Assembly (NCBI GenBank): GCA_965637545.1
Contig: OZ281495.1
Location: forward strand, 26,784,001-26,848,000
Direction of reading: 5' to 3'
DNA: 64,000 nt
Source: Phallusia mammillata
Lineage: Eukaryota
The position numbers and the translations under genes were made by a program. Of this stretch, positions 1-64,000 are shown in pieces (positions within the stretch are counted from its first letter, which is position 1; each line of letters begins with the position of its first letter). The notes beneath the pieces were generated by a model. That model saw only the letters and a program-made list of their open reading frames with translations, did not search any database and was not told where the DNA came from.

Positions 1-1
1 G

Positions 2-451
2 ATAGCGGGCCAGAACAACCCGGTAATCGATATCCATGGATTAAGAAACCACCAACTCTGCGGGACTTTTATCCTGGAGGGTGAAACTCGGGTCTTCTTC
101 CTGAAGAAAATGCAGGATCACCGCGATTCGCGCTCTAAAAGGCGAAAGAGAAGCGGGAAGAAAAAGGGAAAAGGTCGAAAGAGGAAGCGCTCCGGGAGCA
201 GGGGAGAGGACATAAAAGTAAGAGAAGGAAAGAGAGAAAAGGGAGCAACCCTTGGAATGAGCGATTCGCTTGGTACAGTTTGGAAACGACTCTTGCGCAA
301 GGAGAAGAGGAGCAAAGCGCAGGGGAGGAAGGAGAAAAGAAGCAAGAGATCAAAACGTATGAAGTCATTACTATTAATGAACAACGAGCCTGCAAGAATC
401 ACAATGAAAACACTTAACAGCGTAACTGCGTTTACAGCCAATCTTAAATAG
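2..451 (+). CDS. 3' part (terminal exon, 5'-truncated by the window) of an NtA (N-terminal agrin, OB/TIMP-like fold) domain protein with a ~83-aa Lys/Arg-rich insert
   Basis: Frame 2 is open from base 2 to TAG 449-451. [26 protein letters not shown] aligns without gaps to the recalled agrin NtA segment [44 protein letters not shown] aligns to LMLNSSLMRITLRNLEEV. Confidence 0.7.
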   Translation: [149 protein letters not shown]

Positions 452-1468
452 ACCGTTCATGTGTTAAATATTTTTTTGGCTTGAGCAACATTTTGGAAAG
501 CAAAATACCATATGTGTGGCATATTTGGTGAATGAATTTTCTTTGAGCCTGGCATGTGTTTTCTTACTGTTGCGCCGGACGCAATTTGCTTTTTTCGGGC
601 ATTGGCTTACCTGTCCACCGCAAGATGTCTGTTTTGTCTGTTTTCTTTCATCATCTTTGATTGCGTTAATTGTTTGCTTGCTTTTCGCTTTTTTCAGGTA
701 GCCCAAGTCACATTCCACACAATTAAAAGAAAAACTTAATACTTTTTCTTATGGAGACGGGTTTACTTTAAGCAGTCTATTGCACATTTGTTAAAAAATG
801 ATTGAGTTTAAGAAAAGTTTGCTAACAAATATGACAACAAGAGTTAGTTTACGGCAAATAGTACTTACAAACAGAACACTGTATTCTTCGTCACCAGCTT
901 TTACGACCCATAACGAAATGGTATACTTCATATACATGATTACATATATAATTTACCAAAATTGCGCGTACGATCACGCTATGGTATATAAACCGACTCC
1001 TTGGTAATATAATCAATGGCAAAAACAGCAGCCAAAGCCGTTTTCAGTAATTACCGGATACGCGCTTTGCAATCGGAGCAGCAAAGGCAATTTACACGTA
1101 ACACGACAGCGTGTCCGACCGGTCAAGTAAAATACATGTTCGACTGCGATTTTGCAAATATACAATCAAAGACGTGTTCTAAACAGAGATTGATTGCAAA
1201 CACTGGGGTTTGTGACGAAACAGCGACTGCTGCTTTTCGTGACTGCTGTTTGCCCCCAGGGTTAATATTCGAGTACATGTTCACAGCAATGATGACGTGT
1301 ATACGCCGCGAGTAACGTTCAAAGAAATGTTTTGTGACCTTGCCAGTGCCAGTTGACTTTCATCAGCTGTCTGTGAGCTGAAGTATTGCTTCTGCAGGTC
1401 CTTGTCACAGGTTTTTATATATACCGAGTGCATAGAGATCTCAAAGAACAGGATCTGTGACTTTCGAA

Positions 1469-2439
1469 ATGAAGCGACCCGTTTGGGCTTTGATGATACT
1501 TGTTAGTGTCTTTGTCAAGGTAGGTTTTTGAGTTTTGCAATCTGAATATTTTCAACCGTAGATAAAAATAAAATAAATAATTTTCCGTCAATATATAATA
1601 GCTTATGCTACCGTAAAGGTTTTTTTTTAATGACCCTTCGTAGTTATTTTTCACCTTGTTTAACGCCATCAAAGTCAAAAGTAAACTTTCATAAGAAAAC
1701 CTAAGACCCTCTGAAGTATAATATCAGTATGTTGGTAAACGCCTAAACGGTGTTTAATAAAACTATTTAAAACTAGTTTTAAGTCGTAGCTGTTTATGTC
1801 GTTCCAGGCCGAGGACAACGAAGATCAAAACCCCAAGTTTGCAAATCCTGCAAGCATCGTAGAATTTCCACCAGTGCCACCACAATTTTGGTCAGGTAAT
1901 TAAACATGTCCTTCGTTTATTGTTGCAGTGTAAATTACTTAGTTAGAGTTGTATCTCGACAAATTGCAGCCGACTCTCAGCAAGCCGCAGAATGAGACTT
2001 GTCGCGATAACAATACGGAATTGACTTTATAATTATAATACATATTCGCTAAAAAACACCAAAGCATTTTATCGTTGTACCATGAACTTTTTATTTGACA
2101 GCTGATGGAGAATGCATTGACAACCCCACACACGCCGAAGACTGCAAAGTATGGGCCGAAAAGGGCTACTGTACAGACACAACTATGGGGAAGCACTATC
2201 CACGGTGGATGAAACGTCACTGCCGAGCCAGTTGCAACTTTTGTCAAGTTCATGGGCGCAGTAACTGGATCATTGCTCTTAAATGGTTCGTGGCCATCGC
2301 TTTTTACGTTTGGATTTTTGGATTTTCCCAAACAATTTTACCTCGTCCCCGCAAGGTGTCGCTAATGATTTCATCAAGTCGAAAACGCACCCGTTTTTTC
2401 GTCGTAACTTTAATAACTGTAGCGCTGTATTATTTATAG
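1469..2439 (+). CDS. Signal peptide + single ShKT domain + hydrophobic C-terminus, ~158 aa; join(1469..1519,1808..1895,2102..2439)
   Basis: Exon 1 encodes MKRPVWALMILVSVFVK and ends at gtaggt. GT-AG introns have consistent phases (0,1). CIDNPTHAEDCKVWAEKGYC..RWMKRHCRASCNFC has the six-Cys ShKT pattern. Hydrophobic segments follow. Confidence 0.8.
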
Positions 2440-3924
2440 CTTTTAGTAAACTGTTCCTACACACTAAAACGTACAAAAGTTGTTTAAATGCAGCCTTTCA
2501 AACATGGCTAATGATTTTGTTGTTTTTATATTTTTTACTGTTTATTGATAAAGATATGTTGCAAATGTTAACGAGCTGTAACACGCTCCACAAACACATT
2601 ATTTATGTTGGTGGTTGTAGCATGAACCAAAATTGTTGAAAAAACAATCGCACAAAAGTGCAGATAAAACGGATTTCAACGTCCTTATCGTGCGCAACGC
2701 ACATAAATTTAGATTTCAGTGTAAAACAACATCGGTGGAAATCTTTAAGATGTTTTACATGAGTTTTTCTGTTCTGTTATGTGTTCAAGGTTAATGTCAC
2801 GTTTGCAAACTGGTGCCAGGCAACGCAAAATTTGTATGGTAACCACGAAACTGAAATTGTAACTACGTAACAGCCAATTGTAATACTCTGCTGTTGAAAG
2901 ACACACTGGCGTAACTGTTTAATTGTTTTTAGTTTTGTCATTTCGATATTTCGTGCACTTCAAAACTTCGTGTTATTGTTTTGGTTCACAGTTTTCTAGG
3001 ACCAAATTTCATTGAGATTAAATGATAAAACTACGCACAAAGAGTACAGATTTTTATTTTGGTAACAAACCTAACTGGACGCTTGTTGCAAATAGTCTTC
3101 AAAGATCGTTTGTGTAACGCACACTTGCGTAAAGTTTAAAAAGCTCTGTTATCGTACAAAGATGTTGCTAATGGAGCAAGTTCGCTAAAACCTGGCTCTA
3201 AAAACAAAAACAAATATCGCCAAACTGGGATTCGTTTATTTAACAGCATGCCTCGAACAGTCGCTCGTATGAAGCAGGCGCACAGGGAAAAGAAAACATT
3301 AACTCGTCGGTGACAAAACGAAGGCAATTCACAAAATTCTCCTAAAATCTTTAAAATATCAACAATCACTGAAGTGTCTTGCCACACAGCCACAACATAG
3401 TGGGCTAAAAGGCCTTTGCTTGACGGGATCTTTGGCAAACGACTAAGAGCGATTGATACAACAAACAAACACACAGAACTAGCTAAAACTACATTTCATT
3501 TAACACGATGGGGAAAGAAATAGAATTTGCAAGAAATAGTATTGTTACTAAGTTTAAAACACAGCTAGAAATCAATAAAACTTGTTTCGGTAAAGTCTTT
3601 GAATAGGCACTTCTAAAAAGATTTTTGCACAAAAGTGGTTTTGACTTCTGAACTATGTTCTTCCAAGAGCAAGTTACAAAATTATCACTAACCCGAAGTA
3701 CATTATTCTTAAAAACCAAACAAAGAGCACCAGTTCGAATACAACATATGTTCCTAATTTAAAACTGTTACAGAAGTAGTTATCACAGCAAGAACATGAA
3801 TAAAGAAATGAATGGTGTTGATTTAAATGCTAGGCAATGGAAAATATTTGATGGCTAATGTTGTCTTTGGGCAACTTTCAAAATCATATCTTTTTAGTTT
3901 GTAGGTCTGTTGTTCAGTGCTGTT

Positions 3925-6900
3925 TTACTTTGAGGCTTTCTTCAAACCAGATTCAATTGCTTCCAAGAAGTCGGTGGTAATCACATAGTGTTCATTGAGT
4001 TTCACACTAGAAAAAAAATAAACTGATTATTTCCTTTTGTTTTAAAACAAATTTCAGAAGACAAAAAGTACTAATGCAACATTAGAAAAGTTTTCAATTG
4101 GGGAAAATCTACTCTTTCGGGATAAATTTGACAAGCCTTGTGGATAAGCAACACAGGTTTTAACATTTCTCCACCAAGGAAAAAAGATTCCCTCGTTCAG
4201 CCCATATTGATTCACAAAAGCACACAGGCAATAATCTCCCAACAAGATCACTAGCAAAGATTTTATCCACACTTTATTTTTGTAGCAGTTCTTGTAAAAC
4301 TGGAGAGTAAATGTTTTCCGCGCAAGTGGCCAAAGATCTTAAGAAGACAAAAAAGATGGGAAACCATATACACACAAAAACTCGCTAAACATTTTTAACT
4401 AAACTACTATTTATCTTGATGCATGTGTTGTGTTCCTATAAGAACAGTCCTTACTAATTACTACCCTATAGAATTTCAGCAAACTCTGCTCTACTACATT
4501 ACTTCAAAGTTATCAATTATCAATACCTAAATGTAACGTTAGTTGAAAACATCAATGTGCACAGTGACTGAACAAAAACTTACTTCTTTAAGCCATGAAT
4601 GCAACCAGCCAAATCCTTAGTCATACATCCGCTGTCCACAGTGTCTACGCAAACATTTTCCAAAGTTTTGCAGAACTTAATAAGGTCATTGTTTCCGTCC
4701 AACTTTCCTCTGTGTTCGAGTCCTCGCGTCCATGCAAAGATTGATGCAATGGGGTTAGTGCTGGTGGGGTTACCCTAAAATAACAAACAAAATGCACAGT
4801 TGTTTTGCCTGCAAGTTTAAAAGATACTTCACAATATTGAGAAACCGACTTCCACAAGCGAGGATTCATGGAGTCGTGGAACATACATTCTCACATCAAC
4901 ACGATGAACTTTAAAACGGACGTTCTAATGCCAATAACTTATTGGTCGCTTTGGCACCATTGAGCTAGGTGTTATCACTCGACCATTGGTGCACACTGCG
5001 TTTTTTTGTGTATTTTAGTGCCCTTTTCGCCCTATAACAACTTTACGTTTTCAATTTATGTCATTACCCTGATGAAGGTTTCTTGTATGGGACATCGAAA
5101 CTTTGGCATATTATAATAAAAACTGCTGGAAGGGCTTAAAATTTGTTGATTACGAAGTATTACGAAAGTTTAAACGCAAAACAGTAGCACTAGAATGAGA
5201 GTAAACATCCAGTAGAAAAGTTGAACTTATCATAAATACTTATGCAGTCAGTTTGTGTAGTTAATTCAGATTTTTATTATGGATTTATTTTTTCCACTGC
5301 AAGCATTTGACCCACAAAGTTTCTTTTTTGCAACCAACAAAATATAAAATATTATATATATATATTTCCTAAACCAAAACATGACCCTTTCTTCTCATAC
5401 TATTGACTAAGTTATTTTAAAAATGTGTTCTCGGTGATTAAATACAGAACATAGTGCCTATTTCCGTCCACCTCTTGAATGGAGTATCACTTGTCAAGTG
5501 AGCATTAGTAACAACTGTTTCCATCTTAAGTTACAAACAAACCAACCTTTTGATGCTCTCTGTAGTGCCTTGTAACTGTACCGTGAGCAGCCTCTGATTC
5601 AACAGTCTTTCCATCAGGACACATGAGAACGCTTGTCATTAAACCAAGGGAGCCAAATCCTATGTACAAAATAGTGCTGTGTAAATTAAAAAATATAGAA
5701 GACTAAAAGTGTGATATATTTGATGACAGCATTTTGACTTAAAAAAAAACACATCTACAATAAACCTTGGTTAATCTGGGCCCATTTGGACCAAAAAACT
5801 GTCCGGATTAACCAATGTCAATTACTCCAAGTCTCACCACATTACAATCATACATATCCCAAGTTTTGTCCGAATTAGGTGTAGATCTGTATTAACTGAA
5901 TCCAGTTTAACCAAGGTTTACTGTATATATATACATTAAAATACAATCAACTGCTCGTTACTTGCCAATTTCATTTTACTGCTCAATAAATCTAAAAAAT
6001 GTAGCTTATTATTAGATAAGAAAGTGTCGTTGTGGTTTGGTTAATCGGAGATGCCTTCAACCAAAATCACATATAAAAACCAGTCCTAATGTCCTGTTAT
6101 GTACAGGAAAACTTGCCTTGGGCCAAGATATCAGACTGCACGTCACCATCATAGTTCTTGCATGCCCACACAAATGCACCAGATGATTTGAGAACTTGGG
6201 CAACCATGTCATCAATTAACCGATGCTCATACCACATTCCATTGGCATCAAAGTCCTTTTTGTAATGCCTGAAAACATATAGGTTCTTGAAATAGAACAA
6301 AGCAGGTGCTTTACCAACTAAGGTTATATATACCTCATTGTTTGTTACACGATTTTAAATAAAGAAGGTACTATTCCCTTTTTATTGATGCATTGCTCAA
6401 TTTATATATATACACATGTTATATTATTATCAACAAGACAAATTAAGTAAGACACACTTTTGGAAAATGTCTTCAAAGATGTCTTTGAATCTCCCATCAT
6501 ATTTCTTCATGATGGTATTTTTGGTGCTCATGTAAAGTGGCCATTTCTTTTGCAATGCAACTTGCATACAACTGTGTGCAAAGTCAGAGATGGACTGAAA
6601 AGAAATTTAGAGATAAATAGCCAAGAAATAAAGCAAACAAATTCATGAGGTAAACAACTCCATGTTATAGAAACCTAAAATGCTTCACATCGGCATACAT
6701 ACATGGTAAACATTTCTTTGACTTGTTGTTTACAAGCAAACTTGCATGGCAAACACTACTTTGATTAACTATTAACTTCTGATCAATTCAGCCAATTACA
6801 TTTAGGGGTGGTCCTCATGAAAGTCAAAAGGTCATTGAAAATAAAGCAATGTCAATTTAAGTTTAAAACACAGTAACTTACAAAAACAGGTCTCCTCAGG

Positions 6901-8226
6901 TAACACATGAAATTCAAACATATGACAAAGATCAACCTGCCATTTCAAGTTGACAAATGCTGGGAGTTAACGGTCAAACATTTGCATGTACAAACTAAAT
7001 GGTAATTCATCACCAGACTTACTGCATCTGTGTTGTACATAGCCATTCCCACTCCACCGCCATCTTTGAAGTCATAAACTTCCATATCAAGTTCTTGACT
7101 ACCATCATCAGGAGTGTAAATCATACGAAGTTTTCCAGGTCCTTTGGCTACAAAGTCAGTAGATCGGTACTGCAATTCAACAAGTATAATTCATTAGCAT
7201 CTGGGGCCAACATTTCTGTATTTACATGCATGTAGTCTTTAATTTTACCACATTTGCATGGTAAACACACCTTCGTGAAAAAGTCTATGAGTTAATAAGT
7301 GTTACAGAAAAAAAGAATAATTTACCTGGTCACCAAATGCATGACGGCCAATAACAATCGCCTCATTCCATCCAGGCACAAGTCTTGGCACGACTTTGCA
7401 CAAAATTGGTTCCCGGAAGACTGTTCCTCCCAAGATGTTACGGATTGTGCCATTGGGACTCTTCCACATCTGCTTTAGCTTAAATTCTTAAAAACAAATT
7501 TGAAATAAATAAGGTTCATAACCATAAATTGTAATGCTGTTTGAAAAGTAACATTTGGCTGCAAGCTTATGCAAGACAGAAGATCACGACAGCATATGGA
7601 ACTAAAAATCCAACAAAAACAAGCTCGAACATACAGCATATGTACAGCAACTTTATGTAAGGTCGATAAAAAATGAAAATTACCTTCCACTCTTTCTTCA
7701 TCTGGTGTAATCGTTGCACACTTTACAGCAACATTGTATTTCAGGGTTGCCAGTGCAGAATCAATTGTTACCTGGTCATCTGTTTGGTCACGATATGGCA
7801 GTCCAAGATCGTAATACTTCAAATCAACATTGAGGTATGGAAGAATGAGCTAAAAAAACAACATTTAATCTTGTAATCAAATCCCTTCTTGAAAAGTTTT
7901 TTGTTCCAAATTGAAAAAAATTACTTTCTCTTTAATCATTTCCCAAATTATTCGAGTCATTTCGTCACCATCCATTTCTACAACTGGATTGGCAACTTGA
8001 ATTCGTTTGTCCGTTGAATCTGAAATTTAAGATGCAAGTTCACTTAAGTGAATACAAAAACTTACAAAGTAAAGAAAACAATCACCATTATTGCAGTTTT
8101 ACTGTTCACCAACTACAAAAACTTACATTGTCTTTGTGGTTGAACCTTTTTTAATCCACAAACAGAAGTTACATTCACAGATTGCCGAAGCATCTGCAGA
8201 AGGTTGGTTGTTTTGGAAAGTGCCAT
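3925..8226 (-). CDS. IDH2: Mitochondrial NADP-dependent isocitrate dehydrogenase, 447 aa; exons 8127-8226, 7925-8019, 7684-7849, 7326-7486, 7023-7169, 6458-6594, 6117-6268, 5547-5659, 4584-4774, 3925-4006
   Basis: Motifs [89 protein letters not shown]. The N-terminus ([17 protein letters not shown]..) resembles a presequence. Exon lengths sum to 1344 nt, in frame. Confidence 0.96.
4821..5120 (+). mobile_element. Penelope-like element 3' remnant: GIY-YIG C-terminal fragment plus decayed minimal hammerhead
   Basis: 4841-4963 translates [37 protein letters not shown], a PLE endonuclease tail pattern (KR..ES..I....N....P..Y). It is followed by ATTACC-CTGATGA..GAAAC at 5063-5101 and then AATAAA. 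Confidence 0.65.
5758..5923. mobile_element. Tc1/mariner (pogo/Tigger-like) MITE in an IDH2 intron
   Basis: TIRs CAATAAACCTTGGTTAA / TTAACCAAGGTTTACTG flanked by TA. Confidence 0.7.
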
Positions 8227-10015
8227 GTTTTATTGCACCACAAAGCAGTAGAAATAGTTCAAATATAAATTAAAATGATTAAGTGGCTTCAAACGCCGTT
8301 CCAAGTTATTCTACTGATCTAAAAAGCAAAATGAAAACACTTTCAGAAACTTCTGTCACATGATCTTCAAAACGTTTTGCAAAATATTGGCCAGTATCGG
8401 TTTTAAAAACCGGCAGCAGAAAATAAGTGACAAAAACATAAACTAATCAAATGACAATTTTTTGACTAAACGCGCAAAACCAGTCCGATGCGATCACTGA
8501 GCACACAAATAATTGTTCATTCATCGAAGCCACGTGTCAGCAGTCAGCACAAGCCGGCATGCCGACACCAAAATACAATAATTTTTACTCGATTTCGATT
8601 CGCACGGGTGATTTTGCTACGAAACATTTTTTCTTCTTGCGAAATCAACTATTTCTCATGGACCCTACAAAAAGACGCGCTTTGGTAGAAAGGGCTGACA
8701 CTTCGCCTTTCATTTCCTGATATACAGACGCTAGTATGCCTCGACCTTGCCGGCGTTAGAGGTCACTCATTCTCTCGAGCACTCGCTAACGACGCGTGTC
8801 TTTCTTGTTCACACAAAGCAATCAAAGAGCCTTCCGTGTATTTCGGAGAGCTGTAAAAATGTGCGATGTCAGACTTTTCCAGACTTTCCTGAAAATTGTC
8901 GCGCCTCCAGATTTAATGCACACTGCACAGTCGTAAATCTGTCGTCGTTTCTATCGAGTTGTCTTTTACGTTGCCTGGTCTCTTGCAGCAAGGGTCGATC
9001 TGTCTACTAATTTATCTGTCTACTGTAAATTACCATTTTTTCTCGTGTCTTATGGTTCCACGCCTGCAAGCAGCTACCTTTTTTATTCTGTAAGTGACCA
9101 AACAGCAACTATTTGTTTTCCTCATTGTCTCTTTTGTTTAATTGTGCACTGCCTGTAACAGTACAAAAGGAATTCGACTCAGGTCACCATTGACTAAATC
9201 GCCTCATTGCATTGCGGACAGTAGACACTGCGTCTTGACAGAAAAAAGGGCCAGGGACCGAATTTGTAAGAGTGGAAAATTAATCAAGTTGTTGTCCAGA
9301 AATGTCTTGGCTGGTAATGGGAGGCTATTTAGGTGCTCTCACACCAAACAAACTTATAGGCCTGCAGAAAAAAAACATTACATATGGCCTCCGCAGGAAA
9401 CGACTTGGCCCCAATCCGTTACTGCTGGCCGGGTTTCAAGCACTGATGGTGGTTACAAGTCGCTAGAATATTTTCTAAGGTTGTATTTTATAACTTTAAA
9501 GCATTCGAGTTTTTTCCACGACATGCTGGTCTATTATTTTGATTTTGTGGGTGCTTGTGGTATCGTTTTACGATGCGTCGTCTATTAATGCAGTATGGCT
9601 GTAGTAGACAATCTCACAAAGTCGTCCATATATGGACTATAGTCCCATATCAACCCCACAAATCTACAAAATCACACACAAACAACGAAGCACAGCCTTT
9701 AGCTACAACAAATATTTGAAATAAAAGTCATGTTTTGCTACTCGCTGGCGCTGGTTGCCCAGCATTAAATTTGTATTTGACATTTGGAACACTAAATACG
9801 AATTGTCTTAATATTCTCTGCGTCAAAGGTCGAATTGTAAGCACAAAGTGGCACTATTATATTTCAGATTTACATTGGCGCCAAACCGAGGAAAGGCAGG
9901 TCCAATCGGGAAAAGACTACAGCACCACCCGGCGACGCAACAGTAGCGTTCACTTATCCGTTAGGTGACAGGCAATTTCCAAACAAAATTCTTTTGTAGT
10001 TTTTGATCCGAGAAA

Positions 10016-10229
10016 CAGACTTAATTTCGGTCTGAATTCGCACAGGGACATATTTTGTGCCACATTTTTTCAGATTTGAAATTAGAATTCTGATGGGTCC
10101 AGGCAAAAAGCACAGGCTTCTTACCCCAAGTCTTGTAGCCTGCCTTACATTTGGACTTCGGGAATGGGACGGATTTCGGGCTTGTAATTTTGGGTTTGGG
10201 CTCCAATTTCGGAACCGTTAACAAGTCTG
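10016..10229. mobile_element. Degenerate MITE (CAGACTT..AAGTCTG termini, TTCGGG-rich interior)
   Basis: Short TIRs. Interior resembles the 12511 element. No clear TSD. Confidence 0.4.
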
Positions 10230-10629
10230 CTGCAACAGCTAAGAACTGTGCACAATGGCTGTAGAAAGCGTGTTCTTGATGGATACGCTATGTTTCGTAG
10301 AGTGGAAATGCTGAACAGCGATCTGTTTGGTCACCAACAATAAAAAATTCACTAGATCGTAACGATCGAGGCACACAAAAGCCTCTTCGTAAGGTTTGGC
10401 TCATGTTTCACCATCAACTAAAATGTAACTTTTTGAAAGCTCTACGTTTGACGTCATTTTTGACCGCTTTTCAAATATTTGTTCAAAGAATCATGCCGCA
10501 AACAGAAGACTTATTGTTCCCACGATCCAGGTTTATGAGATTGGGTAGACAACCTCCCCCACCAGACCGTACCAACTCGTCAAGTTATAGCCAAACTCAT
10601 GTCAACGCATTCACAAAGGGCCGTTGTCC

Positions 10630-12409
10630 TGTGGGATTATGATCTGTACAAACGTATTTGTCAAGTAAATCAATCAACACCTCAAGCATTTAATTCCACA
10701 CAGCTGTATACCATATGTTGTCACCTTTTGTTGACTGTTTGTCGTTGACAATTGTACGTATATATACATGTTGTTTCGAACGATGCTACATCACTTTAAT
10801 ATCATCATCACTGTAACTCAACTTAACTTTTGTACCAATACAAAGTCATTACGGATATAATTGTGCACAAAAAGGACTTCAATTAAGGATTAGATCTAGC
10901 AAGTGATCAGCCGCTACATGAATGGTGATACCCCGTCGTGATCAGAACTCGCAACACCTTCTGATACTTTGATACTTCAACCTACTTCAACCAACCAAAC
11001 AGCGACGTGAACTGAAGTAGCAAAAATCGCCACGGAAATGGAAAACAAGCAAAAAGAAGCGAACAAAGCAAACTGGACCAGAACGTCGATGACGATGTTG
11101 TTTGTGAAAAACGTTCAGAGTTAGGTTTGTACATTGATGAACGTTATATTACCAAGCTACGCCTAACTTTGTGTTATGTTACATTTATTTACACTTTTAA
11201 GATTTAACGCCTAGCCCAAACTTGGGATATGTCAAAGTTTAATATATTGCGTAATTGTCTCAAGTCTTGATAACTTTTTAGTGTATGGTAGTTGTAAGAT
11301 GTCAACTAAACTATAACTTCTACGAAGAAATATGTAACGTATGTGTTTGATACGGTGGAATAACAATCTACTTAATGTGCTGTTTATGAGCAAAACGCAC
11401 ACACCGAGCGATCAATGAAACTCGCCGGCATGTCATCTTTAGAAACCGTCGACTCACTGAGGTTGCGATTATGTGGGAAATCGTATTTAGCAGGTCGCAA
11501 GGCTGCCATATTGTATTGCATTCATTTATTTTTATTGTCTGATCCCACGGTCTGTAAATCCTTGCATTAGGGAACGTCATCTCCTCGCTAAGCAAATCCG
11601 TGATGTCTCAAAGCTAGCGAGTTGAGCTTAGTATTATAGGGTGTAGAGAACTTTGCAAACCGTTACCAACGTACACACGCATAATTTCTTGTTTGGCCCG
11701 ATAACTATTTTTTTGACATACCTCTTCACCTACACTCAATAGTTATCACAATACGTTTGCCGCAATTTTGCTGTTTATATTTTTGTTTTTAAAGTTTTTC
11801 ATCCGGACAAGACCGAGTAACATTCACCAATACACAAGCAAGCACCGCTGAAGAAATGACCGCGCTTGAGAAAACGAACAATCATGTCGACCTCTGTACA
11901 CCAATGAAGACACTGATCAAGCATGTAGGCTACAAGTCGTGGAACAATTTGAAAGACTATGCTGTCCGAAGAACGAATAGCGCGCAATGGTCATTGGAAA
12001 AAACTGTTTGGTGGCGGTCGCTTATGTGTTTGGAGATGTGAAAAGTCGAACTTTTATCAAATTTACCCAAATCGTAATTTGTACCATTATACAGAAAACA
12101 CTTGTCAGGGGGGATACCTATGTGGGATTATGATCTGTACAAACGTATTTGTCAAGTAAATCAATCAACACCTCAAGCATTTAATTCCACACAGCTGTAT
12201 ACCATATGTTGTCACCTTTTGTTGACTGTTTGTCGTTGACAATTGTACGTATATATACATGTTGTTTCGAACGATGCTACATCACTTTAATATCATCATC
12301 ACTGTAACTCAACTTAACTTTTGTACCAATACAAAGTCATTACGGATATAATTGTGCACAAAAAGGACTTCAATTAAGGATTAGATCTAGCAAGTGATCA
12401 GCCGCTACA
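10630..12409 (+). mobile_element. Non-autonomous LTR retroelement (TRIM/LARD-like, probably Gypsy-mobilised); LTRs 10630-10918 and 12121-12409
   Basis: Two 289-bp direct repeats, identical by eye, with TG..CA ends and a 4-bp TSD GTCC. A tRNA-Trp-like PBS (TGGTGAtaCCCCGtCGTGAT) follows the 5' LTR. An AGGGGGGA purine tract precedes the 3' LTR. The 1.2-kb interior has no RT/IN ORF. Confidence 0.92.
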
Positions 12410-12510
12410 GTCCCATGAACTAAATTTAGACCAAATTTGAACAGCATTTATTAACGACGATATAAATGTAAAACTTTGCACACGCATTGCGAAAACGCGT
12501 GAGGCCCCAT

Positions 12511-12897
12511 TAGAGTTGTAAGTCCGGGGCAGGTTTTTCGAGTCGGGTTCGGGCTTAGATTTCTTTAAAAAACGGGCTTAGGTTCGGGCCTGACTTTACA
12601 CTCTGTGTCAGTATTTATTTATTTTATTTATTTATTGAATAAATTTAACTAGTCAAGTAACCAGTTGCTGGACCTGACCTAATGTCAAACAACGCTAAAA
12701 CGCCTTGTTCAAGGCGTCTAACTATTGTGTATGTTGTCTTGGTCTTTTCTGAGGCTTTAATGTATAGATCTGTTAATTGAACTTTCGGGCCTACGGAAAG
12801 TTCTCAAAAACGATTCGGGGTCGGGCCGGGTTTCGGGATTACACTTTCGGGTTTAGGACGGATGGGGGCTACAATTTTAGACCCGCTTTCAACTCTG
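12511..12897. mobile_element. hAT-type MITE
   Basis: TIRs TAGAGTTG/CAACTCTG; 8-bp TSD GGCCCCAT/GGCCACAT. Confidence 0.8.
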
Positions 12898-14481
12898 GGC
12901 CACATTGTATGTAGTGCAATCGGACTGTGACCGACTGCATAAGGGTATATGGTTAAATGCACTGACAGGATCGTTTTATTAATTTTCTGACGGCACCCAT
13001 GCCACTGCGTGACTGCTACCGTTTTGTCAGGTGTGTATTCGGCATAATAAGCAGTATTTGCAGAACGTGGCAACCAACGCGAAGTAATTGAGAGTTTAAG
13101 GTGCAGTATTGACAGTTCGAATGGTGAAATCAATCTTCCTAGGTAGCACACACGAAAAACGACAGGAGAATGTAAATGTGCTGCAGAAAGCAGAGATGTG
13201 ATCTCACCAAAAAGAGGTGTAAAAACAAGCACAGCAATATAGAATTACAACAATATTTACTTTTCCATGATAGGTAGATTTATCATCAACAGGATCAAAC
13301 AATGCGTCCTACGTGTGTAATATGTGTTAAAGTGGCAACCCTCAAAACAATTCAAGTGTTTGCCTTCTTTCCCTGACAAAACTGAAACAACACAGGTTGC
13401 TGATCCCATCCCTCTTCAGCTCTTTTGTGTTCGGTTGCAATTTGCTGTGACGTCATAAACCTCTCCACTTAAAATTTGAACCGTGGATAGCCAACCGAAA
13501 TACAGAAGTAGGAGAATTAAATGTGCGCTGAATAATGAAATGTTTGCTGTGAAAATAGGGTTTTAAAATCATTTCTAAAATTGCAACAATTGTCAAACAC
13601 AATGTTCCCTGTGAGGTTTCAAGTGGGTTTACGGTACTGTTATGGTTTTTAGTATGACATAGTTTAACAGGACGATGTAACTACTGTATCCATAAGAGAA
13701 ACGTAACTATTAACTATCAGGCAGCTATAAAATTATTACCTAAATGCGTCATTAAGTTCCGTACTGTATTATTGCAATGTGATAAACATATAAAGGTATG
13801 AATGAATGCATTCTAATTGCAAACTTGTTTAACTTACAGTCATGTAAGTATTGTTAATTCTGACAAACAACCAGACTACTTGAATCCAAGTGGAGCATTT
13901 AACCTGTAGCCTATATATTGAGCTCCAATAAGAGTTGGGAAGAGAAACAGTTGTAAATCATGTTTGCACGCGATTCCAAACCGAAAAACGCACACTAGTG
14001 TGTTTGAGTAACACTTTGGCAGTTGAGTAAGCCTTGTGAAGAAAGCGGCCATGCAAGCGTAGAAGACAAGTCCGAGAAACGCTTTCGAGGAGCTTAAAGC
14101 ACGATCGCAAACAACTTGTCTGTTCTGTTGTTGAACGAGTCTGCTGCAGTATAAGCTTGTAAGAATGCTGGGATAATCAAACAGTGACGCTATTTGACGA
14201 CACGAATTTTGTTTACTGTTAGCTGTGAAATCATTTTATCGCAGTTTTCAACGCTTTCGTGATTAAACCAGGTTATAATAGTTATGGAGTTTTGCTTTGA
14301 AATAAGCTTTGTAACGGACACAGATGTCGCAAAACTCAGCAATATGCTTTTTATAGTTTTAACTTTCAGGAGTTTTCAGTATTTCTGGAAGTTTCATGTA
14401 GAATTATAGAGTTTACGATAATGCAATTAACATTTTTGTTTTGTTTTGTAAACATTTTTGTAACGGCAGACCTTAGGAACC

Positions 14482-17400
14482 ATGGAGACCCTATCTGTTG
14501 CTGATTACGTTGTCTTTGGTCTGACCCTTGGAATTTCAGCAGTCATTGGAATATTTTACGCCATTAAGGATAGAAATGCAACAAGCGGCGATGAATACAT
14601 GATGGGGGGAAGGTAACATGTAATGTTTGACAAGTCACTCACATGTAGCATGAGTTAGATGAAGATTTCAAATACAATAAAAAAATTTGCAATAAGGATC
14701 ACATCATTCGAGTATAAATTGCTAGTGTAAACTTATTTACTATTTGACTGCCAAAATATCAAGTTAATTTGGTTTCCCACCCTCAAAAATAATGCTATTT
14801 TGTCCATCTTTATTCTTTCATGCAAAAGATTGTCATTTAAAACCCTTTGTAGGCAGATGAGCATGGTGCCCGTTTCGCTGTCCCTTTCGGTAAGCTTTAT
14901 GTCGGCGGTCACTGTGCTTGGAACACCCGCAGAGGTTTACCGCTTCGGAACAATGTACTGGTGGTAAGTGGCTCTTGTCGGGAAGTATTTCGAATATTTT
15001 CTAGTTGCCAATTTACTACTAGGGTGCAACAGTTTTCGTGGCAGAAGAATTTTCAGAGAAACAAATTTTTCGAGTGCCCAAATACTAACAGCAGTTTTTA
15101 AGTGACAATACCTACAAACTTTCAGAACAAAATTAGTGAAAGTTGATGTTGATTTTCCATTGCAGTATTTGATATTTCAACCCATCGTTGAAAACCGTTG
15201 TATCGAACTCGTTGTTTCGTGCATACTTAGGCTAAGGTAGCGTTACAGTTACCATGTGGAACGTTAAAGTAGTTAAGTTTAGGAGTCGTTAATGGCTTTT
15301 CGAAACCGGCTGTCAATGACCCCATTAAAACGCAATGTTTGGCGAAATTGTTTAAAGAAGTTTCAATAATGCCTACTGCGCAAGGACAACATAAATACAA
15401 ACTGCCATCAATATGACATGTTTAGTCAATCATTTTTTTAATGAATTTGCCAACTTTTGTTGTTTTTGTATTTGCTGAAATAACTGACCGTATTTATTTG
15501 AGTTTAACAGTCAAAAATTTAACTCATTTTTGTCAAAAATTAAGGTTGATTAATTACCTTTCAAGAAACTAGGTAATTCCGTTTTACAACCATTACTTGA
15601 CAGCTCATGTTAGGTGGGTGTTGTGTAAAACGTTACTGCAACATATAAATAAGTAAATAAACTGCGTTGCCTAAGGTCAGAAAACTCCGCGAAACCATGC
15701 ACCCAAATCTTTTGCAAACAAGTAAATAAAAAAACGCCGACTAAGCAGAAGCTCAGATGACAGAAAAACAGCATAGTTGTATTTGTGCGGAAAAGGTAGT
15801 AAAAATTTACGACTTTTACAAATATTATTTTAGGTCATTAAACGTGTTGAGGCGTTTCATGTTTGAGGTATTATAGTCATGCTAAAGTCGTTGTAAAATG
15901 AAGACTCAATATACGAATGTTCATTTCGTCCTAACGTGTCAGTCGGTTGCTTTAATTTTTCAATATACCCCCATTTTGATAATGCATGACTTTGTTGTGT
16001 TCTTAGTCTTTTTTTATGAGTCACGGGTTCTTCGAATCGCATTTGACGTCATTGCAATATTTAATAGCGTCAGAAACCAATATTTGCTTCACAGGTTTCT
16101 CCTCGCGATGTTGTTGGTCGCCATTATAACAGCGGAAATATTTATTCCTGTGTTTTACCGTCTGGGAATCTCGAGCACTTATGAGGTAATTATCATATAT
16201 ATGTTACTCTCTGCACCTCCTTGTGCCTGAAACTATCTAAGTGAAAAATTTCATCAGTGTTTTTTTCACATGTGGAATTCAGCTAGTAATTACATACCTG
16301 TTGAGGGGTCTTCCCAGTAGTAAACCACCAGCAAAAACGTTACGTAGCATAATATATCTTGTGTATACATCCATAATAATAATTTGTGTGCATCTCAGTG
16401 TTAAAGTTTTCTAAAATACTAATCTTATTCCTTTCATATCCATTTTATTTTTACGAAATAGCGCTAAACCACACATCGTCACAAAGTTTACCAAAAGTAA
16501 CCTATATTCCATATATTTGTTACAGTATCTTGAGAGGAGGTTTAATCGAGTGGTACGGGCGTTAGGAACAATTACTTTTGTGTTGGAAAACGTCTTGTAC
16601 GGTGGAATAGTTATGTATGCTCCAGCGCTTGCTCTAAATCAAGGTGCGATCCCAAATTTCGTAGATTTAACTTTTTTTAATCTAGCAAACTTTGTATTTA
16701 ACCCACAACGTCTTTACAGTGACCGGATTGGATCTGTGGACAGCTGTTATCACAACGGGAGTAGTATGCACGTTCTACACCACTTTGGTAATTACCGGCA
16801 ACTTTGTAAACTTAAAATTTGCTTCTAGATATTTTCGGTCATTTTCAAGTGCACTGTTAGTTTGTAAACGTCCCTATGCAAAACTATTGGGAAACACCAA
16901 ATTTCGAATTAGTTTGCCAGGTGATGTCAAAAAGACACTTTAATGACTAAACACAACTACGTTTTTATAATGTCTCCACCTTAGCCGAAACCAGTGGTTC
17001 TACATAATGTGACTTACCCAAATCGGTACTACTCTAGGAAAAGCAAAAGCAGTTATGCTAAATCGCAACTGAAACCAAACAAGATAAAGCTAAATTTTAT
17101 GTAACGTGGTATTGAAATTTTTTATAGGGACCATGAGTGGTTGTAGTCTAAGCCGAAAACATGTTTTGATCGTATAACACGATGTTTTGCAGGGAGGCCT
17201 AAAGGCGGTTATATGGACAGATGTGTTCCAGGCTGTAATTATGCTCGCTGGATTTCTGGCAGTAACCATAAAGGGTTCAATTGAAGTTGGAGGCCTGGAC
17301 AAAGCCTGGCAGATTTGTGAAGAAAACGGAAGGATTGATTTCATCCAGTAAGTGTGATAACTCACTTGCTTTGGCGCGATTGATGATCAACAGTCAACAC

Positions 17401-20400
17401 CAGTTTTTGACTGTATTTTGGAACATTGGTGTTGATTTTGTTTCAGTTGAGGCATTTCAAGGCAACTTCTTTTTACGTATGCCAGGCAAACCAACATACT
17501 GAAATATTTTCCAAAAACATGTCAAAAAGATTTATTATGTCCAACGTACTGGAGTGCCGAAAGGTGCCATGAGCTTATCCAGCAGATCTGTTGTCACCAG
17601 CTGCACTAATGGGACCTCGTAGGACAGTGGTTATCAACTGGTTGTTCATGGACCAGTTGTCCATGATGACTTTTTGGGTGGTCCACAGGACCTCCACTAG
17701 ATATGTTGATAAACTAGAGATGATTGCATATAATGCATTGAAAGAGCTTTAAAATGTTGGCTGTTAATAATTGTATCTCACTCCTTGAAAATCGATTTTA
17801 AAGAATTATGTTTCAAGCCCAAATGGTTGTTTCGTTCGCGTACTTTTATCGTGCTCCAAAAAGAAATGGTCCACGGTATTATTTTTCTGGGCCAGTGGTC
17901 CATGGCCCGAAACAAGTTGAGAACCTTTGTCGTCGGACGAAACAATATGCCTTGTTTTTAGCTTATGTGGGAAATAATTTTATCAAGCAAAAACAAAAAA
18001 TAACAGCATCTACCAAACGTAAAGAAGCAGTGGAAAAATTGAATGACGGTGATTCAAACTATCAAAAAGTTTCATTTTCACGCAGGCAGCTTTACAAGTG
18101 CAAATTCTCCGTAAAATGGAATATTGCGTAAAGACTATATGCCCGGCACTCGAAATTTATTGATAAAGTGTGCTCTGTATGTTTGCAGGCAAACGCTAAA
18201 ACAAAGACAGACCTGCGAAATCCCCATTACAAAGCTAACATGTTACTTTTACTGATTGTTTGCTTTTGTTCACGCAGCTTTGAACCAGATCCGAGAATTC
18301 GACACACATTTTGGACGATTGTTGTCGGTGGTACGTTTCTGTGGTTGGGAGTTTACGGTGTCAGTCAGTCCATGGTCCAACGGTACCTTGCCTGCAAATC
18401 TGAACGACAAGCCAAAGGGTATAAAACTAAATAATAAATCCAAACATTTAAACATAGGTGTGGTGCGTTTACGTTTAATTTCTTTGTGAAGCACTTTTTA
18501 TTGCGTTATGTCTCATCCATGTTATAACTTGATTCGTCTTCCTAGAAACCGATTTTTATAGCGCACACATATTTGTGGATATCAAAAACATCATTTCAAG
18601 CTTGTTTGACAAGATTGGAACGTACAGATATGTACATTATCCATACCATTGCCTCATACTGTATATTGCTTGAATAGGACAAATCCAGATTATACATGAT
18701 TTGTCAACAAAAATCACTCATACCGTCCCAGCATATACAACATATGCAAAGGTTTTTTGGAAATTAGTTTAAATTTAACGCTTTTTTATCGCGATACGAC
18801 ACAATCAAAAGAAATCAGGCGAAAACTAAATGTGTGGCAAAACAAAAAGATAAAACTGTTCCATCTCCAGTAAAAAATGACTAATGATCACAAAGTATGT
18901 TGATTAATTATTTGTATACTTTCAGAGCACTGTTTCTAAACTGGCTTGGATTGGTGATCATCATCAGCTTGTGTTGTCTCAATGGTGCAATTATGTACGC
19001 TTACTACCACGGATGCGATCCCCTAGATGCGGGAGCTGTGATGGCACCTGATCAGGTAAAAACAAGTTTCGGTTGACCGGAACATTTCAACCGGAAATGT
19101 CGCTTTTGGTGGTTAAAGCCGTTGTGGCAGGTTTAAACTATACATAGTTTGTAAGGCCGAGCCAAGCTGTCAAAACAAAGTCAAAAATGTTACAACCAAA
19201 CCAACTAAAACGTAATTTGGGTATATAGGTCTAAACACGCTGGTTTTACCAGTGCACTATTCCACTGTTGCTGACAATTGTTTTTCGTGAACCGTTGAGT
19301 ATGAAATATAAAAGCGTCCCACGCTTCATAAATATTCATCTTATTCTAAGTTTGGTTTTGTACAGTTTTGTACATTTATAAAAGGTGTTTACGGTACCTT
19401 AACTGTTTTACTTGCATTTTCGATATAGGTTACACTCCAATTCAAAAAATTTTTTACAATAGAATTTGTATGGTTGACGTTTTGGTGGGGTATTCCAATT
19501 AGGCCAGAATCCTTTGGGTAACGTATGTAACTGTGTAAAAACAGGGACAATTAACTTCCTCACGTTTAGTTTGTGAAGATTTTTAGCTATGTGGGTTACC
19601 AAAAATGTTTCTTTTGTCTTAGTTGTTGCCGTATTTTTCTCTTGCAATATTTAAAGACAACCCAGGAACAACAGGATTAGTTGTTTCTTGTGTCTTCTCG
19701 GGAAGTCTCAGGTATTTTGCTTGTAATTTTTTTTTTCGGTTGTTAAACATTTTTAAAAAAATATTCAAACCAGGTAGAAATGTATTGAGCCTAAAAACGC
19801 TTTAAAGCTTCTTCTTCAGCAAAAATAAAAAATCTTGAACATAAATTTATTCACATCTTTCCAAAAACGAAGGTATGGCAAAAGTTGAAAGATGTGTTGC
19901 GTAGCTTAGGGACACTTAAAAAAACAGTTGTGGCATATCCAGTGGTGGGATTCAGCAGGTTTGCACCGGTTCTATAGAACCGTCTTACGAAATTTTATGA
20001 GATCAGCGAACCGGTTAGCATTACTGGTTACTGTCAATGGATTTTTGTAACAGAGCCGGCTAAAAAAATAACTTTTGTGATAGAACCGACTGACAAAAAT
20101 TTTAAATCCCACCACCGGGCATATATGTAAAAAAGTTATTACGGTCACACAAAAAGTGCGGTTTGATGTTTTTTTTATCTGTACTAACATAAATCATGTG
20201 TGTTTTGTATTGCAGCACCGTATCTTCGGGAATCAACGCAATGTCGTGTGTAACCGTGGAGGACTTTATTAAACCTGTGACAAGCTGGAAGGAGAGACAT
20301 TACACTTGGGCGTCAAAGAGTAAGTTGGTATTTAAGTATAATACCTCAGTTACATCTAATCATCAGTCGGTTACAATTTGAACAAAGGACAATCATCTAC

Positions 20401-23400
20401 AAAATTCACGTGTTGCTCGGTTTCAAATATATCATCAAAAACAAATGATCGTAGGCTACAGTTTGTAAAATATTGGAGTTCTGCAAAGATACGCAGCAGC
20501 AGTAAACAATTTATGTCCAAAATTTAACAATACAATGTCATGCTAAAATTCCGTTGACTAAATACTATTATCGGAAACGACTTAAACCCCGCTTGGGGGT
20601 TGAACTATATTTAAAACTTCACTTGATCTTTGGGTTACGTTGACTTTATGTACTCTTTGAAACTTTTAAGGCGTGTTTTTTTACTGGTCGTTAAACTTGT
20701 GACTTTTGTGACTGTCACGCCTTGACTATAAAATTCACAAATTAAAAGCCTTCAATCGCTTCAAGAATGTTCATTGAAATGAGTATTTAACAAACTTCGT
20801 ACAAACACAGCAAGGCAACTACTGTGCACATTTGAAACATTATTTTTTCAAAAACTGTAATTTAACTACTTTGTTACTTCGTTTTATTCAACTTTTTCTA
20901 TTTTATACTGACTTAATTTGATTTAAGTTGCTGTGATCGTCTACGGTGGATTGTGCCTGGCAATGGCCTATCTCGCGTCACAGCTAGGTGGCGTCCTTGA
21001 GGCTGCTCTTAGTATTCTCGGATTGGTCGGTGGCCCGCTCATTGGATTATTTACACTTGGCATGTTCTTCAACTTTGCAAACTCGCTGGTAAGATATGAA
21101 ATCACATAAACATCACAATCAGTTAAGACATAGATGAATAGCTGACATCGACCCTGAAGTTTCGATTTTTTTCTAGCCTACGGCTTGTCATATGGTGGTG
21201 AATGCTTGGTGACCGGCTGATTTGGTATCACGCCTTTAATGGGTCTGGCGTACCACAATTTCATAAACATCATATTTACGATTTCGTATCTGCAGATTAG
21301 TTATTATGATTTCTATGTAAGAAATAACTAAAATCGACTATTTATTGTTTACTTTCTTGTCAGGGAGCGGGAGTGGGACTGGTACTTGGTTTGACAATGT
21401 CATGTTGGGTTTACATCGGCAGCGAATTACTTTCCGATGAGATTGCAGCAGCTGGAAACAGCTTTTCTCGCATTCTTCCTCGCTATTACAACGAAACATT
21501 TTGTGTAAGCACATAGCTTGAGTTATTTTTAAACACAAAAGTTGGATGCCCTGTTCCTGAAACACTGATGCACAAATCACATAAGTGTTATTCTGATGAA
21601 AGTTAACTGTTTATTTAAATTAAACTAACCAAACATTCCAATATTTGATATAAGTTTTAACACTTGAAAAAACTGCTTTTTTAAAAAAACTGTCCAACAA
21701 ACAACAGTTTACCCAGTATCTGCTTTGTAGGCCTAAAACCATAACACACTTTGATTAGTATATACCTTGTAACCTGAGACTTGTCGTTTTTCTGTTGTAG
21801 AAATAGTTTGTTTTTCTAGTTTTTATCCGGCAAAAACTTGATATTGGCCGTTTTCAGAATCTCACGGCTCCGACCACATTGCCAATGACTACAACACCTA
21901 TGACCACAACGCCGATAGCAACCACTGCTGAGCCAATGACAGGGGGAGTATTGGATTTGTATTCAATCTCGTATGTATACTACAGCTGTATTGGTTTTGC
22001 TGCCACCCTATTCACAGGCCTCATTATCAGTCTTCTGACATGTAAGTAAATTGAAACACAAACTCTTACTGTAGAGTTCTTTATCAACAGATGAGCAGAA
22101 TAATTCTGATACAGTTTGATGTGTGTAAAGTAGAATTCGCAGCTGTTTATTTGGTAAAGCGGTACATGCAGAGGCTAGTAAAGGTAGCAAGTAATAAAAA
22201 CTAAAAGTTATCAAAAATGAGACATTTTGGTCAATTATAGAAACGCTTTGAACACGTTGTTGTGTGACTTTCGGCTTAACCTGTATAAGTTTAGCTACAC
22301 TTTCTACTTTTAACTTTTAAAATGACCAAAATATTATCCATGTCCCTGATTGCCCTAATGGAATCAGACATAATCGTTCGTTTACACGGGAATGATTTGG
22401 TTTAGACCAGGGGTTCCCAACCGGTGGTACGCGTACCACTGGTGGTACGCGAAGGGTTTTCAGGTGGTACGCGAGTAGCTTCTGTTTTGTTCACAAAAAC
22501 CTCAATTTGCAACTTTATATTTTGTTTGTCTGGTTTTGTTTACAAAAAAACAGTCCCCAGACCTATTGTCATTGTTACGTAACTATTCCTGTTGTTTCGT
22601 ATCATTACGATCTTCAAAATACAGGTCATGTCAATTCTCAACAAAAAGCATAGTTGCTGCTTGCTATGAAAAGCCGAACAACGCTGCGGCACAGTGGGCG
22701 TTAATTATGTCAAATGATTGCTCTTGATAGATATATCTACTGTTTTGGTGCTTAAGATAGCGTTGAATGAAATATGATTCAAACAAATTAGTTGTTCTGC
22801 AAGAAGTGGTACCATAGAGCAGGGGCCCGCAAATACTTTTTGACGCGACCCTAAAAATTGCTCTAAATTCTCGCGACCCAAGCATTTTGTTAGCATGTAA
22901 GTTTGTGGAAAATACTAAACAACTAAATATCAATGTTAAGACTAGGATTATGCTATTGTTAGTTGATATTTTCACATAAAACAGTAGGTAAACGAACGTA
23001 TTTATTCTAACAAATAAGAACCGCATGCTTGCACAGGTGCGCTTATCTTGTTGCATTGTTACATAGACTGTATGTAACAGTTACGTAGTCATACGTAACT
23101 ATGTAAAAATTAATCAAAAGGTCGGAAAAAGCCGAAGTTCATTAATACTGTAGATGCGACGCTTATATTCATGGTAAATAAAATATTTCGCGACCCAGAC
23201 TGGAAGGTCTCGCGACCCAAATTTGGGTCGCGACCCACTATTTGCGGACCCCTGCCATAGAGCACTGTAGAGCACATTAGTGCTCTATGGTGGTACGCGT
23301 GGCAGTGCAGAGCGTCCAGGTGGTACGGTATCGTAAAAAGGTTGGGAACCCCTGGTTTAGACAGTACACACGGCATGTTTCGACCCATAAGGTCTCAGTG

Positions 23401-24449
23401 CGGTTGGTGACGAGAGATCGGGCATCGAACGGCACTCCAGTTTAAAGGCTGCACTAGCCAATACGGCCGATCTCTCGTCACTAGCTGCACTGATGAGACC
23501 TTATAGGTCGAAACAGTGTGCAATGTCTGCAGCTTATTATTTATTGGCTCGATGGTTTTTAATGAAAATGAATTGCTTTAAAAACTTGATGCAAATAATG
23601 CTATTTTCAGAAAAAGTATTGTGATGTAATTGTGTTCCTATGATCTTATACCAACCAAAACAAACGCAAGTCAACTCAATGGTCCAAATTTTAAATTCAT
23701 TAGGTGGATGGAGGAATCGTCGCGAAGTTGACTCCAGGCTTTTATATTTCTTTTTTGACCACTGGATTTTCTGTTGGATTCCTGAGCGTTACAAGGCATG
23801 GACTAGACTGGGTTCGGACCCGGTTGACCCGCAGATGTACAAAGAAAACAAAGAAGGCGGTGATTTGGAAACATCCACGTCAACGACTTCTGTATTTAAA
23901 GATAAACTAAAGGAAAGCGAAATGATGGACAACGGAGTAAGTATGCGTATGGTGAGATTTTCAAATATTGCATTTGTGACAAAACTTACATTCTGATATG
24001 ATTAGGTTTTCTCAAAACTAATGGAAATGGACAAATAAGCTAAGAATAGACACACACATCAAAATATGTAATCTAATATACGATCGCAGCGAGCAAATGC
24101 ATTAAAAAACCGTATAGAAATACACCAACAGCTATGAACTAAAATGCGCCTGAGAATGCTAAATTCCATTAACTTTCTAAAAAAACAATTCATAATTTTA
24201 CGTGTGTTGTATCAGTGTATTAAAATGTTTAAAAGCTGTCCTTTTGTTGAAAACTGCAAAACAAAACCTTAGTTTAAAACGATCTTGATATTTCAGATCA
24301 CTAACATCAGTTTCATTCCGATTGATTCCACATTTTCCGAACCTGCTCCAAAGTATCCTTCCACCAGCGGCAGCGAATCCAGTTCGTCTACTCCTTCTCC
24401 GCCATATATTGAGGACGACGGCCTAGAAATGCAAGCTACTGTCATGTGA
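14482..24449 (+). CDS. Sodium:solute symporter, SLC5A8/SLC5A12/SLC5A6/NIS subfamily; exons 14482-14612, 14853-14963, 16095-16185, 16526-16643, 16720-16787, 17193-17347, 18278-18418, 18926-19055, 19623-19711, 20216-20319, 20928-21088, 21364-21504, 21858-22041, 23704-23936, 24297-24449
   Basis: Motifs [101 protein letters not shown]. Canonical splice sites with consistent phases. Orthology within the subfamily is not resolvable by eye. Confidence 0.93.
17625..17929. mobile_element. hAT-type MITE
   Basis: CAGTGGTTATCAAC / GTTGAGAACCTTTG termini; TSD TCGTAGGA/TCGTCGGA. Confidence 0.75.
19940..20117. mobile_element. hAT-type MITE (CAGTGGTGGGATT family)
   Basis: TIRs CAGTGGTGGGATT / AATCCCACCACCG; internal GAACCG repeats; TSD GGCATATC/GGCATATA. 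Confidence 0.82.
21164..21253 (+). mobile_element. Internal fragment of the tRNA-derived SINE
   Basis: Matches 62110-62197 (TTTTTCTAGCCTACG..GGTGAATGCTTGGTGACCGGCTGAT..CTGGCGTAC). Confidence 0.8.
22408..23354. mobile_element. hAT MITE (CAGGGGTTCCCAACC family) carrying nested insertions
   Basis: TIRs CAGGGGTTCCCAACC/GGTTGGGAACCCCTG; perfect TSD GTTTAGAC. An uninterrupted relative lies at 43847-44137. Confidence 0.9.
22820..23254. mobile_element. Nested hAT MITE (GCGACCC family)
   Basis: TIRs CAGGGGCCCGCAAATA/TATTTGCGGACCCCTG; perfect TSD CCATAGAG. Confidence 0.9.
23483..23534 (+). ncRNA. Type I hammerhead ribozyme, predicted cleavage after C23527
   Basis: AGCTGCA-CTGATGA-GACC(TTATA)GGTC-GAA-ACA(GTGTGCAA)TGT-C|TGCAGCT. 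Core CUGAUGA/GAAA/UH is intact; stem I 7 bp, stem II 4 bp, stem III 3 bp. Confidence 0.88.
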
Positions 24450-25355
24450 CCCAAAACAAGCACTCAATTTGAGTTCGCTTTTTTATCGAAAAGATCCTGA
24501 GACGCTTACTTTCACAACTGCTTCTTGTTTATACATTCCTGTACAGTCTATGCACCCTTCTAAGCCGTTTCTATATTGCAACACACACTGTACAGTTGCC
24601 TTCTCTGCGAAAAAAACAACAAATAGCTTAGAGAATACTCAGATGGTCTTCTCGCAAATGTTCCGCTAGTGACGATTTGAATTTGCTTTTTTTTTTAAAT
24701 AAGTCTGCTGACGACCGCTTTTTGACCCGCTTTTAGCAAAGAAACCACTTTGGAATAAAAATATTTGTCTTGAAATAAACTGCGCTGTAACGAATTGTAG
24801 AGAAGTTAAACTGCAAAGCACAAACAAGAGTAGTAAAAAAGCAGTAAAAACCTCTTTGATGTGGAATGTGTTTTTTGGACCCTTTTTTAAAAAAGAAAAA
24901 AGGCATTGGTGGTGGCCATCATTTTGGCAATTTCCCAGTCAATGTTGTTAGCTTTTCTCGTTTGAAATATGGTCAAACGGCTAAATCTTTACGAGCTGCA
25001 CACAAAACCATTTTTTTCGCAATAGCAGTTTTTCATTGCTTTAGAAAAAGGCAGTGCAAGCCGTAACATCGCGTTGAGGAAATAGTCACACTCGGCTAAA
25101 CAGGCAGTTATTTACTGGTTGTATACGTGATTGCAATGTGCAAACAGTAAACAGACTTCGCCGTTGAAATTCAGCAACAGTGTTCTGTGATAAGGTTACA
25201 GACAGATATGGTCGCACAGCTTTAAGTTGGAAACAAATTTAAAATAAGTTACTGATGATTTTAGGGCTGGTGTTCAAAAGACTAAGATTTTTACTTTACA
25301 ACAATTCTGTTTTAGAGCCCTTTTGCCAGACAGCAAACTTCAATAGGTTAAGATC

Positions 25356-26228
25356 ATGGCCCAAACGCCTCTTCGGGTGTTTGAAACTGCATCTGTCAGT
25401 GATCGGTATGCAAGAGGGCGACCTACTTACGATGATAAAATAGTTCAGCATATAGTTGGAAGTATCCGATCTGAGCTGAAGGGTGAAAAACACGAACTAA
25501 TGGTTGAAGTTGGATGTGGTAGTGGCCAAGCTACCAATGTGCTGGCTCCCTATTTTCATAATGTTCATGCAACTGACATCAGTGAAAGTCAAATTGTACA
25601 GGCTAAGGCACTTAGTAAAGTTGATCATGTAAACTACCAAGTCGGAAGTGCTGAAAAGATTTCTGCCAAAGATGCAAGTGCTGATTTACTGATAGCTGCA
25701 GAATCTGTTCATTTCTATGATTTGGAAAACTTTTTTTCGGAAGTTCGTCGAGTGTTGAAACCAGGAGGGTGCTTAGTCCTAATTGGGTATGTTCATCCAA
25801 ATGTAACGCCAACAACTAGCAACGGAGCTCAAAGGCAACTTACAGCAAGTTTATCTAATGCAGTCGAGAAAACGATCATTGACAATCTGGGCAGGACATT
25901 GGTTCCTCTTTACTACGAAATACAAAATGGTTATCCTAAGATTTTTGAAGCTATACCGGCCAAACAAAAGTCAAAAGAATATTTTCATCTCATATACGAT
26001 ACATGGAAGTTAAAGAACGTTTGGGATTTTATCGATTCAGCGATTTTGTTGAAGTGTCCAGAAGAGACGTTTCCCATTGAATCTGAACGCAAACGTACCA
26101 AGGTGCTTGATACTTTTGTACGTAATTGGAACGAGATACTTGAAAACAACGAAATATCGCCCGAAAGTGTAACATCGTATGAAGCTGATTACAAAATGAC
26201 AGTTATAACTGCCAGTAATTTTAAGTAA
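25356..26228 (+). CDS. Class I SAM-dependent small-molecule methyltransferase (Methyltransf_11; Crg1/Tmt1/DDB_G0268948-like), copy 1, 290 aa, intronless
   Basis: YARGRPTY, motif I EVGCGSGQAT, ATDISESQI, SADLLIAAESVHFYD, RVLKPGGCL. Confidence 0.92.
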   Translation: MAQTPLRVFETASVSDRYARGRPTYDDKIVQHIVGSIRSELKGEKHELMVEVGCGSGQATNVLAPYFHNVHATDISESQIVQAKALSKVDHVNYQVGSAEKISAKDASADLLIAAESVHFYDLENFFSEVRRVLKPGGCLVLIGYVHPNVTPTTSNGAQRQLTASLSNAVEKTIIDNLGRTLVPLYYEIQNGYPKIFEAIPAKQKSKEYFHLIYDTWKLKNVWDFIDSAILLKCPEETFPIESERKRTKVLDTFVRNWNEILENNEISPESVTSYEADYKMTVITASNFK

Positions 26229-26658
26229 AAGGCAACTTGTCCACTATTTGCTACCGACTTTATGTCCACAACTTTCTAATCACAGCGTATGCTAACAATT
26301 AAACAAATTGTATTTTTTGCATCGATTTTTGAGGTAGTAAGTAGTAACCATGCTAGGAAGATTTTCTGCATCAGCCGCTGAGGCAGTGCATGGGCTCAGT
26401 ATAAGAAAGTTAATTTTTACTTACGAAAGCGAACAGAGTTAAAAGCAACAATAGTTAACGGTAAACGACGGAAATATGCAAACGTAAACATTACTATGAT
26501 GCTGCATATTTAATACACATCATCAAAATTCGAACATTCATATTACCGACCAGGCTACAAGGTTTAAAATTATGCAGTATTTTCCATGTTTTGGAATGTG
26601 ATGGCCGTTAAGTAATAAAGTTATTGTATTTTTGAGCATTTAACTGCGTTTTCTAACG

Positions 26659-27161
26659 TTTTCCTGAAGTTCGTCGAGCGTTGAACCTAAGGGCTGCCTT
26701 TCCCTTATCGTTTATGTCATAAACTTTATGAGCTCGTGACACCAAGACCGGCCCTCAGAGGCAGCTAACCAAGAGCCTAACAGACGCCATAAAACAAATG
26801 CTTCATGACAACCACAGCATTAAGTTAGTAGCCACTTTGGTGAAATGCTTAATGACGATCCTCAGATTTTTTTAAGCAATATCGGCTAAACAAAAATCGA
26901 GAAAGATTCTACATCGCCTTTATGACAATTGGAAGTTAAATGAAATGGAAGATTTTTTTAATTTAATGATACTTTAAAAGAATGACTCAAACACGAAAAA
27001 CTTCGTTGGACTATTGCAACGTGAATCAAAAAACGAGTTTGATAACGAGATCGCTGATTTTTTGTTGAGATGTTTAAAAACAGTGGTTTATCACCCGATT
27101 GGGTAATTTTGTATGAAGCTGATTTAGAAATGACTGTTGTAGCTGCAATGATTTGTTGTAA
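26659..27161 (+). pseudogene. 5'-deleted, frameshifted methyltransferase fragment related to the 28964 copy
   Basis: Near-identical stretches to ~29340-29854 (GGCCCTCAGAGGCAGCTAAC, GACAACCACAGCATTAAGTTAGTAGCCACTTT), with indels and stops. Confidence 0.88.
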
Positions 27162-27406
27162 AGCTTGAAACACATAATATTACAGTATTTATCATACTAA
27201 ATCTATAAATACACATTTTACATTTATTGTTTAAACCAGTTTTTTGAAGTTTGTAACCATAACATTGAGAGCATCTTGTGGACCCAGAATTGAAAGACGG
27301 GACAAGATTAAGCCGTCTTGATTTGGTTCTGGTGCTAAATCTGTCATTTTTGCGCAAGGTAGTAACTTTACATAATTTAAAAGTTGTTGCATACAACCGT
27401 CTATTC

Positions 27407-28054
27407 CAGCGGTTCCCAAACTTTTTTCATATTTTTCCAAAACGGTCCCTTTGCCATTATTTCGAGGGCTCGCGGTCCTTAAGCCTAAATGTGTATTACA
27501 TAAATACGAAAGTTGATTGCACTATTTTAGCTAGTTATGCAAAATTTGCGCATAACAATCATCCAAAGACAGCATGTGACATCACAAACAGGACAAAAAA
27601 CATTACGATTGTGCGCGAACATTTGCATTTTTGATAGTTGTCATTTGATAAAGGCCATTGTTTAGCAATAGAGACAGTCGATTCTTAATTCTACTTTGAT
27701 TTAAACTTATTTAGTGGCACACACTGACGCCAAATAAGATTATAGAATTACTTCAACCGCTTCGCGGTCCCCCCAAAATTGCCTCACGGACCCCTAAAGC
27801 AGTGGTCGGCAACCGCCGGTCCGCGAGAAGTTTCTTACCGGGCCGTATACGTTTTCATGCCTAAGGTTTTGAAACATTTTGCCAGTGCTTCCCGGGGATT
27901 ATAAACTAATTTATGCGTTTTTATTCCCCAAAATATTGTAGTTTTTTGAAGACCGGTCCGCGATAAAATTTCAGTTTTAAAAACGGTCCGCAGTACAAAA
28001 AAGGTTGCCGACCCCTGCCCTAAAGGACCGCGGACCCCAGTTTGGAAACCGCTG
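27407..28054. mobile_element. hAT MITE (CAGCGGTTCCCAAAC family) with nested MITE 27800-28017
   Basis: Outer TSD GTCTATTC. Inner TIRs CAGTGGTCGGCAACC/GGTTGCCGACCCCTG with TSD CCCTAAAG. Confidence 0.9.
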
Positions 28055-28174
28055 GTCTATTCAATAGAGCAGCATATCGACTTATCTGTCATATTGATTT
28101 ATGGGATTAACATAATTCAATTTATTTAGAAACCGTTGTGCTTTCTCCTATATTCGCCGATGAAGCATTAAAAG

Positions 28175-28653
28175 TAGAGATGTACCGAATATTCGGTTTG
28201 CCGAATTTATTCGGCTGAATCGACCACTTTTGCAAAGATTCGGTTTCGGCCGAATAATTTGTTACCGAATCTTTTACGAACACATATTTGGCCGAAACCG
28301 AATCTTTTACGAAAACATATTTAAAGCGTTAAACGTGTCGTTTCTGCATAGTACCAACGAAAATCGCGCCAATCATTATCTTTTTTAACACATTATCGTT
28401 TTTACCACTGCAGACAAATAATCAGTAATTCATTGTCGGGTTGGCAATCATGCTTGAGGAAAATAGGGACGAAACACAACCATTCTGCACTAATTGCCTG
28501 GTAGATAAACTTATATTTTCATGTCAAACGCGTAGCGTACGACTTCGCGTGACGTCCTAAATGATTCGGTTGATTCGGCCGAATGTATTCGGCAAAACCA
28601 CCGAATATTCGGTTTCGGCCGAATCGAAATTTCGCCGATTCGGTACAACACTA
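28175..28653. mobile_element. hAT-type MITE (CCGAATATTCGG family)
   Basis: TIRs TAGAGATGTACCGAAT / ATTCGGTACAACACTA; TSD ATTAAAAG/ATTAAAAT. Confidence 0.85.
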
Positions 28654-28963
28654 ATTAAAATGGTTAATGATGTGGCATTTAACGGCAACAAAATTCAGGA
28701 AATGACGTCAATGTTTGGGGTTCGGCACATTATGTTTGAATGTGACAAACCGATTCGTAAGGTCTAGCGCTTGTATCAAGCTATAATACCATTAATGATT
28801 GACAATTGTCAAAATCGCCAGAAGTTCATCTGATGCTGAAGCGAAATTGGTGCGAAGATTTATTATCAACTGTTTGGTTAGTGAGCACAGAATTGGTGTA
28901 ACACAAATACTTGCCAAATTATAGGCAGGTTTTGTCAAGTAAAAATCATATGGACAGAACATA

Positions 28964-29854
28964 ATGAATAAAAGAGCTTTCCGGTTGTTTGAAGCTGAAC
29001 ATATCAGTAACGTATATGCAAGAAGCCGCCCTACTTACAACCAAGAAATAGCTCAACATATACTTGAATGTATACAAACCAAGGCGAAGGATGGAAAGCA
29101 CGAACTGATGATAGAAGTTGGATGCGGTAGTGGCCAAGCTACCGATGTGCTGGCTCCTTATTTTCATAATGTTCATGCAACTGACATCAGTGAAAGTCAG
29201 ATTACACAGGCAAAAGCCTTCAATAAATTTAATCATATAAACTACCAAGTTGGATGCGCCGAAGAAATTAATGCTTGTAGTGCCAGTGCTGATTTACTTG
29301 TAGCTGCAGAAGCTATACATTGGTTCGACTTGGAGAAGTTTTTTGCTGAAGCTCGTCGAGTGTTGAAACCAGGAGGATGTCTTGCCCTGATCGTTTATGT
29401 TCATCCGAAATTAACTCCCAACACCAGTACAGGCCCTCAGAGGCAGCTAACTAAAAGGCTAACAGACGTCATGAAACAAATGCTCTATGACAACCACAGC
29501 ATTAAGTTAGTAGCCACTTTTCGTGAAATGCTTAATGGCTACCCTAAGATTTTTGAAGCAATTCCGGCTAAACAAAAACGAAGAAAGATTTTTCATCGCA
29601 TTTATGACCACTGGAAGATAAAAGACATCAAAGACTTTGTTAATTCAATGATACTTCAAAAGAATAACTTAAACACAAAACACACCGATGGACTATTGCA
29701 GCGTGAAACACAAAACGAGTATGCTAACGAGATCTCTGGTTTAGTTGATAATATGAATGAGATACTTAAAATAGGAGGCATATCGCCCGATTGCGTAATA
29801 TCGTTTGAAGCTGATTTCGAAATGACTGTTGTAACTGCAAGTGAATTTTTGTAA
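28964..29854 (+). CDS. SAM-dependent methyltransferase, intact copy 2, 296 aa, intronless
   Basis: YARSRPTY, EVGCGSGQAT, AAEAIHWFD, RVLKPGGCL. Confidence 0.92.
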   Translation: MNKRAFRLFEAEHISNVYARSRPTYNQEIAQHILECIQTKAKDGKHELMIEVGCGSGQATDVLAPYFHNVHATDISESQITQAKAFNKFNHINYQVGCAEEINACSASADLLVAAEAIHWFDLEKFFAEARRVLKPGGCLALIVYVHPKLTPNTSTGPQRQLTKRLTDVMKQMLYDNHSIKLVATFREMLNGYPKIFEAIPAKQKRRKIFHRIYDHWKIKDIKDFVNSMILQKNNLNTKHTDGLLQRETQNEYANEISGLVDNMNEILKIGGISPDCVISFEADFEMTVVTASEFL

Positions 29855-30444
29855 AGCTTGAACACATAATAGTACAATATATATCACATTAATTCTATTT
29901 AAATACACATTTTACTTTTGTTTTTTGAACACTGTTTTATGAAAGTTCATAGCATTAAAATCAACAGAACTAATGGATAGGTCGAGCATTTAATAGCTGT
30001 TTCCGTCATAAACTGAAAATAATTACCCGTCTAGATTCGGTTTTAGATTCGGTTGTTGCATACAACCATCTATCTATTCAATAGAGCTCCATGTGGTCTT
30101 TCTGCCAGATTGGTTTATGGGATTAACATAGTTTATTTCATTTAGAAATCGTTTTGCTCCCTTATATATTCGCCGATACAGCAGCATTGATAGGGTTACC
30201 GCTGTAACCATTATAATTATAATGTCCCCAATCTTCAGGAAATGTCGTCATTGTTTGGGATTGGGCACAATGTTTTTGAACGTGATCAATCGATTCGTTA
30301 AGCTTCGGGCTTGCATAAAAAAATTGAACAGTTATTTGGTTCGAGACGAAATTTCACCGGGTTTACAGAATCTCGGAGCCAAAGTCAATGATAAAATTAA
30401 TTAACTCAATGATAACATAACAAATAATTGCTGTTGGACTATAG

Positions 30445-30864
30445 CAGCGGTTCCCAAACTGGGGTCCGCGGTCCTTTAGGGGTCCGTGAGGCAATTTTGG
30501 GGGGCCTGCGAAGCGGTTGAAGTAATTCTATAATCTTATTTGGCGTCAGTGTGTGCCACTAAATAAGTTTAAATCAAAGTAGAATTGAGAATCGACTGTC
30601 TCCATTGCTAAACAATGGCCTTTATTGAATGACAACCATCAAAAATGCAACTGTTCGCGCACAATCGTAATGTTTTTGTCCTGTTTGTGATGTCATATGC
30701 TGTCTTTGGATCATTGTTATGTGTAGTTTTGCATAACTAGCTAAAATCCTGCAATCAACTTTCGTTTTTATGAAATACACATTCAGGCTTAAGGACCGCG
30801 AGTCCTCGAAATAATGGCAAAGGGACCGTTTTGAAAAAAATATGAAAAAGTTTGGAAACCACTG
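30445..30864. mobile_element. hAT MITE, same family as 27407, opposite orientation, no nested insert
   Basis: Reverse-complement match to the 27407 element; perfect TSD GACTATAG. Confidence 0.9.
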
Positions 30865-31781
30865 GACTATAGTGACAAGCAAATGTAAAAGTGCACATAC
30901 AAAACTTATTAGGTGTTTGTTTTCGTTTTTACAGTATTAATGTCGTATTCTGATCGTATTCACATTTTCCGCACCCAAAAATAACTGACATTTTACCTGG
31001 TCATTGTAAGTCTACCTTGGTTTTCGTAAAACTTGCAATTAAAAATAGGTGGAATAAAGTATCCGAAAATTTAAGTCGAGAGAGTGAGTATTAGGTTTTA
31101 AGGTTGGTTAATGCAGTTCCACAAGTGCGGAAATAAGATCAACAACAGTTACGATGAATTCTATTGCGGGCCAAAATTTGCCAGAACAAAATCAGACCAT
31201 CTGGGCTATAACAGATTATGAAAGTCAGTTTGTGAACAAAAACTGACAACTTCCACAAATTAACTGCCTGTTTGTGCATAGTAATGATATCAATTTTTTT
31301 TGTTAATAATGATAGGGTTGTTTTGTGATTATTTATACCATAATAATCGTTTTCTAGTTTTGCGTCAGTCGACTTAGTGAAAAATGAACAGGCATTGATT
31401 CCATGTTGAAAAGCAACTTCAAAAAATCACACCTGAACAACATGTTTCCAATACCATTAAAAAATTAACTTCAGTACACATTCCAAGGTAATAAAAAACA
31501 CCAGATTGTGAAAGAAGTTGGATCTGGACATATGTTGAGAATTTGTTTAATCGAATGCAAGCAATAAACGTAGGATTTCGAGTTCTATAGAGAAGAGAAA
31601 TAGGAAAACCGCAAATTAAAGTTTTTTTACAGATGATTCTGAATATCATCAGACCTTGCAATGGTTGCCGCCTTCTCATTGCACCGGCTGTGTTTCCATT
31701 TAGTGAAGCGGATGTGAACTGTGCAGCAGCTAAAATGGTCAGACAGACATAAATGTGGGAGGGGCCAAAAATTGTGTAGTC

Positions 31782-32177
31782 CAGTGGTTCTCAAACTTTT
31801 TTTGTTGCGACACCTCTGGAAAAGTTTTCTGGACTTGCGACGCACCAGCAAAAAATAATGAGAAATTTAAAACCAAGTTTAATGCCCGCCAAGCGTCGCC
31901 CCAGACACGCGCCTATCACGCACTTGCTGCTTGTACTGTTTGGTCTCGACGTACATTAACGGGCAGTCGCTTTTAATCAAAAACGTTTGACGTAAGTTTA
32001 CGTCAATCCGCACTCTACGCAAAACGTCTTTGGACGTAGGCCAGATATAAGTCAACCGCACTGAAAGTGTTAACCTCATTTGTATGAGATAAACTGAGTT
32101 CAGCCACGAACTGCGACGCCCTTGGAAAATTGAAACGACGCACCAGGGCGTCGCGACGCACAGTTTAAAAACTACTG
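31782..32177. mobile_element. hAT MITE (GCGACGC family)
   Basis: CAGTGGTTCTCAAAC..TTTAAAAACTACTG; perfect TSD GTGTAGTC. Confidence 0.88.
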
Positions 32178-32917
32178 GTGTAGTCCAATACCGTTTGCGT
32201 AAGATGTGTTTTTACCAATCAAGTGGTTTTCCAAACTAGGCTTCCAAAAGCTTTACTTACTGGTTTTACATCTGCATAAAGACGGACTCATGTGGACTTT
32301 AACTTACAACTCGGTGGCAACAGTTGTTATATGCAATGTGTATTTTATTGACAATTTAGTAATGATGTGATACAAAATCACACTGAATTAAAGTTTCTCA
32401 ATATACATCATTAGACATTTAATTAGGTTTTATCACCAGCTTTTAGCAACGAAACCACATCAAAAAAATTCGCTTTTTCGATATGTATCTGTGTAATATG
32501 TAACCATCACCATTTTTAAGCAATGTTGCCAGAAAAAAAAAAAAATGCTTTTTTCGTTTAGGACACGTCCAGACGGAAAAGCAGTACTCAAATAACAAAT
32601 ATTCCAGAACGTGAATAAAAAAGGCAAAGCGAGTCGTGACACTACATCAGGAAATTGGTCACGCATTTGGCTAAGCGAGCAATCCACTCGCTGTTTTCAT
32701 TAACGTTTTATTTGCGCTGCAAACAGGAACCAGCCTTTGACCGTGAAAATTCTGCAGCAGAGGCTCATACTTTAGGTTAGAATGGAATATTAATGCAAAG
32801 TTTCAGTGTTTGAGGCTGGTGTTCATTGGGCTACGAAATTGACTGTGATTATAACAAATTTATCCTATACTTTACAGATTTAGCTTCTGAAAGAACAAAC
32901 TGGAATAGGTTAAAATT

Positions 32918-33790
32918 ATGGAACAAGCCTCGTTTCGTGTGTTTGAAACGAATCTTGTCAGCGATCTTTATGCAAAGGGAAGACCTACTTACGATGACAA
33001 AATAGTAAAGCACATTATTGGAAGTATCCTAACCAAGATAAAGGGTGAAAAACACGAATTAATGGTAGAAGTCGCGTGTGGAAGTGGCCAAGCTACCAAT
33101 GTGCTGGCACCGTATTTTCATAATGTTTTTGCAACTGACGTAAGCGAAAGTCAAATTGCACTGGCAAAGGCCGGTAATCAATTTGATCACATAAAGTACC
33201 AAGTTGGAAGTGCTGAAGAAATTGATGTCAAGGATGCCAGTGCTGATTTACTGGTAGCTGCTGAATCAGTTCAATTCTTTGATTTGGACAAGTTTTTTTC
33301 GGAAGTTCGTCGAGTGTTGAAACCAGGAGGATGTTTTGCCGTGATTGGGTATGTTCATCCAAATGTAACGCCAATAACTAGCAATGGAGTCCAAAGGCAG
33401 CTTACAGCAAGTTTAACTAATGCTGTCAAAAATACGATTATTGATAATATCGGCAAGAAGTTAGTTCCCATTTACTACGAAGTACAAAACGGTTATCCTA
33501 AGATTTTTGAAGCTATGCCGGCTAAACAAAAATTAAAAGAATATTTTCATTGCATCTACGATACATGGAAGTTGAAAAACGTTTGTGATTTTGTCAACTC
33601 AGCGATTCTGTTGAAGTGTCCAGATGAGACGTTTCCCATTGACTCTGAAAACAAACGTGTTGAGGTGCTTAATGCTTTCGTTTCTAATGTGAGCCAGATG
33701 CTTGAAAGTAGCGAAATATCACCCGACAGCGTAACATCGTATGAAGCTGATTACAAAATGACAGTTATAACTGCCAGTGAATTTGAGTAA
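32918..33790 (+). CDS. SAM-dependent methyltransferase, intact copy 3, 290 aa (closest to 25356 copy)
   Basis: YAKGRPTY, EVACGSGQAT, AAESVQFFD, RVLKPGGCF. 3' flank is homologous to that of the 25356 copy. Confidence 0.92.
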   Translation: MEQASFRVFETNLVSDLYAKGRPTYDDKIVKHIIGSILTKIKGEKHELMVEVACGSGQATNVLAPYFHNVFATDVSESQIALAKAGNQFDHIKYQVGSAEEIDVKDASADLLVAAESVQFFDLDKFFSEVRRVLKPGGCFAVIGYVHPNVTPITSNGVQRQLTASLTNAVKNTIIDNIGKKLVPIYYEVQNGYPKIFEAMPAKQKLKEYFHCIYDTWKLKNVCDFVNSAILLKCPDETFPIDSENKRVEVLNAFVSNVSQMLESSEISPDSVTSYEADYKMTVITASEFE

Positions 33791-34637
33791 AGTGCAACTT
33801 TCCACATATTTATGATCACAGCACATACAAACAATAAAACATTTTTCTGTTGATTTTTAAGGTAGTTGCAGTAACTCATGCTGGCACGATTTTCTGCATC
33901 AGCCGCTGTGGGTTCAGTATCCAATGTCACTTCCGAAATGCGTTTGGAGTTAATACCAACAGTACTTAATTGCAAACGACTGGACTGTTGAAACATAAAA
34001 TTACAGCATATTTAATACACATCATCGAAATATGAACAGTCATAATACCGACAAGGCTACAAGGATTAAAATTATGCAGAGTTTTCCTTGTTTTGGAATG
34101 TGATGGCGATTGAGAAATTGTCTTTCATTTCTGAGCATTTAACTGCGTTTTCTTACATTAGACATGCTCTGTGTTTCCGTGTCGTGATTCCTCGATAGGT
34201 GATAAGCAACCGAATTTAATAGGTTTCGTTCCGTTAAAACAAAAAATACTAGGTGGCCATACAATGACGTTGACAATTACTTTGCCAAATAATTTAGGTC
34301 TTAACAGGTTTGTTACAGACAGACTGCAGATTCAGAAATATTGACCCTTATTTGAGACATCGTACTGCATATCAAGTTTGATTGTTAGTTGCACATACTA
34401 AAGAAGCTACTAATATTTGCGTTTTGCTTTGTGTGTTATGATTAGGGCGAATAGCACCATGCGCACATAAGCAAAACTACCAGAAGTCGATCTGGTATTC
34501 AAGTAAAATTGGTGATGAGATTACAGTTAGAGTTGTTAGTAGATGACCACAAACATGTCAGGTTACAATACTAGTTTTGGGAAATAGAAGTCCAAATTTC
34601 ATCGAATTTGTCAGTTTTTTTGTCAGGTGAAACCTAT

Positions 34638-35694
34638 ATAAATCAAGCACAATTCCGGTTATTTTAAGTGAACACTATGTTAATGAACATTATGCAAGAT
34701 GCCGGCCTACATGCACCCAAGAAATAGCTCAACATATAATTGAAAGTATCCGGTGCAAAACAGGAAAAAAAAACGGAAAACACGTCCTTATGGCAGAAGT
34801 TGGATGTGGTAGTGGCCAAGCTACCAATGTGCTGGCTCCATATTTTCATCAAGCTCATGCAACTGATATCAGTGAACGCCAAAATGCACAGGCAAAAACA
34901 CTAAGTGAATTTGATCATGTAAACTATAGTCACTTGGTATACCAAGTGGGAAAGGCTGAAAAGATTTCTGCAACGGATTCCATTGCTGATTTACTAATAG
35001 CTGCATAAGCTGTTCATTTCTTTGATTATGACAAGTTTTTTTTCTGAGGTTCGTTGAGTGTTAAAACCAGAAGGATGCTTTGCCCTGATTGGGTATGTTT
35101 ACCCGAATATAACTCCTAAAACCAACGACATCTTTCAAAGAAGTCTATCATCAAGTTTTAGAACCTCGATTGAAAAAGTAATCATCGACAACGCCAGAGA
35201 GGAGATGATTCGGATTTATCGCGAAATCCAAAACCACTATCCTCAGATTTTCAAAGCCATATCAGCTAGCTGAAACAGTTTTGTTATTAAACGAATCTCC
35301 CGCAGACAATAAAATGTATAAAAGAAAGATTCTTGCTTCTGATCAGTATAGTATTGGACTGTTTCATAAAAACAGATCTGTTTTTATGAAACAGTCCAAT
35401 ACCATATCAGCTAAAAAGAAATCGAGGAAGATTTATCATCAAATCTACGACTGGAAACTACAGGACGTCGTTGATGTACTTAACTCAATGATTTTCCTGA
35501 AAAGTGATAACAGTACTCAGAGTGCTGATGGATTGGCACTCCGAAAATCTAAAAACGAATGTGCAAAGGTGATTGATACTTTTGTTCATAATGTAAGAGA
35601 GATCCTTAAAAGCAACGGGACGTCGCTTGAACACGTAAAATCGTACGAAGCAGATTTCGAAATGATTGTGTTAACCGCCAATGACTTTGAGTAA
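34638..35694 (+). pseudogene. Methyltransferase pseudogene (lost ATG, stops, frameshifts, 133-bp insertion at 35269-35401)
   Basis: Fragments EVGCGSGQATNVLAPYF, VLKPEGCFALIGYV and SYEADFEMIVLTANDFE are interrupted by in-frame TAA/TGA. Confidence 0.9.
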
Positions 35695-36778
35695 ACCGTA
35701 AAAGATTTGAAACCAAAATACATGTTACATCTACATTTAGAAAACTCTGGTCTGCATCTTACTATTACAATACATTTGTGGTAAAACCTGTCGTTTTCTT
35801 AAAAAAAGGTCATTATGAAGTTAAAGGCATCCGACAATATTTGGGCTTGCATTTAACAAGTTAAAAAATGCAGGCAACTGAACATGTTGGGTAAATCGTT
35901 TTGCTACATGATTTTCAAAATACGTGTATAATGTGATCGGAGATTTTGTTGGGCAGTAATGTTTTTGAAACAGTGGACATTGAAACTATCCGAAACCGCT
36001 CCTGAATCGTATAAAATGCAACTTGTGTTCTGACTGTATTTGTTTTTCGCATGTAACAAAAAAAGCGGACATACCATGACTCTGCAAACCCCATTTACTG
36101 TTGACAAATAGAGTTGAAATTAACTCAAATCTTGACCACACAATAAAACAACACTAAAAACCAAAAGTTCGATGATTGAACTGGCCGGTTTTAATGAAAT
36201 TTTATTGTAGAGTTGATCTGCTGTATAGTGGAAACTAGAAAGAAGGGGTTATTCGTCAACAGAATCTACAAGCCGTGACGGTGCTTGGTACGGACGGTCA
36301 TACCTGATTAAACACGCCCAAATCCCACACTGCGTTCAAACTTTTTTCACATAGAAAACAAAGCAATATAGGGTCAACCAACATCGTCACAAGATGTGCG
36401 TTACAAAAAACAATAAATTTCTAACAGAGGAATGATTCGTCTGTCGATAAGCAAACCACCCTGCATCAATTAATTCGTTCGTTCGTTCGTGTTTCGTAGT
36501 TAGTTGTTGCTTAGTTTATGTACACTTATTATTACACATAGCAGTCATTAACAAGCACATGGTGTTAAAAATGCAATAAATTTAATAGTGCATATAGTGT
36601 GCTGTTTCAACAACAGAAGAAAGAAGATCAAAGGCCTTTAGTTAACATTTTCGTGACGGGAAATAAATTAATACAACAAGAAATACGATTGGATGCTTGT
36701 ATAGAAAGTTGGAATTTGACATGAAAATTCAAAATAAAAAATGACTGAACTATTTGATGTTTATGCGTGTTGACGCTT

Positions 36779-37110
36779 TTACATAAAACCAGTGGCAGTA
36801 ATCACAAACATCTCAAAATCTGCTTCATACGCAACTACACAATCGGATGCTATACAGCTGTTTTTAAGCATCCCGTTTACATTACTTACAGAATCATCAA
36901 TCACATTTGCACATTCGTTTTCAGAGTTACGTAATAAACTATCCTCAACAACCTTTGTAATCACGTCACGTTTGTGTAATATCATTAAGTTAAGAAAATC
37001 TTTCATGTCCTATTGATTTTCTGCTTAGCCGGTATTGCGTCAAAAAATCTGAGGATAGCCCTGTTATATTTGGCGATAAATAGAACCCACTTCGTGCTGT
37101 GGTTGTCGGT
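36779..37110 (-). pseudogene. Inverted 3' fragment of a methyltransferase related to the 40067 copy
   Basis: Minus-strand translation ..SENECANVIDDSVSNVNGMLKNS..CVVAYEADFEMFVITAT is nearly identical to 40751-40957. Confidence 0.88.
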
Positions 37111-38809
37111 GCAAATGATTTAGTCGACTATTTCCCACACTATTTGTCCATATTGAGGTTTGGTTTAGCCAAATATTATCTAGATATGACACAGATTTTA
37201 CTATTTTGTTAAGTTTGCTGCATAGATTTTTCGATGGGGAGCCACAGGGCTTACAGGGGTTACTTATGGGGGTACGAAGTTCGAAAGTTATTTCGGGGGG
37301 TCAAGGTGCATGAAAGGCTGAGAGTCACAACTAAGAAATATACTTTGAATGAGATTGTCAAATTACCGAAATTTGGTAAATTCCAACTTGGTTCATGTTT
37401 TCTTTTTAATTTATCTTGATCTGGGAAGTAATTTACGTTAGGAACTAAGTGTCTAAGTATGATTTCTTGTCATAACAAAACCTCTTCCCAACCCTGACAG
37501 CCCCAACCGTTGAGATTTTTACACAATTATTGACAAATGTTCTTTGCGCCACCCATCGCCATTCAGAAATCGTTGTCTGATGTAAGTTTCTTACTTTAGT
37601 TGATTTGTTTCTTGTGAATAACGGTAACGGTCTGGTTTTGCTGTCGGTTTCAGGCACACACCAAATACTTGGCATTAAGCGTTGTATTTCCAAATACGGT
37701 TTAGAATTTTGATCGGTTGACCCCGATCATTTTTTATACAACAGTTAACCTAGTTTGTAATATTTTACCTATTGTTTGTGAACCTAGTTACAAGGTTGAA
37801 AATAAAAATGGTTCCTAGTTCGTTTTCACCTGAAATGACAATTTTTTTGAAACCCGACACTGAAAACAAATGTCGGAATTTAAAAAAAAAAGATCACAGT
37901 CACTTCAACTACGTATATAACAAATTAGTAAAATCTAGAACTATCTGAATGAATGTTTGTCACTGCTTCGCAAAAACGGGCCGATTTCGACGCTGGAAAC
38001 GCAATTTTCTGAAAAGAAAACTGCGCAAATGAAAACCGGAATGAGTCGCAGTGACACGGACATTCGTTCCACAGAGCACATAACATGGAAGTAGCCTACC
38101 TACTTGACAATCAAACTGTCAACTTTATACTACTTTAAAACCAGTGGCAAAATTTATATTTGTTTCTCATTGTGTGTTAACTTTAACTCCATGTGTGTTA
38201 AAACTAATGTGTTTAGTTCGCCACTTTTGTACTGGGCATTTCGCATCGGCAGATTTTATTACGTCACAGTTGATCAATGGCGTAACTGAGGTTAACTAGA
38301 TTGTACAGGTGATCGTTGCTGTTTACAACAAAGATGTTTGAATTGCTACAAAAAAACTCGGGGAACCGCTGCGGAACCCTTATAGACTTCACGGAACCCT
38401 GGTGAGTGTTGCAGGACCCTAGGATTCCGCGGAACCCTGGTTGAAGATCCCTGATCCATGATATCGAAGCTGCACAGATAAACAACAGCCGTCGCAGAAT
38501 AGGACCAAAATATTTAAAGGTAGATCAGTGACATGGGTTTGTAAATAAAACCACAACTTGTGACTAATTTATTTCTAAACGAAAAGACCACATTAATTTT
38601 TCAAGCATTTGCAACGCGATTTTTATGTTCATTAATAAACTGACATAATGTACAGAAAAAGAAGGTTATGGGGGTGTTACGAAAATGGACCTCAAGCTTT
38701 TTTAGACGGATTCACTGACATAAGGTTTAAGACAACGTACGGTACGCATGAACAGTACGGTACTGTGGTATTGTACTTGACAGTTTTTGACATTTGGTAC
38801 GGTATATAC

Positions 38810-39129
38810 CAGGGGTGGGCAACCTACGGCCCGCGGGCCGGATGCAGCCCGCGAGCAGCTTTTGAGCGGCCCGCGACTGGTATTTTAGTTTATTTGGCCG
38901 GACAGGATGTGTGTTAAATCCCATTTTTGTACGAAAGAGTTGTTACATTATACGTTAATAGGTATTAGTCTATAACTAAGAAGAGGCATTGTTACGTACA
39001 AAGACAAAATCATTGTGTATTTGACTTTGCCTGGCACTGCTATGTTATTGCATGACCATCGTTGCGGCCCGCCGACACAATATTTCGCTACGTTTTGGCC
39101 CGCACATGCAAAAAGGTTGCCCACCTTTG
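38810..39129. mobile_element. hAT MITE (CAGGGGTGGGCAACC, CGGCCCG family) inside an older GTACGGTAC-rich element (~38721-39201)
   Basis: TIRs CAGGGGTGGGCAACC/GGTTGCCCACCTTTG; TSD GTATATAC/GTAGATAC. Confidence 0.85.
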
Positions 39130-40066
39130 GTAGATACGGTTGTACGGTACGCTCTTAGCAACAAGGTACGTCGTACGTATCCTACCGCACTGCCATCCTT
39201 GGTTGACATACAACCTGATTTTGCTGACGTTTTATTGGTTTGGGTTTGAAACCGAAAATCTCGCTCAAACGGACGTTTTTGTTAGAGCTGAACACTGTTA
39301 TTATGGTATAAAATACAAAGTACCTCGCAGACATCGAAGCTCGTACAGTTTGTAAAGACCAGTTAACTGAACACTATCAGACTTAAAGCTGCTGTGATCG
39401 AGTGATTTGTTTTGGAATTGTAAACGACTGTCAGTCACACAATTTGCAAACAACCTAAAGGTCTGTTTAACTGCAATAAAAAAGTATGTATAAGGCAGCA
39501 AAATTTTGTTCAGCTAGCAGTATGAGACATTTACGATTGGATATCGTACTTAAGCAAGTGAATTGGTTTCACCAAGTATACACCAAAAAAGCTCCGAAGA
39601 TTCGAAATTGACTAATTTGTTTCCGGTCATGTTTAAGCGTCACAAAAGCAAGTCGTGCTGCAAATGCGTGTTCCATCGTTCAAAGTTACGGTGTTTTGAT
39701 AAATAATCACTCAGGACGTACGTTTCGAACAGAAAACGATTTGTTCACCCTGCCTAAAGTTAAGGTCTGGGTTTGTCAGTTTTCGCTTTGCTGGGGAAAA
39801 ACATACAGAAAAAACAAACTGTGTATCGCTTCCATTGCAACTTTCTGTGCAGAATTTTTGTAGAAAAAAGATACTAGGAATAAATTTGTTACATAACTAA
39901 CTTTTAAATTGTTTATATCAAAAAGGTCCATGTGGACGTTAACAGGCCCCTTTTCATTGAAATGTTTGTACATAAACGGTTAATTAAAGCTTGTAGTTTT
40001 GTTTTTAGCGTCGAGTTCGATATAGAATTAGTTATTTGCAAGAGAAAACAACTCATAAGCAAAAAA

Positions 40067-40957
40067 ATGAGCCAAACATCATTTAAGTTGTTCGAAACAG
40101 CATCCATCAGCGATCTTTATGCAAGGGGACGTCCAACTTACGAAGACAAAATAGCTCAATATATAGTTGGAAGTATCAAATCCAATATGTTGATGGAAAA
40201 CACGAACTGATGATAGAAGTTGGATGTGGTAGTGGTCAAGCTACCAATGTGTTGGCGCCTTACTTTCATAATGTTTTGGCTACTGACACCAGTGAAAGTC
40301 AAATTGCACAGGCAAAAACATTGAGTAAATTTGATCATATAAAGTACAAAGTGGGACGTGCTGAAGAAATTGATGCCAATGATTTGAGTGCTGATTTACT
40401 TATAGCTGCAGAATCTCTTCATTGGTTCGATGTGGAAAAGTTTTATGGTGAAGTTCTTCGAGTGTTGAAACCAGGAGGCTGTCTTGTCGTGATTGGATAT
40501 GTTCGTCCACAAATAACTCCTAAAACCAACACTGGCCATCAAAAGCATCTCACTTCGAGATTATCAGCTTCCAATGAAAAAGTGATCTTTGACAACACTA
40601 GCGAGAAACTGATTCAGTGTTATCGCCAATTAAAAAAACCACTATCCCAACATTTTTAAGGCAATACCGACTAAACAGAAATCAAGGGAGGTTTTTCATC
40701 ACATCTGCGACGATTGGGAAATACAGGACATCAAGGATTTTCTTAACTCAATGATATTAGAAAAAAATGATGTGGTTACAAAAGGTACTGAGGGAAGCGT
40801 ATTACGTAAATCAGAAAACGAATGTGCAAATGTAATTGATGATTTCGTGAGTAATGTAAACGAGATGCTTGAAAACAGCGGTATATCACCCGATTGTGTA
40901 GTTGCGTATGAAGCAGATTTTGAAATGTTTGTGATTACTGCCACTGATTTAATGTAA
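40067..40957 (+). pseudogene. Full-length methyltransferase copy with two single-base frameshifts (~40190, ~40635)
   Basis: MSQTSFKLFE..YARGRPTY, then a frame change, then IEVGCGSGQAT..AESLHWFD..RVLKPGG, then a frame change in an A-run, then an intact C-terminus. Confidence 0.85.
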
Positions 40958-42846
40958 AAGCGGCTTCTTTCATTTTGGAATCACATGTTAATTGCCATTT
41001 TAAACAAATATTCAATCATATTGTTCATTGTATTAATTTTTCCGCGTCAAGCATTTGAAAATGTTAACTATTAGCCCTGTTTTTTCCTATTAAAACTGCA
41101 TGGTTCTCGATATTATTTTCTGATGGATAGTACACTACAAAAATATTATACATGCTTCACCTTTTACGCCATATGTGCTTGTTTACTGTTAATACTTGCT
41201 GTGTGTAAAAATCAGTGTACATAAACTAAGTAAAAACTGACCTTAACATATGAACAGATTAGTTTATGCATATTTGGTACCGGCAATTTCAACTGAATGT
41301 ACAAACCAACTTTAGCAGGCAGTATATGTATAACATTGTAAAGCAACAAAATTTATGGCTTCTGTGCATTTATTTGTGACAAAATTTTAAACGATGACTA
41401 TTTTAACATCTTTGAATTTGTGTTGCAAGTCAACTTTCGTTTCCGCTCTATTATACACTAATGACAAGATTTCCACAAATTTTCGAAAACAGCCCATATG
41501 TAACTTATGAAGAAGTAATAAATTCATTTAATTTAGGAGACAAATTCAACGCTAACGTCCACGCATTCGTTTGTACCTAAATCCAGCAACAAAACCAGCC
41601 GGTATAACCTTTATTTACGTCTAAAAAACACACACGTCAAACCACTGAAATTATACACGTTTTTAAACAGGTGTGGCTGCCTAAAAAAAACACGATCACG
41701 GCTTGTAGGTATTGCTGACGAATGTTACCTCTTTCTTCCACCATAGTAACAGTGATCGCATTTAAACATTGATATCAACTCTGCAATACACGATCGTAAC
41801 TATATGTTTAATTTTGCTTGGTGCAACAGTGTCTCTGCCTTGAGCATTGGCCATTCGCTGATCGATATTAAGGCACATCGACGTCCAAAGCGTTGATGCT
41901 CTGGAATGGCTTTCATTAACTATATTTGTACACATTTAGGTTCGTTTATATTTAAATACATATAGCAATGCACGACTTTAGGACTACGATTTTTATTACT
42001 CTGCCCCGCATTCACCTAACGTTTTCAGTTAAACGTTTGAGATTTTGTCAGTTAAAAATGTATCGATATACGAGCGCCTTATACTGCAAACAAAACAGCC
42101 GCTTTAAGTATCAGTTGTCGGCCTACTTGAGTACCGAAATCGGTATCGCCAAAACCATATCGACCTGTCTCTAGATTATACCGTTATAATGTCATGGGCT
42201 GTTGCCGAAAAGTTTGAACAATAAAGCATGTCGATTTTTAGGTCAAAAGTAAGATATGGTAAAAAGCAAATTTAGACAAAGGGATTAAACCGAAAATCGA
42301 TTAATGTGTTAGTGCAATTCAAACTGTTTGCATGCTTTACCATATGCTATCCCTGTTTTTGCATCACAATCAGCCCAGCTCACTAAAAACATAAATGACT
42401 TCTTACTTCAGGTGCAACATGACTTACAACGTTGCTCCCAACAATGCCAAACAACCTGACATATGTTGGACACAACCAAAAAATACAAACAATAGTTCAA
42501 CAGTTTCGATCCAAATGGGTTGATCAAGTAAATATTTGTTCAACGTCTGAAAGGTGTCGACTGTTACAATGGCCTTGATAGGTTCAAGCAACATTGTCAG
42601 CAAAATCTTCTGGGCCGTAACGGCGGTTTGAACTGTCAGTCATACATGAATAACCACGCGTTAATCAAACCTATGCCCCAAACTTTTCACACTGCGAAAA
42701 ACGAAAAGGTGTGAACTAGTATCGGCTAGCGTATTTTGGGCAAAAACGCTTTTTTCCTTGTTTTTGAACGTTAAGTTCAGTTGAATTGCAGCGGAAGGGA
42801 GCTATTGGTTGTTATATAGTACTATTTGAATATTTTGGCAGCAAGA

Positions 42847-43752
42847 ATGGACCAAACATCACTACGGTTGTTTGAAAACCCAACTTTCAGTGACATATAC
42901 GCGAAAGGACGTCCTACTTACGAAAACAAAATAGCTCAGCATATAGTTGGAAAGATCCGATCTGACCTTAAGGGTAAAAAACACGAACTAATGGTGGAAG
43001 TTGCATGTGGCAGTGGACAAGCTACTAATGTGCTGGCTCCCTTTTTTCTGAACGTTCTTGCTTCTGACATCAGTGAAAGTCAAATTGCACAGGCAAAAAC
43101 ACTGTGTCAATTTGATCATATAAACTACCAAGTCGGAAGTGCTGAAAAAATTGATGCCAAAGATGCGAGTGCTGATTTACTGGTAGTTGCGGAAGCTATG
43201 CATTGGTTTCAAATCGACAGTTTTTTCTCCGAAGCACAAAGAGTGTTGAAGCCAGATGGCTGCCTTGCAGTTATTGGGTATGATGTCCCAAAAATAACTC
43301 CTAAAACCAATGCTGGCCTTCAAAGGCAGCTAACATCAAGTTTCCGTTACCACATGGAAAAGACAATCAACAACAACACTAGTGACAAATTGGTTCAAAT
43401 TTTTCGCGAAATAAAAGACAACTATCCTCAGACTTTTGAAGGTATACCGACAAAGCAAAAATCAAAAGAGATTTTTCATCAAATCTACGACAATTGGGAG
43501 CTAAAGGACATAACTGATGTTATGAACTCGATGATGTTGCAAAAGAACTATGCTATCACAAAAGGTCATGGAATTCTGCCACGTGATACTAAAGACGACT
43601 GCGCAAATGTGATTGATGTTTTTGTTTCCGATGTGAGTGAAATGCTTAAAGAGAGTGGAATATCGCCCGAATGCGTAATTTCGTATGAAGCAGAATTTGA
43701 AATGACCGTTATAACTGCCAGCGATTTTTTTTTAGAAAATACAAACTTATAG
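42847..43752 (+). CDS. SAM-dependent methyltransferase, intact copy 4, 301 aa from ATG 42847
   Basis: MDQTSLRLFE aligns with paralog starts; EVACGSGQAT, AEAMHWF, RVLKPDGCL. Confidence 0.92.
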   Translation: MDQTSLRLFENPTFSDIYAKGRPTYENKIAQHIVGKIRSDLKGKKHELMVEVACGSGQATNVLAPFFLNVLASDISESQIAQAKTLCQFDHINYQVGSAEKIDAKDASADLLVVAEAMHWFQIDSFFSEAQRVLKPDGCLAVIGYDVPKITPKTNAGLQRQLTSSFRYHMEKTINNNTSDKLVQIFREIKDNYPQTFEGIPTKQKSKEIFHQIYDNWELKDITDVMNSMMLQKNYAITKGHGILPRDTKDDCANVIDVFVSDVSEMLKESGISPECVISYEAEFEMTVITASDFFLENTNL

Positions 43753-43846
43753 ATGGGTGAAAAAAAGTTTCTACACCCATAAATGCATGAAAGTTTGTCG
43801 TACACGGATCGCTTTTTAGCTCGTCTTTGCTATGTAACGATTAAAG

Positions 43847-44137
43847 CAGGGGTTCCCAACCTGTGGTACGCGTACCACTAGTGGTTCGCGAAGGTTTTTC
43901 AGGTGGTACGCGAGTAGCTTCCGTTTTTTTCACAAAAGCCTGGTTTCGCAACTTTATAATTGTTTACAGTAAACAAAAATCTCATTCAATTTAATTGTGG
44001 TACTTTAGTGTTATTTAGTAGGCCATTCTTTTGAATGAATATGATTTGATCAAATTAGTTGTTCTGCAAGAAGTGGTACGCGTGACAGTGCAGTGCGTCC
44101 AAGTGGTACGAGATCGTAAAAAGGTTGGGAACCCCTG
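43847..44137. mobile_element. hAT MITE (same family as 22408)
   Basis: TIRs CAGGGGTTCCCAACC; perfect TSD GATTAAAG. Confidence 0.9.
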
Positions 44138-44622
44138 GATTAAAGGGTTTAATGCTTCGATTTAAAACTCGCTTTACATTTGTTTGACGTATTTGGCTCA
44201 ATTGCGCACAGACAACGTCTCCCAAATACGTGTATTTGTGATTACTGACTAACGTGTGTGTAACTCGTGTGTACAAGCAAAATCGTTTAATAAAACACAA
44301 ACCAATAATTTTCCGTTCCGAGTTTAGAAGACAAAATAGACCTAAAACACGATTCGCCCATTTTGTAATTGAGGTTTAAACAGCTCAATTGGTATTGCAA
44401 TATGGTACATTGCAGAGAAAACTGTTTAAGAAATTTCAAAAGTTCACAATGCCTATATGAGTATGTCAGTGTTTGCTTTGTAGAAAACATTTAAATAATA
44501 AAAACAAAACGTGGATTACTGGGAATTCTGAACATAACTCTACATCAACACTTGTACAAACCTTCGATTAGCCGCTTTACTTTTGGATCAAGCATGTAAA
44601 CTAATCCAAGCACATTGTAGGT

Positions 44623-44886
44623 CAGTGGTTCCCAACCTTTTTTGTCACATTCCTCCCTTTGCCCATTTTCACACTATTCATTCCTCCCCACAAGACGAAA
44701 AACAAACATAACATAAAAAATTATAGCAATTTGACATAGACCTTATAATTAGGGATGTCCATTTTAGAATCCTTTACAAATATTCTGTAACATTTTCAAT
44801 GTAATTTTTTTACAGTTTTTATAAATTCCTCCCCTGAAAACATAAAATTCCTCCCTAGGGGGGAATTCCTCCCCGGTTGGGAACTG
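44623..44886. mobile_element. hAT MITE (ATTCCTCCC family)
   Basis: CAGTGGTTCCCAACC..GGTTGGGAACTG; TSD TTGTAGGT. Confidence 0.75.
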
Positions 44887-47547
44887 TTGTAGGTCAATAG
44901 ATCTAAAAAATAAAAATAATGTATCAAAGGGAAAAACGACACGGTCGAGAAGACGTATTTACTTGTTGAGATGGAACACATCGAAATCGTATTTAAAAAG
45001 AATAAATCGATCGGTGAAAGAGACATACAGAATAACTACATTAGTAATAAACTTTACATATGCCAGGCAACAAAACTACGTTTATTGTTTGAAATGTTTT
45101 AAAAAGGTAGACAATTTTATTTTATTTCTAAGTTCTATACTATATATAAGTTATGGTAAACTTAATAACTACCAAGAATATAGTTTAACTATAGGACTAT
45201 ATCCTTGGCATGAATCAAGTTTATTATAAAAAAGACATGTGAGTTATGCAAAATATTGCTTCTATACACGGCTTTATTTATTCTTTTACATGCAAGGCTT
45301 CATTTTAGGTAATCCTCACTGAAAGCCATGATATGATTTGTCGTGTTGTATACCTAATACAGTATTTTTTTAATGGTTTTAGTCTACAGCTAAATCTGGT
45401 CTATGTAATAGCGCACTTAAATGTGCTTCAACTTATTTTGAAGTCTAAAAAAACACCCAATTATCACCTGTAAGACTCAAATATAGACATGATTTCATCA
45501 CACCATTAAATTCAGACGCGCTAATTACTATGGTATTAATTAACTGCGGTGGTGTAATTAGAAGACAGATGATGAATTTATTATCTTCACCGGTTCACCT
45601 CAGCATGAGGCCTAATAGCCCCTACAGTGCAAATATAATGACACCATAATATACACAATGTTGTCAGAACCCAAATAAAACGATAGATATATTTCATAAA
45701 CATTTAAATAGACCGGACGAAATCGGAATCAACAAAAAACAGCGTTGTTACCTTTCCAGTGCCATCCTCTACCTTTTCAAAAAATGATTACCAAATTGCT
45801 TATTATAGGCTACATCTTTACCAGCTGTAAACCACCTTATACTAGCACTAGATTAAAAAATTGCTGCCACGTTCAAAATTCTGCCAAACATAAGTTAATT
45901 GTTTGTGACGAACAATCGCAGCATTCTGTTACATGCGGGCTGTGACCAATTGAATTTTTTAAGGTTGGCATGTTGACAGTTGCACGGAAACAACGAGTAA
46001 GCATATATTTTCATTTTCGACGCAATCACAACAAACCAAAATGTGACAACAGTAGACTTTGTCTGCTTACGACCAAGTTAAGATGTTTGCTTAGAAGTGA
46101 GTTACGAGAATCGAGACATTTTGAGCGAACAAGAGTCCTTGAAAACATTTGTTTTGTACGTATCAGTGGGGTAAACGTAGACTACTAGACAGAAACTGGT
46201 TGAACTAAAGTTGTTTTAAGATAGGTCAGGGTGCCTGGAAAACGCTAGAAATGGTCACTCATAACAGACTACTAAAAGACACGACGTTTTACACCTCAAA
46301 CCGCCAACTGGTAATGTCAATTTCTGACGCCTGCTTAACGCGGTGACTATAGTAGTAGATGAGCTGACAGAATCAGGAAGCCAGTGGAAAACACGTCAGC
46401 CATCAACGAATTGGTTAATGTTTCAAACCACCTACGTATGTAAAGGCTTTGGTTACAGGTTGTGCCGTCTGTATTGTAGATTAGAGGACAGAAAACCGGA
46501 CAAATTTAGTTGAACTTAACCATGTTTAACATTGTTTTGACAGTTAATTACATGTGATGCTATTACGACACTCAGTGCTAGCAATATATTGGTCGTGTTT
46601 TGTTAGTCTTAAAGAGAGGTGTAGGCGTTTGCCGGCGACAAACAAAACATAGTGTGGACAGTAAATGTTTTCTGTAGCTATGTTGGGGCCAGACAGGAAA
46701 GTCGTTGTACAAAAGTGTTTTAGCTGCTCCTGCGGCAGGGAAACCCTTTGCGTTAACAATACATTTATAGGTCAGTAATGCACATTGGGGTGTTCATCAT
46801 GATGATAGTAGAAGTGCACGATCAATTGTATTTCGCGGTTCATACAAGGTATTTACATGCTTCCCCATGAATTATGAATATTGGCGTGGCAATTGTAGCA
46901 TATGTAACGGACGGACGAAAAAGATGGCCAGGCTGTCGCTTGGCAGCACATATAAACAAAAACGCAAAAGAAATAATGACAAAAGGGACGTATATCGGGT
47001 TGATGCAGTTTTAAGACGAAATTATGTAATCGGAAACGCACAAACCGTGGTAAATGTGAATGCAAAAGGTGTAGGATGGACCAGATGACATGTAAAACGT
47101 TTTCGCTCACCAGCTGCTATGACAAATTAGGAACATATGGAACTAATTTAATTTAATACAGTGCAAAAATTTTAAAAAATGGCAGATTGCTGTTTGGTGG
47201 ATAAACGTTCACATCATGCAGTTTAGCAGTTATCCAATATTTTATTTCATCAAGCAACGTACAGTCGGATTCTTGTGGGCCGCGATTTTCGTATTATCAC
47301 CAAGTGGATACCAGTACGCTTAATGAAGGGTGCACTGACTGGTATTATGCAACAGATGCAAGGCGATTAAGCCACCGTTGTGAGGCCTGATCGATGGCAC
47401 CATTGTAGATCTTACGCGGAGGGTCAGTTCAGAACAGTGTCGGCATTGATGAGTTGTTGGCGGTGCGCTGTAGGCAGTTGTGCTGAACTAGCAACTTCTA
47501 CAAGCGTTTTGCAAATGCTAATATTTTTTACACAAGGTACTATAGAC

Positions 47548-47773
47548 CAGTGGTTCTCAAACTTTTTTATTGTCGGGGTCAAATGGTAGTTTTTTAAGTG
47601 TGTATGGAGCCGCAAAAAACGAAAAATCAAGGTTATTACTTTCGAAAAATCAAGGTTATTACTTTAAAAGCTAAACTAGAAATGTTCTGTGGTTTTCTGA
47701 GGTTTGGTGGGAGCCGCAAAATAATTTATCGGGAGCCGCATGCGGCCCTGAGAGCCGCGTTTAAGCATCACTG
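47548..47773. mobile_element. hAT MITE (GGAGCCGC family; also at 56637 and 59809)
   Basis: CAGTGGTTCTCAAAC terminus; TSD CTATAGAC/CTACAGAC; reverse-complement match to the other two copies. Confidence 0.88.
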
Positions 47774-48048
47774 CTACAGACGTTCTATCTGGCATAAAGT
47801 GATTAGGTCGTCATAATAGTTTCATAAAATCGGATACAGATAATGACGTGAGGTCAGGGAAGTATAGCCAGCTTAAAATGATTGTTTATTGATGTTGTGT
47901 ATGATTTATGTGCAACTCAAACCGTCTTTAATTTTTTCTACTGACTAACAATATCCTGTTTAATATTTTTTCTAAAAGGTGTTTAAATCGTCCTGCATTA
48001 GGATTTAATTATTAGTCGTGCTGTAGAACTGTTAGTCTTTAAAAAGTA

Positions 48049-49011
48049 ATGGAGGGACAACAGGCTCCACCACAAGAAGTAGAGGAGGATCCCCTAGATT
48101 TGTTAAGCCCCGAAGACTTGCAAAAGTATGTTGACCAACTAAAGAAGGAGAATCTACTTTCTCGCACAAAGGTTGGTGGAATTAGCTGTTCTCAGAAAAT
48201 CGTTTTTGATAAAATGTGGTGAATATAATGCTTATGTGTGGTTTCTGCCCCTGTACATGTAACGAAAAAGTGGTTATGTCTGCGTATGCGGCACAGTTCA
48301 ATTCATAGATGAATATAGCATTCCGAATCGATAAACTCTGGCAAGGGTCACAAGAGCTTTAATCCCGAAAAGATTTTGGGATTACAAAAGGAACTGATCA
48401 CGGGTCAGCCATGTCAGGTTTTAATGGATTGAATTCGTGAGGGACTCTCGCCTGGTCGATATAGCGCTGTAGGCTTTTGACAATGGGCAAAGTTAAATAG
48501 TGGATCAATTTATATGTAGCCATCTTCCAGTTTCTGCTTACAAAGGGCAGTGAATATATTCAGCAGGCTATTTTAAATATGTAGATTGTGCTTAACGACT
48601 TTTTGGTCACAATCGACAATGACCCGACATGAAAACAGGAAACCACTGGTTACGTTACAGCCTTTGTGCTAAAGGCAAATGCCAAGCAAGGTTGTAAACA
48701 ACAAATAGGCCTAACGGGCATTCGTTTTTATTGAAATCTGGCAAAACAGTGATATAGCCTACAGCAGTTGTCAAGTAAAACAGTGCCTGGTTAATTTAAT
48801 TTTACCATTTAAAGCGTCCCGTGGCCTATAATACACGTGCAGTACCAAAAACAAACTGTATGTTACAACCGCTTCTTTCTTACAGACATCCGAGGGCTGC
48901 AAGGTGGTTATGGAATTCATTACAGAACGAATGCCAGAAGATCCTTTAATCATAGGAATCGATTCTAAAACCAATCCCTTTATCGAAAAGAGAGACTGTG
49001 TCGTTTTTTGA
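48049..49011 (+). CDS. Heterotrimeric G-protein gamma subunit, GNGT1/GNGT2/GNG11-like, 82 aa; join(48049..48171,48886..49011)
   Basis: MEGQQAPPQEVEEDPLDLLSPEDLQKYVDQLKKENLLSRTK|TSEGCKVVMEFITERMPEDPLIIGIDSKTNPFIEKRDCVVF*. Contains GGL motifs DPL and NPF, a C-terminal CAAX, and the classic G-gamma phase-0 intron. Not shown in the ORF track. Confidence 0.92.
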
Positions 49012-49992
49012 ACGCCGACCCTTTATAAATCAAAAACCCAAATCACAGTGTGCCGCTATGCGGTAAAGGTTTTCCACTGTGTTTCTACTTTTAAACCTAA
49101 TTTTTGTGCTTTTTGTAAAAACTATTTGTTTATTGGTCGAGTTTGTTTTCGAAACAAATTAAGTTATGTGTATTGTATATATTATGGCTTTTATAATTTT
49201 GATTTTTAATAGTTTTTTAAACTGCAATAATTAATCAGTTGGCTCTGGACAATTATGGCTGGTTTGTATATTTATTGGTTGGGAATTTTTCTGTTTCTTT
49301 TCGTCTCATCAGTGTTAACCTTGCTATTAATGACATTCCAAGACTTATCCATTTTTATAAAAGTATTTGTTAAAATAGAAGTGTTAAAGGTTTTAACTAA
49401 TTGTTTCTTTTATAAAAACTCTAGTGTACTTGTTTGTTAAAAGACTCGTTTTGTTACCTGTATATGTGCGGGCACACTTTGCGCTTAGTAAAACATATTA
49501 TTTTAACATCCTAAGCCTTCACATTGATTGTCGTGTCAGCGATTGCCACCAGCAAAACACAGCGTTAACTTCTTAGAAAAACACAGGCTTCTATATCCAA
49601 ACAGCATGTGTGGATGTAACCGCTTTTACATGTCGCAGGCCGCAATACAGCTGCAGACACCCTCTCCGTACGTCGCGTTTGGTTTTTGTTGACATGCACC
49701 GAAACGTACAGCAGAAGGCTCGTTCATTTTACTCTGTTCCTAGGCAGGGTTAATCACAACTCACACACCACACAAAACACAGAAAAAAAATCGGTGAACA
49801 ATAAATAAACAAAATTATTTTCACTTAAAATGCAGCAGTAAAAATGGTATCTCTTGGTTGTATTTGCACATTCTTCGTCTCGAGCAGCAAAACAGCATTT
49901 TCTGTCACAAAGAAAAGCGATTTATTGGTACCAGTTCTTATACACTTTTACAATGGTAAGTTACCTGGCAAACAAATAAGGATATCTGCGCG

Positions 49993-52900
49993 TTACTTTT
50001 GCATCTTAAGATCACGGATGGCTTTCTGTTTGCGCGCCATGTAGGTTTGCGCCATTGAGTTCACGATTGAGATAACAAAGTAAAGAACCATGACAATGAT
50101 CAGCTTTTCAAAGAACCAAGCCAACCAACTTTCAGACTGGTGAGAAACAATGAGTTAAAAACGAGAACAAGAAAAAAATAAATTAAGGTTGGTTAATGCT
50201 AACATGTCCAAGTTGTCAAACCGGGCCGGGTTAGGGCTTGAGTTTAAACAAAACTAGTCCAGTGTTGTATGCGTAATGTAAGTAAAAAGATTAAATAGAA
50301 AGATTCAACGAAACATCCGCAATATGTAAGTCAAAAAGAGGGCAATAACATTTCCTAAAAGTACACAACATTAAGAATTACTCAGCTTGTGGATCAAAAT
50401 GAAATGCTACTGCGTCATAGGAACACAGGGCTCGAAATGAGATACTAATTTTATAACACAACGTTAGAAATGGAAACGCAACAATAAAAATCCTCAACAC
50501 AGGCTAAATTAACATTTGAGGATCTTTAGAGCAAAAGTACAAGCACATATACAATTTCTTACCGCTGGTAATTGCGTTCCCACTTTGTGGTGAAAATTTG
50601 CTTTCTGCTTTTGAAGAAACTCCTTAAACGGAGCCTGCAGATGGCGCCCAAGAGCTGGAATATACCTAAAAGTATACAGGACACAGTATAAACATTGTTA
50701 AAATAGTGCAAGCATTTGTAAGTACAGTAACACTATCTTGGAGATTTTAAGCATCGATACATTTGGCACTTTTATGCAGTTTAATCTTACCCGAGCCAGT
50801 CGACTAGCATTTCAACATGATGTTTGCTAAACGTCATTACAATGAACAATTTCTGGATGTGCATTTTGATTACAGCTTTTCCAATTAATGTTGCACCAAA
50901 AAACGTCCAAAAGGGAACAAGAAAGTGGCCACATGTGATTCCGGCAAGATCAAAAAGTGGGTTCGGAATCTGAAAAATAGTTTAATCTACTGCATCATAT
51001 AATTTTGATACAATTTAATACAGTGCTTGCCCCCATATAGGTTGCTGAAAATTCTGCTGGGTTGCCTGTTTTTGTGACAATAAGAGTTTTGACTTCGTTT
51101 CATTGCATTATTTTCCAAGGTTTTAAATTGTATTTTCATGAAAACTAATTCTGTTGGTGTTGTCATAACTTATGTGTTAACTCACTGCTGAGCGTTATCT
51201 GGCTGATATGCTTTATACCAGCTCTAAAGTTCGGGTTAAATGAAAATGAATAATATTTGATTGATTTTTTGATTTCAAAAAGCTTTCCGGATTTACAGAA
51301 AAAATACAACCAAATAGTAAGAATGTATGTTCATGGGGCCCAAGAAACCACAAAACAACATTTTTAAGTATTTGGGTCGTGTCAAAAATAGCCCGGAAAC
51401 CACAGGTTTAGTGCATAGTTTACACAGTGAAATAAAAACAGCAGCAAAATATTTTTTTCTGCTGTAACTTACCGATGCACACAATAATATACCAAAGAAG
51501 CCAACTTTCTGCACCAGCTTTTTCATGCCAATTTTAACCCTGGTACTTATACTATCATCATCAGGGGAGTCAGCTTCAAACATTTGAGCAGCTTCCTCAT
51601 AATCTTCATCATCAGGGTCAATACCAGAAAGTGTGGCTGCTCGTGCCATGAAATAAGGTGGAAGTTCACCCAAAGCAGTTCCAGCACCCTACACAATTTT
51701 TTATTTGCATTTTCGTCTTGAAAGAAACATCAGCATTTTCAGAAAACTATACTGCATTATTATTATTATCAAAATTTGACATCAGTTAAGTATTTAATAA
51801 ACCCAAGTCACATGTATTCACAAATTATGGTTTCAAACAAAACTTATCATTTAACATGCCACAGTGTATTCTGCAAATTAAGAAATGCATCTAACAACCA
51901 GTGTAAAAAATAGTTTATGACTTTTTAGTCATAGTTACTATACACATTTTAATGTTAGCCACTGTTAAACCATTAAGATAGCAACCTAACATATGTGATT
52001 GGGTGTTAACTCAACAAACAAAGTAGTTCTACAAGGCTTGTGCATCCAAGCAACAAATTACTGCAGTTACTATGCTGCTAAACTTTTAACGTTTAACATC
52101 ATTTCGACTGGTACATACCCACATAAATGCTTCCAATCGTACTTTGCTTATAATTGTCCAAATGGTCATGGTGTCTTCCATTTGCTCTGGACAAACAATT
52201 CTGCAAAAAAGTTGTTACACAAAAACGACCAACAAAAAACTCAAATTAATGACAATTTTAGAAAAAAGATTGGCACATGAAACACTTAAACAGCATGGAA
52301 TCAAAACAGTTAGATTTTAGCACAAAAACAGAGATTTCCAGGTTTTAGCAATGTGGCATGCATTTATAAACATACAAAATGTGACAGCCAGAACACACAA
52401 ATAAACTTTCTAAACATAGATACTCACTGGTCAGGATATGGAGGTTCTGGAAAATCAACAGACATGCACTCAAAAGCAGCAAGCGTTACACCAGCAATGT
52501 GAGGCCCAAGGTAAAGGAGAAAGGTATGTAAACCAGTTCCAAGTCCAACAGAAGACAAGATGCCCAAACCAACCCAGTAAGCACACCAAGCAATAACTTT
52601 GTTCCATTTGCATAAATACTAAAATGATTTTTTTTAAATGTCAATTAAAAAAACAAACAAATATTATGTGTCATGCCCTAAACTTAGACTTTAATGCTGC
52701 AGAAAAAAACAGTGAAATAATTTCATGTTATTAACACGTTGACTGCCAAGGGATATTCCTATGTTGTGCTCAAACTTGCCAAATATGTTTTAGTGGCGTT
52801 CTGAAATCAAGTCGAAATATTTTGTGTGCCATGCTATGAGTTAACTCGTAGGTAACATGCTGGTGTAGGGGTCTCGACGTTGCCACCAATGCATCGACGA

Positions 52901-53928
52901 CGTTAGTTCGAGAGGCCAGCTCGTTTTAAGTGCGTTGCAATGAAAAAAGTCTACTACAAGTATACTCGTATCTGGCAAGACTGGCTAGATCGGCAACTAT
53001 GAGATAACTCGTAGTTGGCAGGCAAAGTGATAACTTGTGTTAGGACTTCGGTACAATGCAACAGACACTTACCTCTGTGTGGGGACCTTCATTGTAATAC
53101 AAAATGATTGCAAATAAACATAAGGCAAGTACCAAAGCTGATGTTTTTCTCCTCATCAACCTACCAAAGAAGTATAATGCAACAGTCAAAGCAAAACTCA
53201 TTGCTATAATGCAAAATTTACCTAATATTCTGACTGAAAATACCAACATTTGACACAGAAATACAAAAGCAAACTGTCATCAAAGGTTTAAATCAGATGC
53301 GTTAGAACAAAGTTAACACACCTAATTATTAGTTGCCGAATCTTAATGCTGAGTTCAATGATGAAATAATACAAAGTTCTAAAGGGTTGCCTCCAAATTA
53401 CAAGTCTGCTTCTCTCTTCCCTGTCCTTTAATTTCATTTCATGCATAACACTGTCATAACTGGACCGTACTGAACCTAATAAAAAACAAAAAAAATTAGG
53501 TGTGCTGAGACATTTAAATAAACTAGTGTAACAAGGTTGATGGATAAATTAGGTCATAACAACATATTTCCATAGTACCTGAAACATGTTTGGACAGAAA
53601 ATAATACAGTTTATTGCAAGTTGTCAAGCACTACCAAATCATTATTTGCATATCACATACATTTAACACATTTCATATTCATGATCAGCATTTAGATCTG
53701 TTTAGTGACACAACATACACATACGACTAACTTGTATTTAAGATACCTACCATCCATTCTTGTCATTTCATCTATGCCGTCTTCAATCACCAGACTTACG
53801 TCCTTACCGACATCAATTGGATCTTCTGATGAAAGTGAATCTCGACTGACAGAAGTTGGCAGTAATGTTCTTCTTGGCGCTGTAAATCTTCGGAGATTTT
53901 TAGTTGCTAAAGACTTTAAGAAATACAT
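49993..53928 (-). CDS. VMP1: Vacuole membrane protein 1 (TMEM49, VTT/DedA domain), ~9 coding exons (approx. 53751-53928, 53321-53476, 53073-53160, 52428-52618, 52118-52201, 51472-51688, 50791-50969, 50563-50664, 49993-50136)
   Basis: [87 protein letters not shown]. Start codon and some exon edges are approximate. Confidence 0.94.
52731..53033. mobile_element. piggyBac-like MITE in a VMP1 intron
   Basis: TTAA-CACGTTGACTGCCAA .. TTGGCAGGCAAAGTG-ATAA: degenerate TIRs with a TTAA-like target. Confidence 0.6.
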
Positions 53929-54274
53929 ATGATCTAAGGAGATTCACATTGGCCTTAATGATTGTAAATTCAGAACCAGATTTTCCAACTAAACTTTTAA
54001 ACAACTTGTGCAGAACACCATGCACCAGTCTCAGAATAATGGACTTTAATTGTCTGCATGGTGACTAGTCACATAAGTAAACACTTCTTTTCTTCATTTG
54101 CTAATCACAAGAGTTGTAAACCAGATCAGAGCTGACGTTTTCACTTAAAGGTTCAAAGTCCATAATTTGGCAACAAGGCAGCATCATAAACAATCCATAT
54201 TGCAACACATTATATGATTACGACGGCCATATAGTGGCCAGGGTTTTATGTGACAGCAAATCATAACAACTTAC

Positions 54275-54868
54275 ATTTGCGCTGGGTTGAAGGTTGACTT
54301 CCTATTTTCGATACTTCGCGGCTTCAGCTCTGATCAATAAGCATGATGCATTCATTTGAATTCAATCACGCGTATCGATGGCTATGTGTTCAATTTGATG
54401 TGTGTAAAAAAACGTCACTTTCAAATCATTTATGTTTTATATGCCAAGATAATCTAATTTTTATATTCGTGTCATAACTTTCCTTTTGATTAGTTTTTAA
54501 CGGTTTATTGTACTTCTTTGGTAAAGACCTAAAAAAACTTTATTTAAGCGGAAGTGACCGAACATAGTTTTTTTTTGTTATGTGCTTTTTTGAATACTCG
54601 GCTCTGTTAATAAATAAATCTAAAGTTATGTACGTATGCTAATACAAAGTTTAAAATTTATGGACGAATGACTTTTTAACACGCATGACTTCACATTCAC
54701 AGACATGTTGTTGAAAAAATACTGGTAAAAAACAGGAAAGATTTATGAGAAAATATTGGAAAGTCGTGAAAAATGCTGGTTTGTCACACATGTTTAACAT
54801 CTTAAAGATTTATTTTCAGATCATTTAAAATTAATATTCGGCAAACAAAATGTAACCGCGTCCAAAAA
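54275..54868. promoter_or_regulatory. Probable bidirectional promoter of VMP1 and MRPS30, with ETS/GABP-type motif GCGGAAGTG at 54548-54556
   Basis: Divergent housekeeping genes whose start codons are <1 kb apart. Candidate VMP1 5'UTR exon donor (gtaagt) near 54274. Motif function is inferred. Confidence 0.5.
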
Positions 54869-57800
54869 ATGTCTGTAAAGCGTGCATCTTTAGACTTTAC
54901 CAAGCGTTGGGTGTTTGCATCGCCTAATTCGAGTGAGATAGTTTCGCGTCAGATTTCCACCGGCGGGTATTTGCACGAGAAGAAAAAAGCTTACTTTGAT
55001 AAGAGATGGATGCGACAGGCTGGCAAGCCACTGCCTTGGAAATTATACAAAGAACCAATTTTGGCAAGCAATCGGAGAAAGACATGGGGTAAGCATTATG
55101 TCCCGTGGCTATGTTAAAGATATCTTTTTTACTCTGATTTAATTATGTTAAAAAAACGGGAAATAGAGAAGCCCTACTACAAACCCACACCTTTACTACC
55201 ATTGAGTTTAAAAACAGGTTGCAGGGAAATAACCTGTAAAACAGTTTGTGGGTTTTAATTAGTTCCTTCTCGAGAAATTTTTCTTGAGAAATTCTCTTCA
55301 AGAAAGTCGAGTCTCGATTCTTGAGAAATAATTAAAAGTTTCTCAAGAAAAATTATGTCACGTATCTTAAACAAAAGGTAAATGCGACACCTATTATTAC
55401 GTGTATTTTTCGTTTCAACTCGCCTCTAATAACTTTCTTATTTTGCTTCCGAAACAGCGATTTTTAACGTGCGTTGCCACTAAACTTTCACCTTTCCCAG
55501 GCAGTAGTCATGCCTGGTTGCGTAAGATCTATAACAGTTGTTTTGTTTTTTGCTGGTTTGCTAGCGAATCACTACTTGCGATCGCTACTAGAAGCGAAAA
55601 AACGTACAATCGGAATTTTTTGGTTTGTTTTTGTTACAAAATCGGCTTAAATAAAAGTTTCGAGACTCGAGACTCTCGAGAAATGGATTTTTAATTTCTC
55701 GTTTCTTGAAAAACGAAAAAAGTCGAGAAATAGAGGAACCCTAGTTTTAAGTTTATGCAAAAAATTTTCAGAATATCCTGTTTCGGACACTGATAAGGCA
55801 AGTTGGAAACACAGTCGATGGTTTGACCAATACTCACAAAGATGGATCCCTTTTCATCCACGTGCACAAGGATTTGATATCAACTATAAGAGGAAAAGAG
55901 AAGCACTTTTTGATGCTGAAAATGTAAGTCTTGATTAGTGGTGAGATATTCCCAATAATTTGTCGGTAAATGTGGATTTTGCCAGCTGCATACTAGGGTT
56001 CCTCTATTTCTCGACTTTTTCGTTTCTCGAGAAACGAGAAATTAAAACTTCATTTCTCTAGAATCTCGAGAGTCTCGAAATTTTTATTTAAGCCGATTTT
56101 GTAACAAAAACAAACAAAAAACATTCCAATTGTATGTTTTTTTGCTTTTAGTAGCGATCGCAGGTAGTGATTTGCTAGCAAACCAGCAAAAACCTAAGCG
56201 ACTGTTAGTCCGAGTTTTAGATATAACACAACTAAGCGTGACTGCTGCTTAGGAAAGGTGAAAGTTTACCAGCAACGTACGTCAAAAATCGCTGTTTCGT
56301 TAGCAAAATAAGACAGTAATGTGTCCAGTGCGCTCAAAGGGCGAGTTGAAACGAAAAAAAAAGTGATGTAATTTTTCTCGAGAAATTTTTATTTATTTCT
56401 CGAGAATCGAGACTCGATTTTTTCGAGATTTCTCGACGAGAATTTCTCGAGAAGGAACTCTACTGCATACTCAGCTTGATATAGATAAAAAATGTCTATT
56501 TACACACAGACGAATGAGAAATAAAATAGCCAACATAGACTTAAGTGACATGGTTTGTTGTTGAAACATAATAGCATGAGCATTTGCTGAGACACCTGAA
56601 CAGTAAAGGATGTCACTTTTTTTCATCTGTATAGGCCAGTGATTCTCAAACCCAGCTTTCAGGGCCGCATGCGGCTCCCAACAACTTGTTTTGAGGCTCG
56701 CATCAAACCTCAGAAAGCCACAAAATATTGCTATTTTAGCTTTCAAAGTATCAATCTTTAGTGATTTTTTAGTGAAGGTTTCATTTTTTTGCAGCTCCCT
56801 ACACACTTAAAAACTACCATTTGGCCCCGACAATAAAAAAGTTTGAGAACCGCTGGTATAGGCCAATATATTTCTCAATAGACTTTTGAACAATTCTGTA
56901 GCAAAATCTTCCAAAGTACACACAGATTGTATTGTCGATAGAGTTAATTTGGGTTGTTTGCAGTTAAGTTTCATTACACCTATAATACAACACTTTGTCC
57001 TGTCAAAAGTTAAGATATTTCTGCAGGTATTTGCAAGAAAACTTGATCAAACTGAGTGAAACATAATTGCTTCGTATTTTTTTGCAGCTTCAGCAGCTTT
57101 TTCCTCTACTCCTTGACAACCACAACTACAAAAAATACATCATCCGCCCATTCAACCACCAATTTTCTACCACCAATATGTCATACTTTTATCAGCACCT
57201 GACACACACGAAATATGTTCATGGATTGCCTTATCAAGTTGAAAATGCAACTGTTAGTAAAGAGGAAATAGACAATTTAGAACGAGTGGTTCAAGACTCT
57301 TTATTATATACCTCTATGCATTCTGATGAAAATGATTCTTTGGTAAATATATATGCTCATTTCTTTTGTTGAAAGCAACACAATATGCATTAATTTTTAT
57401 GTTTACAAATAAAATCATGCAGTGCAGCATGTTTTAAAAAATTAAATAAAGGCTACATGTCAATGTGCAAGTTGTGGAAGTTGCCTAAACATGTAAAAAT
57501 CATCTAAATAACCAATGTAAAAAATGTGTTTAGAAAAAGCATGAACAAAAGAAACAAATTCTCACAAGAATCTTTCAGTATCTTGTCAGTTCACAAATCT
57601 CAGAAAATGAATTTTTGGAAAACAGTATTGTAGATTATGATGCAAACAACTCAATGTTTTGGTTTCGAGGAAGAGGATTTTTGAAATGGACTAAGAGTGA
57701 TGATTTACCAGTAGCCTATCAGAGTCACGATTCTCCACTTTTGCAGGTAACACAAGGTTATTACACACTATTTAGTAAGTTAGATACTCTTATATTGGTG

Positions 57801-60800
57801 CCTGGCGACCTTAGGGTGTTTGATATTTCTGTGATTATTTTTATTACATATAATTTTGTTTGTTGGAAATAGATTCAATAAAATGAAATGATTGCATGTA
57901 TTGTACTAAATTGTTTTGAAGTGTTGCATCAATAAGTTTCTGTGTACTACATGCTTCTTTTGTTTGTTTGTTTTTTGAATTTATTGTTTTTCTGTATCCT
58001 ACTCTGGTGGAATTGTAAATATCTTCCCTTGTTAAAAAATGATTGTTTTTTAAAATAAAAGTGTTTTGGAACATTATGCAGAGATTTGTTTATAAGTTTA
58101 ATGCCCTGTCACTTTATAGTTATTTATGCCATTGTATTCGTCACAAATGTGTATTTTAAAAATATTTGTTACTTTAGAATGTGTCAATTATATTCTGAAA
58201 AACTTTATGCATTTGGAACAGATACGCTCTGACAAACAACTTTCAAACTTTTCAAATACTGCTGGTAACTTTTCTATGTCTGGGGAAATTCCAACATTCT
58301 ACACAACCCCACATGTTTTAGGGGTGCCCCGTGACCAGTACAGAAATTCAATATCAGCAGGTAAGTCAAATTGCTTTGTCTTTTTGTTGTTGTTCCAACT
58401 TTCAATTGTTGATATTTTGCAGGTTATCGAATGTTCGTTGGGAACCAGTATGTGAACTACCAGACTGCTCTTAATGATGAGCGTCTCGGTGATTTGGTGC
58501 CTCCGATTCGCACTGATCAACCATACGGTCACACCCAGTTGCATCTGTTACCCCATGAGTAAGACTGCACATTTATATTCATAATATGTTTATTTACTAA
58601 AGTCGTACTCGTAATCCCATAATAAGGATTTGACATGTGCAACTTACATGGCAGCAGCGTAGCATTTGTGATTCGACTTTTGGCAAGTGTGCCACTGAGC
58701 CAGTTAGCAAATAGAGCTCTTCTGGCAATAAAATTACATTTGCTAGAAGAGCTCTATAAACTTGATATTATGCCTGCAGCAATATATAGCTTATGTATCA
58801 AATTGAGGTGGTTGGTTTATAGTCAGGGTTGCCATACCGTCCTTATTTCTAAGATTTGTCCTTATTTTGAAGGGTTATGTCTTAGAAACGTTTATTGTCC
58901 TTATTTCTAAGAAATGTCCTTCTTTTTGACTTGCGTCCTTATTTTGTCTTATTTTCAACAATTACAAGGAACAAACTAGTGAAATGACAGTCAAATTCCT
59001 GCTATAAGTAAAAGTAAACCTAGACCTGAGCTGTCATGAGATGCACGAAGTATTCTTTATAAACAAGGAGTTGCTGGAACAGATTGTTTCTGGTCCAAAT
59101 ATTGCATATGATATGTCATGGCTCGTATACATGCAAATATTTGTTCAAAAACGTTTGTTTCGTTTCGTATGAAAAGTTAATTTTTCGGTTGTCCTTATTT
59201 TTGGTTTCATGTCGATGGCAACCCTGTTTATAGTGCTTTTCAACCTTTTTTTGGCCCATGCCCCCTTTGTTGTGATCCGATTGTACCTTTGTGATTAATA
59301 TAACAACTAAAGGACGTGTCAGGGCGTTTTTTATACAGAACAAATACAAATGTTAATATATTTTAGGACAAAGAAATTCATATTAGTATGCCATTTAGAC
59401 CACACTAATTAATTCCTTTTCAGAATTAAACAATTTTACATTTGCCAAAAAGTTTTGAGACATTATATGAAACCGTCACACATGTCACGTTTTCTCCATA
59501 GCTACTCCCGTGATTGGTATGAGGATGGTATGGAACATGGTGATATCACAAACGAGATTGAAGAGCATTTGAAGGCCAATGGTATAATGAGTGGATGGGT
59601 GTGGAATGCAGCACAAGCTCACTTTGATATGCACTGGATGGACAATGATATCGCCCAACCCTACTGCTCACAGGTACAACATTCCACAACTGTTGTGTGT
59701 TTGTTTGGAATAATTTTGTGGTGTGGCTAAAAAATGCAAACATTTTGTAATGCAAATGTCAATCTGAAGCATGTGGTAGTCATGTATTTATTTATCATTC
59801 AGTTATACCAGTGGTTCTCAAACTCGGTTTTCGGGGCCGCATGCGGCTCCCAACTACTTATTTTGCGGCTCGCACCAGACCTCAGAAAACCACCAAACAT
59901 TGCTATTTTAGCTTTCAAAGTCATAATCTTTAGCGATTTTCTCAAGGTTTCGTTTTTTTGCGGCTCCCTACACACTAAAAAAATACCATTTGGCCCCGAC
60001 AATAAAAAAGTTTGAGAACCACTGAGTTATACTAAACACTAGGGATGGGCCAAAAATGCAAACGTTCTGTTTGGTCAAACATTAAGCACCTCATGTTAAT
60101 GCTCCATGCTCTGAGGTCGGTGCATTGTGATGTCACAAACATTCTCAATTCCATACTAGTTTTATAGCTTTCCAAGGGTCCTTATGTCACCAATGTGTAT
60201 TAGGCTGTACAGGCCCCAAAAATATGCATATTTTCACTGTCTGAAACCTTAAAAAAAAACAGTTATTTTGGTTCTTGGATACCCTTTCAAACGCTAGTTT
60301 TGTATGTTAGCAGGACATGAATATGCAAATGTAATGCCTGGGTCAGTTTGTGCAACTGCTTATGCGGAGCATCAAAAACAGCGACACTCGGTCCAAGTAC
60401 TCAGGTTCTGGCTCTGCTCCGGCCATTGCTGCTAAGCAAATCTCTATGTGTATTGCACTATTATAGCTCAATGTTTTATTGCTATTTTTTCTTTCACCAA
60501 GTGAAATAAACTTAACTCAACATGTTGTATGCTAATTATTACTAACCAAAAGAACTGAACAATGTGTGCAATATATGCCTTATCATTTACTGTGTTTATT
60601 ACAGACTATTGTGACAGATGGACAGTGGTTGTCCTTCTTTTGCTACCAACTCAACACAATAGCGATTGACCCTGACAATATTGAATCAAATTCAATGAGA
60701 AACTTATGCTATGGAAAAACTAGTGTGAAGGTATTATACAGACATGCCCCTTTTTTCATTTATATACAGTTCAATTTTGTTGGTGGCTGGATAGTGACAA

Positions 60801-61547
60801 TATAATCAGAAAATGCATTTTGTATCTTTAAAAGGTGCTAGAGTATTTAATTATTCTTGCAGGCAACTTTTGTTGATGTTCAGTTTGGGCAAAAAAATCA
60901 GTTTAGAGAACTGAATGGCACTGAATGGTTTTAGTGTTATGCCACTTTCAATTTTTTTGTTTTTGCCCCAATAATAGTTATTGTGCTCTTTGCTTGATTA
61001 AGCGATTATTCATACTTTATGCACTGAAAACTTTTATAAATAAGTAATAACCATATTTTGTGACCTAGTTGTATGAAATATCTCCTGACGGGGCCATAGA
61101 GGTAAACCAAGAAGCGTTGGAACTTTTAATGAAATTCATTTCAACTGGGGCTGCTCGGCACCGCCACCTTGCGGATGACTCAGAAGCCACTGAAGCCCAT
61201 GATTTAACATTACCGGTCCAAGAACCTGATCCTGAAAAGTAAGTGCCTTTAGCATGTCCGCAATGGAAACAAGTCTACCTTTTCCAAAGAATCATTCGTA
61301 TAGTACAGTATATTTGAAAACAATAGCTAAAGCCCTTTTCGGTTTCACGTTCTGTTGTATTGATTTTTTACACAGCCCCGCACTGGAATGCCAGAAACCT
61401 TTGCACAAAGTAGAACTGGAAAAAGAACTGGCCAGGCAAAAGGAGGAAGAAAGTAACTCGGCAAAACAATTAGCAGAATCAGCACAACCAGAGGAAGAAG
61501 TGACTATGCCCAAACGACTACTTAGAATCTTGGGCAGCAAGCGATGA
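54869..61547 (+). CDS. MRPS30: Mitochondrial ribosomal protein mL65 (MRPS30/PDCD9 family), ~10 exons (approx. 54869-55088, 55772-55923, 57088-57342, 57534-57746, 58222-58360, 58423-58558, 59424-59673, 60605-60730, 61069-61238, 61376-61547)
   Basis: FWFRG, QIRSDKQL, YGHTQLHLLP, LKANGI..AAQA, SQTIVTDGQWLSFFCYQLNT, RNLCYG..LYE. These match recalled MRPS30 motifs better than paralog MRPL37. Confidence 0.85.
55260..55743. mobile_element. hAT-type MITE (CTCGAGAA family), copy A
   Basis: TAGTTCCT..AGGAACCCTA; TSD GTTTTAAT/GTTTTAAG. Confidence 0.85.
55994..56462. mobile_element. hAT-type MITE (CTCGAGAA family), copy B, inverted relative to A
   Basis: TAGGGTTCCT..AGGAACTCTA; perfect TSD CTGCATAC. 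Confidence 0.88.
56637..56855. mobile_element. hAT MITE (GGAGCCGC family)
   Basis: Perfect TSD GTATAGGC; CAGTGATTCTCAAAC/GTTTGAGAACCGCTG. Confidence 0.9.
58824..59226. mobile_element. hAT MITE (CAGGGTTGCCA, GTCCTTATTT repeats)
   Basis: TIRs CAGGGTTGCCAT/ATGGCAACCCTG; perfect TSD TTTATAGT. Confidence 0.88.
59809..60024. mobile_element. hAT MITE (GGAGCCGC family)
   Basis: Perfect TIRs CAGTGGTTCTCAAAC; perfect TSD AGTTATAC. Confidence 0.9.
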
Positions 61548-61857
61548 ATTAAATCTAGTGTTGTTGCCACTAGTTATACGCATTGAACCACATTGTCAAA
61601 AATAGAGTTAAAAATACAACATTGTCTGTGATAGGGGCATTAGGATGCTTGGATTTGTAATTTGGTTTCCTTTGTAGGCTACTACGCGATGTACTATGTT
61701 TCTGTTTCATTTACAATATCTTACATTTTGGCAGACTGTAAACCCACATAAAGTTTCAGTGGCGAAAGAACATTATACACCGTAAACAACATTTTGCAAA
61801 ACAAATAAAAAGTTCGATGATTTTTCGAAAAGTTTTTATTCACACCATTAGTTAAGG

Positions 61858-62307
61858 CGGTGGTTCTCAATTTTTTTTTTGTTGCGACGCCCCTGGACAA
61901 GTTTTTCTGGACTTGCGACGCACCAGCAAAAAAATAATAATAATGTAGAAACTTAAGATGAACATAAATTCATAACTGGGATCAGCATTGAAGCGTCTAT
62001 GCAGACCAGCGATCACGGCACACTCATATATAAATCACAGTACGCCAGGCCCATTGAAGGCGCGCTTTAAAAGACTCCTGTCGTGGGTTCGAATCCCACC
62101 GGCAGGCTAGATTTTTCTAGCCTACGCCTTGCCATATGGTGGTGAATGCTTGGTGACCGGCTGATTCGGTATAGCGCCTTCAATGGGCCTGGCGTACTGT
62201 GAGTAATGTAGAAACTTATTATTAATACAACAACAAAAAGCCAGGAAACGAAACTATTCTGCGACGCCCTTGGAAAGTTAAAGCGACGCACAGTTTGAGA
62301 ACTACTG
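61858..62307. mobile_element. hAT MITE (GCGACGC family) containing a rearranged SINE
   Basis: Perfect TSD AGTTAAGG; ends match the 31782 element. Confidence 0.88.
61956..62203 (-). mobile_element. tRNA-derived SINE with 5' inversion
   Basis: 3' part on - (61956-62063); 5' part with B box GGTTCGAATCC on + (62072-62202); 15-bp TSD TAATGTAGAAACTTA. Confidence 0.85.
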
Positions 62308-62645
62308 AGTTAAGGAATATGTGTTCAATGATACAAACATGGGCGCCTGCAGGTAAGTTTTGTGTCGCAGTTTCAAAACCTTTCGGACTCGGACTTACTT
62401 CAAAGAAATCAAGCTTGCAATTAGGACACGCTTGTATCACTGGTATGGCTTCCTTTTGTAAGTCCATCGGTTCTTGCAATATACTCAGGTACCTACTGGG
62501 TGACACATGGAAACCAATGGAAACATTTCTGCTCAACAGCATAAAAATATGAAAAAAACTTTTTTAACGAAACAAAACATGGACCAAAAGTTTGTTCTTA
62601 TACCCTTGAAATGATGTGCGGATCAAATTCGGTGGATGCAACATA

Positions 62646-63423
62646 TCACATTACACTGGTAACAGCGGAGTTCATGGGGCGATTTTTTTCGGTTTTCCCC
62701 GTCGCCCAATGGCGCATGGACTTGTACAGTCGACATACCGATTGTTGGAACTCCTTGTCTCGAAAACTCGTCACCAACACGTTAACTAAACTGTTAAAAA
62801 ATGTGCAAAAATAGTGTTTATAAGTTACCATACCAAAAAAGTTATTTTTCCTACATCACCAAAAACCTATCATACCCTAAAGTTGAAACGCCAAACTATA
62901 TTTAAATAAGTAACACCAGGTTACTCAAAAAAGAATGTTACAAAGAACCCAAAAATATATTTTTGTTTTGGGCACCCAAAGGATCGTTTTGCCGGTTCAT
63001 ACTTGCAAACGTTTTTGGGGAGAAAAAATGCGTGGTTTTGACTTGTTTGGGGATGTCGTCAAAACTGATACTTGCCTGTTTGAGCACACAAGGAGTGTAG
63101 CTGTCATTATTGGAAGTCCGACTTCTCCGCAAGTCAAAACATTACGAAATTCCATTGTCACAACAACGCAAAATGGCACTGCAAAAAACAGGACGAAATG
63201 TTATGTTCTATGTATAAACGATATCTAATGTGCGCTGCAGTTTAAAATTGGCCCACTTACATGTTGCTATCGTGAACCCGGTGTACATTAATCCAATTGT
63301 TTTGATGATGTCAACTTCGAGTTTGTACGATTTTTTGCTACTTTCCGCTCCACGCCTAAATAGACTGGCGGACTTACGCATTTTGTAGCGAAGAACCACT
63401 AAGGTTGTGAAAAACAAAGAGGT
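62646..63423 (-). CDS. 3' part (TM5 end to C-terminus) of a class A-like GPCR; exons 63261-63423, 63076-63178, 62646-62790; upstream exons presumably beyond the window
   Basis: Spliced product TSLFFTTLVVLRYKMRKS..IIKTIGLMYTGFTIATLPFCVVV..IMTATLLVCSNSLVNVLVTSFRDKEFQQSVCRLYK..* gives TM5/ICL3/TM6/TM7/helix 8. Phases are consistent (1,2). Confidence 0.8.
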
Positions 63424-63679
63424 CTGCAAGATAAGTAAAAAGTGTTTAAATGATGTTAAATAAAATGTTTATCTCAGTCTGCAATTCGAACAGTGTTGTC
63501 AGGGTGGTGCCTTTGTTGCCAAATTGGGGTTTTTGACATCGAGGTCCTGGTTGCGCTTTTTGGGCGGAAAAGGTTTGGTTTTTAGATAATTTTGCATACA
63601 TTTTAGCTTGCACGCATCTTGCTGTCAGTACAGGTACAAAGTTCACGAATGACACCAAAACATTGTATAATTAAACTTC

Positions 63680-63938
63680 TTCAGAAAGATGAACATAAAT
63701 TCATAACTTGGATCAGTCCTGAAGCGTCTACTATGCAGACCAGCGCTCACGGCACACCGTAAAGTAGGAAGCATCACAGTACGCCAGGACCATTGAAGGC
63801 GCCAAACCGAATCGACCGGTCACCAAGCACTCACCACGGCAAGTCGTGGGCTAGAAAAATCTAGCCTGTAGTGGGATTCGTACCCACGTCAGGAGTCTCT
63901 CCGGTACTCGCCCTCTACCAACTGAGTTACGCAGGCTC
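63680..63938 (-). mobile_element. Full-length tRNA-derived SINE
   Basis: Minus strand GAGCCTGCGTAACTCAGTTGGTAGAG (A box) .. GGTACGAATCC (B box), followed by a ~190-nt body shared with the 21164 and 61956 copies. Confidence 0.88.
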
Positions 63939-64000
63939 AGTGGAGAATCCGTTGAAAGTTGAACCACAAGCACCGTTGCCTTCCTCGTATGCTGCACATG

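Follow-up and report, generated by a model that had tools for sequence, protein, structure and literature searches.

We read positions 25356–43752 of the window—the 64-kb stretch of DNA that was analysed—as a tandem cluster of single-exon, Tmt1-like methyltransferase genes of the DDB_G0268948 family, in which four intact copies under purifying selection stand beside four dead ones. The encoded enzymes likely use SAM to methylate small carboxylic acids, probably with different acceptors for the different subtypes, and we put the probability of this reading at about 60%. As a genomic arrangement, the array is an ordinary birth-and-death cluster of textbook pattern inside an expansion of ascidian enzymes.

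The array and its eight copies

A tblastn comparison of the four intact proteins with the window located eight single-exon Methyltransf_11 copies in 25356–43752. Four are intact, two are full-length but disabled and two are fragments, exactly the inventory that the initial annotation had listed over ~18 kb. Beyond these eight copies, the same four queries found nothing above noise in the window (top score of 100 shuffled queries, 31.6 bits; the two fragments score 74–137 bits), and the flanks of 10 kb on each side hold no additional methyltransferase copies.

The intact copies all lie on the forward strand. Those of subtype A (25356..26228 and 32918..33790, 290 aa each) carry ESVHF and ESVQF, respectively, as the motif after strand 4, and are the two copies of a 1.3-kb duplicated unit that takes in the 3′ flank (blastn, 25334–26660 versus 32896–34159, 79%). 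The subtype B copy (28964..29854, 296 aa) has the motif EAIHW, and the last copy (42847..43752, 301 aa), whose predicted model matches Tmt1, has EAMHW.

Among the dead copies, the 3′-half pseudogene fragment at 26659..27162 (forward strand) duplicates 28964 including its 3′ flank, and has several frameshifts and four stops (dS 0.25 and omega 0.77 against 28964). The full-length pseudogene at 34638..35694 (forward strand) has ATA at the start codon, frameshifts near 34672 and 35032, three in-frame stops, including those at 35006 and 35055, and a 145-nt insert near 35257 with a 12-nt direct repeat on its flanks. The inverted 3′ fragment at about 36779..37160 (reverse strand) duplicates the 40067 copy at the DNA level, again including the 3′ flank, and the similarity reaches ~36251 (segments I1, of 238 nt at 87%, I8, I9 and I12). 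The 40067 copy itself (40067..40957, forward strand) differs from an open gene by a 1-nt deletion near 40186 and a 1-nt insertion near 40632; apart from these two frameshifts its ancestral frame contains no stop, its omega against the intact copies is 0.30–0.36, and by its sequence it is likely a young full-length pseudogene. An assembly error was rejected as the source of the frameshifts, because gap-free contigs from other studies carry them as well: both are present in X3 (39100–40319 and 40291–40919) and the first in X5 (39100–40312, seven differing letters). X1 and X2 were left out of this check as a possible source of the assembly.

Between the copies lie high-copy, short interspersed, MITE-like repeats (27400..28660), with more near 30440–30870, 31780–32180, 38810–39130 and 43850–44140, recognised by a DNA contig depth of 1e3–1e5, as compared to ~1e2 on the methyltransferase genes. 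One inverted pair, 27402–27799 and 30474–30869, is 93% identical. The copies differ from one another by 16–40% at the DNA level, and the region is tiled, at few differences, by contigs that come from two further studies.

Some transcription is indicated, with contigs of presumed RNA runs over two of the four intact copies. Of 12 runs presumed to be RNA (a guessed status), four were examined, at a depth of 3–8. Contigs cover 25356 in two of the four (X8 and X9), and 43071–43364 of 42847 is covered in one, X8, a run chosen for words shared with 39900–43900. Unique intergenic bins were empty in these runs. The 28964 and 32918 copies had no cover in the four runs, which is no evidence of silence.

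Domain, fold and acceptor

All four intact proteins pass the PF08241 gathering cut-off (71–77 bits versus 21.2; E 1e-19 to 1e-21) and contain motif I, EV(G/A)CGSG, and D74. In the class I architecture, a glycine-rich motif I and an acidic residue bind SAM (ribose). Y18, R22, P23, E51, G55, G57, D74 and E100 are retained in all four copies. The enzymes would be soluble, because they have no hydrophobic segment.

The predicted model (pLDDT 89) shares its whole-chain fold with Tmt1 (3G5T), comprising a Rossmann core, an N-terminal lid and a helical cap. Among 48161 chains, Tmt1 was the first match (3g5t, Z 25.1, rmsd 2.7 Å, 258 aligned residues; Foldseek TM 0.70), and the family profile matches it with E 2.5e-24 over positions 10–241. 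The kinship with Tmt1 and Crg1 proposed in the initial annotation is thereby borne out for Tmt1 by profile and fold, and for Crg1 via Tmt1 rather than by a sequence comparison of its own. The next matches are HvrF (9e72, Z 21.8) and 4hg2 (Z 21.1).

These comparisons also bear on the nature of the acceptor. That it is a thiol, an amine, a phenol or even a macromolecule, rather than a carboxylate, seems unlikely to us. The class I fold is common to S-, N- and O-methyltransferases, some of the near fold neighbours act on S or N (TmtA, Z 18.7; OxaG, Z 17.8), and no curated NCBIfam equivalog (Tam, BioC, UbiE/UbiG and others) passes its cut-off, the best being BioC with 53–67 bits versus 185, and Tam reaching 27–32 versus 297. 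However, among full-length matches of known activity, Tmt1, a carboxyl methyltransferase, ranks first by both structure and profile, and RNA and protein methyltransferases stay at Z ≤15.4.

Residues likely to line the pocket vary. W120 is present in 55 of 62 outside eukaryote-like homologues and in 9/9 bacterial ones, and both copies of subtype A carry F there; H119 is present in 60/62 outside homologues and is Q in 32918. Changes at likely pocket positions are restricted to the window clade. The equation of the N-terminal half with the Rossmann domain and of the C-terminal half with the cap is oversimplified, since some sheet strands of the model fall within the C-half, and the N-half shows variation at likely pocket residues.

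Family expansion, selection and the two gene halves

The genome, in all likelihood that of the ascidian Phallusia mammillata, contains 36 single-exon ORFs of this family of at least 270 aa, at 16 loci, and a second genome search with a distant paralogue found no further locus. The array is thus one locus of 16 rather than a special single locus, and the family is already named in databases for ascidians and other animals. Sequence searches and the tree identify it as the eukaryotic “putative methyltransferase DDB_G0268948”, the name also carried by the top Atlas clusters for P0150, a paralogue outside the window. In a FastTree phylogeny of 107 proteins, the window copies group together in a clade of their own (support 1.0), and the tree has large ascidian-restricted subclades. 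No close relative of the window clade turned up in the searched collections, where outside matches reach at most 42%. In the openly accessible literature, we found no description of the ascidian expansion in main texts, while orthogroup tables in supplements may list it; the word “methyltransferase” is absent from the main text of the Ascidiella genome paper (PMC13746493). Likewise, the literature searched yielded no function for any family member. The chicken member LOC424014 was found in expression tables only.

Could the array be a biosynthetic locus, tailoring the animal's own secondary metabolites, such as defence compounds, pigments, or blood-cell or tunic compounds? The ascidian-restricted subclades and the confinement of the likely-pocket changes to the window clade are in favour, as is the fold neighbour HvrF, described in bioRxiv 2022.11.22.517531 as an O-methyltransferase required for a bacterial natural product. 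The surroundings speak against it. The neighbours identified from 11 exon fragments are isocitrate dehydrogenase, an SLC5 transporter, a G-protein gamma and MRPS30, with no biosynthetic pathway partner among these fragments in the window. A recurring SLC5 linkage was rejected, as 0/79 SLC5-family matches lie within 100 kb of other methyltransferase loci. Since the family is, moreover, spread over 16 loci with fast turnover, we consider own-metabolite tailoring rather improbable.

Within the array, the initial annotation had drawn three subtypes. Two pairings, 25356/32918 and 28964/26659, have bootstrap values of 100, and 40067/36779 has 98–99; the duplications of all three pairs are visible at the DNA level, flanks included. 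The grouping of 40067, 36779, 42847 and 34638 as one subtype is tentative at best, reaching only 54% in the C-half tree, being absent from the whole-gene tree, and scoring 52/32 in a second analysis. The contrast between a conserved N-half and a more divergent C-half stands for five of the six intact pairs, with amino-acid identities of 62–70% and 49–54%, respectively, and fails for 25356/32918 (76% versus 77%).

The expectation of non-neutral evolution was confirmed. In the codon model, omega=1 was rejected for the intact copies (2dL 100.9, p ~1e-22) with omega ~0.3, and the per-domain dN/dS is equal in the two halves (0.31 versus 0.32). Divergent intact copies at omega ~0.3 thus accompany four dead copies, of which 26659 is decaying at omega 0.77, in agreement with the birth-and-death array first proposed. 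Positive selection was not detected in the window copies (M2a versus M1a, p=0.45; four sequences, with low power), and one of the four genome clusters tested gave a nominal p<0.05. The omega values and the M2a comparison did not detect diversifying selection on the cap; as far as testable, the divergence of the C-half does not appear to be adaptive cap evolution.

The lack of positive selection, the equal omega of the halves and the death of half of the copies would also suit redundant dosage duplicates with one substrate, whose differences are drift under moderate constraint. This explanation is less likely still than own-metabolite tailoring, as three intact lineages have been retained to dS 0.7–1.0 at omega ~0.3, and the conserved W120 and H119 were replaced in subtype A as described above.

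The branch lengths at silent sites differ between the N- and C-halves, an indication that the 5′ half underwent gene conversion or recombination. The subtype A stem has dS 0.06 in the N-half versus 0.61 in the C-half (free versus scaled branches, p 4.6e-10); the overall C/N dS ratio of the window is 1.4 (p 0.057), and an AU test did not reject the 25356/32918 pair in the N-half (p 0.43). By NG86, pS is higher in the C-half in 24 of 26 pairs, which are non-independent. The strict four-fold-site test was significant in the expected direction for 2/6 window pairs and reversed for 1/6; when 12 disjoint pairs from across the genome were pooled, it was not significant (0.259 versus 0.292, p 0.26). 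The codon model finds a 5′ conversion signal in three of six other clusters, but the strict test finds it in only 7/12 disjoint pairs, and we therefore do not propose a family-wide signal. CpG methylation was rejected as an explanation for the faster silent-site change on the 3′ side, since CpG o/e is 0.97–1.26 in the C-halves, with no depletion. With this mixed support, gene conversion or recombination may have affected the 5′ half of the window copies, and would explain why the half that binds SAM appears younger than the cap half.

A recent horizontal transfer of intronless genes from bacteria, suggested by the single exons and by bacterial homologues with 31–33% identity over ~75% of the length, is highly improbable because the window clade nests among Ciona, Styela and own-genome paralogues with no sign of bacterial origin in a tree with nine bacterial proteins, and an assembly artefact is equally so, given the divergence of the copies and the tiling contigs.

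Proposed function and known systems

In the mechanism that we favour for the cluster, methyl-ester formation would mask inhibitory or foreign small acids, by analogy with Tmt1 and Crg1, and the acceptors would differ among the copies through G/S21, H119Q, W120F and altered cap helices. A role in chemical defence, detoxification or natural-product tailoring, as put forward in the initial annotation, is at most putative. More speculatively, the ~35 intronless Tmt1-like enzymes could form a host-encoded small-molecule methylation system of ascidians, either a counterpart of the classic conjugation families that methylates carboxyl groups, or the tailoring enzymes still missing for the animals' own metabolites. 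In such a system, neighbouring genes would swap the SAM-binding half by conversion and keep distinct caps, yielding mosaic enzymes. The DDB_G0268948 family is widespread in animals, and ~35 short, single-exon genes for predicted soluble enzymes in a laboratory ascidian could readily be cloned and assayed as a panel. Such a panel would make the family chemistry directly testable, and might give methyltransferases useful as biocatalysts.

How does the array compare with known systems? With other members of its family, such as Phallusia CAB3264259.1, Ciona XP_009860793.2, Styela XP_039262316 and Amphiura XP_072028617.1, the window copies have in common the length class, the Y-x-x-x-R-P start, motif I and the A-x-x-x-H-W-F motif; in contrast, the window clade has G/S at position 21 and an altered H-W motif in subtype A. 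The yeast trans-aconitate 3-methyltransferase Tmt1 shares the YxxxRPxY, VGCG and ECAHWF-type motifs, but is only 18–19% identical, and is encoded in yeast by one gene; its substrates, tricarboxylic and dicarboxylic acids, are known. Crg1, the yeast cantharidin methyltransferase, is presented in PMC3197675 as a close Tmt1 homologue for stress-responsive small-molecule methylation that differs from Tmt1 in substrate; the fold therefore does not fix the chemistry. The second-best fold match, the Pantoea O-methyltransferase HvrF (PDB 9E72), was solved with a small acidic ligand; it differs in being bacterial, in sitting in a biosynthetic cluster and in its identity of 15%. Finally, detoxification enzyme clusters (CYP, GST, UGT and sulfotransferases) display tandem duplicates, pseudogenes, purifying selection and partial gene conversion. 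The window array resembles these birth-and-death clusters in those features, and differs from them in enzyme class.

Composition and decay of the array

The window has a GC content of 34-42% and is animal DNA, and eight methyltransferase copies lie within 25356-43752, in agreement with the initial annotation. When the four intact proteins were used as tblastn queries, no significant match beyond these eight appeared elsewhere in the window, the noise level being set by 100 shuffled queries (maximum 31.6 bits). The described division into four intact, two full-length disabled and two fragmentary copies also holds. The copies starting at 25356, 28964, 32918 and 42847 are uninterrupted ORFs of 290-301 residues, all four pass Pfam Methyltransf_11, and their mutual identity is 57-59%, except for the 25356/32918 pair (subtype A), with 76%. 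This pair has about 430 nt of 3′ flank in common, and both fragments—the duplicated 3′ half of 28964 (26659-27162) and an inverted 3′ piece of a duplicate of the 40067 copy (36779-37160)—carry the 3′ flanking DNA of their parents. The co-duplicated flanks thus indicate duplication at the DNA level. Short high-copy repeats sit between the array genes.

The full-length pseudogene at 34638-35694 begins with ATA instead of a start codon and is further broken by frameshifts, three stops and a 145-nt insert (35257-35401), which is flanked by a 12-nt direct repeat, encloses a palindrome of about 50 nt and, judged by read depth, is repeated in the genome. The other disabled full-length copy (40067-40957) contains two single-base frameshifts. 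The breaks were checked in four DNA-like sequencing runs, with runs X1 and X2 left out as possible sources of the assembly. Both 40067 frameshifts are crossed gap-free by run X3, and the first is also present in run X5, on a haplotype with seven other differing letters. Because its omega is 0.30-0.36 against the intact copies and its ancestral frame is free of stops, the 40067 copy is likely to have died recently. The 26659 fragment shows an omega of 0.77 relative to its parent 28964 (dS 0.25), which is what neutral decay along one branch would produce.

Record 32 of X5, a 1277-base contig from another sample, matches exactly over 864 bases (42230-43093) and then departs inside the 42847 gene, which may point to an insertion there or to a structural polymorphism of the gene. 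In the same sample the 28964 copy has the changes R20S and E51D (29023-29125), both touching otherwise conserved parts of the N-terminal half.

No run recorded as RNA contains the stretch, and four of the 12 runs guessed to be RNA were examined. Contigs in two of them, X8 and X9 (two studies, depth 3-8), cover most of 25356, and X8 also covers 43071-43364 of 42847, while none of the four has any contig in the unique intergenic bins at 32608-37045 and 40216-42751. This weakly suggests that two copies are transcribed, and does not address level or tissue.

Selection and possible exchange between copies

When dN/dS was estimated for each half, as the initial annotation had proposed, codon models of the four intact copies yielded nearly equal omegas (0.31 in the N-half and 0.32 in the C-half) and rejected neutral evolution (2ΔL 100.9). 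For these copies M2a was no better than M1a (p 0.45), and only the cluster on contig C6 among four clusters tested reached p 0.044, uncorrected. The finding is real, and the proposed birth-and-death picture is largely right.

The greater divergence of the C-half extends to silent sites. The branch leading to 25356/32918 has a dS of 0.06 in the N-half versus 0.61 in the C-half (free versus scaled branches, p 4.6e-10), and the tree is a star for the N-half but contains a 100/100 branch for the C-half. In addition, 25356 and 28964 agree at 19 consecutive polymorphic sites over nt 197-234 (p 0.0003, best of 15 pairs), although this run falls on a conserved motif. The half-specific silent branch lengths, the star-like tree and the 19-site run fit a mechanism in which the 5′ halves of the array genes would be converted between copies, lowering silent divergence in the N-half. 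We assign gene conversion in the window array a probability of about 0.6. Several results speak against it: the overall C/N dS ratio is 1.4 (p 0.057), the AU test did not reject the subtype A pair for the N-half (p 0.43), four-fold sites show the direction expected under conversion in two of six window pairs and the reverse in one, and the pooled genome-wide test at four-fold sites was not significant.

Elsewhere in the genome, the codon model gave a C-half silent divergence 2.7-3.5 times that of the N-half in the clusters at C1:28754607-28775997, C5:18020690-18028524 and C2:6235521-6245941, a stronger contrast than in the window.

Relatives and neighbouring genes

The search of the species' own genome returned 65 matches from 66 scored candidates, and the matching regions contain 36 single-exon ORFs of at least 270 residues at 16 loci on eight contigs. 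One of these, C1:10382513, probably contains a frameshift, its alignment starting only at residue 67; without it there are 35 ORFs at 15 loci. The counts are lower bounds, and a spliced member's short exons might be overlooked; a search of the genome with the most distant paralogue found no further locus. Several clusters also contain broken copies. Two paralogues are 100% and one is 98% identical to named Phallusia mammillata proteins, and relatives in Phallusia, Ciona, Styela, a brittle star and a copepod are named “putative methyltransferase DDB_G0268948”.

A FastTree phylogeny of 107 proteins (36 own, 62 other eukaryote-like and nine bacterial, with three records that match own genes exactly or almost exactly omitted) unites the window copies in a single clade (support 1.0), nested in a clade (1.0) of all own paralogues with Ciona and Styela proteins. 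Members from amphibians, echinoderms and copepods branch outside this ascidian clade. Rooted on bacteria, the tree speaks to recent transfer rather than deep origin, and no recent transfer is visible in it. Four metagenome loci have stop-free, unspliced matches of 145-227 residues; therefore, unspliced relatives exist elsewhere. The single copy at C7:16700344 nests within the C6:18286609-18305674 cluster (dS ~0.2), a recent jump between contigs. A centipede protein of 3763 residues, annotated as SRCR-domain-containing, has three matches to this methyltransferase and may represent a fused gene model.

Directly upstream of the array lies a multi-exon SLC5 sodium/solute symporter gene (14464-23996, + strand; exon match 17184-17312). 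SLC5 matches do not recur by the other methyltransferase loci (nearest ~180 kb), and hence nothing points to a pathway cluster. The other neighbours are a multi-exon isocitrate dehydrogenase gene (4580-7850, −; Pfam Iso_dh on one exon), a G-protein gamma subunit gene (48043-49011, +), exons at 50787-53550 (−) that we take to be VMP1-like (the one exon tested had no Pfam match), and MRPS30/PDCD9 exons (57067-61547, +). The window further contains an exon-like frame encoding a ShK-like domain (2086-2439, +; E 2e-5) and two 100% identical 289-nt copies 1.5 kb apart (10630-10918 and 12121-12409).

The array is a single cluster within an already known enzyme family and shows a common evolutionary pattern. 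Its genes belong to Methyltransf_11 and to the DDB_G0268948-like family, and no curated NCBIfam family scored above its cut-off. Rather than a singular locus, it is one of 15-16 such loci in this genome. The literature searched yielded no account of the ascidian expansion, nor a substrate of any animal member.

Fold and probable chemistry

An AlphaFold2 model of 42847, built from a 32-sequence alignment, has a mean pLDDT of 89. Its best fold match among 48161 chains is yeast Tmt1 (3g5t; Z 25.1, rmsd 2.7, 258 aligned residues, 19% identity), followed by HvrF (Z 21.8), 4hg2 (21.1), TTHA0223 (20.7) and the S-methyltransferase TmtA (18.7); Foldseek and the family profile both place 4hg2 and 3g5t on top. 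The SAM-binding residues are intact in all four intact copies, and no 19-residue window in these proteins exceeds a hydropathy of 1.05.

Residues 21, 119 and 120 presumably line the acceptor site, as in class I enzymes. Among 62 outside eukaryote-like homologues, residue 21 is Y/F in 51, H119 occurs in 60 and W120 in 55; residue 21 is G/S in all four window copies, 32918 has Q at 119, and both subtype A copies have F at 120. The initial annotation had paired a Rossmann N-half with a more divergent, substrate-capping C-half. The greater divergence stands, but specificity is not confined to the cap, because these varying putative acceptor positions all sit in the N-half and the C-half holds conserved sheet strands (67-76% identical across subtypes).

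According to PMC3197675, Tmt1 turns trans-aconitate and isopropylmalate into methyl esters and Crg1 acts as a methyltransferase on cantharidin; these enzymes are close homologues, yet with different substrates. The enzymes of the array are likely to work in the manner of Tmt1 and Crg1.
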